Assembly (NCBI RefSeq): GCF_009914755.1 | Contig: NC_060927.1 | Strand: one strand, 5' to 3' | Source: the human T2T-CHM13v2.0 reference genome, Homo sapiens | DNA: 64,000 nucleotides | In this document: positions 1-64,000 of the stretch, piece by piece | How the letters are laid out: every line of letters begins with the position of its first letter | Numbering within the stretch: position 1 is the first letter of the stretch | The notes under the pieces: generated by a model | The model's database searches: none | Seen by the model: only the letters and a program-made list of their open reading frames with translations | What the model was told of the DNA's origin: nothing | Translations under genes and position numbers: made by a program

Positions 1-1262
<1,262 letters not shown>

Positions 1263-1614
1263 TTACAAGTAGCATAAACTAAGATGGATGTGTAGATAGA
1301 TACATAGGCCCCTTGTTATGTTTTCTTATCTTTCAGAACAAAAAAGTAGACAAGTTTCCTAGTCAAGATATTCCTTAGCTACAGCAGTCACAGGAAAATT
1401 ATAGCACATGTTACCTCTAATCATATATCTGTCTATAGAATGATTCATCCTGCATGTTTCTAACAGAGCGATCATTGCTCAGCACAACCCTGCTCATTTA
1501 ATTACTCCTCAGAATCCTCAAGTGGCTCTCAATACTTCCAAAATACAAGTCAAATCAGGTTTGCCTGTCTTCCAAACTCCTCAACAATTCAACTCTCAGC
1601 CATCTTTCATTTTG

Positions 1615-2031
1615 AAACACAGATTGTTTTGGTAGAATTTACATAAAATAAAATTTACTCTTTTTGATGTATAATTCTATGAGTTTTACTAACGTATATA
1701 GTCATGTGACTACAAATAAAATCAATATATAGAACATTTTCATCACCTGAAAATGTAACCTTCTGCCTCTTTGTAGGCATTCATCTCCCTCAGTCCTAGC
1801 CAGTGGCAACCACTGACTTATTTCTTGTCCTTCAACTTGACTCCTAGAAACTCATGTAAACGGAATCATAAAGGATATAGCCTTTTAAGTACGTATTGTT
1901 TCACTAACTTAATGTATTTGAGATTTATCCATATTGTTGCTTATTTAGTAGGTTGAGCCTTTCACTTTTTATTGCTATCATTCCATTATATGGATAGGCC
2001 AAAGTTTGTTTAACCATTTGTCCATTGAGAG
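1615..2031 (-). mobile_element. Old L1M 3' region, antisense; interrupted by the L1PA7/8-like element
   Basis: Degenerate L1M 3'UTR motifs (TATAGAACATTTTCATCACC, GGCAACCACTGACT, TTCCATTATATGGATA); continues at 8478 after the TSD. Confidence 0.7.
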
Positions 2032-3374
2032 ATATTTATGTGGGGATTTGCTGACAAGATGGCCAAATAGGAAAAGTTCCAGTCTGCAGCTCCCAGCGAG
2101 ATCGACGCAGAAGGTGGGTGATTCCTGCATTTCCAACTGAGGTAAGCAGTTCATCTCATTGGGACTGGTTGGAGAGTGGGTACAGCCCGTGGAGGGCAAG
2201 CCAAAGCAGGGTGGGGCATCACCTCACCCAGGAAGCACAAGGGTTGGGGGAATTATCTCCCCGACCCAAGGAAAGCAGTGAGGCACTGCACCATGAGGAA
2301 TGGTGTGCTCTGGCCCAGGTACTGCACTTTTCCCATGGTCTACACAACCCACAGATCAGGAGATTCCTTCTGGTGCCTAAGCCACCAGAGCCCTGGATTT
2401 CAAGCACAAAACTGGGTGGTTGTTTGGGCAGATACCAAACTAGCTTCAGGAGTTTTTTTTCAATACCCCAGTGGCGCCTGGAACACCAGTGAGACAGAAT
2501 CGTTCACTCCCCTGGAAAGGGGGCTGAAGCCAGGGAGCCAAGTGGTCTGGCTCGGGGGATCCCACCCCCATGGAGGCCAGCAAGCTTGGATGCACTGGCT
2601 GGAAGTTCTCGCTGCCAGCACAGCAGTTTGAGGTTGACCTGGGATGCTCAAGCTTGGTGTGGGGAGGGGCCTCTGCCAATGCTGAGACTTGAGTAAGTGG
2701 TTTTACCCTTACAGAGTGAACAAAGCTGCAGGGAAGTTCAAGCTGGGCAGAGCCCACCGCAGCTCAGCAAGGCCATGGTGGCCAGACTGCCTCTCCAGAT
2801 CCCTCCTCTCTGGGCAGGGCATGTCTGAAATAAAGGCAGCAGCCCCAGCTGCTTATAGATAAAACCTCCATATCCCAGGGACAATGCACCTAGGGGAAGG
2901 GGCAGCTGTGGGCGCAGCTTCAGCAGACTTAAACATTCCTGCCTGACAGCTCTGAAGAGAGCAGCAGATCTCCCAGCACAGAGTTTCAGCTCTGCTAAGG
3001 GTAAGACTTCCCCATCAAGTGAGTCCCTGACCCCTATGTATCCTGACTGGGAGACACCTCGCAGTAGGGGCTGACATACACCTCATACAGGAGAGCTCTG
3101 GCTAGCATCTGGCAGGTGCCCCTCTGGGACGAAGCTTCCAGAGGAAGGAACAGGCAGCAATCTTTGCTGTTCTGCAGCCTCCACTGGTGATTCTCAGGAA
3201 ACAGGGTCTGGAGTGGACCTCCAGCAAACTCCAGCAGATCTGTAGCAGAGGGGCCTGTTAGAAGGAAAACTGACAAACAGGGATAGCATCAATATCAACA
3301 AAAAGGACGTCCACTCAGAGACCCCATCTGAAAGTCACCAACATCAAAGACCAAAGGTAGATAAATCCACTAAG

Positions 3375-4398
3375 ATAGTGAGAAACCAGTGCAAAAAGGC
3401 TGAAAATTCCAAAAGCCAGAACACCTCATCTCCTCCAAAGGATCACAACTTCTGGCCAGCAAGGGAATAAAACTGGATGGAGAATGAGTTTGACAAATTG
3501 ACAGAAGTAGGTTTCAGAAGGTGGGTGATAACAAACTCCTCCGAGCTAAAAGAGCATGTTTAACCCAATGCAAGGAAGCTAAGAACCTGGAAAAAAGGTT
3601 AGACAAATTGCTAACTAGAATAACCAGTTTAGAGAAGAACATAAATGACCTGATCGAGCTGAAACACAGCATTAAAACATCCTGATGCATAAACAAGTAT
3701 CAATAGCTGAATCAATCAAGCAGAAGAAAGCATCTCAGACATTGAAGATCAACTTAATGAAATAAAGTGAGAAGACAATATTAGAGAAAAAAGAATAAAA
3801 AGGAATGAACAAAGCCTCCAAGAAATATGGGACTATGTGGAAAAAAACTAAATCCACATTTAATTGTTGTACCTGAAAGTGACGGGGAGAATGGAATCAA
3901 ATTGGAAAACACTCTTAAGGATATTATCCAGGAGAACTTCACCAACCTAGCAAGGCAGGCCAACATTCAAATTCAGAAAATACAGAGAACACCACAAAGA
4001 TACTCCTCAAGAAGAGCAACCCCAAGACACATAATTGTCAGATTCACCAAGATTGAAATGAAGGAAAAATTATTAAGGGCAGCCAGAGAGAAAGGTCGGG
4101 TTACCCACAAAGGAAAGCCCCTCAGACTAACAGGAGATCTCTCAGCAGAAAACTTACAAGCCAGAAGAGAGTGGGTGCCAATATTCAACATTGTTAAAGA
4201 AAAGATTTTCAACCCAGAATTTCATATCCAGCCAAACTAAGCTTCATAAGTGAGGGAGAAATAAAATCCTTTACAAACAAGCAAATGCTGAAAGATTTTG
4301 TCACCACCAGGCCTGCCTTACCAGAGCTCCTGGAGGAAGCACTAAACATGCAAAGGAACAACTGGTACCAGTCACTGCGAAAACATACCAAATTATAA
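3375..4398 (+). pseudogene. L1 ORF1p remnant (start ATG mutated to ATA; frameshifts and stops)
   Basis: ORF 3827-4240 encodes ORF1p RRM motifs (VPESDGENGIKLENTLKDIIQENF, RRATPRHIIVRFTK, REKG); ends AAATTATAA. Confidence 0.88.
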
Positions 4399-4461
4399 AG
4401 ACCGTCGACATTATGAAAAAACTGCATCAATTAACATGTAAAATAACCAGCTAGTGTCATA

Positions 4462-7400
4462 ATGACAGGTTCAAATTCCCAAATAACAATATTAACCTTA
4501 AATGTAAATGGCTTAAATGTCCCAATTAAAAGACATAGACCGGCAAACTGGATAAAGAGTCAAGACCCATCAGTGTGCTGTATTAAGGAGATCCAGCTCA
4601 TATGCAAAGACACACATAGGCTCAAAATACAGGGATAGAAAAAGATTTACCAAACGAATGGAAAGCAAAAAAAAAGCTACGGTTGTATTCTTAGTCTCTG
4701 GTAAAACAGACTTTAAACCAACAAAGATCAAAAGAGAAAAAGAAGGGCATTACATATTGGTAAAGGGACCAATGCAGCAAGAAGAGCTAACCATACTAAA
4801 TATGTATGCACCAAATACTGGAGCACACAGATTCATAAAGCAACTTCTTAGAGACCTACAAAGAGGCTTAGAATCCCACACAATAATAATGGGAGACTTT
4901 AACACCCCATTGGCAATATTAGACAGATCAATGAGACAGAAAATTAACAAGGATATCCAGGACTTGAACTCAGCTCTGGACCAAGCAGAACTAATAGACA
5001 TCTACAGAACTCTCCACCCCAAATCAACAGAATATACATTCTTCTCAGCACCTCATCACACTTATTCTAAAATTGAGCACATAATTGGAAGTAAAACATG
5101 CCTCAGCAAATGCAAAAGAATGGAAATCACAACAGTCTCTCAGACCACAGTACAATCAAAGTAGAACTCAGGATTAAGAAACTCACTCAGAACAGCAAAC
5201 AACATGGAAACTGAACAATGTGCTCCTGAATGACTACTGGGTAAATAACAAAATAAAGACAGAAATAAAGATGTTCCTTGAAACCAATAAGAACAAAGAC
5301 ACAATGTACAAGAATCTCTAGGACACATTTAAAAGAGTGTTTAGAGGGAAATTTATAGCACTACATGCCCACAAGAGAAAGCAGAAAATATCTAAAATTG
5401 ACACACTAACATCACAATTAAAAGAACTAGAGAAGGAAGAACAAACAAATTCAAAAGCAGCAGATGACAAGAAATAACTAAGATCAGAGCAGAACTGAAG
5501 AAGATAGAGCCATGAAAAATACTTCAAAAAATCAATGAATCCAAGAGTTGGTTTTTTGAAAAGATCAACAAAATAGACTGCTAGCCAGACTAATAGAGAA
5601 GAAAAGAGAGAAGAATCAAATAGGCACAATAAAAAATGATAAAGGGGATATAACCACTGATCCCACAGAAATACAAACTACCACCAGAGGATACTATAAA
5701 CACGTCTATGCAAATAAACTAGAAAATCTAGAAGAAATGGATAAATTCCTGGACACCTACACCCTCCCAAGTCTAAACCAGGAAGAAGTCGAATCCCTGA
5801 ATAGACCAATAAAAAGTTCTGAGATGGAGGCAGTAATTAACAGCCTACCACCAAAAAAAAATCCTGGACCAGACAGATTCACAGCTGATTTTTATGAGGG
5901 ATACAAAGAGGAGCTGGTACCATTCCTTCTGAAACTATTCCAAACAATAGAGAAAGAGAGAATCCTTTCTAACTCATTTTATGAGGCCAGCATCATCCTG
6001 ATACCAAAAGCTGGCAGAGACACACACAAAAAAGAAAATTTCAGGTCAATATCCCTGATGAACATCGATGCAAAAATCCTCAATAAAATACTGGCAAACC
6101 AAATCCAGCAGCACATCAAAAAGCTTACGCACCATGATCAAGTTGGCTTCATCCCTGGGATGCAAGGCTGGTTCAGCATACTCAAATCAATAAACGTAAT
6201 TGATCACAGAAACAGAACCAATGACAAAAACCACATGATTATCTAAATAGATGCAGAAAAGGCCTTCGACAAAATTCAACAACGCTTCATGGTGAAAGCT
6301 CTCAATAAACTAGGTATTGATGGAACAGATCTCAAAATAATAAGACCTATTTATGACAAACCCACAGCCAATATCATACTGAATGTGCAAAAACTGGAAG
6401 CATTCCTTTTGAAAACTGGCACAAGACAAGGATGTCCTCTCTCACCACTCCTATTCAACACAGTATTGGAAGTTTTGGCTAGGGCAATCAGGCAAGAGAA
6501 AGAAATAAAATGTATTCAAATAGGAAGAGAGGAAGTCAAATTGTCTCTGTTTGCAGATGACATGATTGTATATTTAGAAAACCCCAACATCTCAGCCCAA
6601 AATCTCCTTAATCTGATAAGCAACTTCAGCAAAGTCTCAGGATACAAAATCAATGTACCAAAATTACAAGCATTCCTATACACCAATAACAGACAAATAG
6701 CCAAATCATGAGTGTACTCCCATTCAGAATTGCTACAAAGGCAATAAAATACCTAGGAATGCAACTCACAAGGGATGTGAAGGACCTCTTCAAGGAGAAC
6801 TACAAACCACTGCTCAAGGAAATAAAAGAGGACGCAAATAAATGGAAAAACGTTCTATGCTTATGGATAGGAAGAATCAATAACATGAAAATGGCCATAG
6901 TGCCCAAAGTAATTTATAGATTCAATGCTTTCCCCAACAAGCTACCATTGACTTTCTTCACAGAATTAGAAAAAAAACTTTGAATTTCATATGGAACCAA
7001 AAACAAAAGTCCACATAGCCAAGAAAATCCTAACTAAAAAGAACAAAGCTGGGGGCATCATGCTACCTGACTTCAAACTATACTACACGGTGACAGTAAG
7101 CAAAACAGCATGGTACTGGTCCCGTAACAGATATACAGACCAATAGAACAGAACAGAGGCCTCAGAAATAACACCACACATATACAACCATCTGATCTTT
7201 GACAAACCTGACAAAAACAAGCAATGGGGAAAGAATTTCCTATTTAATAAATGGTGTTGAAAAAACTGGCTAGCCATATGTAAGAAACTGAATCTGGACT
7301 TTCCTTACACCCTATACAAAAATTAACTCAAGATGGATTAAAGGCTTAAATGTAAACCCTAAAACCATAAAAACCCTAGAGGAAAACCTAGGCAATACCA

Positions 7401-8253
7401 TTCAGGACATAGGTGTAGACAGAGACTTCATGACTAAAACACCAAAAGCAAAGGCAACAAAAGCCAAAATTGACAAATGGAATCTAATTAAACTAAAGAG
7501 TTTCTGCACAGCAAAATAAACTATTTTCAGAGTTAACAGGCAACCTACGGAAAGGGAGAAAAAATTTGCAATCTATCCATCTGACAAAGGGCTAATATCC
7601 AGAATCTACAAAGAACTTAAACAAATTTACAAGAAAAAAACTCAGTGGCCAAAGGCTATGAACACACACTTTTCAAAAGAAGACATTTATGCGGCCAAGA
7701 AACATAAAAAGCCCGTCATCACTAGTAATTAGAGAAATACAAATCAAAGTCACAATGAGATACCATCTCCTGCCAGTTAGTATGGCGCACATTAAAAAGT
7801 CAGGAAACAACCCATGCTGTAAAGGATGTGAAGAAATAGAAACGCTATACACTGTTTTTGGGAGTGTAAATTAGTTCAACCATTGTGGAAGACAGTGTGG
7901 CAATTCCTCAAGGATCTAAAACTAGAAATCCCATTTGACCTAGTAATCTCATTACTGGGTATATAGCCAAAGGATTATAAATCATTCTACCATAAAGACA
8001 CGTGCACATTTATGTATATTGTGGCACTGTTCACAATAGCAAAGACTTGGAACAAATCCAAATGCCCATCAATGATATACTGGATAAAGAAAATGTGGCA
8101 CATGTACACCATGGAATACTATGTAGCCATAAAAAGGATAAGTTTATGTCTTTTGCAGGTACATGGATGAAGCTGGAAACCATCATTCTCAGCAAACTAA
8201 CACAAGAACAGAAAATCAAACACCGCATGTTCTCACTCATAAGTGGGAGTTGA
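4462..8253 (+). pseudogene. L1 ORF2p remnant (endonuclease, reverse transcriptase, Cys-rich domain), fragmented
   Basis: ATGACAGG start; IMGDFNTPL endonuclease motif; [13 protein letters not shown] and [11 protein letters not shown] motifs; split into many short ORFs; ends HRMFSLISGS. Confidence 0.9.
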
Positions 8254-8477
8254 ACAATGAGAACACATGGAAACAGGAAGGGGAACATGACACACTGGGG
8301 ACTGTCGGGAGCTGAGGGGCTAGGGGAGGGACAGCATTAGGATAAATACCTGATTAGATGATGAGTTGATGGGTGCAGAAAACCACCATGGCACCTATAT
8401 GTCTTTTGTAACAAAACTGAACGTTCTGCACATGTACCCCAGAACTTAAAATATATTAATAAAAAATATATTTATGT

Positions 8478-9870
8478 TTCTACATATTGACAAATATGAA
8501 TAAATTGTTATTAAAAATTGTGCACAAGATTCTTCCTAAATATGTTTTCACTGTTCTTGAGAAAATGCCTAGGTATAGGATTTCTAAGATTTTATGAAGT
8601 CAAATAAAAACTCTAGGAAATCACCAAACTGTTTTCCAAATTGTTTTTACCACTTTACATTTCCACCAGCAGTGTTCCGCATCTTCCAGTTGTTCCACAT
8701 CTTCACTAGAACTTAGTATTGTAGGGGTTTTTTTGTTCCCTTTAACTTTCTAAAGCTGTGTAATGGTACCACATTAATCTCATTGTGATTGTAGCTTGCA
8801 TTTTTCAAATGACATTGAGTATCATTTAATGTGCTTATTATATATTGTCAAATGTCAGTTCAATATTTTGCCAGGTTTTAATTGGATTATTTTTCTCATT
8901 ATTGAGTTTTAAAAGTTATTTACATATTCCTAATAGGCATCTTGTATTAAGTATGCATTTTTCAAATATTTTCTGGGTCATTTCTTTCTCAACAATATCT
9001 TTTAAAGAATGAATGTTTTAAATTTTGATAAAGATCCATTTATCAATATTTTTTATGAATTTTAATTTTGGTGTCATATTTAAGAATTATTTGCCTAACA
9101 TAAGATCACACAAATATTTCTGAGTATTTTGTTTCTCGAAGTTATTTAATGACATGGTTTGGCTCTGCGTCCCCACCCAAATCTCATCTTGTGGCTCGCA
9201 TAATTCCCACATGTTGTGGGAGGGACCTGGTGGGAGATGATTGAATCCTGGGGGCTCGTCTTTCCAGTACTGTTCTCCTGACCATGAATGAGCTCAAAAG
9301 ATCTGATGGTTTTAAAAACAGGAGTTTCTCTGCACAAGCTCTCTCTTTTCTTGATGCCATCCATGTAAGATGTGATTTGATCCTCCTTGCCTTCTGCCAT
9401 GATTGCGATGCCTCCCCAACCATTTGGAATTGTAAGTCCAATAAACTTCTTTCTTATGCAAATTGCCCAGTCTCTGACATGTCTATCAGCAGTGTGAAAA
9501 TGGACTAATACATATAATTTTCTGTTTTATATTTAGATGTACAATTTATTCTGATTTAAATTTTTGTGTGTTATAGATCAAGTCCTTTTCTTTTTGTCTT
9601 TCATTCATTACTATTTTTATTTTTGCATATAGATGAACATTTCTTTCACCACAACTTATTGGTGACTGTTCTTTAGCCACTGATTTGCCTTTGTGTCTTT
9701 TTCAAATTGATCGTACATGGGTGAGTGTATTCCTGATACATTCATATTTGTGTCTGTCCTTTTGCTAAAACAATGCTGTCTTAATTATTAATATTATTCA
9801 TATTATGCCTCTTTAATAAATCACTTAATGTGAATCTTCCAACTTAGTTCTTTTAAAAAATTGTTTATTC
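8478..9870 (-). mobile_element. Continuation of old antisense L1M, interrupted by a THE1 LTR
   Basis: CCAAACTGTTTTCCAAA, TTTACATTTCCACCAGCAGTG and TTTTGGTGTCATATTTAAGAA are typical antisense L1 ORF2 3' motifs. Confidence 0.7.
9150..9512 (+). mobile_element. THE1B/C-like solo LTR (ERVL-MaLR)
   Basis: TGACATGGTTTGGCTCTG...GGACTAATACA termini; imperfect 5-bp TSD TTTAA/TATAA. Confidence 0.88.
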
Positions 9871-10111
9871 CACTTTACTTAAATGTGTATGTATCCATCA
9901 ACAGAGCTTTAAAGTACGTCGTGTAAAATCTGATACAATTGAAAGAAGAAACCAACAAATGCACAATTATTCTTAGGAACCTCAGCACTCTCTTTTCAGT
10001 AATTTATAGAACAAACAAATGAAATCAGCAAAGATATAGAAGACTTAAAAAATACTGTCAAGTAACTTGACCTAATTGACATTTAGAGAACATTCCATCA
10101 AACAAAAGCAA

Positions 10112-10172
10112 TATCTATCTATCTATCTATCTATCATCTATCTATCTATCTATCGTCTATCTATCTATCTAT
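10112..10172. repeat. (TATC)n tetranucleotide microsatellite, imperfect
   Basis: Read directly from the sequence. Confidence 0.95.
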
Positions 10173-10871
10173 ACACTTTTCAATTGCATATGGAACGTTC
10201 ACCAAATAGACCACAGTCTGGGACAAGGGTGTTCAACTATAAAAAAAAATCATTCAATGTGATCCACATAAAAGCAGACTAAGCAAGGAAAACAACACAT
10301 AATCATATCAATATACAAAGAAATGCATTTGACAAACTCAAAATTCATGTATGATTAAAAAAAATTCTCCACAAACCTAGAAGGTGATTTCCTTAATATG
10401 AAGAAGAATATCTATTTAAAAATTTACAGCTAACATTATACCTAATGGAGAACTGCTGAATGACTACCTCTATTGGAAAGACTAAGCAATGAAAATACAC
10501 TTTTAGTACTCCTATTCAATATTACAGTGCTTCCAGTCCTAGCAAGTGCAAGTAAGTGCAATAAGGAAAGAAAAAAGATTTTAAAATGCATGCAAATTGA
10601 AAAGGAAGAAGTAAAAAAAAAATCCCCAGTGATAGACTAGATGATCATCTATGAAGAAAATCTCAAAAAAATCTACAAAAAAGCTCTCAGAGTTAGTAAG
10701 TGAGTTTAGTACGTTTGTGGCATAAAAGTTTGACATAGGAAATCAATCATTATTTTATATATTAATAATTAACAATTGAAAACCAAAATACTAATACTAA
10801 TTATCATATTTCTTTAAAAATGATATATGTAAGTATGAATATAACAAAACATATTTAAGATATATATATGG

Positions 10872-11236
10872 TGATATGGTTTGGCTCTGTGTCCCCACCC
10901 AAATCTTATGTGGAATTGTAATCCCAAAGTGTGGAGGGAGGGACCAGGTGAGAGGTGATTTGATCATGGGGGCAATTACTTCAGCTGTTCTCATGATAAT
11001 AAGTGAGATCTTACTAGAGCTGATGGTTTTAAGTGTGGCACTTCCTTGCTCTTTTCCTCTCTCTCCTGCTGCCTTGTAAAGAAGGTGTTTGCTTCTCCTT
11101 CACATTCTGCCATGGTTGTAAGTTTCCAGAGGTTTTTCCAGTCATGCAGAACTGAGAGTCAATTAAACTTCTTTTATTTATAAATTACCCAGTCTCAGAT
11201 AGTCTCTTCATAGCAGTGTGAAAATGAACTAATACA
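10872..11236 (+). mobile_element. THE1D-like solo LTR
   Basis: TGATATGGTTTGGCTCTGTG...ACTAATACA; perfect 5-bp TSD TATGG at 10867-10871 and 11237-11241. Confidence 0.9.
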
Positions 11237-14200
11237 TATGGTAAACATTACAAAATGTTAACAAAAAATTAAGGAAGACCTAAATAAATGGAGAGACATA
11301 CCACAGGTATGAACTGGAAGGCTCATTATAGTTAAAAAGCAATTTTCTATAAATTGATTTCTAGATTTAAGGCAGTTTAAATTAAAATATTCTCAGGATT
11401 CTTTTTAGATATCGACAATTTTATTATGAAATGTGTACGGAAAGTTAAAAGCACTAGAATAGGCAAACCAATTTGGATAAAGAACAAGGTTGAACGCCTT
11501 ACACTACTTGACATTACAAAATACAAAATTTAGCCCAGGAAAAGTTGGACATGTAGACCAATGGAACAAAGTACAGTTTTACAAAATAGCCTGTACAAAT
11601 ATGGCCAACAGATTTTTGAAAAAGGTGTAAAGGTAATTAAATAAAAATCTTTTTGAGAAATGATTGTAGAACAATTGAATATTCATGTGCAAAACTGTAA
11701 ATGTTGATCTACAGCTCCTTCTTCTCCAAAAACATGTTTTAAATGGATCATAGATCTAAATGCAAAACATAAAACTGAAAAAAAAATCTTAGAAGAAAAC
11801 ATAGAAGGAACTCCTTGATGAGAGGAGGCAGAATAAGATAGCAGAATAAGAGGCTCCATCAATCATCCTCCCTTCAAGGACATCAAGTTAACAACTATTT
11901 ACACAGAAAAAAAAAAAACACCTTTATGAGAGCCAAAAGTCAGATATGCACCCATAGTACCTGGTTTTAACTTCATATTGCTGAAAGAGGCACTGAAGAG
12001 ATAGAAAAAACTGTCCTGAATGCCAGCATTACTCACCCAATGCCCTTCCTCTGGAAGTGGTGGCATGGTGTGTAGAGCACCCCTGGACACCAGGGAAGGG
12101 AGAAAACAACAATTGTGAGGCATTAAAAATGCTGTTCTGTTAGAGCTGAAAGAAAAACTGGACTAAACTCAGCTGACACCTGCACATGGAGGGACCATTT
12201 AAACCACTCCTAGCCAGAGGGGAATCACAAATTCCAGTGGTCCAAACTTGAGTTCCCACAAACGTCACCACAGAGGGCTACAGTGCTCTGTTTCTCCATG
12301 TAAACCTGAAAGGCAGTCTAGGCCATAGGACTGCAACTATTAGGTGAGTCCTAGTGCTGAACGGGGCCCAGGGACAATGGACTGAAGGAGCATGTGCCAT
12401 ACTGATACATCAAGTGGGGTAGTCAAGAGAGTTCTGGCATCACCCTTCCCCTAATCCCAGGCTGCACAGCTCATGGCTTCAAGACAGACCCTTTCCTTTT
12501 GCTTGATGAGAGGAAAGAGTGGGGAGGTCTTTGTCTTGCATCTTGGATACAGTCTCAGCCACAGCAGAAGGGATGAAGCACCTGTTTCAGGCCATAGCAT
12601 CCAGGTGACATTTTTAGACACACTCGGGACAAAAAGGGAACCCACTGCCATGAAAGGAAGGATGCAGTCCTGGCAGCATTAATTACCTGCTAACTTAAGA
12701 GCCCTTGGGCCCTGAATAACCAGCAGTATACCCAAGTACTATGTTGAGGGACCTGTGTGACTCAGCACATTACCAGCTATGGTGGCCGTGGGGCAAAACT
12801 CCTGCTTAACAAAAGCAGAGGGAAAAGTAAAGGGGACTTTGTCTTGCACCTTAGGTACCAGCATGGCCACGGGGGAGACAAGCCCCGAGTAGGCTTTTGA
12901 AGTCCCTGATGACAGAACTTGACTTCTGCATGGCATTTCTGGACCTGCCCTAAGCCAGCGAGGAGACCACTGCTATCAAGGGTGAGTCCCATACCAGGCA
13001 GAATTCACCATTCACCACAAGCTAACTTAAGAGGAAATATCAATGGTAGTCTGTCAGTACTCCTTGTGGCTTGCGGTGGAGGTAGCTACAGGGTGAGGCA
13101 ACTCTGCCTTTGGAATGGAGAGGAAAAAGTGGGAAGGATTACTTCTTACGGTTTTAGTGCCAGCTCAGCCATAGTACAACAGAACACCAGGTAGACTTAT
13201 TAGGTTTTTGACTCGTCCCTGACTCCTGGATGACACCTCTGGACCCACCTCAGGCCTGGGAAGGCACTGCCCTGAAGGAAAGAACACAGGCCTGGCTGGC
13301 TTTGCCAGTAGCTGACTGTAGAGCCCCAGGCCCTTGAGCAAATATAGGCAGTAGCAAAGGAGAGGTTACAGCAGGCCTTAGGTGAGACCCAGTGCTGTGT
13401 TGGCTTCAGGTCTGACCCAGAAGAGTCATAGTGGTGGTGGCCACATGGGTGCTTGTGTCACTCCACCCCCAGTTTTAGGTGACTTAGAACAGAGAGAGAA
13501 ACCCTGTTTGTTTGTGAGAAAGTAAGGAAGAGAACAAGAGTCTTTTCCTGATAATCCAGAGAATTCTCCCGGTTCTTGTCCAGGACCATCAGGTAGTACC
13601 TCTACAAGTCTGCAAGAACCACAGTGTTGCTATGTTTAAGGTGTCCCTTAAAGCAGATACAGCTTACATCACAACACCCAAGTCCTTTCAAATATCTGAA
13701 AAGCCTTCCCATGAAGGATGGCTACAAATAAGCCCAGACAATGAAGACAACAATAAATACCTAACTATTCAATGCCCAGACACCAAAGAGCATCTACTAG
13801 CATCAACACCGTCCAAGAAAACATGACTTAATCAAATGAACAAAATAAGGCACCAGGGACCAATCCTAGAGAAACAGAGATATATGACCTTTCAGACAGA
13901 TAATTCAAAATAGTTCTGTTGAGTAAACTCAAAGAAATTCAAGATAGCACAGATAAAGTATTCAGAATTCTCTCAGAAAAATCTAACAAAGAGATTGAAA
14001 TAATTTAGAATAACCACGCAGAAATTCTGAAGCTGAAAAGTGCAAATGGCATAGTGATAAATGCATCAGAGTCTGTTAATAGCAAAATTGATGAAGCAGA
14101 AGAAAGAATTAGTAAGCTGAAAGACAGGCTATCTGAAAATACACAGTCAAAGGAGACAAAAGAAAAAGAATAAAAAACAATGAAGCACACCGACGGGATC

Positions 14201-15213
14201 TAGATAATGGCCTCAAAAGGGCAAATCTAAGAGTTATTGGCCTCAAAGCAGGCATAGAGAAAGAAATAAGGGTAGAAAGCTTATTCAAAAGGATAATAGC
14301 ACAGAACATCTCAACCCTAGAGAAAGATATCAATATCCAAGTACAAGAAGGCTCTACAATACCAAGCAGATTTAGCCCAAAGAAGACTAACTCAAGGCAT
14401 TTAATAATCAAACTCCCAAAAGTCAAGGATAAAAATAAGAATTATAAAAGCAACAAGACAAAGGAAACAAATAACCTACAATAGTGCTCCAATAAATCTG
14501 GAAGCAGACATTTCAGTGGCAACCTTACAGGCCAGCATAGAGTGGTATAACACATTTAAGTATGAAAGGAAAAATGCTTTTACTCTAGAACAGCAGATTG
14601 AGCGAAAATATCCTTCAAACATGAAGGAGAAATAAAAACTTTCCCAGACACACAAAAGCTGAGGAATTTCATTAACATCAGACCTGTCCTACAAAAAATG
14701 CTAAAAGGAGTACTGAGTACTTCAATCAGAAAGACAAAGACATTAATGAGCCATAAGTTATCACCTGAAGGTACAAAACTCACTGGTAATCATAAGTACA
14801 TAGAAAAACACATAATATTATAACCCAGTAGCAGTGGGGTGTAAACCACTCTTATCCTAAAGTATAAAAACTAAATGGTGAACCAATAAAAAGAAAATAA
14901 CTACAATGACTTTTTAAGACAGCACAATATAGTATAAATAGAAACAACAAATATTAAAAAGGAGGGAGATGAAGCTAAGGTGTAGAGATTTTGGAGGTTA
15001 TTTTTGCTTGTTTTTTTGCTTGTTTATGCAAACAGTGTTAAGTTTTTATCAGGTTTAAATGATGTGTTATAAGATAGTATTTGCAAGCCTTATGGTGACC
15101 TCAAAACAAAAAAGCATACAATGCATACACAAAAAATAAAAAGAAAGAAACTAAATCATATCACCAGAGAAAAATCATCTTTACTAAAGGAAGACAAGAA
15201 GGAAAGAAGGAAG

Positions 15214-15314
15214 TGATAGCAATAAGAGGTAGAAAAATCCTAGGCAGACAGAGGCAGGTCCTGGGTGAAACCCCACCTTCTAGCCAAAGACAGTTTAAAG
15301 CCTGAAAGCCAGGG
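15214..15314 (+). mobile_element. ~100-bp 5' fragment of an ERV1-type LTR (LTR1/LTR28-group-like)
   Basis: Starts TGATAGC, contains CCTAGGCAGACAG...GTGAAACCCCACCTT...AGACAGTTTAAAGCCTGAAAGCC and ends abruptly. Family assignment from memory. Confidence 0.5.
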
Positions 15315-17374
15315 ACCTTCTTCACAAGGTGGCAGGAAGGAGAAGGGCAGACTGAAGGGGGAAGAGCCCCTTATAAAACTATCAGATCTCATGAGAATTC
15401 ACTCTCTATCATGAGAAGAGCCTGGGGAAAACCACCCCTATGATTTAATTACCTCCACCTGGCCTCTCTCAACATGTGAGGATTATGGAGATTATAATTC
15501 AAGATGAGATTTGGATGGGAATGTACGAAGCCTAACCTTATCATTCTGCCCCTGTCACACCCAAACTTCATGTCTTTTTCACATTTCAAAACCAACTATG
15601 CCTTTCTAACAGTCCCCCAAAGTCTTAATTCATCCCAGCATTAACCAAAAAGTCCAAGTCCAAGTCTCTTCTGAGACAAGGCAAGTCCCTTCTACCCATG
15701 AGCCTGTAAAATAAAAAACAAGTTAGTTACTTCCTAGATACAATGGGGGTACAGGCATTGGGTAAATACACCCATTACAAGTGGAAGAAATTGGCCAAAA
15801 TGCAGGGACTATAGGCTCCATGCAAGTCCCAAATCAAGCAGGACAGTCAAACCTTAAAGTTTCAAAATGATCTCATTTGAATCCATGTCTCACATTCAGG
15901 TCACACTGATGCAAGATGTGTGCTCCCACAGCCTTTGTCAGTGCCACACCTGTGGCTTTGCAGGGTACAGCACCCCTTCTGGCTGCTTTCAATTGTTGGC
16001 ATTTATTGTCTGCGGCTTTTCCAGCCACACAGTGCAAGCTGCCAGTGGATCTACCATTCTGGCCTCTGGAGGACAGTGACCTCTTCTCATACCTTCACTA
16101 GGCAGTGCCCTACAAGGGACTGTGTAGTGGCTCAGACCCCACATTTCCCTTCCACAATGCACTAGCAGAAGTTCTTCATGAGGGCTCCACCCCTGCTGCA
16201 AGCTTCTGCTTGGACATACAGGCATTTCCATACATCCTCTGAAATCTAGGTGGAGGTTCCTAACCCTCAGTTCCTGACTTCTGTGTACCCACAGGCTCAA
16301 CACTATGTGTAAACCACCAAGACTTAGAGCTTGCACCCTATGAAGCAATGGCCTGAGCTCTACACTGGCCCCTTTTAGCCACGGCTGGGATGCAAGCCAC
16401 CAAATCCGAAGACTGCACAAAGCAGCAAGGCCCTGGGCCAGGACCATGAAACCATTATTTTCTCCTAGGCCTCCGGGCCTGTGATAGGAGGGGCTGCAGT
16501 GAAGACCTCTGATATGCCCTAAAGATATCTTCCCCATTGTCTTGGTGATTCACATTTGGCTCCTCTTTGCTTATGCAAATTTCTACAGCTGACTTGAATT
16601 TCTCTTCAGAAAATAGGTTTTTCTTTTCTGTTGCATCATCAGGCTGCAAATTTTCTAAACTTTTATGCTCTGCTTCCCTTTTAAACATTAGTTTCAATTC
16701 CAAACCATCTCTTTGTTAATGCATAAAACTGAATGCTTTCAAGAGCACCCAAGCTCTTGAATGCTTTGCTGCTTAGAAATTTCTTCTGCCAGATTCCCTA
16801 AATTATCTTTCATGTTCAAAACTCCACAGATCACTAGGGCTGTGGAAAAATGCTAAAGCATAACAAGAGTCACCTTTATTCCAGTCCCCAAAAAGCTTTT
16901 CATCTCCTCTGAAACTACCTTAGCCTGGACTTCATTGTCCATATCACTATCAGCATTTTGGTCAAAGCCATGCCCCACTACCTTGGTATCAATTTACTGT
17001 ATTAGTTTCTTCTCACATTGCTATAAAGAACTGCCTGGAACTGGGTAATTTATAAAGAAAGAGGTTTAATTGACTCACAGTTCAGCATGGTTGGCAAGGC
17101 CTCAGGAAACTTAGAATTATGGCAGGAAGGAAGGAGAAGCAAAATACCTTCTTCACAAGGTGGCAGGAAGGAGAATGAATACAGGAGGAACTACCAAACC
17201 CTTATAAAACCATCAGATCTTGTGAGAAGTAACTCAATATCATGAGAACAGCATGGGGAAAACCACCCACATGGTACAATTACCCCCACCTGGTCTCTCC
17301 CTTGAAACACAGGGATTATGGGGATTACAATTCAAGATGAGATTTGGGTGAGGACTCAAAGCCTAACCACATCA
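15315..17374 (-). mobile_element. THE1D-like MaLR provirus: 5' LTR 16998-17374, internal 15544-16997, truncated 3' LTR 15315-15543
   Basis: Two homologous LTRs (both ACCTTCTTCACAAGGTGGCAGGAAGGAGAA); internal minus-strand peptide LKLMFKREAEHKSLENLQPDD is typical of THE1-int. Confidence 0.9.
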
Positions 17375-18731
17375 ACTCATATCTCTTGGAATGCACAGAA
17401 GTCTAATCAAAGTTAACTAAAGACTTAAATCTAAGACCTCAAACTATGAAACTATTACTAGAAAACACTGGGACAAATCTCTAGGACACTGGTTTGGGCA
17501 AAGATTTCTTGAGCAATACCCTACAAGCACAGGCAACCAAAGCAAACATGGACAAATGGAATCATGCCAAGTTAAAAACCTTTTGCACAGCAAAGGATAC
17601 AATCAAGAAAGTGAAAGGACAACCCACAGAATGCAAGAAAATATTTGCAAACTACCCATCTGATAAGAGGTTAATAATCAGAATATACAAGGAGCTCAAA
17701 CAACTCTATAGAAAAAAATATATAATGAACTGATCAAAACATGAGCAAAAGATTTGAATAGACCTTTATCAAAAGAAGACATACAAATGGTAAACTGGCA
17801 TATTAAATGGTGCTCAATATTGTTGATCATCAGAGAAATGCAAATCAAAACTACAATGAGATACCATATCACCTCAGTTAAAATGGCTTATATTCAAAAC
17901 ACAGGCAATAACAAATGCTGGCCAGGATGTGGAGGAAAGGGCACTCTTGTATATTGTTGGTAGAAATGTAAATTATTGTGGAGATGAGTTTGGGGGTTCC
18001 TAAATAAAACTAAAAATGGAGCTACTTTATGACCCAGCAATCCCCACTGCTGAGTATATACCCAAGAGAAAGGAAATCAGTATATCAAATATATATCTGC
18101 ATTCCTATGTTTGTTGCAGCACTGTTCACAACAGCTAAGATTTGGAAGCAACAACAGATGAATACATAAAGAAAATGTGGTGCTTATACACAATGGATTA
18201 CTATTCAGTCATTAAAAAGAATGAGAATCTGTCATTTGGAACAACATGGATGGAACTGCAGATTATTATGTTAGATTAAATAAGCAAGGCATAGAAGAAC
18301 AAACATTACTTGTTCTCACTCATTTGTGAAACCTAAAAATCAAAACAAGTGAACTCATGGACATAGAAATTAGGAGAATTGTTACCAGAGGCTGGAAACA
18401 GTAGTAGGGGACTGGGGGAGAGGTGGAGATTGTTAATGGATACTAAAAAACAGAGTTAGAAAGAATGAATAAGACCTGCTGTTTGATAGCATAACAGGGT
18501 GACTGTAGTCAATAATAACTTAATTGTACATTTTTAAATAACTTAAAGAGTGTGACTGGATTGTTTATAACTCAAAGGATAAAAGTTTGAGGGGATGGAT
18601 ACCCCATTCTCCATGATGTACATATTTCACACTACATGCCTGTATCAAACCTTTCCATGTACCCCATAAATGTATATACCTACTAAGTACCCACAAACTG
18701 TTTTTCAAAAATTTTAAAAAGAAACTCCTTG

Positions 18732-19690
18732 GATAATCCATGAAAGAAAAAGATGATAAACTGGATTTGAACCAATTAAAATAATTTGCTCTGTTGTCAA
18801 AAAGAGGATGAGAAAACAGCCCACATGCCATAAGAAAACATTTTAAAATCATATATCTTGTACCCAAATGTAAGAAATCTCAAATTTTAACAATAAGTAA
18901 ATAAACACAGTAAAAATATGTTCAAGAGATTTGAACTGACATGATAGCAAAGGTGCTATATGAATGACAGTAAGGCACATGAAAAGGTGATCAACCTCAT
19001 TATTCATTATAAAAACGCTAATTACAACATCTAATAAAAACATACTAGAATGGCTAAAATCCAAAAACAAAATGACAGTAGCAAAGGCTAGTGGGAATAT
19101 GAAACAACTGGAACTGTCATATGTCACTGGTAGAAATATAAATGGTACAGCTACTCTGGGACAGTTTGGTGTTTTTGTACAGTTAAACATAGACTTACTG
19201 TATAACCCAGCAATCCCACTTATGTTCACACAAAACCTGCTGCTTACAATCACCCCAAACTGGAAACCACCCAAATGTTTCTCTAAGAATTACTGGATTA
19301 ACAAATTGCATTATATCCCCATACAATGAAACATTACTGAGCAAGAAAAAGGAACACTCTATTTTTACACAAAACAATTTGGATGAGTCCCAAATGCTAA
19401 GTGAAAGAAGGCCATTTCTAAAGTAACATACTGTATGTTTCTACTTACATGACATTCTGAAAAGGTAAAGCTATTAGGAAGAGAAAACAGATTGGTTGTT
19501 GCCAGTGGTTAGGTTTGGTGGGACTGTCTACCTGCAAATGGTAGTATCCAAGGCTCCATAGGGTGTTGGGATTGTTCTCTATCTTGTTAGGAAGGCTGGT
19601 TACAAGAATATATGCTTGCGTTAAAACTCGTAACTCTGGATGCTATCAGAAAATAAATTTTACTTTATGTAAGTTCAAATATAATAAATG
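18732..19690 (+). mobile_element. Old L1M 3' end, continuation of the 9880-11817 element
   Basis: Degenerate ORF2 Cys-domain and 3'UTR motifs (ACTAGAATGGCTAAAAT, ACCCAGCAATCCCACT, CTAAGTGAAAGAAGGCC). Confidence 0.65.
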
Positions 19691-19939
19691 ATAGCAATTT
19701 GTGATATTAAGGTCATTTAATTTAAAAAATAATATCTAATCAACCCAATATTAAGAAAGTTTAACATTATGATCGCAAAATTCTAAGTAATTTAATTGTA
19801 CTCAATGTGAATTACTTTCTCAAAGGAGCATGTGATTGTAAAACCTACCTGTAAGTTTGCTTGTAAGATATCTTATCCATCTCTAATCAGATGTCATGGA
19901 AGTGGATGAATGTCCCTATCCTTTAAATGTTCTGCTTTA

Positions 19940-20240
19940 GGAACAGAAAACCAAATACCACGTGCTCTCACTTATCAGTGGGAACTGAATGATGTGAACA
20001 CATGGACACGTGGTGAGGAGAAACACACACTGGGACCTCTCAGAGGGTGGGGCTGCGGGAGGAAGAGCGTCAGGAAGAATAGCTAATGAGTGCTGGGCTT
20101 AACACCTGGATGATGGGGTGATCTGTGCGGCAAACCACCATGGCACTTGTTTACCTATGTGACAAACCTGCACATCCTGTACATGTACCCCTGAACTTAA
20201 AATAAGAATTGGAAATTTAAAAAAACAAAAAGCCAAAAAT
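19940..20240 (+). mobile_element. 5'-truncated L1PA (L1PA13-like) 3'UTR with TSD
   Basis: L1PA 3'UTR motifs and A-tail; TSD TTCTGCTTTA at 19930-19939 and 20241-20250. Confidence 0.85.
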
Positions 20241-21436
20241 TTCTGCTTTAATTAAATATCATTATCTTTTTATAATGCAAAGAAAAATGTGTCTTAAATT
20301 GTATTTAAGATTACATTGATTTTATTCGACACCATCATTCAGTTTACCTGAAATTCTTATCCTGAAAATATCTGACATAGGTGACTCTACATATAACAAA
20401 AGAAAACAAATATCAGTAACTTTACAGATTGTGCCAAACTTCTTCCTCAACGTAATGGACTGTGTTATCAGCCATTCAAAGCATCTACATCTAAACGAAG
20501 ACATCTAGATGAGTAACTTCTATGCATAGCTTCAGTTATTCAATTTTGCTCAAATTACAGTGGACTACTAGTGAATTGTCACTATAGATATTCATAGGCT
20601 TCATATAAAATATTGGCCATGTTCCTATATGATTCTGGTTGCTCCAGAGGTCTTGGATTCATAATTACCTGAGCGTTTCTAACATGTATTAACATGAAGC
20701 ATCAATTGTTTCTGGTAAATGAGGAATAAGTGGTTTTTGTTCAGAATTGCTCTCTGTAGATTCTCTGCTAGTATTATAATCCTCTTTGATTGAGGTAAAA
20801 ATAACCTGGATGACTAAAGGTAAATTTTTCCACAAAGGAGAATTAATGCACTGTCTGTTTTCTGTAGAATTATGACAGATTTTATGCCTTTGTTAAATCC
20901 TAAGATTAGTTGGTATAACTACTTTCAATGCTCTGGCCTATTTTCTTTGTTGCTAAAATGAAAATAGATCAGAAACACCTTTTGAGGCCTCTGGATTTAT
21001 AATTTAAGAATTAACTCTGAGAAAGTAGTAGGTGAATAAATAGAGTTATAATCTAAGACAACGTTACATTCCTTGTGTGAGTCTCACATCTAAGACCCGG
21101 CAGTACTTTCTTCCTCTGTGCATTCTCACGAATACCCACACACTGTAAGCATAGTTTCTAAGATTCCATAATTATTAATCCTAACAATAAGAATGACTCA
21201 GAATGCAGAATATTACAATGCAGACTCTGTCCTGTCAGGTAAAGTAAGGAAAGGTAAATACTGCTTACCGATACACATTATTAAATGGTCTGTTCTAATT
21301 TCTAATTGTAACTTCTTGGTTTCAATATTAGACATACATAGAAAGTTCTGCCTAAGTAACTTGAGGCTGATTCCCTGTGGCACAGGTCCTTACTAATAGA
21401 TGGTGGTTTTAGAATTTGCATTAAGTCTTTCTATCT

Positions 21437-21760
21437 AGTTCATTTCAACAAATATTTACCGAATATCCACTCTAGTCGAGGCACTGTGCTACCATATGGG
21501 AACATAAAGATGACTAGGACAATCCCTATCCTGCAGGAGTGTACAATTACAAAGCAGAGATGTGTTGATTGTTATGATTAATATAAAGTATAGCAGGGTT
21601 CCAAATGCATGAAGCTAGACTGAAGCATGGAGAATATTTAAAGGAGAAAAACCCTGAGTCTACTTGGGGAGATTAATCAAGATTTCAAGGAAGAGGTAAC
21701 ATTGGAAAGGGTCCACTGAGAGGGAGTCAGACTTTGGTGGGCACAAACCCAAAATGAAGG
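21437..21760 (-). mobile_element. L2 3' fragment
   Basis: TTCAACAAATATTTACCGAAT...GGCACTGTGCTA and AGGAAGAGGTAACATTG are L2 hallmarks. Confidence 0.6.
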
Positions 21761-23062
21761 AGATGGGAACAGTAAGTGCTTTTGTTTACTGCATGCGGAT
21801 TGATGGTGAGAAGTTAACCAGTAAATCGGAGAGCCCAGACCTTAAATATCTAGTCAAGTTTGTGTTCCATTAAGACAATAAGTTTGCTGACTAAAGATTT
21901 TTGAAAGAATTAGATGACATTTTCATGAAAAAATACACTCATATGGACATCAGCATGCACATACATATGTATACATATTTATACAGAGCATACATATATA
22001 TTTATATACATATAGAGTACATTTCATTTAAATGAAACGAAACTACTTGGACTGTGGAGGATAAATTTAGAGAAATCTACACTTGGAATCACCTGTTACA
22101 ATATAAATATAAAACTTTATGGCATAGATAGTCATCAGTGTTATACTCAGAACATTCAAGTAAATATATGATAATTGTATAATATCAGGGTTATATGCTT
22201 TTATAGTATAATGCATATAAATTTATAGTATGTAGTATACTAGTAGGCTCAAAATATGACTAGTACTGGTGCCATTATTTTTGAAAATTAGCTAAGGCAC
22301 TAAAAAAGATAATTCATGTGAACTAGACTGATAAGCTGAAAACATTGCTACTTGTTATTTTTATGTCAAATGTAATTTGTTTTAGAATAAACATTATAAT
22401 TGGCTATTCAATGCCCACACACTTAGTATAACTTTTTAGGTAGAATCAGTGATTTTATGGTAACGTCTAACCTTGTGGGGAAAAATATTTCTCTAAACTT
22501 CAGTTTACTGAAACTTAAATTTCACACAGAGTCATTGACTAAAAAAGAAAGTCACCAGGACCTTCTCATCCATCTCATAAATTGCTAATGCCCACTTCTA
22601 ATGGTGCATTTGCAATTGGTTTGGTCTATGAATGACACACCCATAATCATATAACTTCCTAATAACATTTTGTGGTTTATACTCCTCTAATAATTCTCTG
22701 TTTAACAATGGTCATAATGATTTTCATACAATACAGATACTTAAATAATATTTTGCATTTTTCCAGATTATATTTTGGCATAAGTTAAACATTATGTTCA
22801 TTGTTTATCTTCAATTAAAATAACAGACAAATCTACTAAAGTGAAAGACATGGCAGGAAGGTAAAGACTCTAAAAGCACATGTTTTTAATTGTGAGAAAT
22901 AATTTTGTCCATTTCTAGAAAAAAGATAGGAAAGGTGATTCTTAAGTATTTAATGTACAGATAAATGATTCATTAATAATTTTTACACAATTATTTAATT
23001 TGAATGGATAAATATTATTAAGAATTGTCATAAGTATATATATAAGACATAGTCTTACATGC

Positions 23063-23430
23063 TGTATTAGTCCATTTGTACACTGCCTAAAGAACTACCT
23101 GAGACTGGGTAATTTATGAAGAAAAGAGATTTAATTGACTCATAGTTCCACAGCCTTAACAGGAAGCATGACTGGAAGGCCTTAAGAAACTTACAATCAT
23201 GGTGGAAGGTGAGAGGGAAGGAAGGACCTTCTTCACATGGTGCCAGGAGAGAGAGGCAGTGAAGGGGGGAATTATCACACACTTTTAAACCGTCATATCT
23301 CATGAGAGCTCACTCACTATTATGAGAACAGCAAGGGGGAAATTTCCCCCCATGATCCAATCTCCTCCCACCAGTCTCCTCCTCCAATTCAACATGAGAT
23401 TTGGGTGGGGGCACAAATCCAAATAGATTA
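23063..23430 (-). mobile_element. MSTA/THE1D-like solo LTR
   Basis: TGTATTAGTCCATT...ACCTGAGACTGGGTAATTTAT...GAGATTTGGGTGGGGGCACAAATCCAAA. Confidence 0.85.
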
Positions 23431-23743
23431 TTGTAAGTATAATGAAATATAAGTGCCATTTATTTATTTAAAAACCATTTTTTGAGAACATACTATGTAC
23501 TAGACATGGTACTGTAACTCTTGTTCTGAGGATTGTATGAAAATTATCATGTTAAAATTCATATGACAAAAGAATGGGTCTACCTCAAGAAGGGTATGGG
23601 AAGCTATAAAAAGAATGGATATTTGATCTGGAATTTAAAGATCAGGTAGAAGAAGCTTGTCTTAATGGAAATAGAGATAAGACATGAGAGAGTGAAAAAA
23701 GAAAATAAGCAAAAATAGAAGGGAGCTTAAATGCTATCCCATT

Positions 23744-24252
23744 TGTTGTGGGTTGAATTGTGTTCTCCCCCAAAATATGTCGAAGTCTTAACCCCAGTAC
23801 CTGTGAATGGGACCTTATTGGGCAATAGGATCTTTGAAGATATAATTCTGATGTAACTTAGTAGATGGAGTCATGCTGGAGGCCCTTAATTCAATACACC
23901 TCATGTGCTAAAAAAAAGAGAAGGGACGAGAAGAGACATATACAGAAAGAAAATAACACCATGGCAGAATACAGACACACACAGAGAAGGAAGACAGCCG
24001 TGTGACTTTGGTGGAAGAGATGTGAGTGATGGCAACTGCAAGCCAAGGAACACACAAGATTGTTCAAAACCCTCAGAAGCTGGGAGAGAGGCATGAAACA
24101 CATTTTCCTTCAGAATCCCCAAGTTGCAACCAAACCTGCCGAAACCTGGATTTCAGACTTTTAGCTTCTAAACTGTGAGAGAATAAATTTCTACTGTTTA
24201 AACCACCCAGTTTGTGGGAACTTACTACAGCAGTCCCAAGAAACTTGCATAC
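23744..24252 (+). mobile_element. MLT1B/C-like LTR
   Basis: TGTTGTGGGTTGAATTGTG...ACCCCAGTACCTGTGAAT...AACTGTGAGAGAATAAATTTCT. Confidence 0.82.
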
Positions 24253-27200
24253 TATGCTGAATAAATGAGGTAGAGTTGTCAAAAGGTGGAACAATTAGTT
24301 ATAAAAACATATGGAGAGAAATGAGAAGGAAAGAAAAAGTCTAATAAAACTAGGCATTTTGTGAATAAGCTAAGGAGTCAAACTCTTAGCATATAATAAT
24401 ATAGAGTTTGTCTTTTAATTCAAGGCAGTTACATTCTTCTATTTTTTTTTTTATTAAAGAGAGCATGAGTTTCAGAGAAGATGATAATTTTGAAAGGCTA
24501 AAAGCTACAGCTATATAGGCCAGAGAAAAGACAATTTCAATTTTCTAATGAGGGATAATGATAGTTTATGCTATGTATTGTTACACATGTAATGCCCTCT
24601 AGAGATGAACATGCTACATTGGACCCAGCCTAATAAACGACCTTTGATGTCGTTTTCCTATCAATGGTGAAGGGTTTCGCCAATCTATCCAGAGTTGCCC
24701 TTCTTGTTTCTCTGGGGGTTAAGGCCCTCATTAGAAAGTTAGACAGAGAGGGTAATACCTTGGTAATGGCATGGGCAATGTCTTTGATGAATGCACTCTT
24801 AAGAGCAAGATAATTTAAGTGCACATTACAGAATATTATGGCAAACAATAAAGCTTGCATAGATTGAAAAACAGACCTTTCCCTCACTGTTATTAACTGG
24901 GAAAACTAGCTTTGAATTGTAATTAATTTTGGGGTTGGATCAGTTATAAAATGCATATCTTATAAACTAAAGGTTTATTTTTTCGGACAAGATACAACTT
25001 CCAGTAACAGGTGAATTTGAATAAGTATTAACTAATTTTAAATAGTTATCCAAAATAACATTATCTAGTTAGAATCAGAGGGACACACACAGGTTGGGAA
25101 ATATTTTGCATTTCTTGGTGCAATTCTATATTTAATGATTTTTTTCTATGATCTATAATAATAAGAACAATTATTGACATTGTATTTGGTAAAAAATGCT
25201 TGATTTGGATTCGAAGTTTCATTCTTACAAAACTGTATGTTTTGGTGTCAAAATGATAACTCAATATACATCATATTCTTATATCACTGGACCACTGTAA
25301 ATGTATAAAAAGTCTAGGATATAGTTTTCTTTAATTTTACAGTTTAAAAAATAAATTTCTGAGAAAGTCATCACAATTATTGCAAATAATTGTATGATTA
25401 TGAAAAAAATGGCAGTAGTCACAATGCTACTTGTAAACAGAAAGATACTTGGTCATGTGAAAGATACTTGTAGTCCACTAGGCACATATAGGCCATACTT
25501 CTTCAATCTAAAAGACAGAAGAGGCATCTGAGTAACAGACATGTTTCCTTTACTCACCTAGCTTCCTTTTTCTATCCTTTATTGAATTATAATAATAGAA
25601 TAGGTCTTATTATCAATTAAGTGATCTTTCTTGTTCTCACAATGAGAGCAGCTGCATCAAGTAAGTTTTCGCCTTACTAAAAACTTTCAGATGTCTTTTG
25701 GTTTTATTATTCAATTTTTGAGATGTATAATTAAATCCCTGGGAATGAGTGGATATAATTTAGAAGGCAATTCAGCTCTGTGAACTTATACAGATGTCAC
25801 TAAAATCATGTTTGATGGATAATTTCAGAAACAATGAAAGCATCATTAACTAGAGTAACTTGGAAAAGCACAAGTAAAAGACACTGTTATTTTGACAATA
25901 TTGAGTTAAATAGAGGCCACAGGAAAAAAAAAAAAAAAAAAAAAACCTGCACATCAAAGTTAACTGATCAGCATTCAATGTAAGACATTCTTGGAGAACT
26001 GGAATGTTTGCTTTGGTTTTGTTGAAGTGATTAACATGAATATGTCAGCTGCGTAATTCAGTGAACAAAATTCATTTCACTGTAGGAAGTCCATGTGGGT
26101 TAAAGGAAAACAAAATCTCTTTGTATGTCCAAATGGTTTTAAAAAGGATCTAGGGAACAGTTAGTATGGTTCTTACTAATTGTTTTCTTTCTTTAGGTGG
26201 AATAAATAATTCTAATAAATAAAGGGAATAATCATAAGAATATTCTGAAAGGAACTAACAGAAAGCTCAGTGCAAAATGAAAAACTATAAGCTTACAATA
26301 AACTATGTTTTGTATATAGATTTATAGGTATATAAAAGGTTAGATAAATAGAACAGCAATAGAGAACAGAGATAGAAATAAAGATTGATTCTAGGTCTAT
26401 ACCATGTCTTTATTTAATTTAATATAAAAGAAAATCATCGATCAAAGATGCAAGAAATTTTTTTTAAGAATCCAAATGTTGTTAGAATTGACTGTAATAA
26501 AAATAGTTTGCCATAGGGCTTTTCATGGTACATTAAAATTAAGAAAAATATTTTCCCATTTACTAGCAGGTCAAGTTGCTTCTTTTCAGTGATCATAATC
26601 AATTATCCAGGAAAAGGGACAGAAGAAATCAGGAAAAAGGAGAATAGACTCTTTATGCATAGGTAGGTTCAGAATTAACAAAGTTTTGTGGTGGTGGTTC
26701 TTTGCTTTGACACAGATTCAATGTAATAAAATTTGTACCACCTTTAGGCAAAATTGAGACCAATAGAAGAAAAATGTAACATAGAGTCTTGAAGTTGTGT
26801 CAATAGAAGAATTTAAAAACATATTTGCTTTTAAAAATTGTTTTATGGCCATATAATTTGCATTCAATAAAGTGCACACATCCTAAATGTTCATTTTGAT
26901 GAGTTATGATAATTTTATACACTCCTGTAACAAACACCCTAAGTAAGATATAGAACATTTGTATCACCCTAGAATTACATTATATGCCTTTCTATTCAAT
27001 TTCCACCTAGAAGTGGGAGCTACTTTCTGATTTCCACCAACACATATCAGTTTGTTTTGCATAGTCCTGGATTCTTATAAATTGAATCATGTAGTGTGTA
27101 ATCTTTTGTGTGTCTGACTTTTTTCACTCAACATAATATCGTTAAGATCCATGCATGTGGTTGCATGTATCATTAATTTGTTAGTTTATTGCTAAATAGT

Positions 27201-27497
27201 ACACCATTATAGGAAAATATCAAAATGTATTAATCCATTCTCTTGTTGATAGATATTCGAGTTGTTTCTATTTTATCTACTGTAATTAAGGCTGTTATAA
27301 GCATTTTTATATAACATGTTTATGGACGTATGTTTTATTTTTATTTGGATAAAGACTCTAGAACACAATTGAGTGATTATAACATTAGATTGTATATATT
27401 TAAGTTTAACTGTATAAGAAATTGCCAAAGTGTTTTCCAATAGTGTTGTAGTATTTTTTGTCACCACCAGCAATTTTTGAGAATGCAAGTTGTTCTG

Positions 27498-27994
27498 TAT
27501 GTTAGGCAACATAATGGCCCCCAGAGAAGTCCTAATCCCAAAAACCTATGAATTTGTTACTTTCTATGGCAAAAGGAGCTTTGAAGATGGGATTAGTTTG
27601 AGGATCTTGAGATGGGAAAGTTATTCTGGATTATCTGCTGAATCGAGTATAATCACAGGGTATTTGTAAGATGAAGACAAGAGAGTCAGCGTCAAAGAGA
27701 TATAATAATGGTGGCAGACACAGAGGGGAAGGAGAGAAAGAGAAAGCAGAAGATGCTCTGCTGCTGGCTTTGAAAATGGTGGAAGAGGCCATGAACTAAG
27801 GAGTGAATGTGGCCTCCAGAAGGTAGAAAAGGCATGGGAATAGGTTATCCCTTTAGAGCCTTCAGAAGAAGCCCAGACCTCCCAACATCTTGATTTTTAG
27901 GACTTTTGACCACATAACATAATATTTAAAAGTTGTGTTGTTTTAAGCCACTAAGTTTGTGGAAATGTGTATTAGCAGTAACAGAAAACTAATA
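27498..27994 (+). mobile_element. MLT1D-like LTR
   Basis: ATAATGGCCCCC...CCTAATCCC...GGATCTTGAGATGGG...TTTTAAGCCACTAAGTTTGTGG...AAACTAATA. Confidence 0.8.
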
Positions 27995-28240
27995 TGCATC
28001 CTTGCCAACATTTGCTGTCACCAATCTTTTTAGTTTTAGTCATTCTAGTGGGTGTGAAATGGTTTAGCATTATCATTTTAATTTGCATTTCCTTGATGAC
28101 CCATGATGTTGAGCAAATTTTCATACTCTATCAGGCCATTTGTGTATCTTTTCCTGTGAAGAATTTCTTTTCAAGGCTTTGACCATCATTCTACTGAATT
28201 ATTGTTTCTTCTGTTGTTGATTATCAGGAGCTTTAATATA

Positions 28241-29001
28241 TAGTTGACACTTGAACAACATGGATCTGAACTACACAAGTCCACTTATTGGTGGATTTTC
28301 TTCAGCCTCTGCCACCCTTGAGACAACAAGACCAATACCTCCTCTTTTTCCTTCTCCTCAGCCTACTCAACTTGAAGATGGTGAGAATGAAGACCTTTAT
28401 GATCATCCACTTCTACTTGTTGAATAGTAAATATATTTTTTCCTTATAGTTTTCTTAATAACACTTTCTTTTCTCTTGATTACTTTATTGCCAGAATACA
28501 GTACATAGTACATATAATAAGCAAAGTATGTATTAGTTTACTGTTTAAGTGATAGGTAAGGCTTCCACTCAACAGCAGGCAACAGCCAGGTGTTGTGACA
28601 CATGCCTGTAATCCTAGCATTTTGGGAGGCCGAGGTGGAGGATCGCTTGAGCCCAGGAGTTCAAGACCAGCCTAAGTAACATAGTGAGACCCCCATCTCC
28701 ACAAAAAATTAAAATACCTAATCATGGTGGTGCATGCCTGCAATCCCAGCTACTCAGGAACCTACAATAGGAGCCAAAAAGGTGGAGGTTACAATGAGCC
28801 ATTATTGCACTACTGCACTGCACTCCTGCCTGGGAGACAGAGTGAGACCTTGTCTCAAAACACTACAACAAACAACAACAACAGCAACAAAAATCAGTAG
28901 GTATTAATAGTTAGGTTTTTTGGGAGTCAGAAGTTATACACAGATTTTGACTGTGCAGGGGATCAGCGCTCCTAACGCCTGCATTCTTCAAGGGTTACCT
29001 G
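28241..29001 (+). mobile_element. Tigger2a-like non-autonomous Tc1/mariner DNA transposon, split by an Alu
   Basis: Terminal inverted repeats TAGTTGACACTTGAACAA / TTCTTCAAGGGTTACCTG flanked by TA; internal CAGCCTACTCAAC...GAAGACCTTTATGAT. Confidence 0.85.
28584..28893 (+). mobile_element. AluJ
   Basis: GAGGATCGCTTGAGCCCAGGAGTTC and ATAGTGAGACCCC are AluJ diagnostics; CAA-rich tail. Confidence 0.88.
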
Positions 29002-31239
29002 TATTCTTGATACAAATTCTCCTTCAGATTTAAGTATTATAGATATTTTTCCAGTCTATAGCTTACCTATTCATTTTCTTAATAATGTCTTTTGATTGAT
29101 TTTTAATTTTTAACTTTGGTGAATTCCAGTTGTATACTTTTTTTTATGATTAGCATTTTTGTGTCCTATGAAACTGTTGCCTTCCTCAATGTCACTAAAT
29201 TCTCTTAGGTTTTCTTCTAGCAAGTTTATGTTTCAAATTTTCACCCTTAGGTCTATAATTCATCCCAAATTTATTTTTGTCTGTAAAGCAATGTCACAAT
29301 TCATTTTTTTTCTCAATATAGTTACCCAGTTGTTTCAAAACTGGTTATTAAAGTTTTTCTCTTAATCATTGAATTTTCTTGGCACCAAATTATTAACTCT
29401 TGACAAAAATAATTGACCCTTAAGTAAGCAGACAGACAAGCAGTGCTTCTATTTTATAGCAATGTAAATAATACACAACTTACACAAAGACTTTTTAGAA
29501 GCTAACTAACAGTGGTCCTATCTAAGTACGTACACCAGATTTTTTATAACCACTTTTAAAATAAAAGTATTTAGATTTTAACACATAGATTAGGACAGAG
29601 AAAGCATATGGTGGAATAAACTGTATCTTTTTGGCCAGATGGTGCTATTTCTAGGTCATCTTGATAAAGAGAGGAGGCAAACATGAAAACTTAATGAAAA
29701 ACTATTTATGATGCTGGAGAGAACATCTTGGCTTTGAGTCACTTTTAAATCATAGAAGAGGATTATTCCATAAAATTATTTATAATGCCTAAAATTATTC
29801 TTTGCCCAAATCATAAATTTTCAGGATTACCAAGAAACCATTTAGTATGTATAGAGTGTTTCAGCAAGTGCAGAGATGCCCAGGTGGTTGGGATTCAATA
29901 CATCGAGCTGTCACGCTGCACATTCTTGGAGTACAACCTTAATGGGCATTTTCCCACCTGTGCGATTCCTCTGTTTTCACCCCACTCCATTCATATTTCA
30001 CAAACTACTCTAATTATAGTATTTATTATTGACCTCAGGAAAAAGAAGTTTGAAAGGGTGGAAAAAACATGCATTTTGTCTCCATGGATAGTAAATCACT
30101 GAGCTATTGTTCCTTGGGAATCCCAATTCATGAGAAATTACATAGACTTTTGCCCTAACACTAATCAGCTGCCTGATCTGTAAATATTTCAGCTCCTTGC
30201 CTGTATCTATTTCTCCTTGCAGAAAACTGTAATTTATCTAGATTTTTCTAATAATTCACTGACATTTTACTGCTAGCCAATGAGTAAATCATTGTTGCTT
30301 TTGGTATCTTATGATTTTGTTCTTTTGTGTCAAAGTTTAGCTAGTTTCATCTATCAGGTTGGAATAAAAAATGCAAATTATGACTATACCACTTATATAG
30401 TTACATGATCTACTGACCAAAGTTAATCATCACTTTAATCTTGGTAACTCATTCAGAGCCCTAATTGTAATAGACTTTGCCTGAGTTACCTAGAGAGTGG
30501 TCTCAATAATCCCCTTTTATTTTTCATGTAGAGAAAAGGGCACACAAAATGATATTATCTCGATCACCCAGCACATGTATTAAACTATAACAGACTTTTT
30601 AAATCATGTGTGATCTTTTATTTTTTGACTGAAAGGGACTAAGTTTGCTGCCCAGAGAAGTCTTTAGGGAGCAAGGAAAGGTAAGCAAATAAACTTATCT
30701 GGAGTCAAAGGTCTCAAGGAAAATCTTGCTTTCTATAAAAGGCAGACAACGTCAAGACTCATAGATTTTCCCAGGGCTAAAAATCAGAGCCAATTGCCTC
30801 CCATCTTGAAAAGACTCATTCATCATGCTGGTTGAAGTATCACAGATCTTGTCAAAATATTCATGACTCACATACGACCCATCCAAAAGACAAAAGCCAA
30901 CAAAATATTTTACCAAATTCTAAAATAGTGTTTGTTTTATTATTCTTTGTTATTCTTCAACAATTATTGTTACCTTTACTATATGAAATATAATAGCAAT
31001 TCCTTGTCTTCATGGTCTTTCTGTTACAGACATGTTTTACACTGATTATACCACTTTAGTGAAATTCATCATACATATTCCTGATCCAAATTCCTTTTTT
31101 ATTAACCATATATGAGAGAAAGTGGATATTAAAATAATTTTGATGGTAAAATAAGCGAAAAAATAAAGCAAGCATGGTTAAAATGATTAAATTGTGGAAA
31201 AGTGACCCATGTGTTTCAGATAAACTGACGCTTGAGGGT

Positions 31240-31553
31240 TTTTGTTGTTATTGTTGTTTAAATTTTATTTTATTTTAATTTTAAGTTCCAGGATACAAGT
31301 GCAGGATGTGCAGGTTTCTTACATAGGTAAAGATGTGCCGAAATGGTGGTTTGCTGCACCTCTCAACCTATCACCTAGGTATTAAGCCCTACATGCGTTA
31401 GCTCCCTCCCACTGCCCCTGCAGCAGATCCCAGTGTTTGTTGTTCCCTCCCTGTGTCCATGTGTTCTCATTGTCCAGCTCCCACTTGTAAATAAGAACCT
31501 ACGGTGTTTGGTTTTCTGTTCCTGTTTTAGTTTGTTGAGGATAATGACTTCCA
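31240..31553 (-). mobile_element. 5'-truncated L1PA (about L1PA8-10) 3'UTR with degenerate TSD
   Basis: Antisense L1PA 3'UTR; flanks TGACGCTTGAG (31226-31236) and TGAAGCTTGAG (31554-31564). Confidence 0.8.
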
Positions 31554-32460
31554 TGAAGCTTGAGTTTTCATTCTACAATTTACTGAATGACATTTGAGCA
31601 GCTAGCTGACTTTTTAATGCCTTGATTTTAATAATTCAATGAGTTATTGGGTGAGATAATTTAGAACAGCATACATGATATCGTTATTATTAGTCAATAA
31701 AATGCTATTTATCTTATTTATTACTCATAACAAAAATATGTATATGACCCTTCGCTATGTTTGAATATGTGATATATTGAATTGAATTCACTGTGAGGCT
31801 TCAGTAGGTACCTATAATATTCAAATATGTTACCTGAAAGCTGTGAAAAATATATTTTTAAAAATTAGATTTACATGCAGTCAAGTTTTCTTTTGATGAC
31901 ACACTCTCTTGATATATACTAAGTTTTATACTTGGAATCTTTCACTTTTATCCTTACTCAGAAACGTGAATATTAAGAATCAGTAGAGCCAGCTCTTCTA
32001 CATGTTCCCTGCCAATTGCTATCTTGCCTACTTTTAAAACACCTCTAACTTGAGAAAATGAAAACCCACAAACTAACAAATGTTCCAGGGAAGTCCATGG
32101 CATCACTTGGAACTTTTCATCATTAGTCCCAGTTACACTCTTTTGTGTTGTATACAACATTGGCATATACTCTAGTCATCTGTATGCCAAGTTAAATGAG
32201 ACTTCATTCAGCAACCAGTAATATGTCATGCATCAGAAGTCTCTCTCGTCATATTGCTTATCACCATCAAATAGTTTCCATTTTGTCTTTATTCCTTAAA
32301 AATTGTCATGCTTAAAATTGATGCAAATAATGTAGATACTTGTGATTCTATTATCTCTACATATGTTTTTCTATTTTGCAAGAGAAGTGAATTTTAATAA
32401 ATTAGTTCTCTTAGATTATAATGCTACAGAAAAACTGAATGACCTGACTCGTTGGTGATT

Positions 32461-32717
32461 TGATTGGGACTGGATTTGTGTTCCTGCCCAAATCTCGTGT
32501 TGAAATGTAATCCCCAATGCTGGAGATGGAACTGATGTGAGGTGATTGGATCATGGGAGTGGTTTCTAATAGTTTAACACCATCCCCGAAGTGCTGTTTC
32601 GTGATAGAGTTCTCTGAAGATCTGGTTGTTTAAAAATATGTGTACCTCCCATCTGTCTCTTCCTCCTGCTCTGGCCAGGTAAGATTTGCCTGCTTTCTCT
32701 TCACCTTCACCTTCCAC
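32461..32717 (+). mobile_element. MSTA/MSTB LTR, 5' half (target of the composite HERV-E)
   Basis: CCCAAATCTCGTGTTGAAATGTAATCCCCAATG...CTTCACCTTCCAC; preceded by TGATT (32456-32460). Confidence 0.85.
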
Positions 32718-32962
32718 TGAAGAGAGAGGTTAAAGATTAACCCCCCCACTCTAATCACATGTACTGTCTATAAATCTCAATCTATCAAGACCCTTTCACG
32801 TGGACCCCTTGGAGTTGTAAGCCCTTAAAAGGGTCTGGAGCTCTTTCTTCGGAGAGCGTCATTCTTGAGATGCAAGTCTGCTGACGCTCCCAGCCAAATA
32901 AAGCCTCTTCCTTCTTTAACATGGCATCTGAGGGGTTTTTGTCTGTGGCTCATCCTGCTGCA
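32718..32962 (+). mobile_element. 5' LTR (LTR2-family, probably LTR2C-like), 245-bp U3-deleted variant
   Basis: TGAAGAGAGAGGTTAAAGATTA...CCTGCTGCA; AATAAA at 32897-32902; followed by the PBS. Confidence 0.88.
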
Positions 32963-32967
32963 TTTCT

Positions 32968-32985
32968 TGGTTCCCTGACCAGGAA
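32968..32985 (+). promoter_or_regulatory. Primer-binding site complementary to tRNA-Glu (HERV-E group)
   Basis: TGGTTCCCTGACCAGGAA versus TGGTTCCCTGACCGGGAA, the reverse complement of the tRNA-Glu(CTC) 3' end (17/18). Confidence 0.88.
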
Positions 32986-33465
32986 GTGAGGTGATTAACG
33001 GACAGTTGAGGCAGCCCCTTAGGTGACTTACACCTGCCCTGCAGAGCATCCCTGCAGTGAACTCCAGCCAGCTTGAGCGATGGGGATCCTGAGACCGCTC
33101 CTGGGTAGGTATTTGTCCTGGTAGAACTCCTCGTCAGAGTGGTGCATGGCAGGCCCCCGCAGATTAACAATGCAATGTCTGAACACTGGGAAGGAACCAT
33201 TGCTTGGAGTCCAGACATCTGGAATACAGAAGGACCGGTCCTGGGAACTTGCCCACTGCATTTGAGTGGAAGCGTGGCCTGATCACCCACTGTGTGCCCT
33301 TATGGGCACTTTGGTCTCAGTATTGATTTTGATTTGGCTTGACCTGTTTGCAAAAAGGAAAGTGAAAGTGAGTGAGTGCTTGAGTTTTAGATGTGCGAGG
33401 TGAGCGAGTGACCTCTTTACCCTTTCCTTCTTGTGGTGTGAGTGTTGTTTTGTCTCGGGAGGAAA

Positions 33466-34814
33466 ATGGGTGTTATGCAAAGTAAGCCCACTCTGCTAGG
33501 AACTATGTTGAAAAATTTCAAGGAAGGATTTAATGGAGACTATGGAGTTACTATACACCAGGAAAACTTAGGACTTTGTGTGAAATAGACTGGCCAGCAT
33601 TGGAAGTGGGTTGGGCATCAGAAGGAAACCTAGATGGGTCCCTTGTTTTTAAATGTATGGCACAAAGTAACTGGTAAGCCAAGACACCCAGACCAGTTTC
33701 CGTAAATAGACACTTGGTTACAGCTGGTTTTAGAGCCACCACAGTGGTTAAGAGGACAGGCAGCAGTAGTACTAGTGGCAAAGGGACAGACAGCCAAGGA
33801 AGAATCCTGCTCCACCAACCTAAGGCAGTCAGCTCCTAAAGTCCTGTCTGATCCAACACCAGAGGATTCATGGCAAGAAACAGCACCAGTGGCCCCCTTT
33901 CCACCAAGAAGAAAGGTCTCCCACTCCGATACCCCATCCTATACCAAAAAGCCACAAGCTCTGATGGATTTGCTCCAAACTGTTATCCAGACCCACAAAC
34001 CCCACCTGGGCTGATTGCCACTAGTTGCTCATATGCCTCTTTAACACAGATGAAAGGAGGAGAGTGCTCCAAGCAGCAACGAAGTGGCTTTAGAACATGT
34101 TCCAGCTGATTACCAAAACCCCCAAGAGTATATGAGGATCCAATTACCAGGAACAGATGCCGAGTGGGACCCAAATGAAAGACAGGGTATGCAAAGGCTA
34201 AACCGGTACAGGAAAGCCCTTCTGGAAGGGTTAAAGAAGGGAGCTCAGAAGGTCACAAATGTTAACAAAGTCTCTGAGGCCATTCAAGGAAAAGATGAGA
34301 GCCCGGCACAATTCTACAAGAGACTACGTGAGGCCTATCGTATGTATACCCCCTTTGATCCCAGTAGCCTTGAAAATCAGCACATGATTAACATGGCTTT
34401 AGTTAGTCAAAGTGCAGAAGACATTAAAGAAAATTTCAAAAACAGGCTGGGTTCACAGTCATGAATACTTCACAGTTACTGGAGATAGCCAAGCAGGTGT
34501 TTGTGAATAGAGACACGGTAAGCTACAGAGAGAACTGCAGAGAGAGTGAACGCCAAGCCCGGCGAAACGCCGACCTGCTAGCCACAGCTATAAGAGGGGC
34601 CCCCCCAAAGAGACCAGAGAAGGGGGGCCCCAGGAAAAATACCCAGTCTGTCCATCCACGCTTGCAGCGTAATCAGTGTGCTTACTGTAAGGAAATAGGA
34701 CGTTGGAAGGACAAGTGCCCACAGTTGAAAGGGAAACAAGGTGACTCTGAGCAGAAGGCCTCAGACAAGGATGAAGGGGCCTTGTTCAATCGGGCAGAAG
34801 GGTTACTGGACTGA
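33466..34814 (+). pseudogene. gag: HERV-E gag remnant (internal deletion near 33900, frameshifts)
   Basis: Starts MGVMQSKPTLLGTMLKNFKEGFNGDYG; major homology region QGKDESPAQFYKRL; zinc knuckle CAYCKEIGRWKDKC (H replaced by R); ends GLLD-TGA. Confidence 0.9.
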
Positions 34815-37800
34815 GGGGGACCAGGCTCATGTGCCCCCAAAGAGCCCATTGTCAGGATGACAGTCGGGTACGAGGACATTTAGTTTCTTGTCAATATTGG
34901 TGCTGAACATTCAGTAGTAACCACCCCAGTCGCCCCCTTATCCAAAAAGACTATTGACATAATCGGAGCCACAGGGGTTTCGGCAAAGCAAACGTTCTGT
35001 TTCCCCCAGACCTGCACTGTGTGGGGCATGAAGTGATTCATCAGTTCCTGTACATGGCTGACTGCCCCTTGCCTTTGCTAGGAACGGACCTACTTAGCAA
35101 GCTGAGAGCCACCATCACTTTTACAAAGCACGGCTCTTTACCGCTAAAGCTACCTGGAACGGGAGTCATAATGGCCCTTATGGTTCCCTGGGAGGAGGAA
35201 TGGAGACTCTTCTTAACTGAGCCAGGCCAAGAGATAGGAGCAACTCTGGCTAAGTGTTGGCCAAAGGTGTGGGTGGAAGACAACGCTCTAGGGTTGGCAA
35301 TCAACCAGGCCCCCGTACTCATAGAAGTTAAGCCTGGGGCCCAGCCAGTCAGACAAAAACAGTACCTGGTCCCCAGAGAAGCTCTTGAAGGTATCTGGAT
35401 CCATCTCGAGTGCCTGAGGGCCTTTGGAATTGTAGTCCCTTGTCAGTCTCCATGGAACAATCCCCTCCTGCCTGTTCCCAAGCCAGGGGCCATGGACTGC
35501 AGGCTGGCACAGGATTTGCGCTTGGTCAACCAAGCTACAGTGACTTTGCACCCAGTGGTACCTAACCTGTACACATTGTTGGGGTTGCTGCCAGCTGAGG
35601 ACAGCTGGTTCACTTGCCTGGACCTAAAGGACATTTTCTTTAGCATCAGGCTAGCTCCTGAGAGCCAGAAACTGTTTGCCTTTCAGTGGGAGGATCCGGA
35701 GTCAGGTGTCACCACTCAGTACCTTGGACCCAGCTTCCCCAAGGGTTCAAGAACTCCCCCACCATCTTTGGGGGGGTGCTGGCTTGAGACCTCCAGAAGT
35801 TTCCCACCAGAGACCTAGGCTGCTTGCTGCTCGAGTACATCGATGACCTCCTGTTGGGACACCCCACGGCAGTCGGGTGTGCCAAGGGAACGGATACCCT
35901 ACTCCAGCACCTGGAGGACTGTGGGTATAAGGTGCCCAAGAAGAAAGCTCAGATCTGCAGACAGCAGGTAAGTTACCTGGGATTTACTATCTGATAGGGG
36001 GAGCACAGCCTGGGATCAGAAAGAAAGCAGGTCATTTGCAACTTACCGGAGCCCGAGACCAGAAGGCAGGTGAGAGAATTCTTAGGAGCCATGGGGTTCT
36101 GCAGGTTATGGATCCCAAACTTTGCAGTACTGGCCAAGCCCCTGTACAGAGTCACAAAGGGGAGCGACAAGGAACCTTTCAAATGGGGGTCCCAAAAGCA
36201 ATGAGCTTTTCATGAGTTAAAAGAGAAACTCATGTCAGCCCCCGCCCTGGGGCTGCCTGACCTGACAAAGCCATTTACACTATATGTGTCAGAGAGAGAG
36301 AAGACGGTGGTTGGAGTTTTGACCCAGATCATGTGGCTCTGGCCAATGCTGGTGGCCTACATCTCTAAACAACTAGATGGGGTTTCTAAAGGTTGGCCCC
36401 CATGTTTGAGGGCCTTGGCTGCAACTGCCAATGGACGGATCCAGTTATCAGATAAAAAAATAGCCATGCCACAACTGCTAGGAGCCACAGTCGTACTGGC
36501 TGTTCTTGAGGCCCCACATGCTGTGGTGACTTTAATGAATACCAAAGGACATCATTGGCTAACAAATGCTAGACTAACTAGGTACCAAAGCTTACTCTAT
36601 GAAAATCCCCACATAACCATTGACGTTTGCAACACCTTGAACCCCACCACCTTACTCCTGGTATCAGAGAGCCCAGTTGAACCTAACTGTGTAGAGTTGT
36701 TGGACTCAGTTTATTCTAGCAGGCCCGACCTCCAAGACCATTCTTGGAAATCAGTAGACTGGGAGCTGTATATGAACGGGAGCAGCTTCGTCAACCCACA
36801 GGGAGAGAGATGTGCAGGATATGCAGTGGTAATGCTGGGCACTGTCATTGAAGCCAAATCATTGCCCAGGGTACTTCAGCCCAGAAGGCCAAACTCATTG
36901 CTTTAATTTGGGCCATAGAGCTAAGTGAAGATAAGACTGTAAATATTTATACTGACTCTTGGTATGCCTTCTTAACCCTGCAAGTGCATGGGGCATTGTA
37001 TAAAGAAAAAGGCCTGTTGAACTCTGGGGGAAAAGACACAAAGTATCAGCAAGAGATTCTGCAATTATTAGAGGCAGTGTGAAAGCCCCAAAAGGTGGCA
37101 GTCATGTACTGCAGAGGACACCAACAATCTTTCACCTTGATTGCCTTGGGGAACTCCCGAGCTGACTCAGAGGCTTGAAAAGCAGCATCCACCCCCTACC
37201 GGGCATCAGTCACAGCACCCCCTGCTCCTTCAGGCACCTGACCTTGTACCTACTTATTCTAAAGAAGAGAAGGACTTTCTCCAGGCAGAGGGAGGGCAGG
37301 TGATAGAAGAGGGATGGATCCAGTTATCAGATAGAAGAATAGCCATGCCACAACTGCTAGGAGCTGCAGTCGTACTGGCTGTTCATGAGACCACCCACCT
37401 AGGCCAAGAGTCACTTGAAAAGTTGTTAGGCTGGTAGTTCTACAACTCACATCCGGCAGCCCTTGCCAAAACAGTGGTGTATCAGTGTGTCACCTGCTGG
37501 CAGCAGAAAGGTAGGCAAAGTGCAAATGTCCCGCCCACCATACAAGCCTGTGGAGCAGACCCCTTTGAAGATCTCCAAGTAGACTTCACCAAGATGCCCA
37601 AATGTGGAGGTAACAAGTATTTGCTAGTTCTAGTGTGTACATACTCTGGGGGTGGTGGTGGTGGTGGTGTGGAGGTCTGTCCAACATGAACTGAGAAAAC
37701 TCTTGAAGTAACCTGTGTGATTCTCCGAGATCTCATCCCTAGGTTTGGACTGCCCTTACAAATAGACTCGGACAACAGGCTGGCATTTGTGGCTGACTTG

Positions 37801-38465
37801 GTACAGAAGACAGCAAAGGTATTGGGGATCACATGGAAACTACATACCACTTACCGACCACAGAGTTCTGGAAAAGTGGAGCAGATGAATCAGACTATCA
37901 AAAGTAATTTAGGGAAAGTGTGTCAAGAAACAGGATTAAAGTGGGTACAAGCTTTCCCTATGGTATTGTTTAAGATTAGATGTACCCCTTCTAAAAGAAC
38001 AGGATATTCCCCTTATGAACTATTATATCATAGGCTCCCTCCCATACTACGGGGATTCCCAGGCACTCCTCAAGAGCTAGGTGAAATTGAGTTACAGTGA
38101 CAGCTACAGGCTTTAAGGAAAATTACACAAACAATTTCAGCCTGGGTAAATGAGAGGTGCCCCATCAGCTTATTCTCCCCAGTTCACCCTTTCTCCTTAG
38201 GTGATCGGGTGTGGATCAAGGATTGGAACGTAACCCCCTTGCAGCCATTGTGGAAAGGACCCCAGACCGTCATCTTGACCACAGCCACAAAGGTAGAGGG
38301 AATCCCAGCCTGGATCCACCACAGCCATATAAAACCTACAGCACCTGAGACCTGGGAGGTAAGACCAAGCCAGGACAACCCCTGCAAAGTGATGCTGAAG
38401 AAGACAATAAGCCCTGCTCCTGTTACACCCAGAAGCTGGCTGGTCCATGCCTGGCTGAAGCATAA
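34815..38465 (+). pseudogene. pol: HERV-E pro-pol remnant (protease, RT, RNase H, integrase), multiply disrupted
   Basis: Protease FLVNIGAEH (DTG degenerate); CLDLKDIFF; YIDD at 35836-35847; APALGLPDLTKPF; integrase DLQVDFT, IDSDN, SSGKVEQMN, WKGP and WIHHSHIK. Confidence 0.92.
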
Positions 38466-39401
38466 GGAAACTCATTGTGGGTCTCATTTTCCTTAAATTT
38501 TAGACTTGTACAGTAAGTACTTCAACTGATCTTCCTCAGACTGAGGACTGTTCCCAGTGACATCAAGTTACTGAGGTAGGGCGAAAAGTTAAAACAGTCT
38601 TTCTGTTTTATAATTATTATGAAGGTACTGGAACTCTAAAAGGGACTTGTTTGTATAATGCCACCCAGTACAAGGTATGCATCCCAGGAAGTGACCAGCC
38701 TGATGTGTGCTATAACCCATCTGAGCCCCCTATGACTACAGTTTTCCAAATAAGATTGAGGACTGGCAACTGGGGAAAAGCTGATAAGAGTAAAGTAATA
38801 TCTAAAACAGAAGAGAAAGGAGTTCCCAAACAAATTATCTTAAAATTTGATGCCTGTGTGGCAATCAACAGTGACCCGTATGGAAATAGAATAAGATGCG
38901 GCTGTCTAGATTGGGAAAGTGGCTATATAGTAGAAAATAAGTATGTTTGCAATGAATTAGGACTGTATAGTGATGAACATAGTTACTGGTCCTGTGTCAT
39001 TTAGGCTACCTGGAAAAAAGATAAGAAGGACCCTGTCCTCCTTCAAAAAGGAAAGAGTAACTGTTCCTGCACTAGTGGTCACTGTAACTCATTAGAACTA
39101 CCTGATCACCATTGGAAAACAGGAGAGTATGTAACCCTAGGAATCAATGGAACTGGACTGGATCCCCAAGTAAATATTTAAGTGCAAAGGAAGGTCCACA
39201 GGCTCTTTCCCAAACCAGTGTTTCAGACCTTTTAATAATAATAGTGTTAGGAGCCTGCATGTTACTCCCCTGTATGTTACCCATATTTCTACCACCTTAG
39301 TTCATCAAAAGACCTCAGCACAAGTGTATTACATGAATCCCTATTGATCTGTCTCACAGGAAGACCTGGGTGGTGACTATGAAAGTGAGAACTCCCACTA
39401 G
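38462..39401 (+). pseudogene. env: HERV-E env remnant; start ATG mutated to ATA; large SU-TM deletion near 39234
   Basis: SU peptide YNATQYKVCIPGSDQPDVCYNP...ILKFDAC...YWSCVI, then an abrupt jump to the membrane anchor LIIIVLGACMLLPCMLPIFL. Confidence 0.85.
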
Positions 39402-39427
39402 TGAGTGAGGTTCTCAAAGTGGGGGAA

Positions 39428-39786
39428 TGAGGAGAGAGGCCATTTATCTTACTGTCTCCTGTCTCTGAAGAGAAAGAGGAAGTAAAAGCTGAAAAACAAC
39501 AGGAATGAAATCAGTGGCAAGACCAGCCAGTGCACCGATGACCAGGCCTGAGGTTAAAAGATTAACCCCCAACTCTAACCACATGTGCTACCTATAGATC
39601 TCAATCTATCATGACCCTTTCACGTGGAACCCCTTAGAGTTGTAAGCCCTTAAAAGGGCCAGGAACCCTTTCTTCGGGGAGCTCCATTCTTGAAATGCAA
39701 GTCGGCCAATAGTCCAGTCCGAATAAGGCCTCTTCCTTCTTTAATCTGGTATCTGAGGGGTTTTGTCTGCAGTTCATCCTGCTACA
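39428..39786 (+). mobile_element. Internal LTR, full-length 359-bp variant, preceded by a polypurine tract
   Basis: AAAGTGGGGGAA then TGAGGAGAGAGG...CCTGCTACA; contains 114 bp (39440-39553) absent from the outer LTRs; AATAAG instead of AATAAA at 39722-39727. Confidence 0.9.
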
Positions 39787-40106
39787 GTCCCAGTGCTGGT
39801 GGCCACAGGAGTGCTTATGTCGCCCCTCCCCTAAATGCAGACAGCACAGCATGGAGAGAGAGAGAGACTCCATTTGTTTGGGGGAGAGTGAAGGAAAAGA
39901 ACAAGAGCCTCTGCCTCATAATCCAGGGAATTCTGCCAGATCTTACTGCAGACCACCAAGGTGGTACATCTGTGAGTTTGCAAGAGTCATAGTGTTACTG
40001 GGCTTGAGATGCCTCTAAAGCAGATATGGCTGCAGTGACCAAATACTTAGATCACAACCCTCAATTCCCTTTGAATACTGGGAAAGCCTTCTCAAGGAGG
40101 ATGGGA

Positions 40107-40757
<651 letters not shown>

Positions 40758-41626
40758 CTAATTCTTTAATGGCCAGACATTGACCAATAGCCACAAGCAT
40801 CAAGAGCATCCAGGAAAACATGACCTCACAAAATTAAATAAGGCATGAGTGTCCAATCTCAGAGTGACAGAAATATGTGATCTTTCAGAGAAAAAATTCA
40901 AAATAGCTGCTTTGAGGAAGCTCAATGAAACTTAAGACAACACAGAGAAGGAATTCAGAATCCTATCAAATATATTTAACAAAGAGATTGAAATAATTTT
41001 TTAAAATCAAGCAGAAATTCTCGACCTGAAAAATGTAATTGACATACTGAAGAATGCATCAGATCTCTTACCAGCAGAACTGATCAAGCAGAAGAAAGAA
41101 TTAGTGAGGTTAAAGACAGGCTATTTGAAAATACACAGTCAGAAAAGACAAAATAAAAAAGAATTAAAAACTATAAATCAAGAAATAAAGTAAAATAAAA
41201 ACAATGAAGCACACTTACTAGATCTAGAAAATAGCCTCAAAAGAACAAATCTAAGCATTACAGGAGGTAGAGAGAGAGATCAGCATAGAAAATCTATTCA
41301 AAGGGATAGTAAGAGAGAACTTTCCAAACCTAGAGAATGATATCAATGTTCAACTGCAAGAAGGTTATAGAACACCAAGTAGATTTAACCCAAAGGAGAC
41401 TACCTCAAAGGCACTTAATAATCAAACTCCCAAGAGTCAAGGATGAAGAAAGAATTCTGAAGGAAGAAAGAGAAAAGAAACCAATAACATGTAAGGAGAT
41501 CCAGTATATCTTGCAGCAGACTTTTCAGTGGAAACATTATAGGCCAAGAGAGAGTGGCATGACATATTTAAAGAATTGAAGGAAAAAAAACTTTCATTCT
41601 AGAACATTATATCCAGTGAAAATATT

Positions 41627-41963
<337 letters not shown>

Positions 41964-43530
41964 TCAGCCTAACAGGGGGAGATGTCACGTGACACCCACC
42001 AGACTGGCAAAAATCCCACAACCCAATCCATGCAAGAGTTAGGGAGAATGGAGAGTAGCAGGAACACCAGGCACTGCTAAGAACGGTTGTGAAATATATT
42101 TTTGTTATGCTTCTATATGAAAGGGTGTGTGTTGTGGGTTATGAGAAAAATTACATTTCTTACCTGGGATGAAATTTTAAACATTGGAAGCTATTGACCA
42201 GAAGAAACTTGCACTTTTGTACAAAAGAAATACCCAAGAACATTCCTAACAAAACAGAGTCCTAAAGGCCCCAACCTGGCCAAACACTCATCAACAGGGA
42301 AATGAAGACATTTCCCATGCTCCTCTCATATGACCGGAGATCATGCAGCAATAAAAATGAATCATGTCAATGTGGGTGGGTCTCAGGAAGAGAATGGAGG
42401 ACAAAAATAGACATCGAGCAGATGCTCAGAGCCATGCAGTGTAGGAGCAGCCACACAGGAGAATTTCTCACATCAAAGTTCAAAACTACAGCCAAGGCAA
42501 CAGAGCAAGACCCTGTCTCAAAAAGACAATGGAAAGTTCCAAAACTAAATGGCATATTTTTTAGGGATGTACACATAAGTGGTGGAAGAAATGTACTATG
42601 AAGAAAAATATGGGAATAATAAAGACTAAAAGAGGAATTGATTCCCTCTGTAGGAGAAGGGAAGGGGCTAGGGCTCAGGCAGGGCCTCCGGGGAGCATCC
42701 AAAGTTATGTCTCTTCAGATTCTATTCCCTAAACTTGGTGGAGGTCCTCTGTGTCCAATGTGTCTGTATTCTTTATACCTTACCCATATTGTACAAATGC
42801 TTTATTTCTATTCAACATTTAGAAGACAATCATAAACAAAATGCATTAAATAGCAAGATGGCAAATGAACCTCAGGAAGGAACATCAGGAACATTCATGA
42901 GGTTCCATCCACGGAACCTCACCATGGATACGCTTGTGATCAAGGGCCTTGTCTCCCCTCAAGACAGTCACAGATCAGAGGCTGCCCTCATCATAGCAGT
43001 GGAACAGGACCAGCTGGGACAGGGTCCTTCTGTGACACCTGCTGTGTCACCAGGCTGTGCGAATGGACTCAGCTGCCAGAACTCACAGAATATCAGTAAC
43101 AGCACCGAAACTTCACAGGAAAAATGGTAAGTTGTAAGTTTCTCCATTAATAGTAACTCTCAGATTAGTCTATGTCATCCATCGCTTCTCCATTAAATAA
43201 CTTTTTATAGCTTTACATGGGTCGATTTTTCAATTTATATTTTATTTTACTAACTGAATGAAAAGATATATATTGTGTGTGGTGTGTGATTTTGTCTCAG
43301 TCAGGATAATCATAGTTTAATTTCTATTATTATTATACCAATATCATTTAGTTTTTTTAAGCTGTTCAATTCCTGAGGGTATTAATCAGGGTCTTTCTGT
43401 CTCATGAGACAAAAAACAAATCCAAACTGTGTAAGAGAAAGAAGAATGCATTGATCACGAGGACTGAGAAGCTCCCAGGCTTAACTTGCTTGGGATTCAG
43501 CTACATGTACAGTTTCAAGTGGTGTCCTGT

Positions 43531-43533
<3 letters not shown>

Positions 43534-43571
<38 letters not shown>
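43534..43571. repeat. (CT)n microsatellite
   Basis: Read directly from the sequence. Confidence 0.95.
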
Positions 43572-43574
<3 letters not shown>

Positions 43575-43575
<1 letters not shown>

Positions 43576-46500
43576 CCCCAACATCTGCTCCATGTTTAGC
43601 TCCACGAACTTCAGACTTAAAAAGCATCACTGGCTCCTGACCAGGATTCCAGCTCCATGAACCTCAAACTAGAACACCAGCCCGGCTTCTCTGCAGGTCT
43701 CCAGCTCCAAAACCTAAGACATCAGTGGCAGTACAAACTCATCCCAGGGGCTCCAGCTCCAGGACCCTCAGACTTGAACCGCAGCACCAACTCTTCCCTG
43801 GATCTCCATCTCCATGACCCTCAGACTTAAACAGCAGCAGCACCAGTTCATCTGTGAATCTCCAGCTCCACAACCCTCCAACTAGAAACACACCAGCTCC
43901 TCCCTGGGTCTCCAGCTGCACGACCCTCAAACTACAACATCAGCTCCTCCCCGGGTCTCTAACTCCATGACCCTCAAACTAAAACAACACTGCTCACCCC
44001 TGGGACTCCAGATCCACAAACCTTACACTAGAACAGAAACACCAGCTCCTCCACAGATCTCCAGCTTTACAATCTAAGACATTAGTGGCAGCACCATCTC
44101 CTCCTGGGGTCTCAAGCTCCAGGACCCTCAGACCTGAATCGCAGCACCAGCTCTTCCCCGGATCTCCAGCTTGACGACCTTCAGACTTAAACAACAAAAG
44201 AATCAGCTCCTCCCTGGGTCTCCAGCACCACAACCCACAAACTAGAAGAACACCACTCCCCCATGGATCTCCAGATCCATGACCCTCACACTAGAACACC
44301 AACACCTGCTCCTCCGTGGGTCTCCAGATCCACGAACCTCACACTGGAACACCAACACTGGCTCCTCTGCGGGTCTTCAGCTCCACAACCTAAGACATCA
44401 GTGGCAGCATTGGCTCCTCCCATGGATTCCAGCTCCAAGACCCTCACATTTAAACTGCAAGACCACCTTCTCCCTGTATCTCCAGCTGCACAACCCTCAA
44501 ACTAGAACATCAGCTCCTCCAATGGTCTTCAGCTGCACGAAACTCAAACTAGAAAAACAACAGCTCCTCCCTGGGTCTCCAGCTCTGCAACCATCAAACT
44601 AGAACACCATCAGCTCCTCTCCAGGTCTCCAGCTCCACAGCTCTCAAATAAGAGCAACATCAGCTTCTCCCTGGGTCTCCAGCTGCACAACCCTCAAACT
44701 AGAAAAACACCAGCTCCTGCCTGGGTCTCCAAGCTCCATGACCCTCAAACTCGAACAACATCAGCTCCTCCCCACGTCTCCAGCTGCATGACCCTCAATC
44801 TAGAAAAACAGCAGCAAACTAATAAAACCTCCCCGGGTGTTTCTAGTTTGAGGGTCATGCAGCTGGACACCTGGGAAGGAGCTGATTTTAATCTAGTTTG
44901 AGCATCGTGGAGCTGGACACTCAGGGAGGAGCAGATGTTTTTCTATTGTGAGGATTTTGGAGCTGGAGATCCAGGGTGGAGCAGTGTTGTTATAGTTTGA
45001 GGTCATCTGAGGGTCAGCTGCATGACCCTTAAGCCAGAAAAACACCATTTTCCCCCTGGGACTCCAGCTCCACAAACCTCACACTAAAACAGCAACACCG
45101 GCTCCTTCGCAGGTCTCCAGCTTTACAACCTAAGACATTCGTGGCAGCACCATCTCCTCCTGGGGTCTCAAGCTCCAGGACCCTCAGACTTGAACCGCAG
45201 CACCAGCTCTTCCCCGGATCTCCAGCTCGATGACCTTCAGACTTAAACAACAGAAGGATCGACTCCTCCCTGGGTCTCCAGCACCACGACCCTCAACTAG
45301 AACACCATGAGCTCCTCCCTGGGTCTCCAGCACCACAACCCAAAAACTAGAAGAACGTCACTCCCCCATGGATCTCCAGATCCACACCCTCACACTAGAA
45401 CACCAACACCGGCTCCTCTGTGGGTCTTCTGCTGCACAATCTAAGACATCAGTGGCAGCATTGACTCCTCCCATAGATTCCAGCTCCAGGACCCTCAGAT
45501 TTGAACCACAAGACCACCTCCTTCTTGGATCTCCAGCTGCACAACACTCAAACTAGAACAACATCAGCTCCACCCCGGGTCTCCAGCTCCATTACACTCA
45601 AATTAGAACAACATCAGCTCCTCTTTGAGTCTCCAGCTGAAAGATCGTAAAACAAGGACAACATCAGCTCCTTCCCGAGTCTTCAGCTGCAGGGCACTCA
45701 AACTAGAACATCAGCTCCTCCCCCCGTCTTCAGCTGCACGACCTTCAGACTAGAACATCAGCAACTCTCCTGGTCTCCAGCTGCAGGATACTCATATTAG
45801 AAAAACGCCAGCTCCTCCCGGGTTCTACAGCTGCATGACCCTCAAACTAAAAAACACCCGCTGCTCCCCAGGTCTCCAGCTGCATGAACCTCAAACTAGA
45901 ACAACATCAGCTCCTCCCCGGGTCTTCAGTTGCCTGACCCTCAAACTAGAACAACATCAGCTCCTCTCCAAGTCCCCAGATCACGGCCCTCAAACTAGAA
46001 CATTAGCTCCTTCCCGAGTCTTCAGCTGCACCACCCTCAACCTAGAACATCGGCTCCTCTCTGGGTCTCTAGCTGCTGGACACTCATACTAGAAAAACAC
46101 AAGCTCCTCCCAGGTTCTACTGTTGCACGACCCTCAAACTAAAAAACAACCGCTCCTCCTCAGGTCTCCAGGTGCATGAACCTCAAACCAGAACAACATC
46201 AGCTCATCCCCGGGTCTTAAGCTCATGGCCCTCAAACTAGAACATCAGCTCCTCCCTGAGTCTTAAGCTGCACAACCCTCAATTGAAAGCATCAGCTCTT
46301 CTCCAGGTCTTCAGCTGCAGGACACTCACACTAGAAAAATGCAAGCTCCTCATGGGTTCTACAGCTGTATGACCCTCAAACTAAAGAAACACCAGCTCCT
46401 CTCTGGGTCTCCAGCTCCATGACCCTCAAACTAGAACCAAATCAGCTCCTCTTTGCATCTCCAGTCGCATGGCTCTCAAACTAGAACATCAGCTCCTCTC

Positions 46501-47360
46501 CTGGTCTCCAGCTGTAGGACACTCATACTAGAAAAACGCCAGCTCTTCCCCGGTTCTACAGCTGCATGAATCTCAAACTAAAGAAACACCCGCTCCTCTC
46601 CATGTCTCCAGCTGCATGAACCTCAAATCAGAACAACACCAGCTCCTCTCTGGGTCTCCAGCTCCATGACCCTTAAACTAGAACCACATCAGCTCCTCTC
46701 TGGGTCTCCAGCTGAAAGACCCTCAACAAGAACAACATCAGCTCCCCTCCAAGTCTTCAGCTGCACAACCCTCAAACTAGAACAACATCAGCTCCTCTCC
46801 AGGTCTCCAGCTGCAGGACACTCATACTAGAAAAACACCAGCTCCTCCCGGGTTCTACAGCTGCATGACCCTCAAACTAAAAAACACCCGCTGCTCCCCA
46901 GGTCTCCAGCTACATGAACCTCAATCTAGAACAATACCTGCTCCTCTGTGGATCTCAAGCTCCATGATCCTCAAACTAGAATAACATCAGCTCCTCTCCA
47001 GGTCTCCAGCTGCAGTATCCTCAAACGAGAACATCAGCTTCTCCCTGAGTCTTCAGCGGCACGACCCTCAAACTAGAACATCAGCTCTTCTCCAGGTCTC
47101 CAGCTGCAGGACACTCATACTAGAAAAATACCAGCTCCCCCTGGGTTCTACAGCTGCACGGCCATCAAACTAAAGAAACACCAGCTGCTCTCTGGGTCTC
47201 CAGCTGCAGGACCCTCAAACCAGAACATCAGATTCTCCCGGGTTCTGCAGCTGCCCGACCCTCAAACTAAAGAAACTCCTGCTCCTCCCAGGGTCTATAG
47301 CTGCATGACCCTCAAACTAAAAAACACCAGCTCCTCCCCAGATCTCCAGCTGCAACCCTC
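43575..47360 (+). repeat. Diverged tandem array of ~47-53-bp units, consensus about CTCCAGCTGCACGACCCTCAAACTAGAACAACATCAGCTCCTCCCCGGGT
   Basis: Recurring CTCCAGCT / CCTCAAACTAGAA / CAGCTCCTC motifs about every 50 bp over ~3.8 kb; an inverted block at ~44837-45016. Confidence 0.93.
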
Positions 47361-47581
47361 CTATTGCTCCTTTGTTTGTTACCCATATTTCTCCAACTTC
47401 TAAGAAGTTTTGTTACTACCTTGGTTCATCAGAAAACTTCAGCACAAATGTATTACATGAATGTCTTGTAATACACAAGTGTATTACATGAATCACTGTC
47501 GATCTGTCTTGCAGAAAGACCTGGGTAGTGAAGATGAGAGTGAGACCTCCCACTAGTGAATAAGGTTCTCAAATGGGGGAA
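47361..47581 (+). pseudogene. env: Second HERV-E env 3' tail plus polypurine tract
   Basis: Homologous to ~39260-39427 (TGTTACCCATATTTCT...GAAGACCTGGGT...CTCCCACTAGTGA...GGTTCTCAAA-TGGGGGAA) but with different indels. Confidence 0.9.
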
Positions 47582-47821
47582 TGAAGAGAGAGGTTAAAGA
47601 TTAGCCCCCCTCTAATCACATATGCTATCTCTGAATGTCAATCTATCACAACCCTTTCACGTGAACCCCTTAGAGTTGTAAGTTCTTAAAAGGGCCAGGA
47701 ACTCTTTCTTCAGAGAGCTCAGTTCTTGACATGCAAGTCTGCTGATGCTCCTGGCCAAATAAAGCCACTTCCTTCTTAACCCGGTGTCTGAGTGGTTTTG
47801 TCTGTGGCTAGTCCTCCTACA
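47582..47821 (+). mobile_element. Terminal 3' LTR, 240-bp U3-deleted variant matching the 5' LTR
   Basis: TGAAGAGAGAGGTTAAAGATTA...CCTCCTACA; AATAAA at 47758-47763. Confidence 0.9.
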
Positions 47822-47969
47822 CCACCATGATTCTAACTTTCCTGAGGTTTTCTCAGAAGCCACTATGCTTCTCATACAGTCTGCAGAACCTTCAGCCAAT
47901 TAATCTTCTTTTCCCTATAAACTACCCAGTCTCAGGTATTTAATAGCAGTGAAAGAATGGACTAATACT
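47822..47969 (+). mobile_element. MSTA/MSTB LTR, 3' half
   Basis: CCACCATGATTCTAACTTTCCTGAGG...CCCAGTCTCAGGTATT...GGACTAATACT; followed by TGATT (47970-47974), matching 32456-32460. Confidence 0.87.
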
Positions 47970-50029
47970 TGATTATTCCAGCTAAACAAAATCAAAGTAG
48001 ACACCATGCCATTGTTAGCAAATTCAGGCTAAATCACCAACCAAAAATATGTGTGAATGTCTCTTGCAATATGTGTAATGCATCTTTGTGTAATATGCAT
48101 ATTTGAATACAATTTATATTTATGTTTTCTGAAGAGATAAAATCATTGGGATTCTTTTACATTCAGAATCCATGAAGGTCCTTGAACTAGAAGGTATGAT
48201 TAATTTCAAAATAAATTTGAAAATTAGTTCATAAGTCAATGGCAAAATTAACATAGGTGGGAATTAATGTTATAATTTCATATACTGCTTTCATAATTTA
48301 GCAGTTTTTCATACTGGGAAAATTATAAATAATAATAGGAAATATATTAATATAACAAATTGTATACTTCTGGCCCAATTTCTTCTTCTTTTCTGAGAAT
48401 ATATAATTACTATTTGATATAGATTTTTTATGTTAGCCATAGACAATCCTTAATTGAAAAATCATTTAGACAATCTCTCAAACTTTAAGTTAATTTTCTA
48501 TGCCACATTTTCTTAACTCATCAAAATATGCATTATATTGATTTTCAATTAATTTATTTTGAAATGAATGAAATAAAAATGTGAAAAAAGTTATCCAAAA
48601 TGAAACAACAGTATAGGATGATTAACAAGATTAACATATTAGTCAATATAAAATTCCACTGCTGTATTGCCATAGCTATGGAACTGTTGTGATATGTTCA
48701 TTCTACTAAATCCTAATATTTAAAAAAAAAAAAAAGAAAAATGACCTCCAGTACATATAGAAAATTGGTTGCTTTAGTATGCATTAACTAATTTTGAAGA
48801 AATAGCAAAGAAATGTTCAAACTTTCTTTGTTTTATTAAAACAATGCTGTATTGTGTTAGACTATTGAAAAACAAAACGAATAGGGACCTGTATTCTTTG
48901 AACTGATGAGCTTCTTGAAAATAGAATAAATACCCCTGGCATTGGACTTTTAATATGGTATTGTTTAAAGGAGCACTTTTGGCTAGCAAAATTAGAAAGG
49001 ATTTTTTATTTTTTCATCCTCTATATATGCTGTTCCTTTCTCCAGAAGACAAGCCAATGGTATGTGAAAGAGCTTTAAATTTTTCACTCAAAATAATCAC
49101 GTAGAGATAAAAAAGAACCGACCTTCTATTATATCACCGGTCTAAGAGAAACGTGCGTTTTAACTTCACCCTCAACAGAGTAAGCTCTTGTGGCCTTAGT
49201 GCTTATCATGCATTTTCAGTAGGGAAAGAAAATCACAATGAAGAACAAAACATTTTCAACTTTTAAAAACTAAAAGAGGGAAAATTTAAGGCAGAACTAA
49301 ATTAAGTAGCAATAAATTAGGGCTGGTTTAGTTGGTGGTTTCCAATAAGCTCTACAGCCACTTCCTTCACCAAGTACATGAGTGTTGCTTCAGCAATCAT
49401 TCCTTTAATTCATGTCCTTTCTCTCTCTAGAAAAACTCATATATTCATTATCCTAGGAGTATCAGGTTTGCAAAGCTGGACCAAACTAAAGACTCTTCGA
49501 GGTGCACTTTGGCTTCTTAAAAGAGCTACCAAGATTTTGGCTGAGGCATGTGACTTAAAACTCAGCAGGTATGATTGGCAAGCTATCCTGTGAAACTTGT
49601 AATCAATCACCATCGGTTTTAGTGAATTGTATTATCTTTGTTCTTGTAAACATTTTCTTTCAAGTTATCATTGCTTGTGATTGAATCATGAGCTCTTAGA
49701 TTTCTAAGGGAACAGAAAACCTATGAAACATTTGAAGCACTTTTGAAAAGAAACTTCGTGGCCAGAAACTCACCAAAACCTGAGGAAATCTTTTTTATTT
49801 TGAAATAAAAGAATGCTTCCTTTGTGTTTCTGTCCTTGAATCCAGTTGTTTTACTTGAGATTATAGCAAAGTCTTCTCTGTCTTTTATATAATGATTCTT
49901 TAATATTTGACCTATTCCTCTTCCCCCACCTCATTTATGAGTTATGTCTATTCCATCTTAAACATTCTCAGGTTCTTAACTGTATCTGCTACTGTAAATG
50001 GTAGTTTAGTTTTTGTTATTTTGATTTTT

Positions 50030-51630
50030 TTTGTTTATTTTGGTTTTTTCTAGCTTTATTGCTGTATAATTGACAAATAGAAATTGTGTGCATTTACACT
50101 GTACGAGTTGATGTGTAGCTATTCATATATGTTCTGAAATGGTTATCACAATCAAGTTAATTAACATATCTATTACTTTATGTAGTTAACTCTGTGTGTG
50201 TGTGAGTGTGTGTGTGTGTAATGAGAATATTTAACACCTACCCTATTGGCAATTATCTCCCTATTTTCCTTTCCCCCAACCCCACCCTTCTACTCTGTGC
50301 TGCTATAAATTTGACTATTTTAGATTTCACATGTAAGTGAGATTATGCAGTGTTTTTTTCCTCTGTTGGATTATTTAGCTTAGTATCATTTCCTTCTGGT
50401 TCATACTTGTTATTACAAATGGCAGGATTTCCTTCTTTTTCAAGGCTGAAAAATACTCCAATATATTTGTGTGTGTGTGTGCATGCACGTAGAATCCTTC
50501 ATGGAGTCATTTATCCATTCCTCCATTAACATTTAGGTTTCCCTGAATTGGCTATTGTGACTAATGCTGCAATACACATCGGGGTGGAGGTATCTCTTTG
50601 AGGTAGTGATTTTATTTCATTTGGATATACATCCAGAAATGAAACTGCTACATTTTATGAGTTCTAATTTTATTTTTTGAGGAATTTCCATACTGCTTTC
50701 CACGTTGACTGTATTAACTTACATTCCCACCAATAGTTTACTTGGGTTTTCTTTTCTCCACATCTTTGCTAACACTTGTTATCTTTTATCTTTTTGTTAA
50801 TAGCCATTCTAAGAAATGTGAGGTGATAACTCCTTGTGGATTTGATTTACATTTCCCTAATGCTTAGTGATATGAAACATTTGTTTCCTATACCTGTTGG
50901 CCATTTGTATGTCTTCTTTGGAGATATGTTTAGTCAGGTCCTTTGCCCATATTTTAATAGGGTTTTTCATTTTTTTCACTATGGAGTTGTATGTGTTCCT
51001 TATATATTTTAGATATGAACCCCTTATTTGATGTTTTGAAAATATTTTCTCCCATTTTTCAGGTGTGTTTTTATCCTATTCATTGTTTTGTTTGATGTTC
51101 AGAAGCTTCTTAGTTTGATGTAGCCCCACTAGTCTATTTTTGCTTTTGTAGCCTGTGTATTTGGTGTCATATAAAAAAAATTGCCAAGACCAATGTCAAG
51201 GACATTTTTTTCTATGATTTATTTTACTAGTTTTACAGTTTCATGTTTTATATTTGCATATTTAATCTGTTTTGAGGTAGTTTTTGTTCAGTATATGGTA
51301 TAAAATAAGGTTTCAGTTTCACTCTTTTGCATGCGGATATTCAGATTTCCCAACATATTTTATTGAAAACAATATTCCTTCCCCACTGTGTATTCTTGGC
51401 ACCCATGTCAAAGATTAGTTGAGCATATAGGTGTGAATTTATTTATGGGTTCTCTATTCTGTTCCATTGGTCTGTGTGTCTGCTTTTATGCCAGTACAAT
51501 ACTGTTTTGATTACTATAGTTATGTAATACAGTTTGAAACCATGAAGTAGGATGCCTCCAGCATTTTTTTCCTTGCTCAAGATTGGTTTGACTATTCAGG
51601 ATTTCTTATGTTTCAGTATAAATTTTGGTT
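50030..51630 (-). mobile_element. L1MA (about L1MA8-10) 3' part
   Basis: CTAGCTTTATTG...AATTGACAAATAGAAATTG, ACAAATGGCAGGATTTCCTTCTTTTT, GCCAAGACCAATGTCAAGG. Confidence 0.8.
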
Positions 51631-52094
51631 TCCAAATCCAAATACTGTTTAATATAGTGAACAAATCTTTGTTTTCTTTCTGAAACCATCTTTCCAATAT
51701 ATCTCAGAAGTCAGTGGTCTTAATGAATTGGTGCCACCATCTTTCCTTGCTACTCAAATATGTGTTACATAAATTTGAAAATTATTTGAAAGAAAATGGC
51801 CAAATATATCTCCTTCATATTTCTCCTTCATGTGTTTTTTTATCCTGAAAATAAAACTGCAAGAGGGAAAAAACAAGGAACAAGCAACAATAAAGAAAAA
51901 AAAAGAAGTAGAGACTAGGTAACTAAGAGCAAGATAAAAAGGTGAGTTTTTTCACTGGAGGATTGGATGAAAGAACTAATTAATTTGTCTCTCAGTTTGA
52001 GCTTTTCAAGAGTTCTTTATAAGTCCTTCATACTGTGACATGATCTGTTAGCCATTTTCACTGTGGTCCCCATTCCAGAAGCATTTTACTCTCT

Positions 52095-52421
52095 CTCTCT
52101 CTCTCTTTTTTTTCTTTTTTGGCGGGAATGGGGGATGGGAGTAGGGGAATGGAGCCTCACTCTGTAGCCAGGCTGGAGTGCAGTTGCTGATCTCAGCTTA
52201 CTGCAAGCTCCACCTCCTGGGTTCAAGCGATTCTCCTGCCTCAGCCTACCGAGTAGCTGGGACTACAGGCACGTGCCACCACTCCCAGCTAGTTTTTGTA
52301 TTTTTAGTAGAGATGGGGTTTTACCATGTTGGCAGGATGGTCTCCATCTCTTGACCTCATGATCCGCCCTCATTGGCCTCCCAAAGTGCTGGGATTACAG
52401 GCGTGAGCCACCGCGCCTGGC
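52095..52421 (-). mobile_element. AluSc with 15-bp TSD
   Basis: GGATGGTCTCCATCTCTTGACCTCATGATCC diagnostic; TSD AGCATTTTACTCTCT at 52080-52094 and 52422-52436. Confidence 0.9.
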
Positions 52422-54849
52422 AGCATTTTACTCTCTTTCACATACTTTCTTATATTTATCCTTAGTTTTTTGAAAATATAAGAGTGACATTATAAGGAAA
52501 ACTTAAATTGTGAGTAGCTCCTAGTAGAAATGGCCTCCTACTTGACTTTTCTCTCCTGTTTTGCCTCAAATCATTCTTCCTGGTTAATTGAGTATGATTT
52601 CTAACATGAAGAAACTTGACTTCTGGCTATTAGCAAAAAACGGAAATTTTTTCTCTATTGTTATATTATCATATGGCTTCAGCTCATGGCAACACATTTT
52701 CACTTTAGTCAATTCTAACAGCATTTGGATTTAGCAGTGAAATTGTTTGCATCTTTCATTGATAATTTTTTCCAAAGCAGTGTAAAATAAAATGTGGTTT
52801 TGATCTGGAATCACTTTTTCCTACATGCACATGCACACCCACCCACACACACATTATTAGGTGCTCACATCCTTACAATGGCACAAACAACTTTGCACTG
52901 AACCCTTTACTAGTCACTTACACTTCTCTTGACTTGAATATTCTGCTTATTTATCAGTGTAATGGTTTTTATCCAAATAAAGTAAAACAATAGAATTCAG
53001 GCCAATTAGCCTTTATATCCTTGTTGAAAATATTTAATATTACAAATAATTTTGTTTTTATTTAGTCCTCTTTAAATTTGTCTTTCACTGTATAAGACAG
53101 GCAATATATTCATGTTTATCATGTCAAAAAACTGAATCAAATGTTAAAGTGCTTTAAGAAAGCAACAGTATGAAAGCTGATCAAGCCCACTGTGGTCTGC
53201 ATCTTCTTTATATGATATACTGCCGTTCAGAATTTTGGAGATGTTATTAAAAAATCAAATTTTTGAGGTCATTGATGGCATAGCATGTATTACATTCTTT
53301 ATCTCTTCAGTTACTAGAACTAAAACACTAGATCGATTTTATATGTATGTATGAATTGATAATCTCAAATTTTTACATTTTTAATTTAAATATTTACATG
53401 TTTAAATTTTCATCTCTTTTCTGCTTTTTTTCCCAAAATATATTGTGTTCCTTAGTTCTATGTTTATATTTAGGAATGAATAATTGAACAAACTAATTTA
53501 GGCAGCTTGAGTGGATGTCCTCTTCACATACTTGCCTCTACCCCAGAACATGAGAAGTAACTGTCAGTAATTATTGGCAAGTATTAGTTTTCAGAGATGT
53601 GAGCAAGGAATGGACATGCCCTATCTCCAGCCTACGTGTATCCTCAATTAAAAATGATTTGGATTCTGTTCCATGTCTCCATGCCCACTCTTGGATCCCC
53701 AATTTTGGGCAGTCAGATCGATCAATTTCTTTAGAATATATTAATCTGGACTCAGCATGAAAGAAAATACCCCATTGCAAATATGGCTTGGAAGGCAGAA
53801 TAGTTTATCTAATTTATATACCCATCTTCTCAAATCTGAGATCTCTGTAAATACCAACTTCCAAGGACTCTTTTGTGAAGAGCAGCTTTCTCCTTCACTG
53901 ACTCCTTTTTCTGCTAAGTCTGTGAGCATTTCAGTTCATTCCTAAATGTGATATCATTTGCCTTCCTACTGCAAGGAATGTCTTTGTCTCCTGGTATCTT
54001 CCTTTTCTCCTATTCTTAATAGATTTATGAATTATTCTCTATTTTAATGTCTTGTGGTTACGGGAATCTCATGGAAGTTGACACATTTCTCAATATGTGT
54101 TATATGTTGGATCCCATCACATTGCTCAATTTGCATTTCATAATTGTGTCTTTGGTACTTGTTCATCTTCATTGTGTTCCTAGCAAGCAAAACCATCCCC
54201 TTAGCCTAACATCACTGTAACATAAATAAGCACTCCCCTAGTTTCTATGCATCCCCAAAATAAATTCAGCTTCATGTAAATATGACTATTGATAAAGATG
54301 TCCACTTATTGAATACACTTATCAAAAGATTTTTCTGGTGTAACATGGATATAATTTCTGTCTTAAGAACTCTAATTCTAAAGAAACCTGTGTATGGATT
54401 TCACCTTTAGGCCTTAGTTTAAACTTATTTAAATTTGTCTTCATAGATCTTACCCTCTCAAGCTATTCTGTTTTATGACAAAGACCAACACTAAGGTTTT
54501 TTATATTTATATATGTGAACTGAAATAACGTTCTAAAATATTTTAAATCCTACAAATTAGTTTCTTTCATTAAACAGAATCCTTTCTTTGTGTTGGACAT
54601 TAATTCAGTGTTAATGTGAATATAATTGTCATGGATTAATATTAAATATTTGCCAATATCTCCCTTTACAACAGGATTTTTTATTAAAGTGTGTGGATGT
54701 CTTTTTTTCTTTATAATGTCTTAAAAAGAAGAAAACTTTGGTCATACTATAAAAGTTGAGTCTGATAATGTTTTATTATCTGGGAAACCATTTAAAAATA
54801 GTTTCATTGTTATTAAAATGACATCTGGATTACATGTGAATAATTATTA

Positions 54850-55172
54850 AAATAATTATAGAACAACATGCATTTGTGAGGAATAATACAAAGAGATTCT
54901 GTATACACTTTGCCCAGCTTCCCCCAATGACAATATTTTGTTAAACTATAGTGTAATATCATGACAATAATATTGACATTGTACAGTCCGTCCAACTTAC
55001 TCAGGTTACCCCAGTTTGGCTTGGACTCATTTGTGTGTGTATGTGCACATGTACATGTATAAATTCTATAGATTTTTATTAATGTGTAGGTTTATGTATC
55101 TACCATCACAGTCAAGACACTGAGAAGTTCCATCACCACAGGAATTCCCTATGCTACCGTTTGACAACCATG
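54850..55172 (-). mobile_element. L1MC-type 3'UTR fragment
   Basis: GAATAATACAAAGAGATTC...CCCAGCTTCCCCCAATG...AAACTATAGTGTAATATCA...TATTGACATTG. Confidence 0.7.
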
Positions 55173-55799
55173 AGAAAGCATTTTTAATATATCTATTTTT
55201 ACATTTGGGAAGGGTCAAAAGTCCTTTCATTAGCCCAGCTCCTGTCCAGATAATTTAAATTAATGATGTCTGTGTTCTTGTATGGATGGCATCACTGCTT
55301 GAAATATAGATCTCCAGGGTGCTCCTGCTCTCACTCTTTCTGAGCCATGATCTATTGCATGTCTGTACATCATCAAAGCAAATTGCTTCTTCAATGATGT
55401 GTAAGTATAATACATCATCACAATGGGACATGGTGATAATGCATTACCCAGAAAAAGATGACTGTCATATTTGACAGACAAGGTCAAGGAGCAAATTCAG
55501 GCAGCCCCAGCACATTTCATCAGCAGCATTCTTGGTATAGAAGAAAGTTTGTTTGCTTAGAATGATCCACTTGAAATGTGGACAAGGCTAAATACATACG
55601 TATGCCCTGGGTTGATTCCTTTGGTAAATTAAAAACGAGGTGGTTGAGCTTCCATTAAAATGACATCTGGATGACATGTGAATAGTTTTTCTGTCCACAG
55701 GGTGTTTTGAATCATGTGTGTTTCTTACTCATTCAGCATCAAATTGTTTTCCAGAGAAAGCTCTTCAACAAGATTGCAAAGTCCTTCAGGGTAGTAACT

Positions 55800-55890
55800 G
55801 TCTTATACATCCTTTGTTTCTTTCACAGTGTCTAAAGCATTGCTGAGCACATGGAAGACACTCAATAAATACTCGTTTAATGGAATTGAA
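55800..55890 (+). mobile_element. L2 3' terminus fragment
   Basis: CAGTGTCTAAAGCA...GCACATGG...CTCAATAAATACTCGTTTAATGG. Confidence 0.55.
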
Positions 55891-58184
55891 TTTGTAAGCA
55901 CCAGAGACTCATGCTTCCTTTTCACATAGCTTGACACTTGGCTGCCCAGGATCCTTGCATGCAAGGTGGTAAGGTTACTGTGGGAAAATTCTGTTGGCTT
56001 ACTATCCCATTTGCTGTCTGCTCTTTCTTTGTTTCTTCCTCCTTTTTTTTTTTTTTTTTTTTTTTTTTTTGTAGAGTCTTTCAGCCAGGAGCTATTTTTA
56101 TAAAGAATTTCATTTTTTGCTCATGAGGATTAAACTTTTAAGTTTGGCTTCAGGGTGTGAGAGAAGTACAACTTATGAAGGTTGCTCTGCACTGCAAAAA
56201 GGATAGGATTTGAGGAAGGGCTGTTTCTGACATTGGCACAGCAGTATTCCGTTCTCCCCCATCCCCCAGTTGCTGCCAAATTGGCCTTTCTTTAAAGCAT
56301 ACAGTATTTATTTCTCTAGTCCTTGGATCATAGCAATTTTATTTCAATGTCACCAGTGAAGGAGAGAAAGGCAATATTTTGTCCAAGAGTGGGATTTGAA
56401 AATGAGTCCTCTGAGGATATGTTAGAGCAACCTAAGTATTAGATGCTGGAAAAATGGATCATTTCTTGATATTTCGGTAGGACACATCTCCATTTCAAAT
56501 ATATGCATGCTACAATGCAGTGAATACATAGTGCATTTTAGTCAGCTCTAAAAGTAACCAAGCCAAATTTTATACAATTGATACAGACAATGGGTGTTCA
56601 AGTGGGAATACATGTTACTGGCTCTCTGCCGGCATGATGAAATAGAGGAGGCAAATAGATACAGCTCACGTGCCAATTCTGGTTGCTCAGTCACAGTTAT
56701 ATCAATATCATGTTGATAAAAGTTATAAATCAGGGATCAATTTGCAACATCTACCAGGGGCCCAAGTAGAAACATGTGGTATGCATGACAGTTATGAATC
56801 AACCCTGGTGGAGGAAAAAGATGGAGAGTCATGGACCATACGCCTAACAAAGTAATTGTACCTGGTCCAATTTTGGACCATGAGTAAACCATTTAATAAA
56901 AATATATCATAGAATTGTTTTGAGATTACATTTTAAGTTGCATAAGCTATAATGTTTGTTATGATTATGCTAATTGTATATATCATTAGAGAAAATAATC
57001 ACTAAATATTTTGAAACAAAAGAAACAATGAATTTAAGTAATAAATATAATCCCACTCAGCCAGAGACGACAAGTTATTGATACTCTTGTAGATACATTT
57101 ATTATATAAAAACAAATATATTATGTGATTTATATTTTATCTTACATATTATTTTAATATCGATATTTTTCTCTCATAATACACCTTTAATATATTTCAA
57201 TTTCAAAAGATAATTTCTGAAAAACTGTTTTTATATTTGCATGGTAGTTAATTATATGGCTATACATAATTTTTTTAAACAAACACCTATATTTTTACAT
57301 TGAAGAAGGATCTAAATTTTGTATATGAATCATACTCATATTAAATATTTTTGCAATAAAAATGTTTCTACTTCTTTAGTAAAATACCAAAGGCTGATAT
57401 ATTGGATCAAATGTTCTACAGATTTAATGGGATTTATTCAGTACTTAAAAGGAATTGTATTAAATTAAACTGCACAAAGTCTGTGCCAAATTATGCACCT
57501 GCAAACAAATGTATCTGATTAGAAGGCAGTGCAGTAAGTTCTTTTAAAAGGCTTGTTTTTTAAAAAATGAATTAGCTCCAAAACTATTTATATATTAAGG
57601 AACAATTTGAGCATGACACAAATTTCTTGTTTGCCTATGTGTTACCTCATCTTTGAGAAACACTAGGCGGATGCACAAAATGGCACCTGGCAGAACAAAG
57701 CCATGTAGCAATACATAAAATGTAAGCATAAACAAACCTCAAACATCCAACAGCTACTTCAGCTCAGCACAGGTGTGATGAGACCACCCATCTATATCTG
57801 GTGTTACAGCTTTCTGTCTGATTTCAGATAATTCTTATTTCACCACTTTGCAATTCCTCCCAAGCTGAAACCCTTTCAATACTCACTTCCACAAGCAAAC
57901 CTTAGTTTTTCTTCAAAAAGGAAGTGTCATATTTCTTTTATGAAACTATATATTTCTTTACCACTTAATATGGATAAAAGTATGCTACTATTTTTATTAG
58001 GTTCCTATGATTTTCTTCTGTGTATGTCACTGAAAAAGTTTTTGACTATTGTTTCCCAACACCAGTCTCCCCATAAGCCATGTAATTTTTTTTTCATAAA
58101 TTTGCATAGCAAGGTGAATTTTAGGAATACATCATATAACGGAGCTGATTCTTTATGTGTGTATACTTTCTGAAAGATTCCCTA

Positions 58185-58999
58185 TGTGAGATAAGAAAAA
58201 TAAAAAGCGTTTTCCTTGCTCTCATATTCAATTCAAATTTATGAACCAGATGTATTGGTTCCCCGTGACACACAACAAGCAGCTAATTCTCTAACAGATA
58301 CCAACTGGGTATACTATAACTTAGCTCAATTTTGACACTATCTACCTAGAATTATTATCAGATGCTACAGGTTAAGCACTCAGTCTCATAGGACTAACCT
58401 CAATTTAAAATGCCAATTGCAAGCCTGGGGTTTTGACCTGTGCTTCTGAGTGATTGGCTATAAATCTGAGTTCCCATCACTCCTTCCTCAGATTCAGCTA
58501 ATTTGCTAGAGAAGCTCAAGGAACTTAGGGAAACACTTTACTTAGTTTACCCATTCACTATAAAATACATTACAAAGAATATAGATGAACAAGACAGATG
58601 AACAGGTGCATTTTTAAAAGAGCCAGGGCAACGTATGAAAGCTATTTACCCACCCTCCCAGGCACCTCCAGGGAACCCCGACTTTTGGATTTTTTATAGA
58701 GGCAACATTACATAGACGCCATTGATTATATCATTTGTCCTTGGTGATCAACTCAAACATCACTCCCTCTCTCTTCCCTGGAGGGTTGGGGTGGGGCTGA
58801 CAACTCCAACTCTAATTATGCCTTGGTCCTTCTGGTGACCAGCCCAGTCCTGAAGCTATCTAAGGGTCCCAAGCCACCAATCATCTCATTAATATGCAAA
58901 GACACATCACTCTAGAAATTCCAAGGGTTTTCAGAGCTGTGTGACAGGAACCAGGGTCAGAGAGCAAATGGATAGTTCTTATTATATCATAATATCACA
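58185..58999 (-). mobile_element. MER21-like LTR
   Basis: ATTTTGACACTATCTACCT, CTGAAGCTATCTAAGG; ends TTATTATATCATAATATCACA (reverse complement of the MER21 start). Confidence 0.78.
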
Positions 59000-59188
59000 C
59001 TCCAATAAGTCAACACTTGCCTCATTCAAGACTGATTCTAATAAAGAATGATAACTATTATTTTTCACTACTTAAAGAGTCAGACCTATGTGGAAGTTGC
59101 ACTAAATCCAGTTACAATTTATTCCACCACGAAGCTTGGAAGCTCTATGACCCTTAATACAATGTTAATGTGAAAGTTTTATATTGTC

Positions 59189-59834
59189 TGCAAACCAAAA
59201 ACTATCTGAGACTGGTCTCAATTAATTTAGACATTTATTTTGCCAAAGTTAAGGACAGTGCTTGGGAGACAAGACTGTGTCTTTCTCCAAAGATGATTTT
59301 GAGGGCTTCAATATTTAAAGGGGAAAGGGCAAATGCTGGAGAGAGAGAAAGACATTTTTAAAAGCTGTGGGTAGTTAAGAGGCAAGCAGTTGCATTCTTC
59401 TGAGTCTTTGATCAGCCATTCACATGTGACAGTAGGGTAGAAAAATCGTCACTTATGCATTCATCTAGCTCAGTGAATCTACATTTTTTACATAAAATAA
59501 AATAAACTTAAGGCTGAAGAAGCAATCAGATAAGCATTTACCTCAGATGAGCGAAGTGAAGACTTTGAGTTCTGTCTTTTGTCCTGTATTTGTGAAGACA
59601 AGCTATCAATGTACATGGTCAGGGTAAAATTCAACATAACTGTCTCAGGATAAAGATCTTGGGGCCCACAAGGAATTTGCTCTTGGGAAAATTATGAGGG
59701 AGCTATGTAGCTTTTTCATGTTTTTAGCCATCTTAGAAACAAAATGGGAGGCAGGTTGCATGACGCAGTTCCCAGTTTAAATTTTCCTTTTGACTGAGGG
59801 AGTTTGGAATCCTGAGATTTATTTTCCTTTCACA
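59189..59834 (-). mobile_element. MER4-family ERV1 solo LTR
   Basis: TGCAAACCAAAA...ATCTGAGACTGGTCTCAAT...GATTTATTTTCCTTTCACA; imperfect 4-bp TSD TGTC/TATC. Confidence 0.82.
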
Positions 59835-60234
59835 TATCTTGCTCAATTTATTCATGAACTGTGATTTTATTCAAAATTATTTTATTTTCAAATTCATTGC
59901 ATTCAAATAATCATAAAATGTGTACCTGCATTAAATGAGGCAGTGTTGTTCTTTTTCTTCCTTCATTTACAAAAGCTTTTTTCCACTTTTTTCATTGAAT
60001 AAAAAAGAAACTTAGTTATGGCTAGGATAAATAATGTAATATGTGACTATTTTGCCAGTTATGTTTCTTCTACTGTGAATAGCCTATGCCATAAATAACC
60101 CATTTTTCAAATGAGCAGGCATTTCTTCTATTATTAGTTTGCATGAGCTCTTTAAATATATCTTATGTAGCAATTTTCAGTTGGTTAGATACATGAGTTT
60201 ATCCCTAGCTTTTCTAATAGCACTATTTCCAATG

Positions 60235-60235
<1 letters not shown>

Positions 60236-60273
<38 letters not shown>
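60236..60273. repeat. (CA)n microsatellite
   Basis: Read directly from the sequence. Confidence 0.95.
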
Positions 60274-60277
<4 letters not shown>

Positions 60278-60289
60278 GCACTCACTTAT

Positions 60290-61070
<781 letters not shown>

Positions 61071-61350
61071 TTACTCAGTAATGCGATGGCTGGGTCAAAT
61101 GGTATTATTTCTAGTTCTAGATCCCTGAGGAATCGCCACACTGACTTCCACAATGGTTGAACTAGCTTACCATCCCACCAACAGTGTAAAAGTGTTCCTA
61201 TTGTTGTTTCCTGACCTACCGTCTGGCACTCCCCAGTGAGATGAACTCGGTACCTCAGTTGGAAATGCAGAAATCACCTGTCTTCTGTGTCACTCACACT
61301 GGGAGCTGTAGACCAGAGCTCTTCCTCTTCGGCCATCTTGGCTCCTCCTC
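61071..61350 (-). mobile_element. Young L1PA chimera: first ~135 nt of the 5'UTR (61216-61350) joined to a 3' ORF2 segment (61071-61215)
   Basis: Minus strand reads GAGGAGGAGCCAAGATGGCCG... then GTCAGGAAACAACA...GATCTAGAAC...CATTACTG, matching 579-739 of the L1 in this window. Confidence 0.85.
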
Positions 61351-61997
61351 AATATTAGAATTTTCTATCCTTTTTTGTGACTCATTTTTCTCTCTGTGTT
61401 AACTACATTCTCTTCAACTACAAGCAATTTCCTCCACGTGGCTGAAAAAGGTGACTGCAGTCAGGTCTATATCGTAGTGGTCATTTATTCCAAAAACACT
61501 TATGGTTTGTAAGGTCAAGTTAGTGACTTGATTGTATATGAAGTAGAGTCAACCCCACACAAATTACATGAAATGAGAGCGAGGGGATTTTTCCAAAGAT
61601 GAGAACAATGGACATGCTTCATGTCTATTTGTGTCTTCAGTCAGTCAGTTTTCAGCATGTAATGTACATTCCCTTCAGAGAAAACAAATGAACTAACATT
61701 TTAAAGACTGGACTATGGAGAAAATAAAAGCTAATACCCAACCTATTTGTTTTTACATTTGGATTTCTCCCCATTCATATGTTGAATAGGAAATTTCACG
61801 TTTCTTAAATAGATTTTTAAAAAGTATTTAAAATACGATTTCCTCAAATCTTTGCACGTATTTTTTCTGGTTCATTTTGTTTTACATGCTAGAGAAAAAT
61901 AAATACCAGCTACAAATATGAAGCAGAAATTGTCTATTGAGCATTGGTATCAAATTTTCTACTGAGAACACTGAAAGCATTATCTCATTTAAATATA

Positions 61998-63407
61998 TAT
62001 ATTAGAGTCTTAGGATGGTCATAACAAAGTACCATAGACCGAGTGGCTTAAAACAACAGAAATGCTGTTGGATCACTGTTCTGGAAGCCTGAAGTCCAAG
62101 TTCGAGTTGCTGACAGGGCAATGGTCCCTCTGGTGTATATAGAGGAACCCTTCCTTGCCTCGAGTTGCTGACCGGGCAATGGTCCCTCTGGTGTATATAG
62201 AGGAACCCTTCCTTGACTCGAGTTGCTGACAGGGCAATGGTCCCTCTGGTGTATATAGAGGAACCCTTCCTTGACTCGAGTTGCTGACAGGGCAATGGTC
62301 CCTCTGGTGTATATAGAGGAACCCTTCCTTGCCTCGAGTTGCTGACAGGGCAATGGTCCCTCTGGTGTATATAGAGGAATCCTTCCTTGCCTCGAGTTGC
62401 TGACAGGGCAATGGTCCCTCTGGTGTATATAGAGGAACCCTTCCTTGCCTCGAGTTGCTGACAGGGCAATGGTCCCTCTGGTGTATATAGAGGAACCCTT
62501 CCTTGCCTCGAGTTGCTGACAGGGCAATGGTCCCTCTGGTGTATATAGAGGAACCCTTCCTTGCCTCGAGTTGCTGACAGGGCAATGGTCCCTCTGGTGT
62601 ATATAGAGGAACCCTTCCTTGCCTCGAGTTGCTGACAGGGCAATGGTCCCTCTGGTGTATATAGAGGAACCCTTCCTTGACTCGAGTTGCTGACAGGGCA
62701 ATGGTCCCTCTGGTGTATATAGAGGAACCCTTCCTTGACTCGAGTTGCTGACAGGGCAATGGTCCCTCTGGTGTATATAGAGGAATCCTTCCTTGCCTCG
62801 AGTTGCTGACAGGGCAATGGTCCCTCTGGTGTATATAGAGGAACCCTTCCTTGCCTCGAGTTGCTGACAGGGCAATGGTCCCTCTGGTGTATATAGAGGA
62901 ACCCTTCCTTGACTCGAGTTGCTGACAGGGCAATGGTCCCTCTGGTGTATATAGAGGAACCCTTCCTTGACTCGAGTTGCTGACAGGGCAATGGTCCCTC
63001 TGGTGTATATAGAGGAACCCTTCCTTGCCTCGAGTTGCTGACAGGGCAATGGTCCCTCTGGTGTATATAGAGGAACCCTTCCTTGCCTCTTCACAGCTTT
63101 TGGCAGTTTTCTGCACACCTTTGCTGTCCCTTGAAGCTGCAAAATCCAGCCTCTTCGTTGCCACATTGTTCCTTCCTTGTGTGTATATTGGTCTTCTCAT
63201 GGCCACTTCTTACAAAGACACCAGTCGCATTGGATTAGGAACCCTCCTTACTCTGGTATGACCTCATATTAACCACTTACATCCACAACAACCTTTTCTA
63301 CAAATAAGGTCACACTTTGTAATACTGAAGGTTAGGAAACACTGGGTGTTTGGACTTCAGTATATCTTTTTGTTGTTGTTGGGGGGATACAATTCAACTG
63401 ATAATAC
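61998..63407 (-). mobile_element. MLT1 (B/C-like) LTR containing an expanded VNTR
   Basis: CATAACAAAGTACCATAGAC...GGAAGCCTGAAGTCCAAG before the array; CAAAGACACCAGTCGCATTGGATTAGG...ATACAATTCAAC after it. Confidence 0.82.
62103..63088. repeat. VNTR, 17 copies of a 58-bp unit
   Basis: Unit CGAGTTGCTGACAGGGCAATGGTCCCTCTGGTGTATATAGAGGAACCCTTCCTTG(C/A)CT, period 58, only three variable positions. Confidence 0.97.
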
Positions 63408-63419
63408 TGTGGGGCTAAT

Positions 63420-63515
63420 ATAACTCACATTTTACAGATGAAGAAATTTGTGCATATTGAGTCATTTACATAGTATCACAAGTAACAGAGCCAGGATTTA
63501 AACAGATTCCATCTA
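63420..63515 (-). mobile_element. MIR fragment
   Basis: CATTTTACAGATGAAGAAA...CAGAGCCAGGATTTAAAC core. Confidence 0.65.
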
Positions 63516-64000
63516 CCACTGAAAAACCACACACAGACCAGTTATTCACCTCACTACTTCCTGCAGCCGATAACTGTTTTCCATTGCCTGAATAGGGTAT
63601 AACTGCCAAAAATAAGAACAAGAAAAATGTATGAAACAAGAGGACTTTCATAGCAAAAGAGACAGCCACTGTATAGAACCCAGCACACTGCATTTTTCAG
63701 AACAAAATAATAGATATTTTAAAATGAATTTGTTAGCCAAATAGAAAGTAAAGTCTGGGGCAAATATCTCTACCACATAGATAATCCACTGATGACTTAC
63801 AGTTCAGTTGGACATATAAAATATGATAGAACTTTTCAATAATTATCCTTAAACTCTAGAAGAACTTTGAGGAGTCCTTGTTCATATTGCTTTTCTGAAT
63901 ATAATTAATAAGATTATTAAGATCAGTCTGCAGCAGTTTCCTTGTAGATGGAAAAGTTAATTCTCAGTTCAGGGTATAAACGAGAAAGAACATAATTACT

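What the first reader, a model, noticed from the sequence alone, without database searches (positions are those of the whole stretch)
39440..39553. Outer LTRs share a 114-bp U3 deletion that the internal LTR lacks: two parental proviruses
Seen: internal LTR reads TGAGGAGAGAGG-[114 bp ending GAGG]-TTAAAAGATTAA (359 bp). Both outer LTRs read TGAAGAGAGAGG-TTAAAGATTA (245 and 240 bp), a deletion across a GAGG microhomology. The outer pair also share CTCTAATCACAT, AAGTCTGCTGA and AAATAAAGCC against the internal copy. Established: reverse transcription copies U3 into both LTRs. Inference: the outer LTRs come from one RT event and the inner LTR from a different provirus. The outer LTRs differ at roughly 30-35 positions by eye (about 14%, many at CpGs), suggesting an insertion tens of millions of years old.
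Basis: partly seen in the sequence, partly recalled or inferred. Interest (0 to 1): 0.7.

Follow-up and report, generated by a model that had tools for sequence, protein, structure and literature searches.

The report
Ancient retrovirus carrying captured satellite DNA
A broken 15-kb retroviral insertion on human chromosome 3 is built from two different viral genomes and carries 7.6 kb of host DNA, including a satellite repeat, which it likely picked up by read-through and template switching, the way tumour viruses capture oncogenes.

Summary
In detail: LTR A (32718-32962) and LTR C (47582-47821) lack 39440-39553 of LTR B, and that junction was found nowhere else in the genome. A and C bound one 15,104-bp insertion with a 4-bp target-site duplication inside a split MaLR LTR. 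B comes from another provirus: its 3' flank is shared with solo LTRs at 3q29 and 5p14, which have their own 4-bp duplication, and the env tails before B and before C belong to different sublineages (0 versus 10 of 12 diagnostic columns). Between B and C lie 7.6 kb copied from that donor locus: L1, Alus and a D20S16-type satellite array. Best reading (0.55): a read-through RNA of the donor provirus was co-packaged with a second genome and joined to its 3' end during reverse transcription, roughly 25-35 million years ago. Main rival (0.33): DNA-level ectopic copying into a resident provirus; a retained intron and the RNA's length favour it. A new variant of retroviral transduction; no present-day function shown.

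The parts
32453..32717 (+). Left part of the MaLR LTR that was the integration target (family name recalled); ends in the left CCAC copy, 32714-32717
   Evidence: an intact related copy near 23205 reads through the site once
32718..32962 (+). LTR A, 5' LTR, short U3 (245 bp)
32968..32985 (+). Primer-binding site (tRNA-Glu type by recall)
   Evidence: same motif follows other 5' LTRs of the family
32963..39427 (+). Broken class I ERV internal region, 6,465 bp: gag (Gag_p30), RT, RNase H, integrase (rve, MLVIN_C), env start; many stops and frameshifts; about 250 bp missing in gag near 33928 and about 1.07 kb missing from env at 39234; purine tract at 39416-39427
39428..39786 (+). LTR B, full-length U3 (359 bp); inferred 3' LTR of the donor provirus; poly(A) hexamer reads AATAAG
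39440..39553 (+). The 114 bp of U3 absent from A and C
39787..43595 (+). Captured host DNA, first part: starts with the donor's GTCC; L1 5' piece, two Alus (40107-40715), L1 piece, half Alu (41627-41874), low-copy sequence with an unspliced GT-AG intron at 43127-43599 (repeat names recalled)
43596..47353 (+). D20S16-type satellite array, period about 50 bp, with a short inverted piece near 44815-45014; cut off before the donor array's end
47354..47581 (+). Second env tail and purine tract, from a different sublineage than the tail before B; holds a 31-nt duplication
47582..47821 (+). LTR C, 3' LTR, short U3 (240 bp)
47822..47960 (+). Right CCAC copy (47822-47825) and right part of the split MaLR LTR

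Best explanation
This is a single, now broken 15,104-bp class I ERV insertion made of parts of two viral genomes plus 7.6 kb of host DNA, likely assembled in one round of reverse transcription by read-through transduction. Shown: one integration bounded by A and C; B and everything after it up to 47353 match a donor locus where the LTR is now solo; the env tail before C is from another sublineage. Inferred steps: (1) a donor provirus sat in an L1 at the GTCC site of the 3q29/5p14 duplicon and was transcribed past its 3' LTR (B) through L1, Alus and the D20S16 array; (2) this RNA of about 15-16 kb was packaged with the RNA of a second family member; (3) minus-strand synthesis copied U3, the purine tract and about 230 nt of env from the partner, jumped with little homology onto the satellite, and went on along the read-through RNA through B into the viral genes; (4) the 114-bp U3 deletion arose in this reaction or in the partner and was copied into both new LTRs; (5) the product integrated with a 4-bp duplication; the donor later collapsed to a solo LTR.
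For: TSD CCAC and split MaLR; all 11 other family insertions checked have 4-bp duplications, 9 perfect and 2 with one mismatch. LTR-plus-flank match only at own locus, 3q29 and 5p14 among 40 scored of 3260 candidates (likewise 40 of 6375). B's best whole-LTR matches are the 3q29 (90%, first) and 5p14 (87%, third) solo LTRs; B carries the extra GAT that marks their group (6 rows, 86/84), all 6 of which have G at a site where A and C share A with 7 of the 10 other rows. Env tails: at 12 columns separating chr7/chr4 copies from chr5/chr2 copies, the tail before C follows chr7/chr4 at 10, the tail before B at 0. The junction lies 228 nt before LTR C, out of about 7.4 kb of internal sequence, and upstream of the AATAAA that follows the donor arrays. 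A chr2q32 array copy ends in an A-rich tail right after that AATAAA, hinting at a polyadenylated RNA in this sense. B and the two solo LTRs share no exclusive state and the window, 5p14, chr8 and the 3q29 clade form a star, so the donor was young when copied. Rare anomalies (U3 deletion, mosaic tail, 31-nt duplication, junction) cluster in the first 350 nt made in minus-strand synthesis. D20S16 RNA is abundant in oocytes, early embryos and testis (PMC12287470, text parts 1-3), and read-through packaging plus recombination is the stated route of transduction, with 17-kb RNAs packaged by HIV-1 (PMC3605237, passages).
Against: A GT-AG intron (43127-43599; RefSeq prediction) whose GT donor is kept in 9 of 9 aligned copies and whose acceptor is kept at 5p14 is not spliced out, and no exon-junction-like gap exists against the donors. 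The RNA had to pass B's signal and 9 further AATAAA hexamers and be nearly twice genome length. A-C divergence outside CpG (22 of 191) exceeds window-donor divergence (235 and 270 of 3219; Fisher p 0.046 and 0.14), as expected if the outer provirus were older than the captured DNA. No G-to-A strand bias in the captured DNA (28 of 665 versus 24 of 588). A and B share one exclusive non-CpG state and C does not. The chr7/chr4 copies were picked as best hits to the C tail, only its first 90 nt are informative, and the leader after A is not chr7-like (11 of 100 columns). The duplicon was spreading at DNA level at the same time. The expressed embryo loci in PMC12287470 are on chr20, not the donors.
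Confidence: 0.55

Rival explanations
1. Two steps at DNA level: an ordinary short-LTR provirus (A...C) integrated first; later a break inside it was repaired on the related, then full-length donor provirus, copying its 3' part, LTR B and 7.6 kb of flank, and rejoined to the resident env tail by end joining.
For: Retained intron and no length or polyadenylation problem; A-C somewhat more diverged than the captured DNA; the duplicon spread by DNA duplication in the same burst, with ends in Alus; leader and env start resemble the chr6 provirus, whose LTRs group loosely with A and C.
Against: Needs the break within about 3% of the internal region next to the purine tract, the exit before the donor poly(A) site, and a rare U3 deletion in the same provirus by coincidence; end branches of A, B and C are alike (0.12, 0.11, 0.10).
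Confidence: 0.33
2. B is a hybrid made at the LTR: a transcript started in the already solo LTR, or the solo locus itself, recombined with a viral 3' LTR, so that three templates contributed and the donor was never copied as a full provirus.
For: Both surviving donor copies are solo; B, 3q29 and 5p14 LTRs are not a supported clade (p-AU 0.19, neither shown nor rejected).
Against: B has the GAT marker of the donor group in the 5' third of U3 and is closest to the 3q29 LTR over its whole length; needs one more template or crossover.
Confidence: 0.08
3. One parent only: all three LTRs come from the donor provirus, with the deletion and a few substitutions made in one reverse transcription, and the odd env tail converted later; or B is an unrelated secondary insertion or a tandem LTR-LTR duplication.
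For: A+B+C as a clade is not rejected (p-AU 0.25); three of the four shared A/C substitutions are G-to-A, as deaminase editing would give.
Against: Tail before C differs from tail before B at 30 of 175 columns and follows another sublineage; B has no duplication of its own here and is preceded by env and a purine tract; there is no second internal region as in unequal-crossover three-LTR forms.
Confidence: 0.04

Closest known systems
Oncogene transduction by read-through and non-homologous recombination (Herman and Coffin 1987; Swain and Coffin 1992; seen only as cited in passages of PMC3605237 and PMC5131818)
   Same: Viral 5' part, host DNA downstream of a provirus, junction to the 3' end of a second genome, two matched outer LTRs.
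   Different: The donor's 3' LTR is kept inside, the host DNA is unspliced non-coding repeat rather than an oncogene, and the product was fixed in the germ line.
FAM8A1 transduction by HERV-K (Jamain 2001) and LTR-mediated retrocopies (PMC5131818, passages)
   Same: Host sequence inside a primate ERV with short similarity at a junction; PMC5131818 names FAM8A1 as the single described human case.
   Different: Those are mRNA pieces captured by two template switches, replacing viral sequence; here there is one non-homologous junction, a third LTR and genomic, intron-containing DNA.
DA and Xiao composite elements (PMC2700803, abstract, background and passages)
   Same: HERV-E-related sequence, satellite and host core, short TSD, similar age, mechanism unsettled.
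   Different: Xiao/DA are 30-300 kb, multi-copy, bounded by SATR-HERVE-SATR with mostly 6-bp TSDs; this element is single-copy, ends exactly in LTR termini with a 4-bp TSD and carries D20S16.
HERVERI supergroup mosaics (HERVE, Harlequin, HERV3, HERV1; PMC4724089, passages)
   Same: Class I backbone; the paper calls recombination especially common in this supergroup.
   Different: Their mosaics mix ERV sequences, and their criteria excluded chains with a third unrelated LTR; host-flank capture is not described in the passages read.
Three-LTR tandem HERV-K(HML-2) forms (PMC10742618, figure legend)
   Same: Three LTRs in one orientation.
   Different: Those have two internal regions from unequal crossover between near-identical LTRs; here host DNA takes the place of the second internal region.

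Membership tests
Single retroviral integration (A to C) | LTR termini TG...CA with a short target-site duplication of the family's length | tested here: met
   CCAC both sides; 4 bp in 11 of 11 other insertions, 2 with one mismatch
Single retroviral integration (A to C) | PBS after 5' LTR, purine tract before 3' LTR | tested here: met
Single retroviral integration (A to C) | Outer LTRs are sisters | tested here: inconclusive
   shared unique deletion and 2 exclusive non-CpG states (3 of 153 pairs reach 2); tree 96/75, alternatives not rejected
Read-through transduction product | Captured DNA is the 3' flank of a provirus elsewhere, in sense | tested here: met
   3q29 and 5p14 solo LTRs with GTCC duplication and colinear flank
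Read-through transduction product | 3' viral sequence from a second genome joined with little homology | tested here: met
   only a short imperfect overlap at the junction by eye
Read-through transduction product | Mark of passage through RNA (lost introns, poly(A), editing) | tested here: not met
   intron retained, no G-to-A bias; absence does not exclude an unspliced RNA
Read-through transduction product | No intermediate state without the captured DNA in other primates | not testable with these tools
   no relatives' genomes held
Class I (gamma-like) ERV | Gag_p30, RT, RNase H, integrase with MLV-type C-terminus | tested here: met
   5 of 8 open frames hit Pfam, including Gag_p30 and MLVIN_C above cut-off
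   no repeat library held; Glu-type PBS and HERV-E-like env end are recalled, not tested
D20S16 satellite | 47-53-bp units with CAGCT and CATCAG motifs; arrays on chr 2, 3, 5-9 and at chr20 49.57-50.29 Mb | tested here: met
   period 50; CAGCT 22.8 per kb versus 1.2 elsewhere; paralog places match
D20S16 satellite | Listed among the 20 published elements | tested here: inconclusive
   Table S1 of PMC12287470 is a picture and gave no text
DA/Xiao composite | SATR-HERVE-SATR flanks, multi-copy, OR7E core | tested here: not met
   LTR termini, junctions found only at this locus
TELO composite (ajax array) | 49-bp array bounded by teucer with TELO subunits at mostly subtelomeric loci | not tested
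   passages read; no sequence comparison made; the D20S16 match made it unnecessary

The most novel reading that the evidence does not exclude
A fixed fossil of oncogene-style read-through transduction in the primate germ line: an ERV moved an unspliced 7.6-kb piece of a segmental-duplication unit, satellite array included, to a new chromosome arm, preserving both parents' marks and the only surviving copy of a donor provirus that is now a solo LTR. Retroviral packaging would then be one route by which satellite arrays and duplicons disperse.
Probability: 0.55. Interest if true: 0.7.

Novelty: new variant of a known kind. Interest (0 to 1): 0.55.

Why it matters
Retroviral capture of host DNA is textbook for tumour viruses but has about one described case in the human genome (FAM8A1, per PMC5131818). 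Here donor site, both viral parents and both junctions can be read from the reference, and the cargo is a satellite-bearing duplicon piece. If made through RNA, it shows that a near-double-length unspliced read-through RNA can be reverse transcribed and fixed, which bears on the open DA/Xiao question of whether ERVs can move segmental duplications. If made at DNA level, it is a clean case of ERV-guided duplication. Either way the two readings are separable with existing primate genomes. The captured DNA also holds the start of a predicted lncRNA (LOC107986058) that runs toward CNTN6; no function is shown.

Tried and rejected
Short-LTR sublineage: not found, 275 matches against 160 for the control, 100 listed, 30 cut out, only the 2 own loci were LTRs. 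One search used a pattern that was off by one letter (34 matches versus 35 control) and is discarded. LTR phylogeny as the deciding test: too short, nothing rejected. Idea that A is B-like from the cap site onward: rests on 2-3 sites, one of which also differs between the two LTRs of a chr2 provirus; not used. Rooting window versus 3q29 versus 5p14 to see whether capture preceded solo-LTR formation: star-like, shared states 3/2/3 in the L1 part and 3/2/1 in the low-copy part. Deaminase signature: none. RNA structure as a pause site at the env junction: z 0.66, no support. chr8 copy as donor: joins the shared unit only at a full Alu, no ERV sequence in the 3.0 kb before or 1.5 kb after. Satellite as ajax or SATR: dropped for D20S16. 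Literature: 10 searches found no description of this locus in their listings; subscription papers, the Vargiu supplements and repeat-database notes were not seen and may describe it. Shin 2000 on long MLV genomes is not held. Earlier scan findings were not available.

Full report
Observation. The window is chr3:806001-870000 of T2T-CHM13. Three LTRs of one family lie in the same sense: A 32718-32962, B 39428-39786, C 47582-47821. A and C lack 39440-39553 of B, 114 bp with GAGG at both ends. The long form is the norm among the 40 best genome matches. The short junction has 2 exact matches in the genome, A and C, none at 1-2 mismatches and 18 uninspected at 3 mismatches against 10 for the control. 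No short-LTR sublineage was found, so the deletion arose in this insertion's own making or in a partner that left no other copy. One other U3 deletion of about 57 bp occurs in a duplicated chr2 copy, so such deletions are rare but not unique.

One integration. A is preceded and C followed by CCAC, and the flanks are the two parts of one MaLR LTR; an intact relative near 23205 reads through the site with a single CCAC. All 11 other family insertions checked have 4-bp duplications, 2 of them with one mismatch. A is followed by a primer-binding site and C preceded by a purine tract. The unit is 15,104 bp. Between A and B is a broken class I internal region: Gag_p30, RT, RNase H, integrase and MLVIN_C were found in 5 of 8 open frames scanned, and the env start matched three proteins, one a marmoset envelope entry. 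Assignment to the HERV-E-like group rests on recalled features; the repeat-library name could not be tested.

Where B comes from. B is followed not by a duplication of its own but by GTCC and L1 sequence. The same LTR-plus-flank occurs at chr3:198,424,513-869 (3q29, minus) and chr5:26,324,430-789 (5p14), where the LTR is solo and has GTCC on both sides; among 40 scored candidates no other locus has it. The window is colinear with 5p14 from 39428 into the satellite, both Alus and the half Alu included, so the cargo had close to its present length when copied. B's best whole-length match is the 3q29 LTR, its third the 5p14 LTR, and it shares their GAT marker. A solo LTR with a target duplication was once a full provirus (established), so the window most simply preserves that donor's 3' end and flank.

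The cargo. 39787-47353 holds L1, Alus, low-copy DNA found also on chr2, 3, 5, 6, 7, 8, 9 and 20, and a 3.7-kb array of period about 50. Unit motifs and chromosomal places match D20S16 as described in PMC12287470 (text parts 1-3 read); its coordinate table could not be read. The array is cut off before the donor's end, some 0.35-1.2 kb upstream of an AATAAA present in the donors and absent from the window. A chr2q32 copy ends in an A-rich tail right after that signal, though no duplication was found around it.

The second parent. At 47354 the satellite is joined to 228 nt of env tail; this junction occurs only here among 40 scored of 195 candidates. The tail differs from the one before B at 30 of 175 columns but from chr7 and chr4 proviruses at 22 of 197 and 22 of 188. 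At 12 columns that separate chr7/chr4 from chr5/chr2 copies it follows chr7/chr4 at 10; the tail before B does so at 0, follows chr5/chr2 at 9 and has a gap or third state at 3. The chr7/chr4 copies were chosen as best hits, and only the first 90 nt carry the signal; the leader after A is chr6/chr2-like at 87 of 100 columns, so the partner was itself a mosaic, as is common in this supergroup (PMC4724089, passages). In U3, A and C share 2 exclusive non-CpG states and an A found in 7 of 10 LTRs outside B's group and 0 of 6 inside it. The LTR tree of 28 rows (duplicates and 7 loci left out) puts A with C at 96/75 and rejects nothing: A+B p-AU 0.15, B+C 0.07, all three 0.25.

Age. Captured DNA versus donors: 9.0% and 10.3% (K2P), 7.7% and 9.0% outside CpG; the donors differ from each other by 9.5%. 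A-C: 17.1%, 12.6% outside CpG; three other 5'/3' pairs give 7.7-9.9%. At recalled rates of 0.13-0.2% per million years these give 19-40 and 31-66 million years; 25-35 is a fair middle. Window, 5p14, chr8 and the 3q29/5p15/2q37 clade form a star, and B shares no exclusive state with the solo LTRs: donor insertion, duplicon spread and this copy came close together.

Mechanism. Read-through transduction explains a junction next to the purine tract, an end before the donor's poly(A) signal, a second parent at the 3' end, and the clustering of deletion, mosaic tail and 31-nt duplication in the first stretch of minus-strand synthesis. PMC3605237 (passages) states that route and shows 17-kb RNAs packaged by HIV-1. 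Against it: an intron with conserved ends is retained, 9 AATAAA hexamers had to be passed, no editing bias is seen, and A-C looks somewhat older than the cargo (p 0.046 and 0.14). These fit repair of a break in a resident provirus on the donor's DNA. Weighing them by judgement gives about 0.55 for reverse transcription and 0.33 for the DNA route; the two-parent, captured-flank anatomy holds under both and I put it above 0.9.

Known systems and novelty. It works like oncogene capture but lacks the RNA mark that would prove membership. PMC5131818 (passages) names FAM8A1 as the single described human case, an mRNA capture with two switches. DA/Xiao (PMC2700803) are larger, multi-copy and bounded by satellite; tandem HML-2 forms (PMC10742618) have two internal regions. 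Ten literature searches gave no description of this locus in their listings; closed papers and unseen supplements may. Verdict: real, a new variant of a known kind, interest 0.55. The element is inert as a virus, and no present-day role is shown.

Noticed in passing
window 39722-39730 (LTR B): B's poly(A) hexamer reads AATAAG while both donor solo LTRs, A and C keep AATAAA; it would favour read-through if it predates capture, but may be later drift.
   Followed up: partly
window 39234-39258 and 47354: The right end of the env gap before B and the junction before C map within 19 nt of each other on the chr7 provirus env; no RNA structure explains it.
   Followed up: partly
window 47446-47495: 31-nt tandem duplication in the env tail containing a perfect 10-bp inverted repeat with a 2-nt loop, like a short-range template switch.
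   Followed up: no
L079/L080 (C2:188,355,180-188,359,050): D20S16 array copy ending in an A-rich tail after AATAAA; possible L1-made retrocopy, target duplication not found.
   Followed up: partly
L031-L033 (3q29, 198.42 Mb) and L067 (chr8, 69.76 Mb): Only the window, 5p14 and one 3q29 copy have L1 and LTR upstream of a half Alu; chr8 has a full Alu with other DNA, and the 3q29 copy's low-copy part nests with copies lacking the L1, pointing to Alu-Alu exchange or conversion.
   Followed up: partly
L012 and L014 (C2:112.19 Mb, 87.21 Mb): Duplicated 3' LTR with a different U3 deletion of about 57 bp, cut U5, and an LTR piece joining gag to integrase upstream.
   Followed up: no
C2:64,897,039-64,909,652: Two family LTRs in one sense about 12.3 kb apart, longer than a normal provirus of this family; may hold a secondary insertion or another capture.
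   Followed up: no
window 40995-64000: Predicted lncRNA LOC107986058 starts inside the captured L1, crosses the array and LTR C and ends just before CNTN6; a RefSeq silencer (37164-37213) lies in pol (hub annotation).
   Followed up: no
window 61986-63213: 58-bp tandem repeat with copies about 98% alike, just upstream of CNTN6.
   Followed up: no
window 1-1271 and 7301-8354: Two related long repeats about 85% alike, 7.2 kb apart.
   Followed up: no
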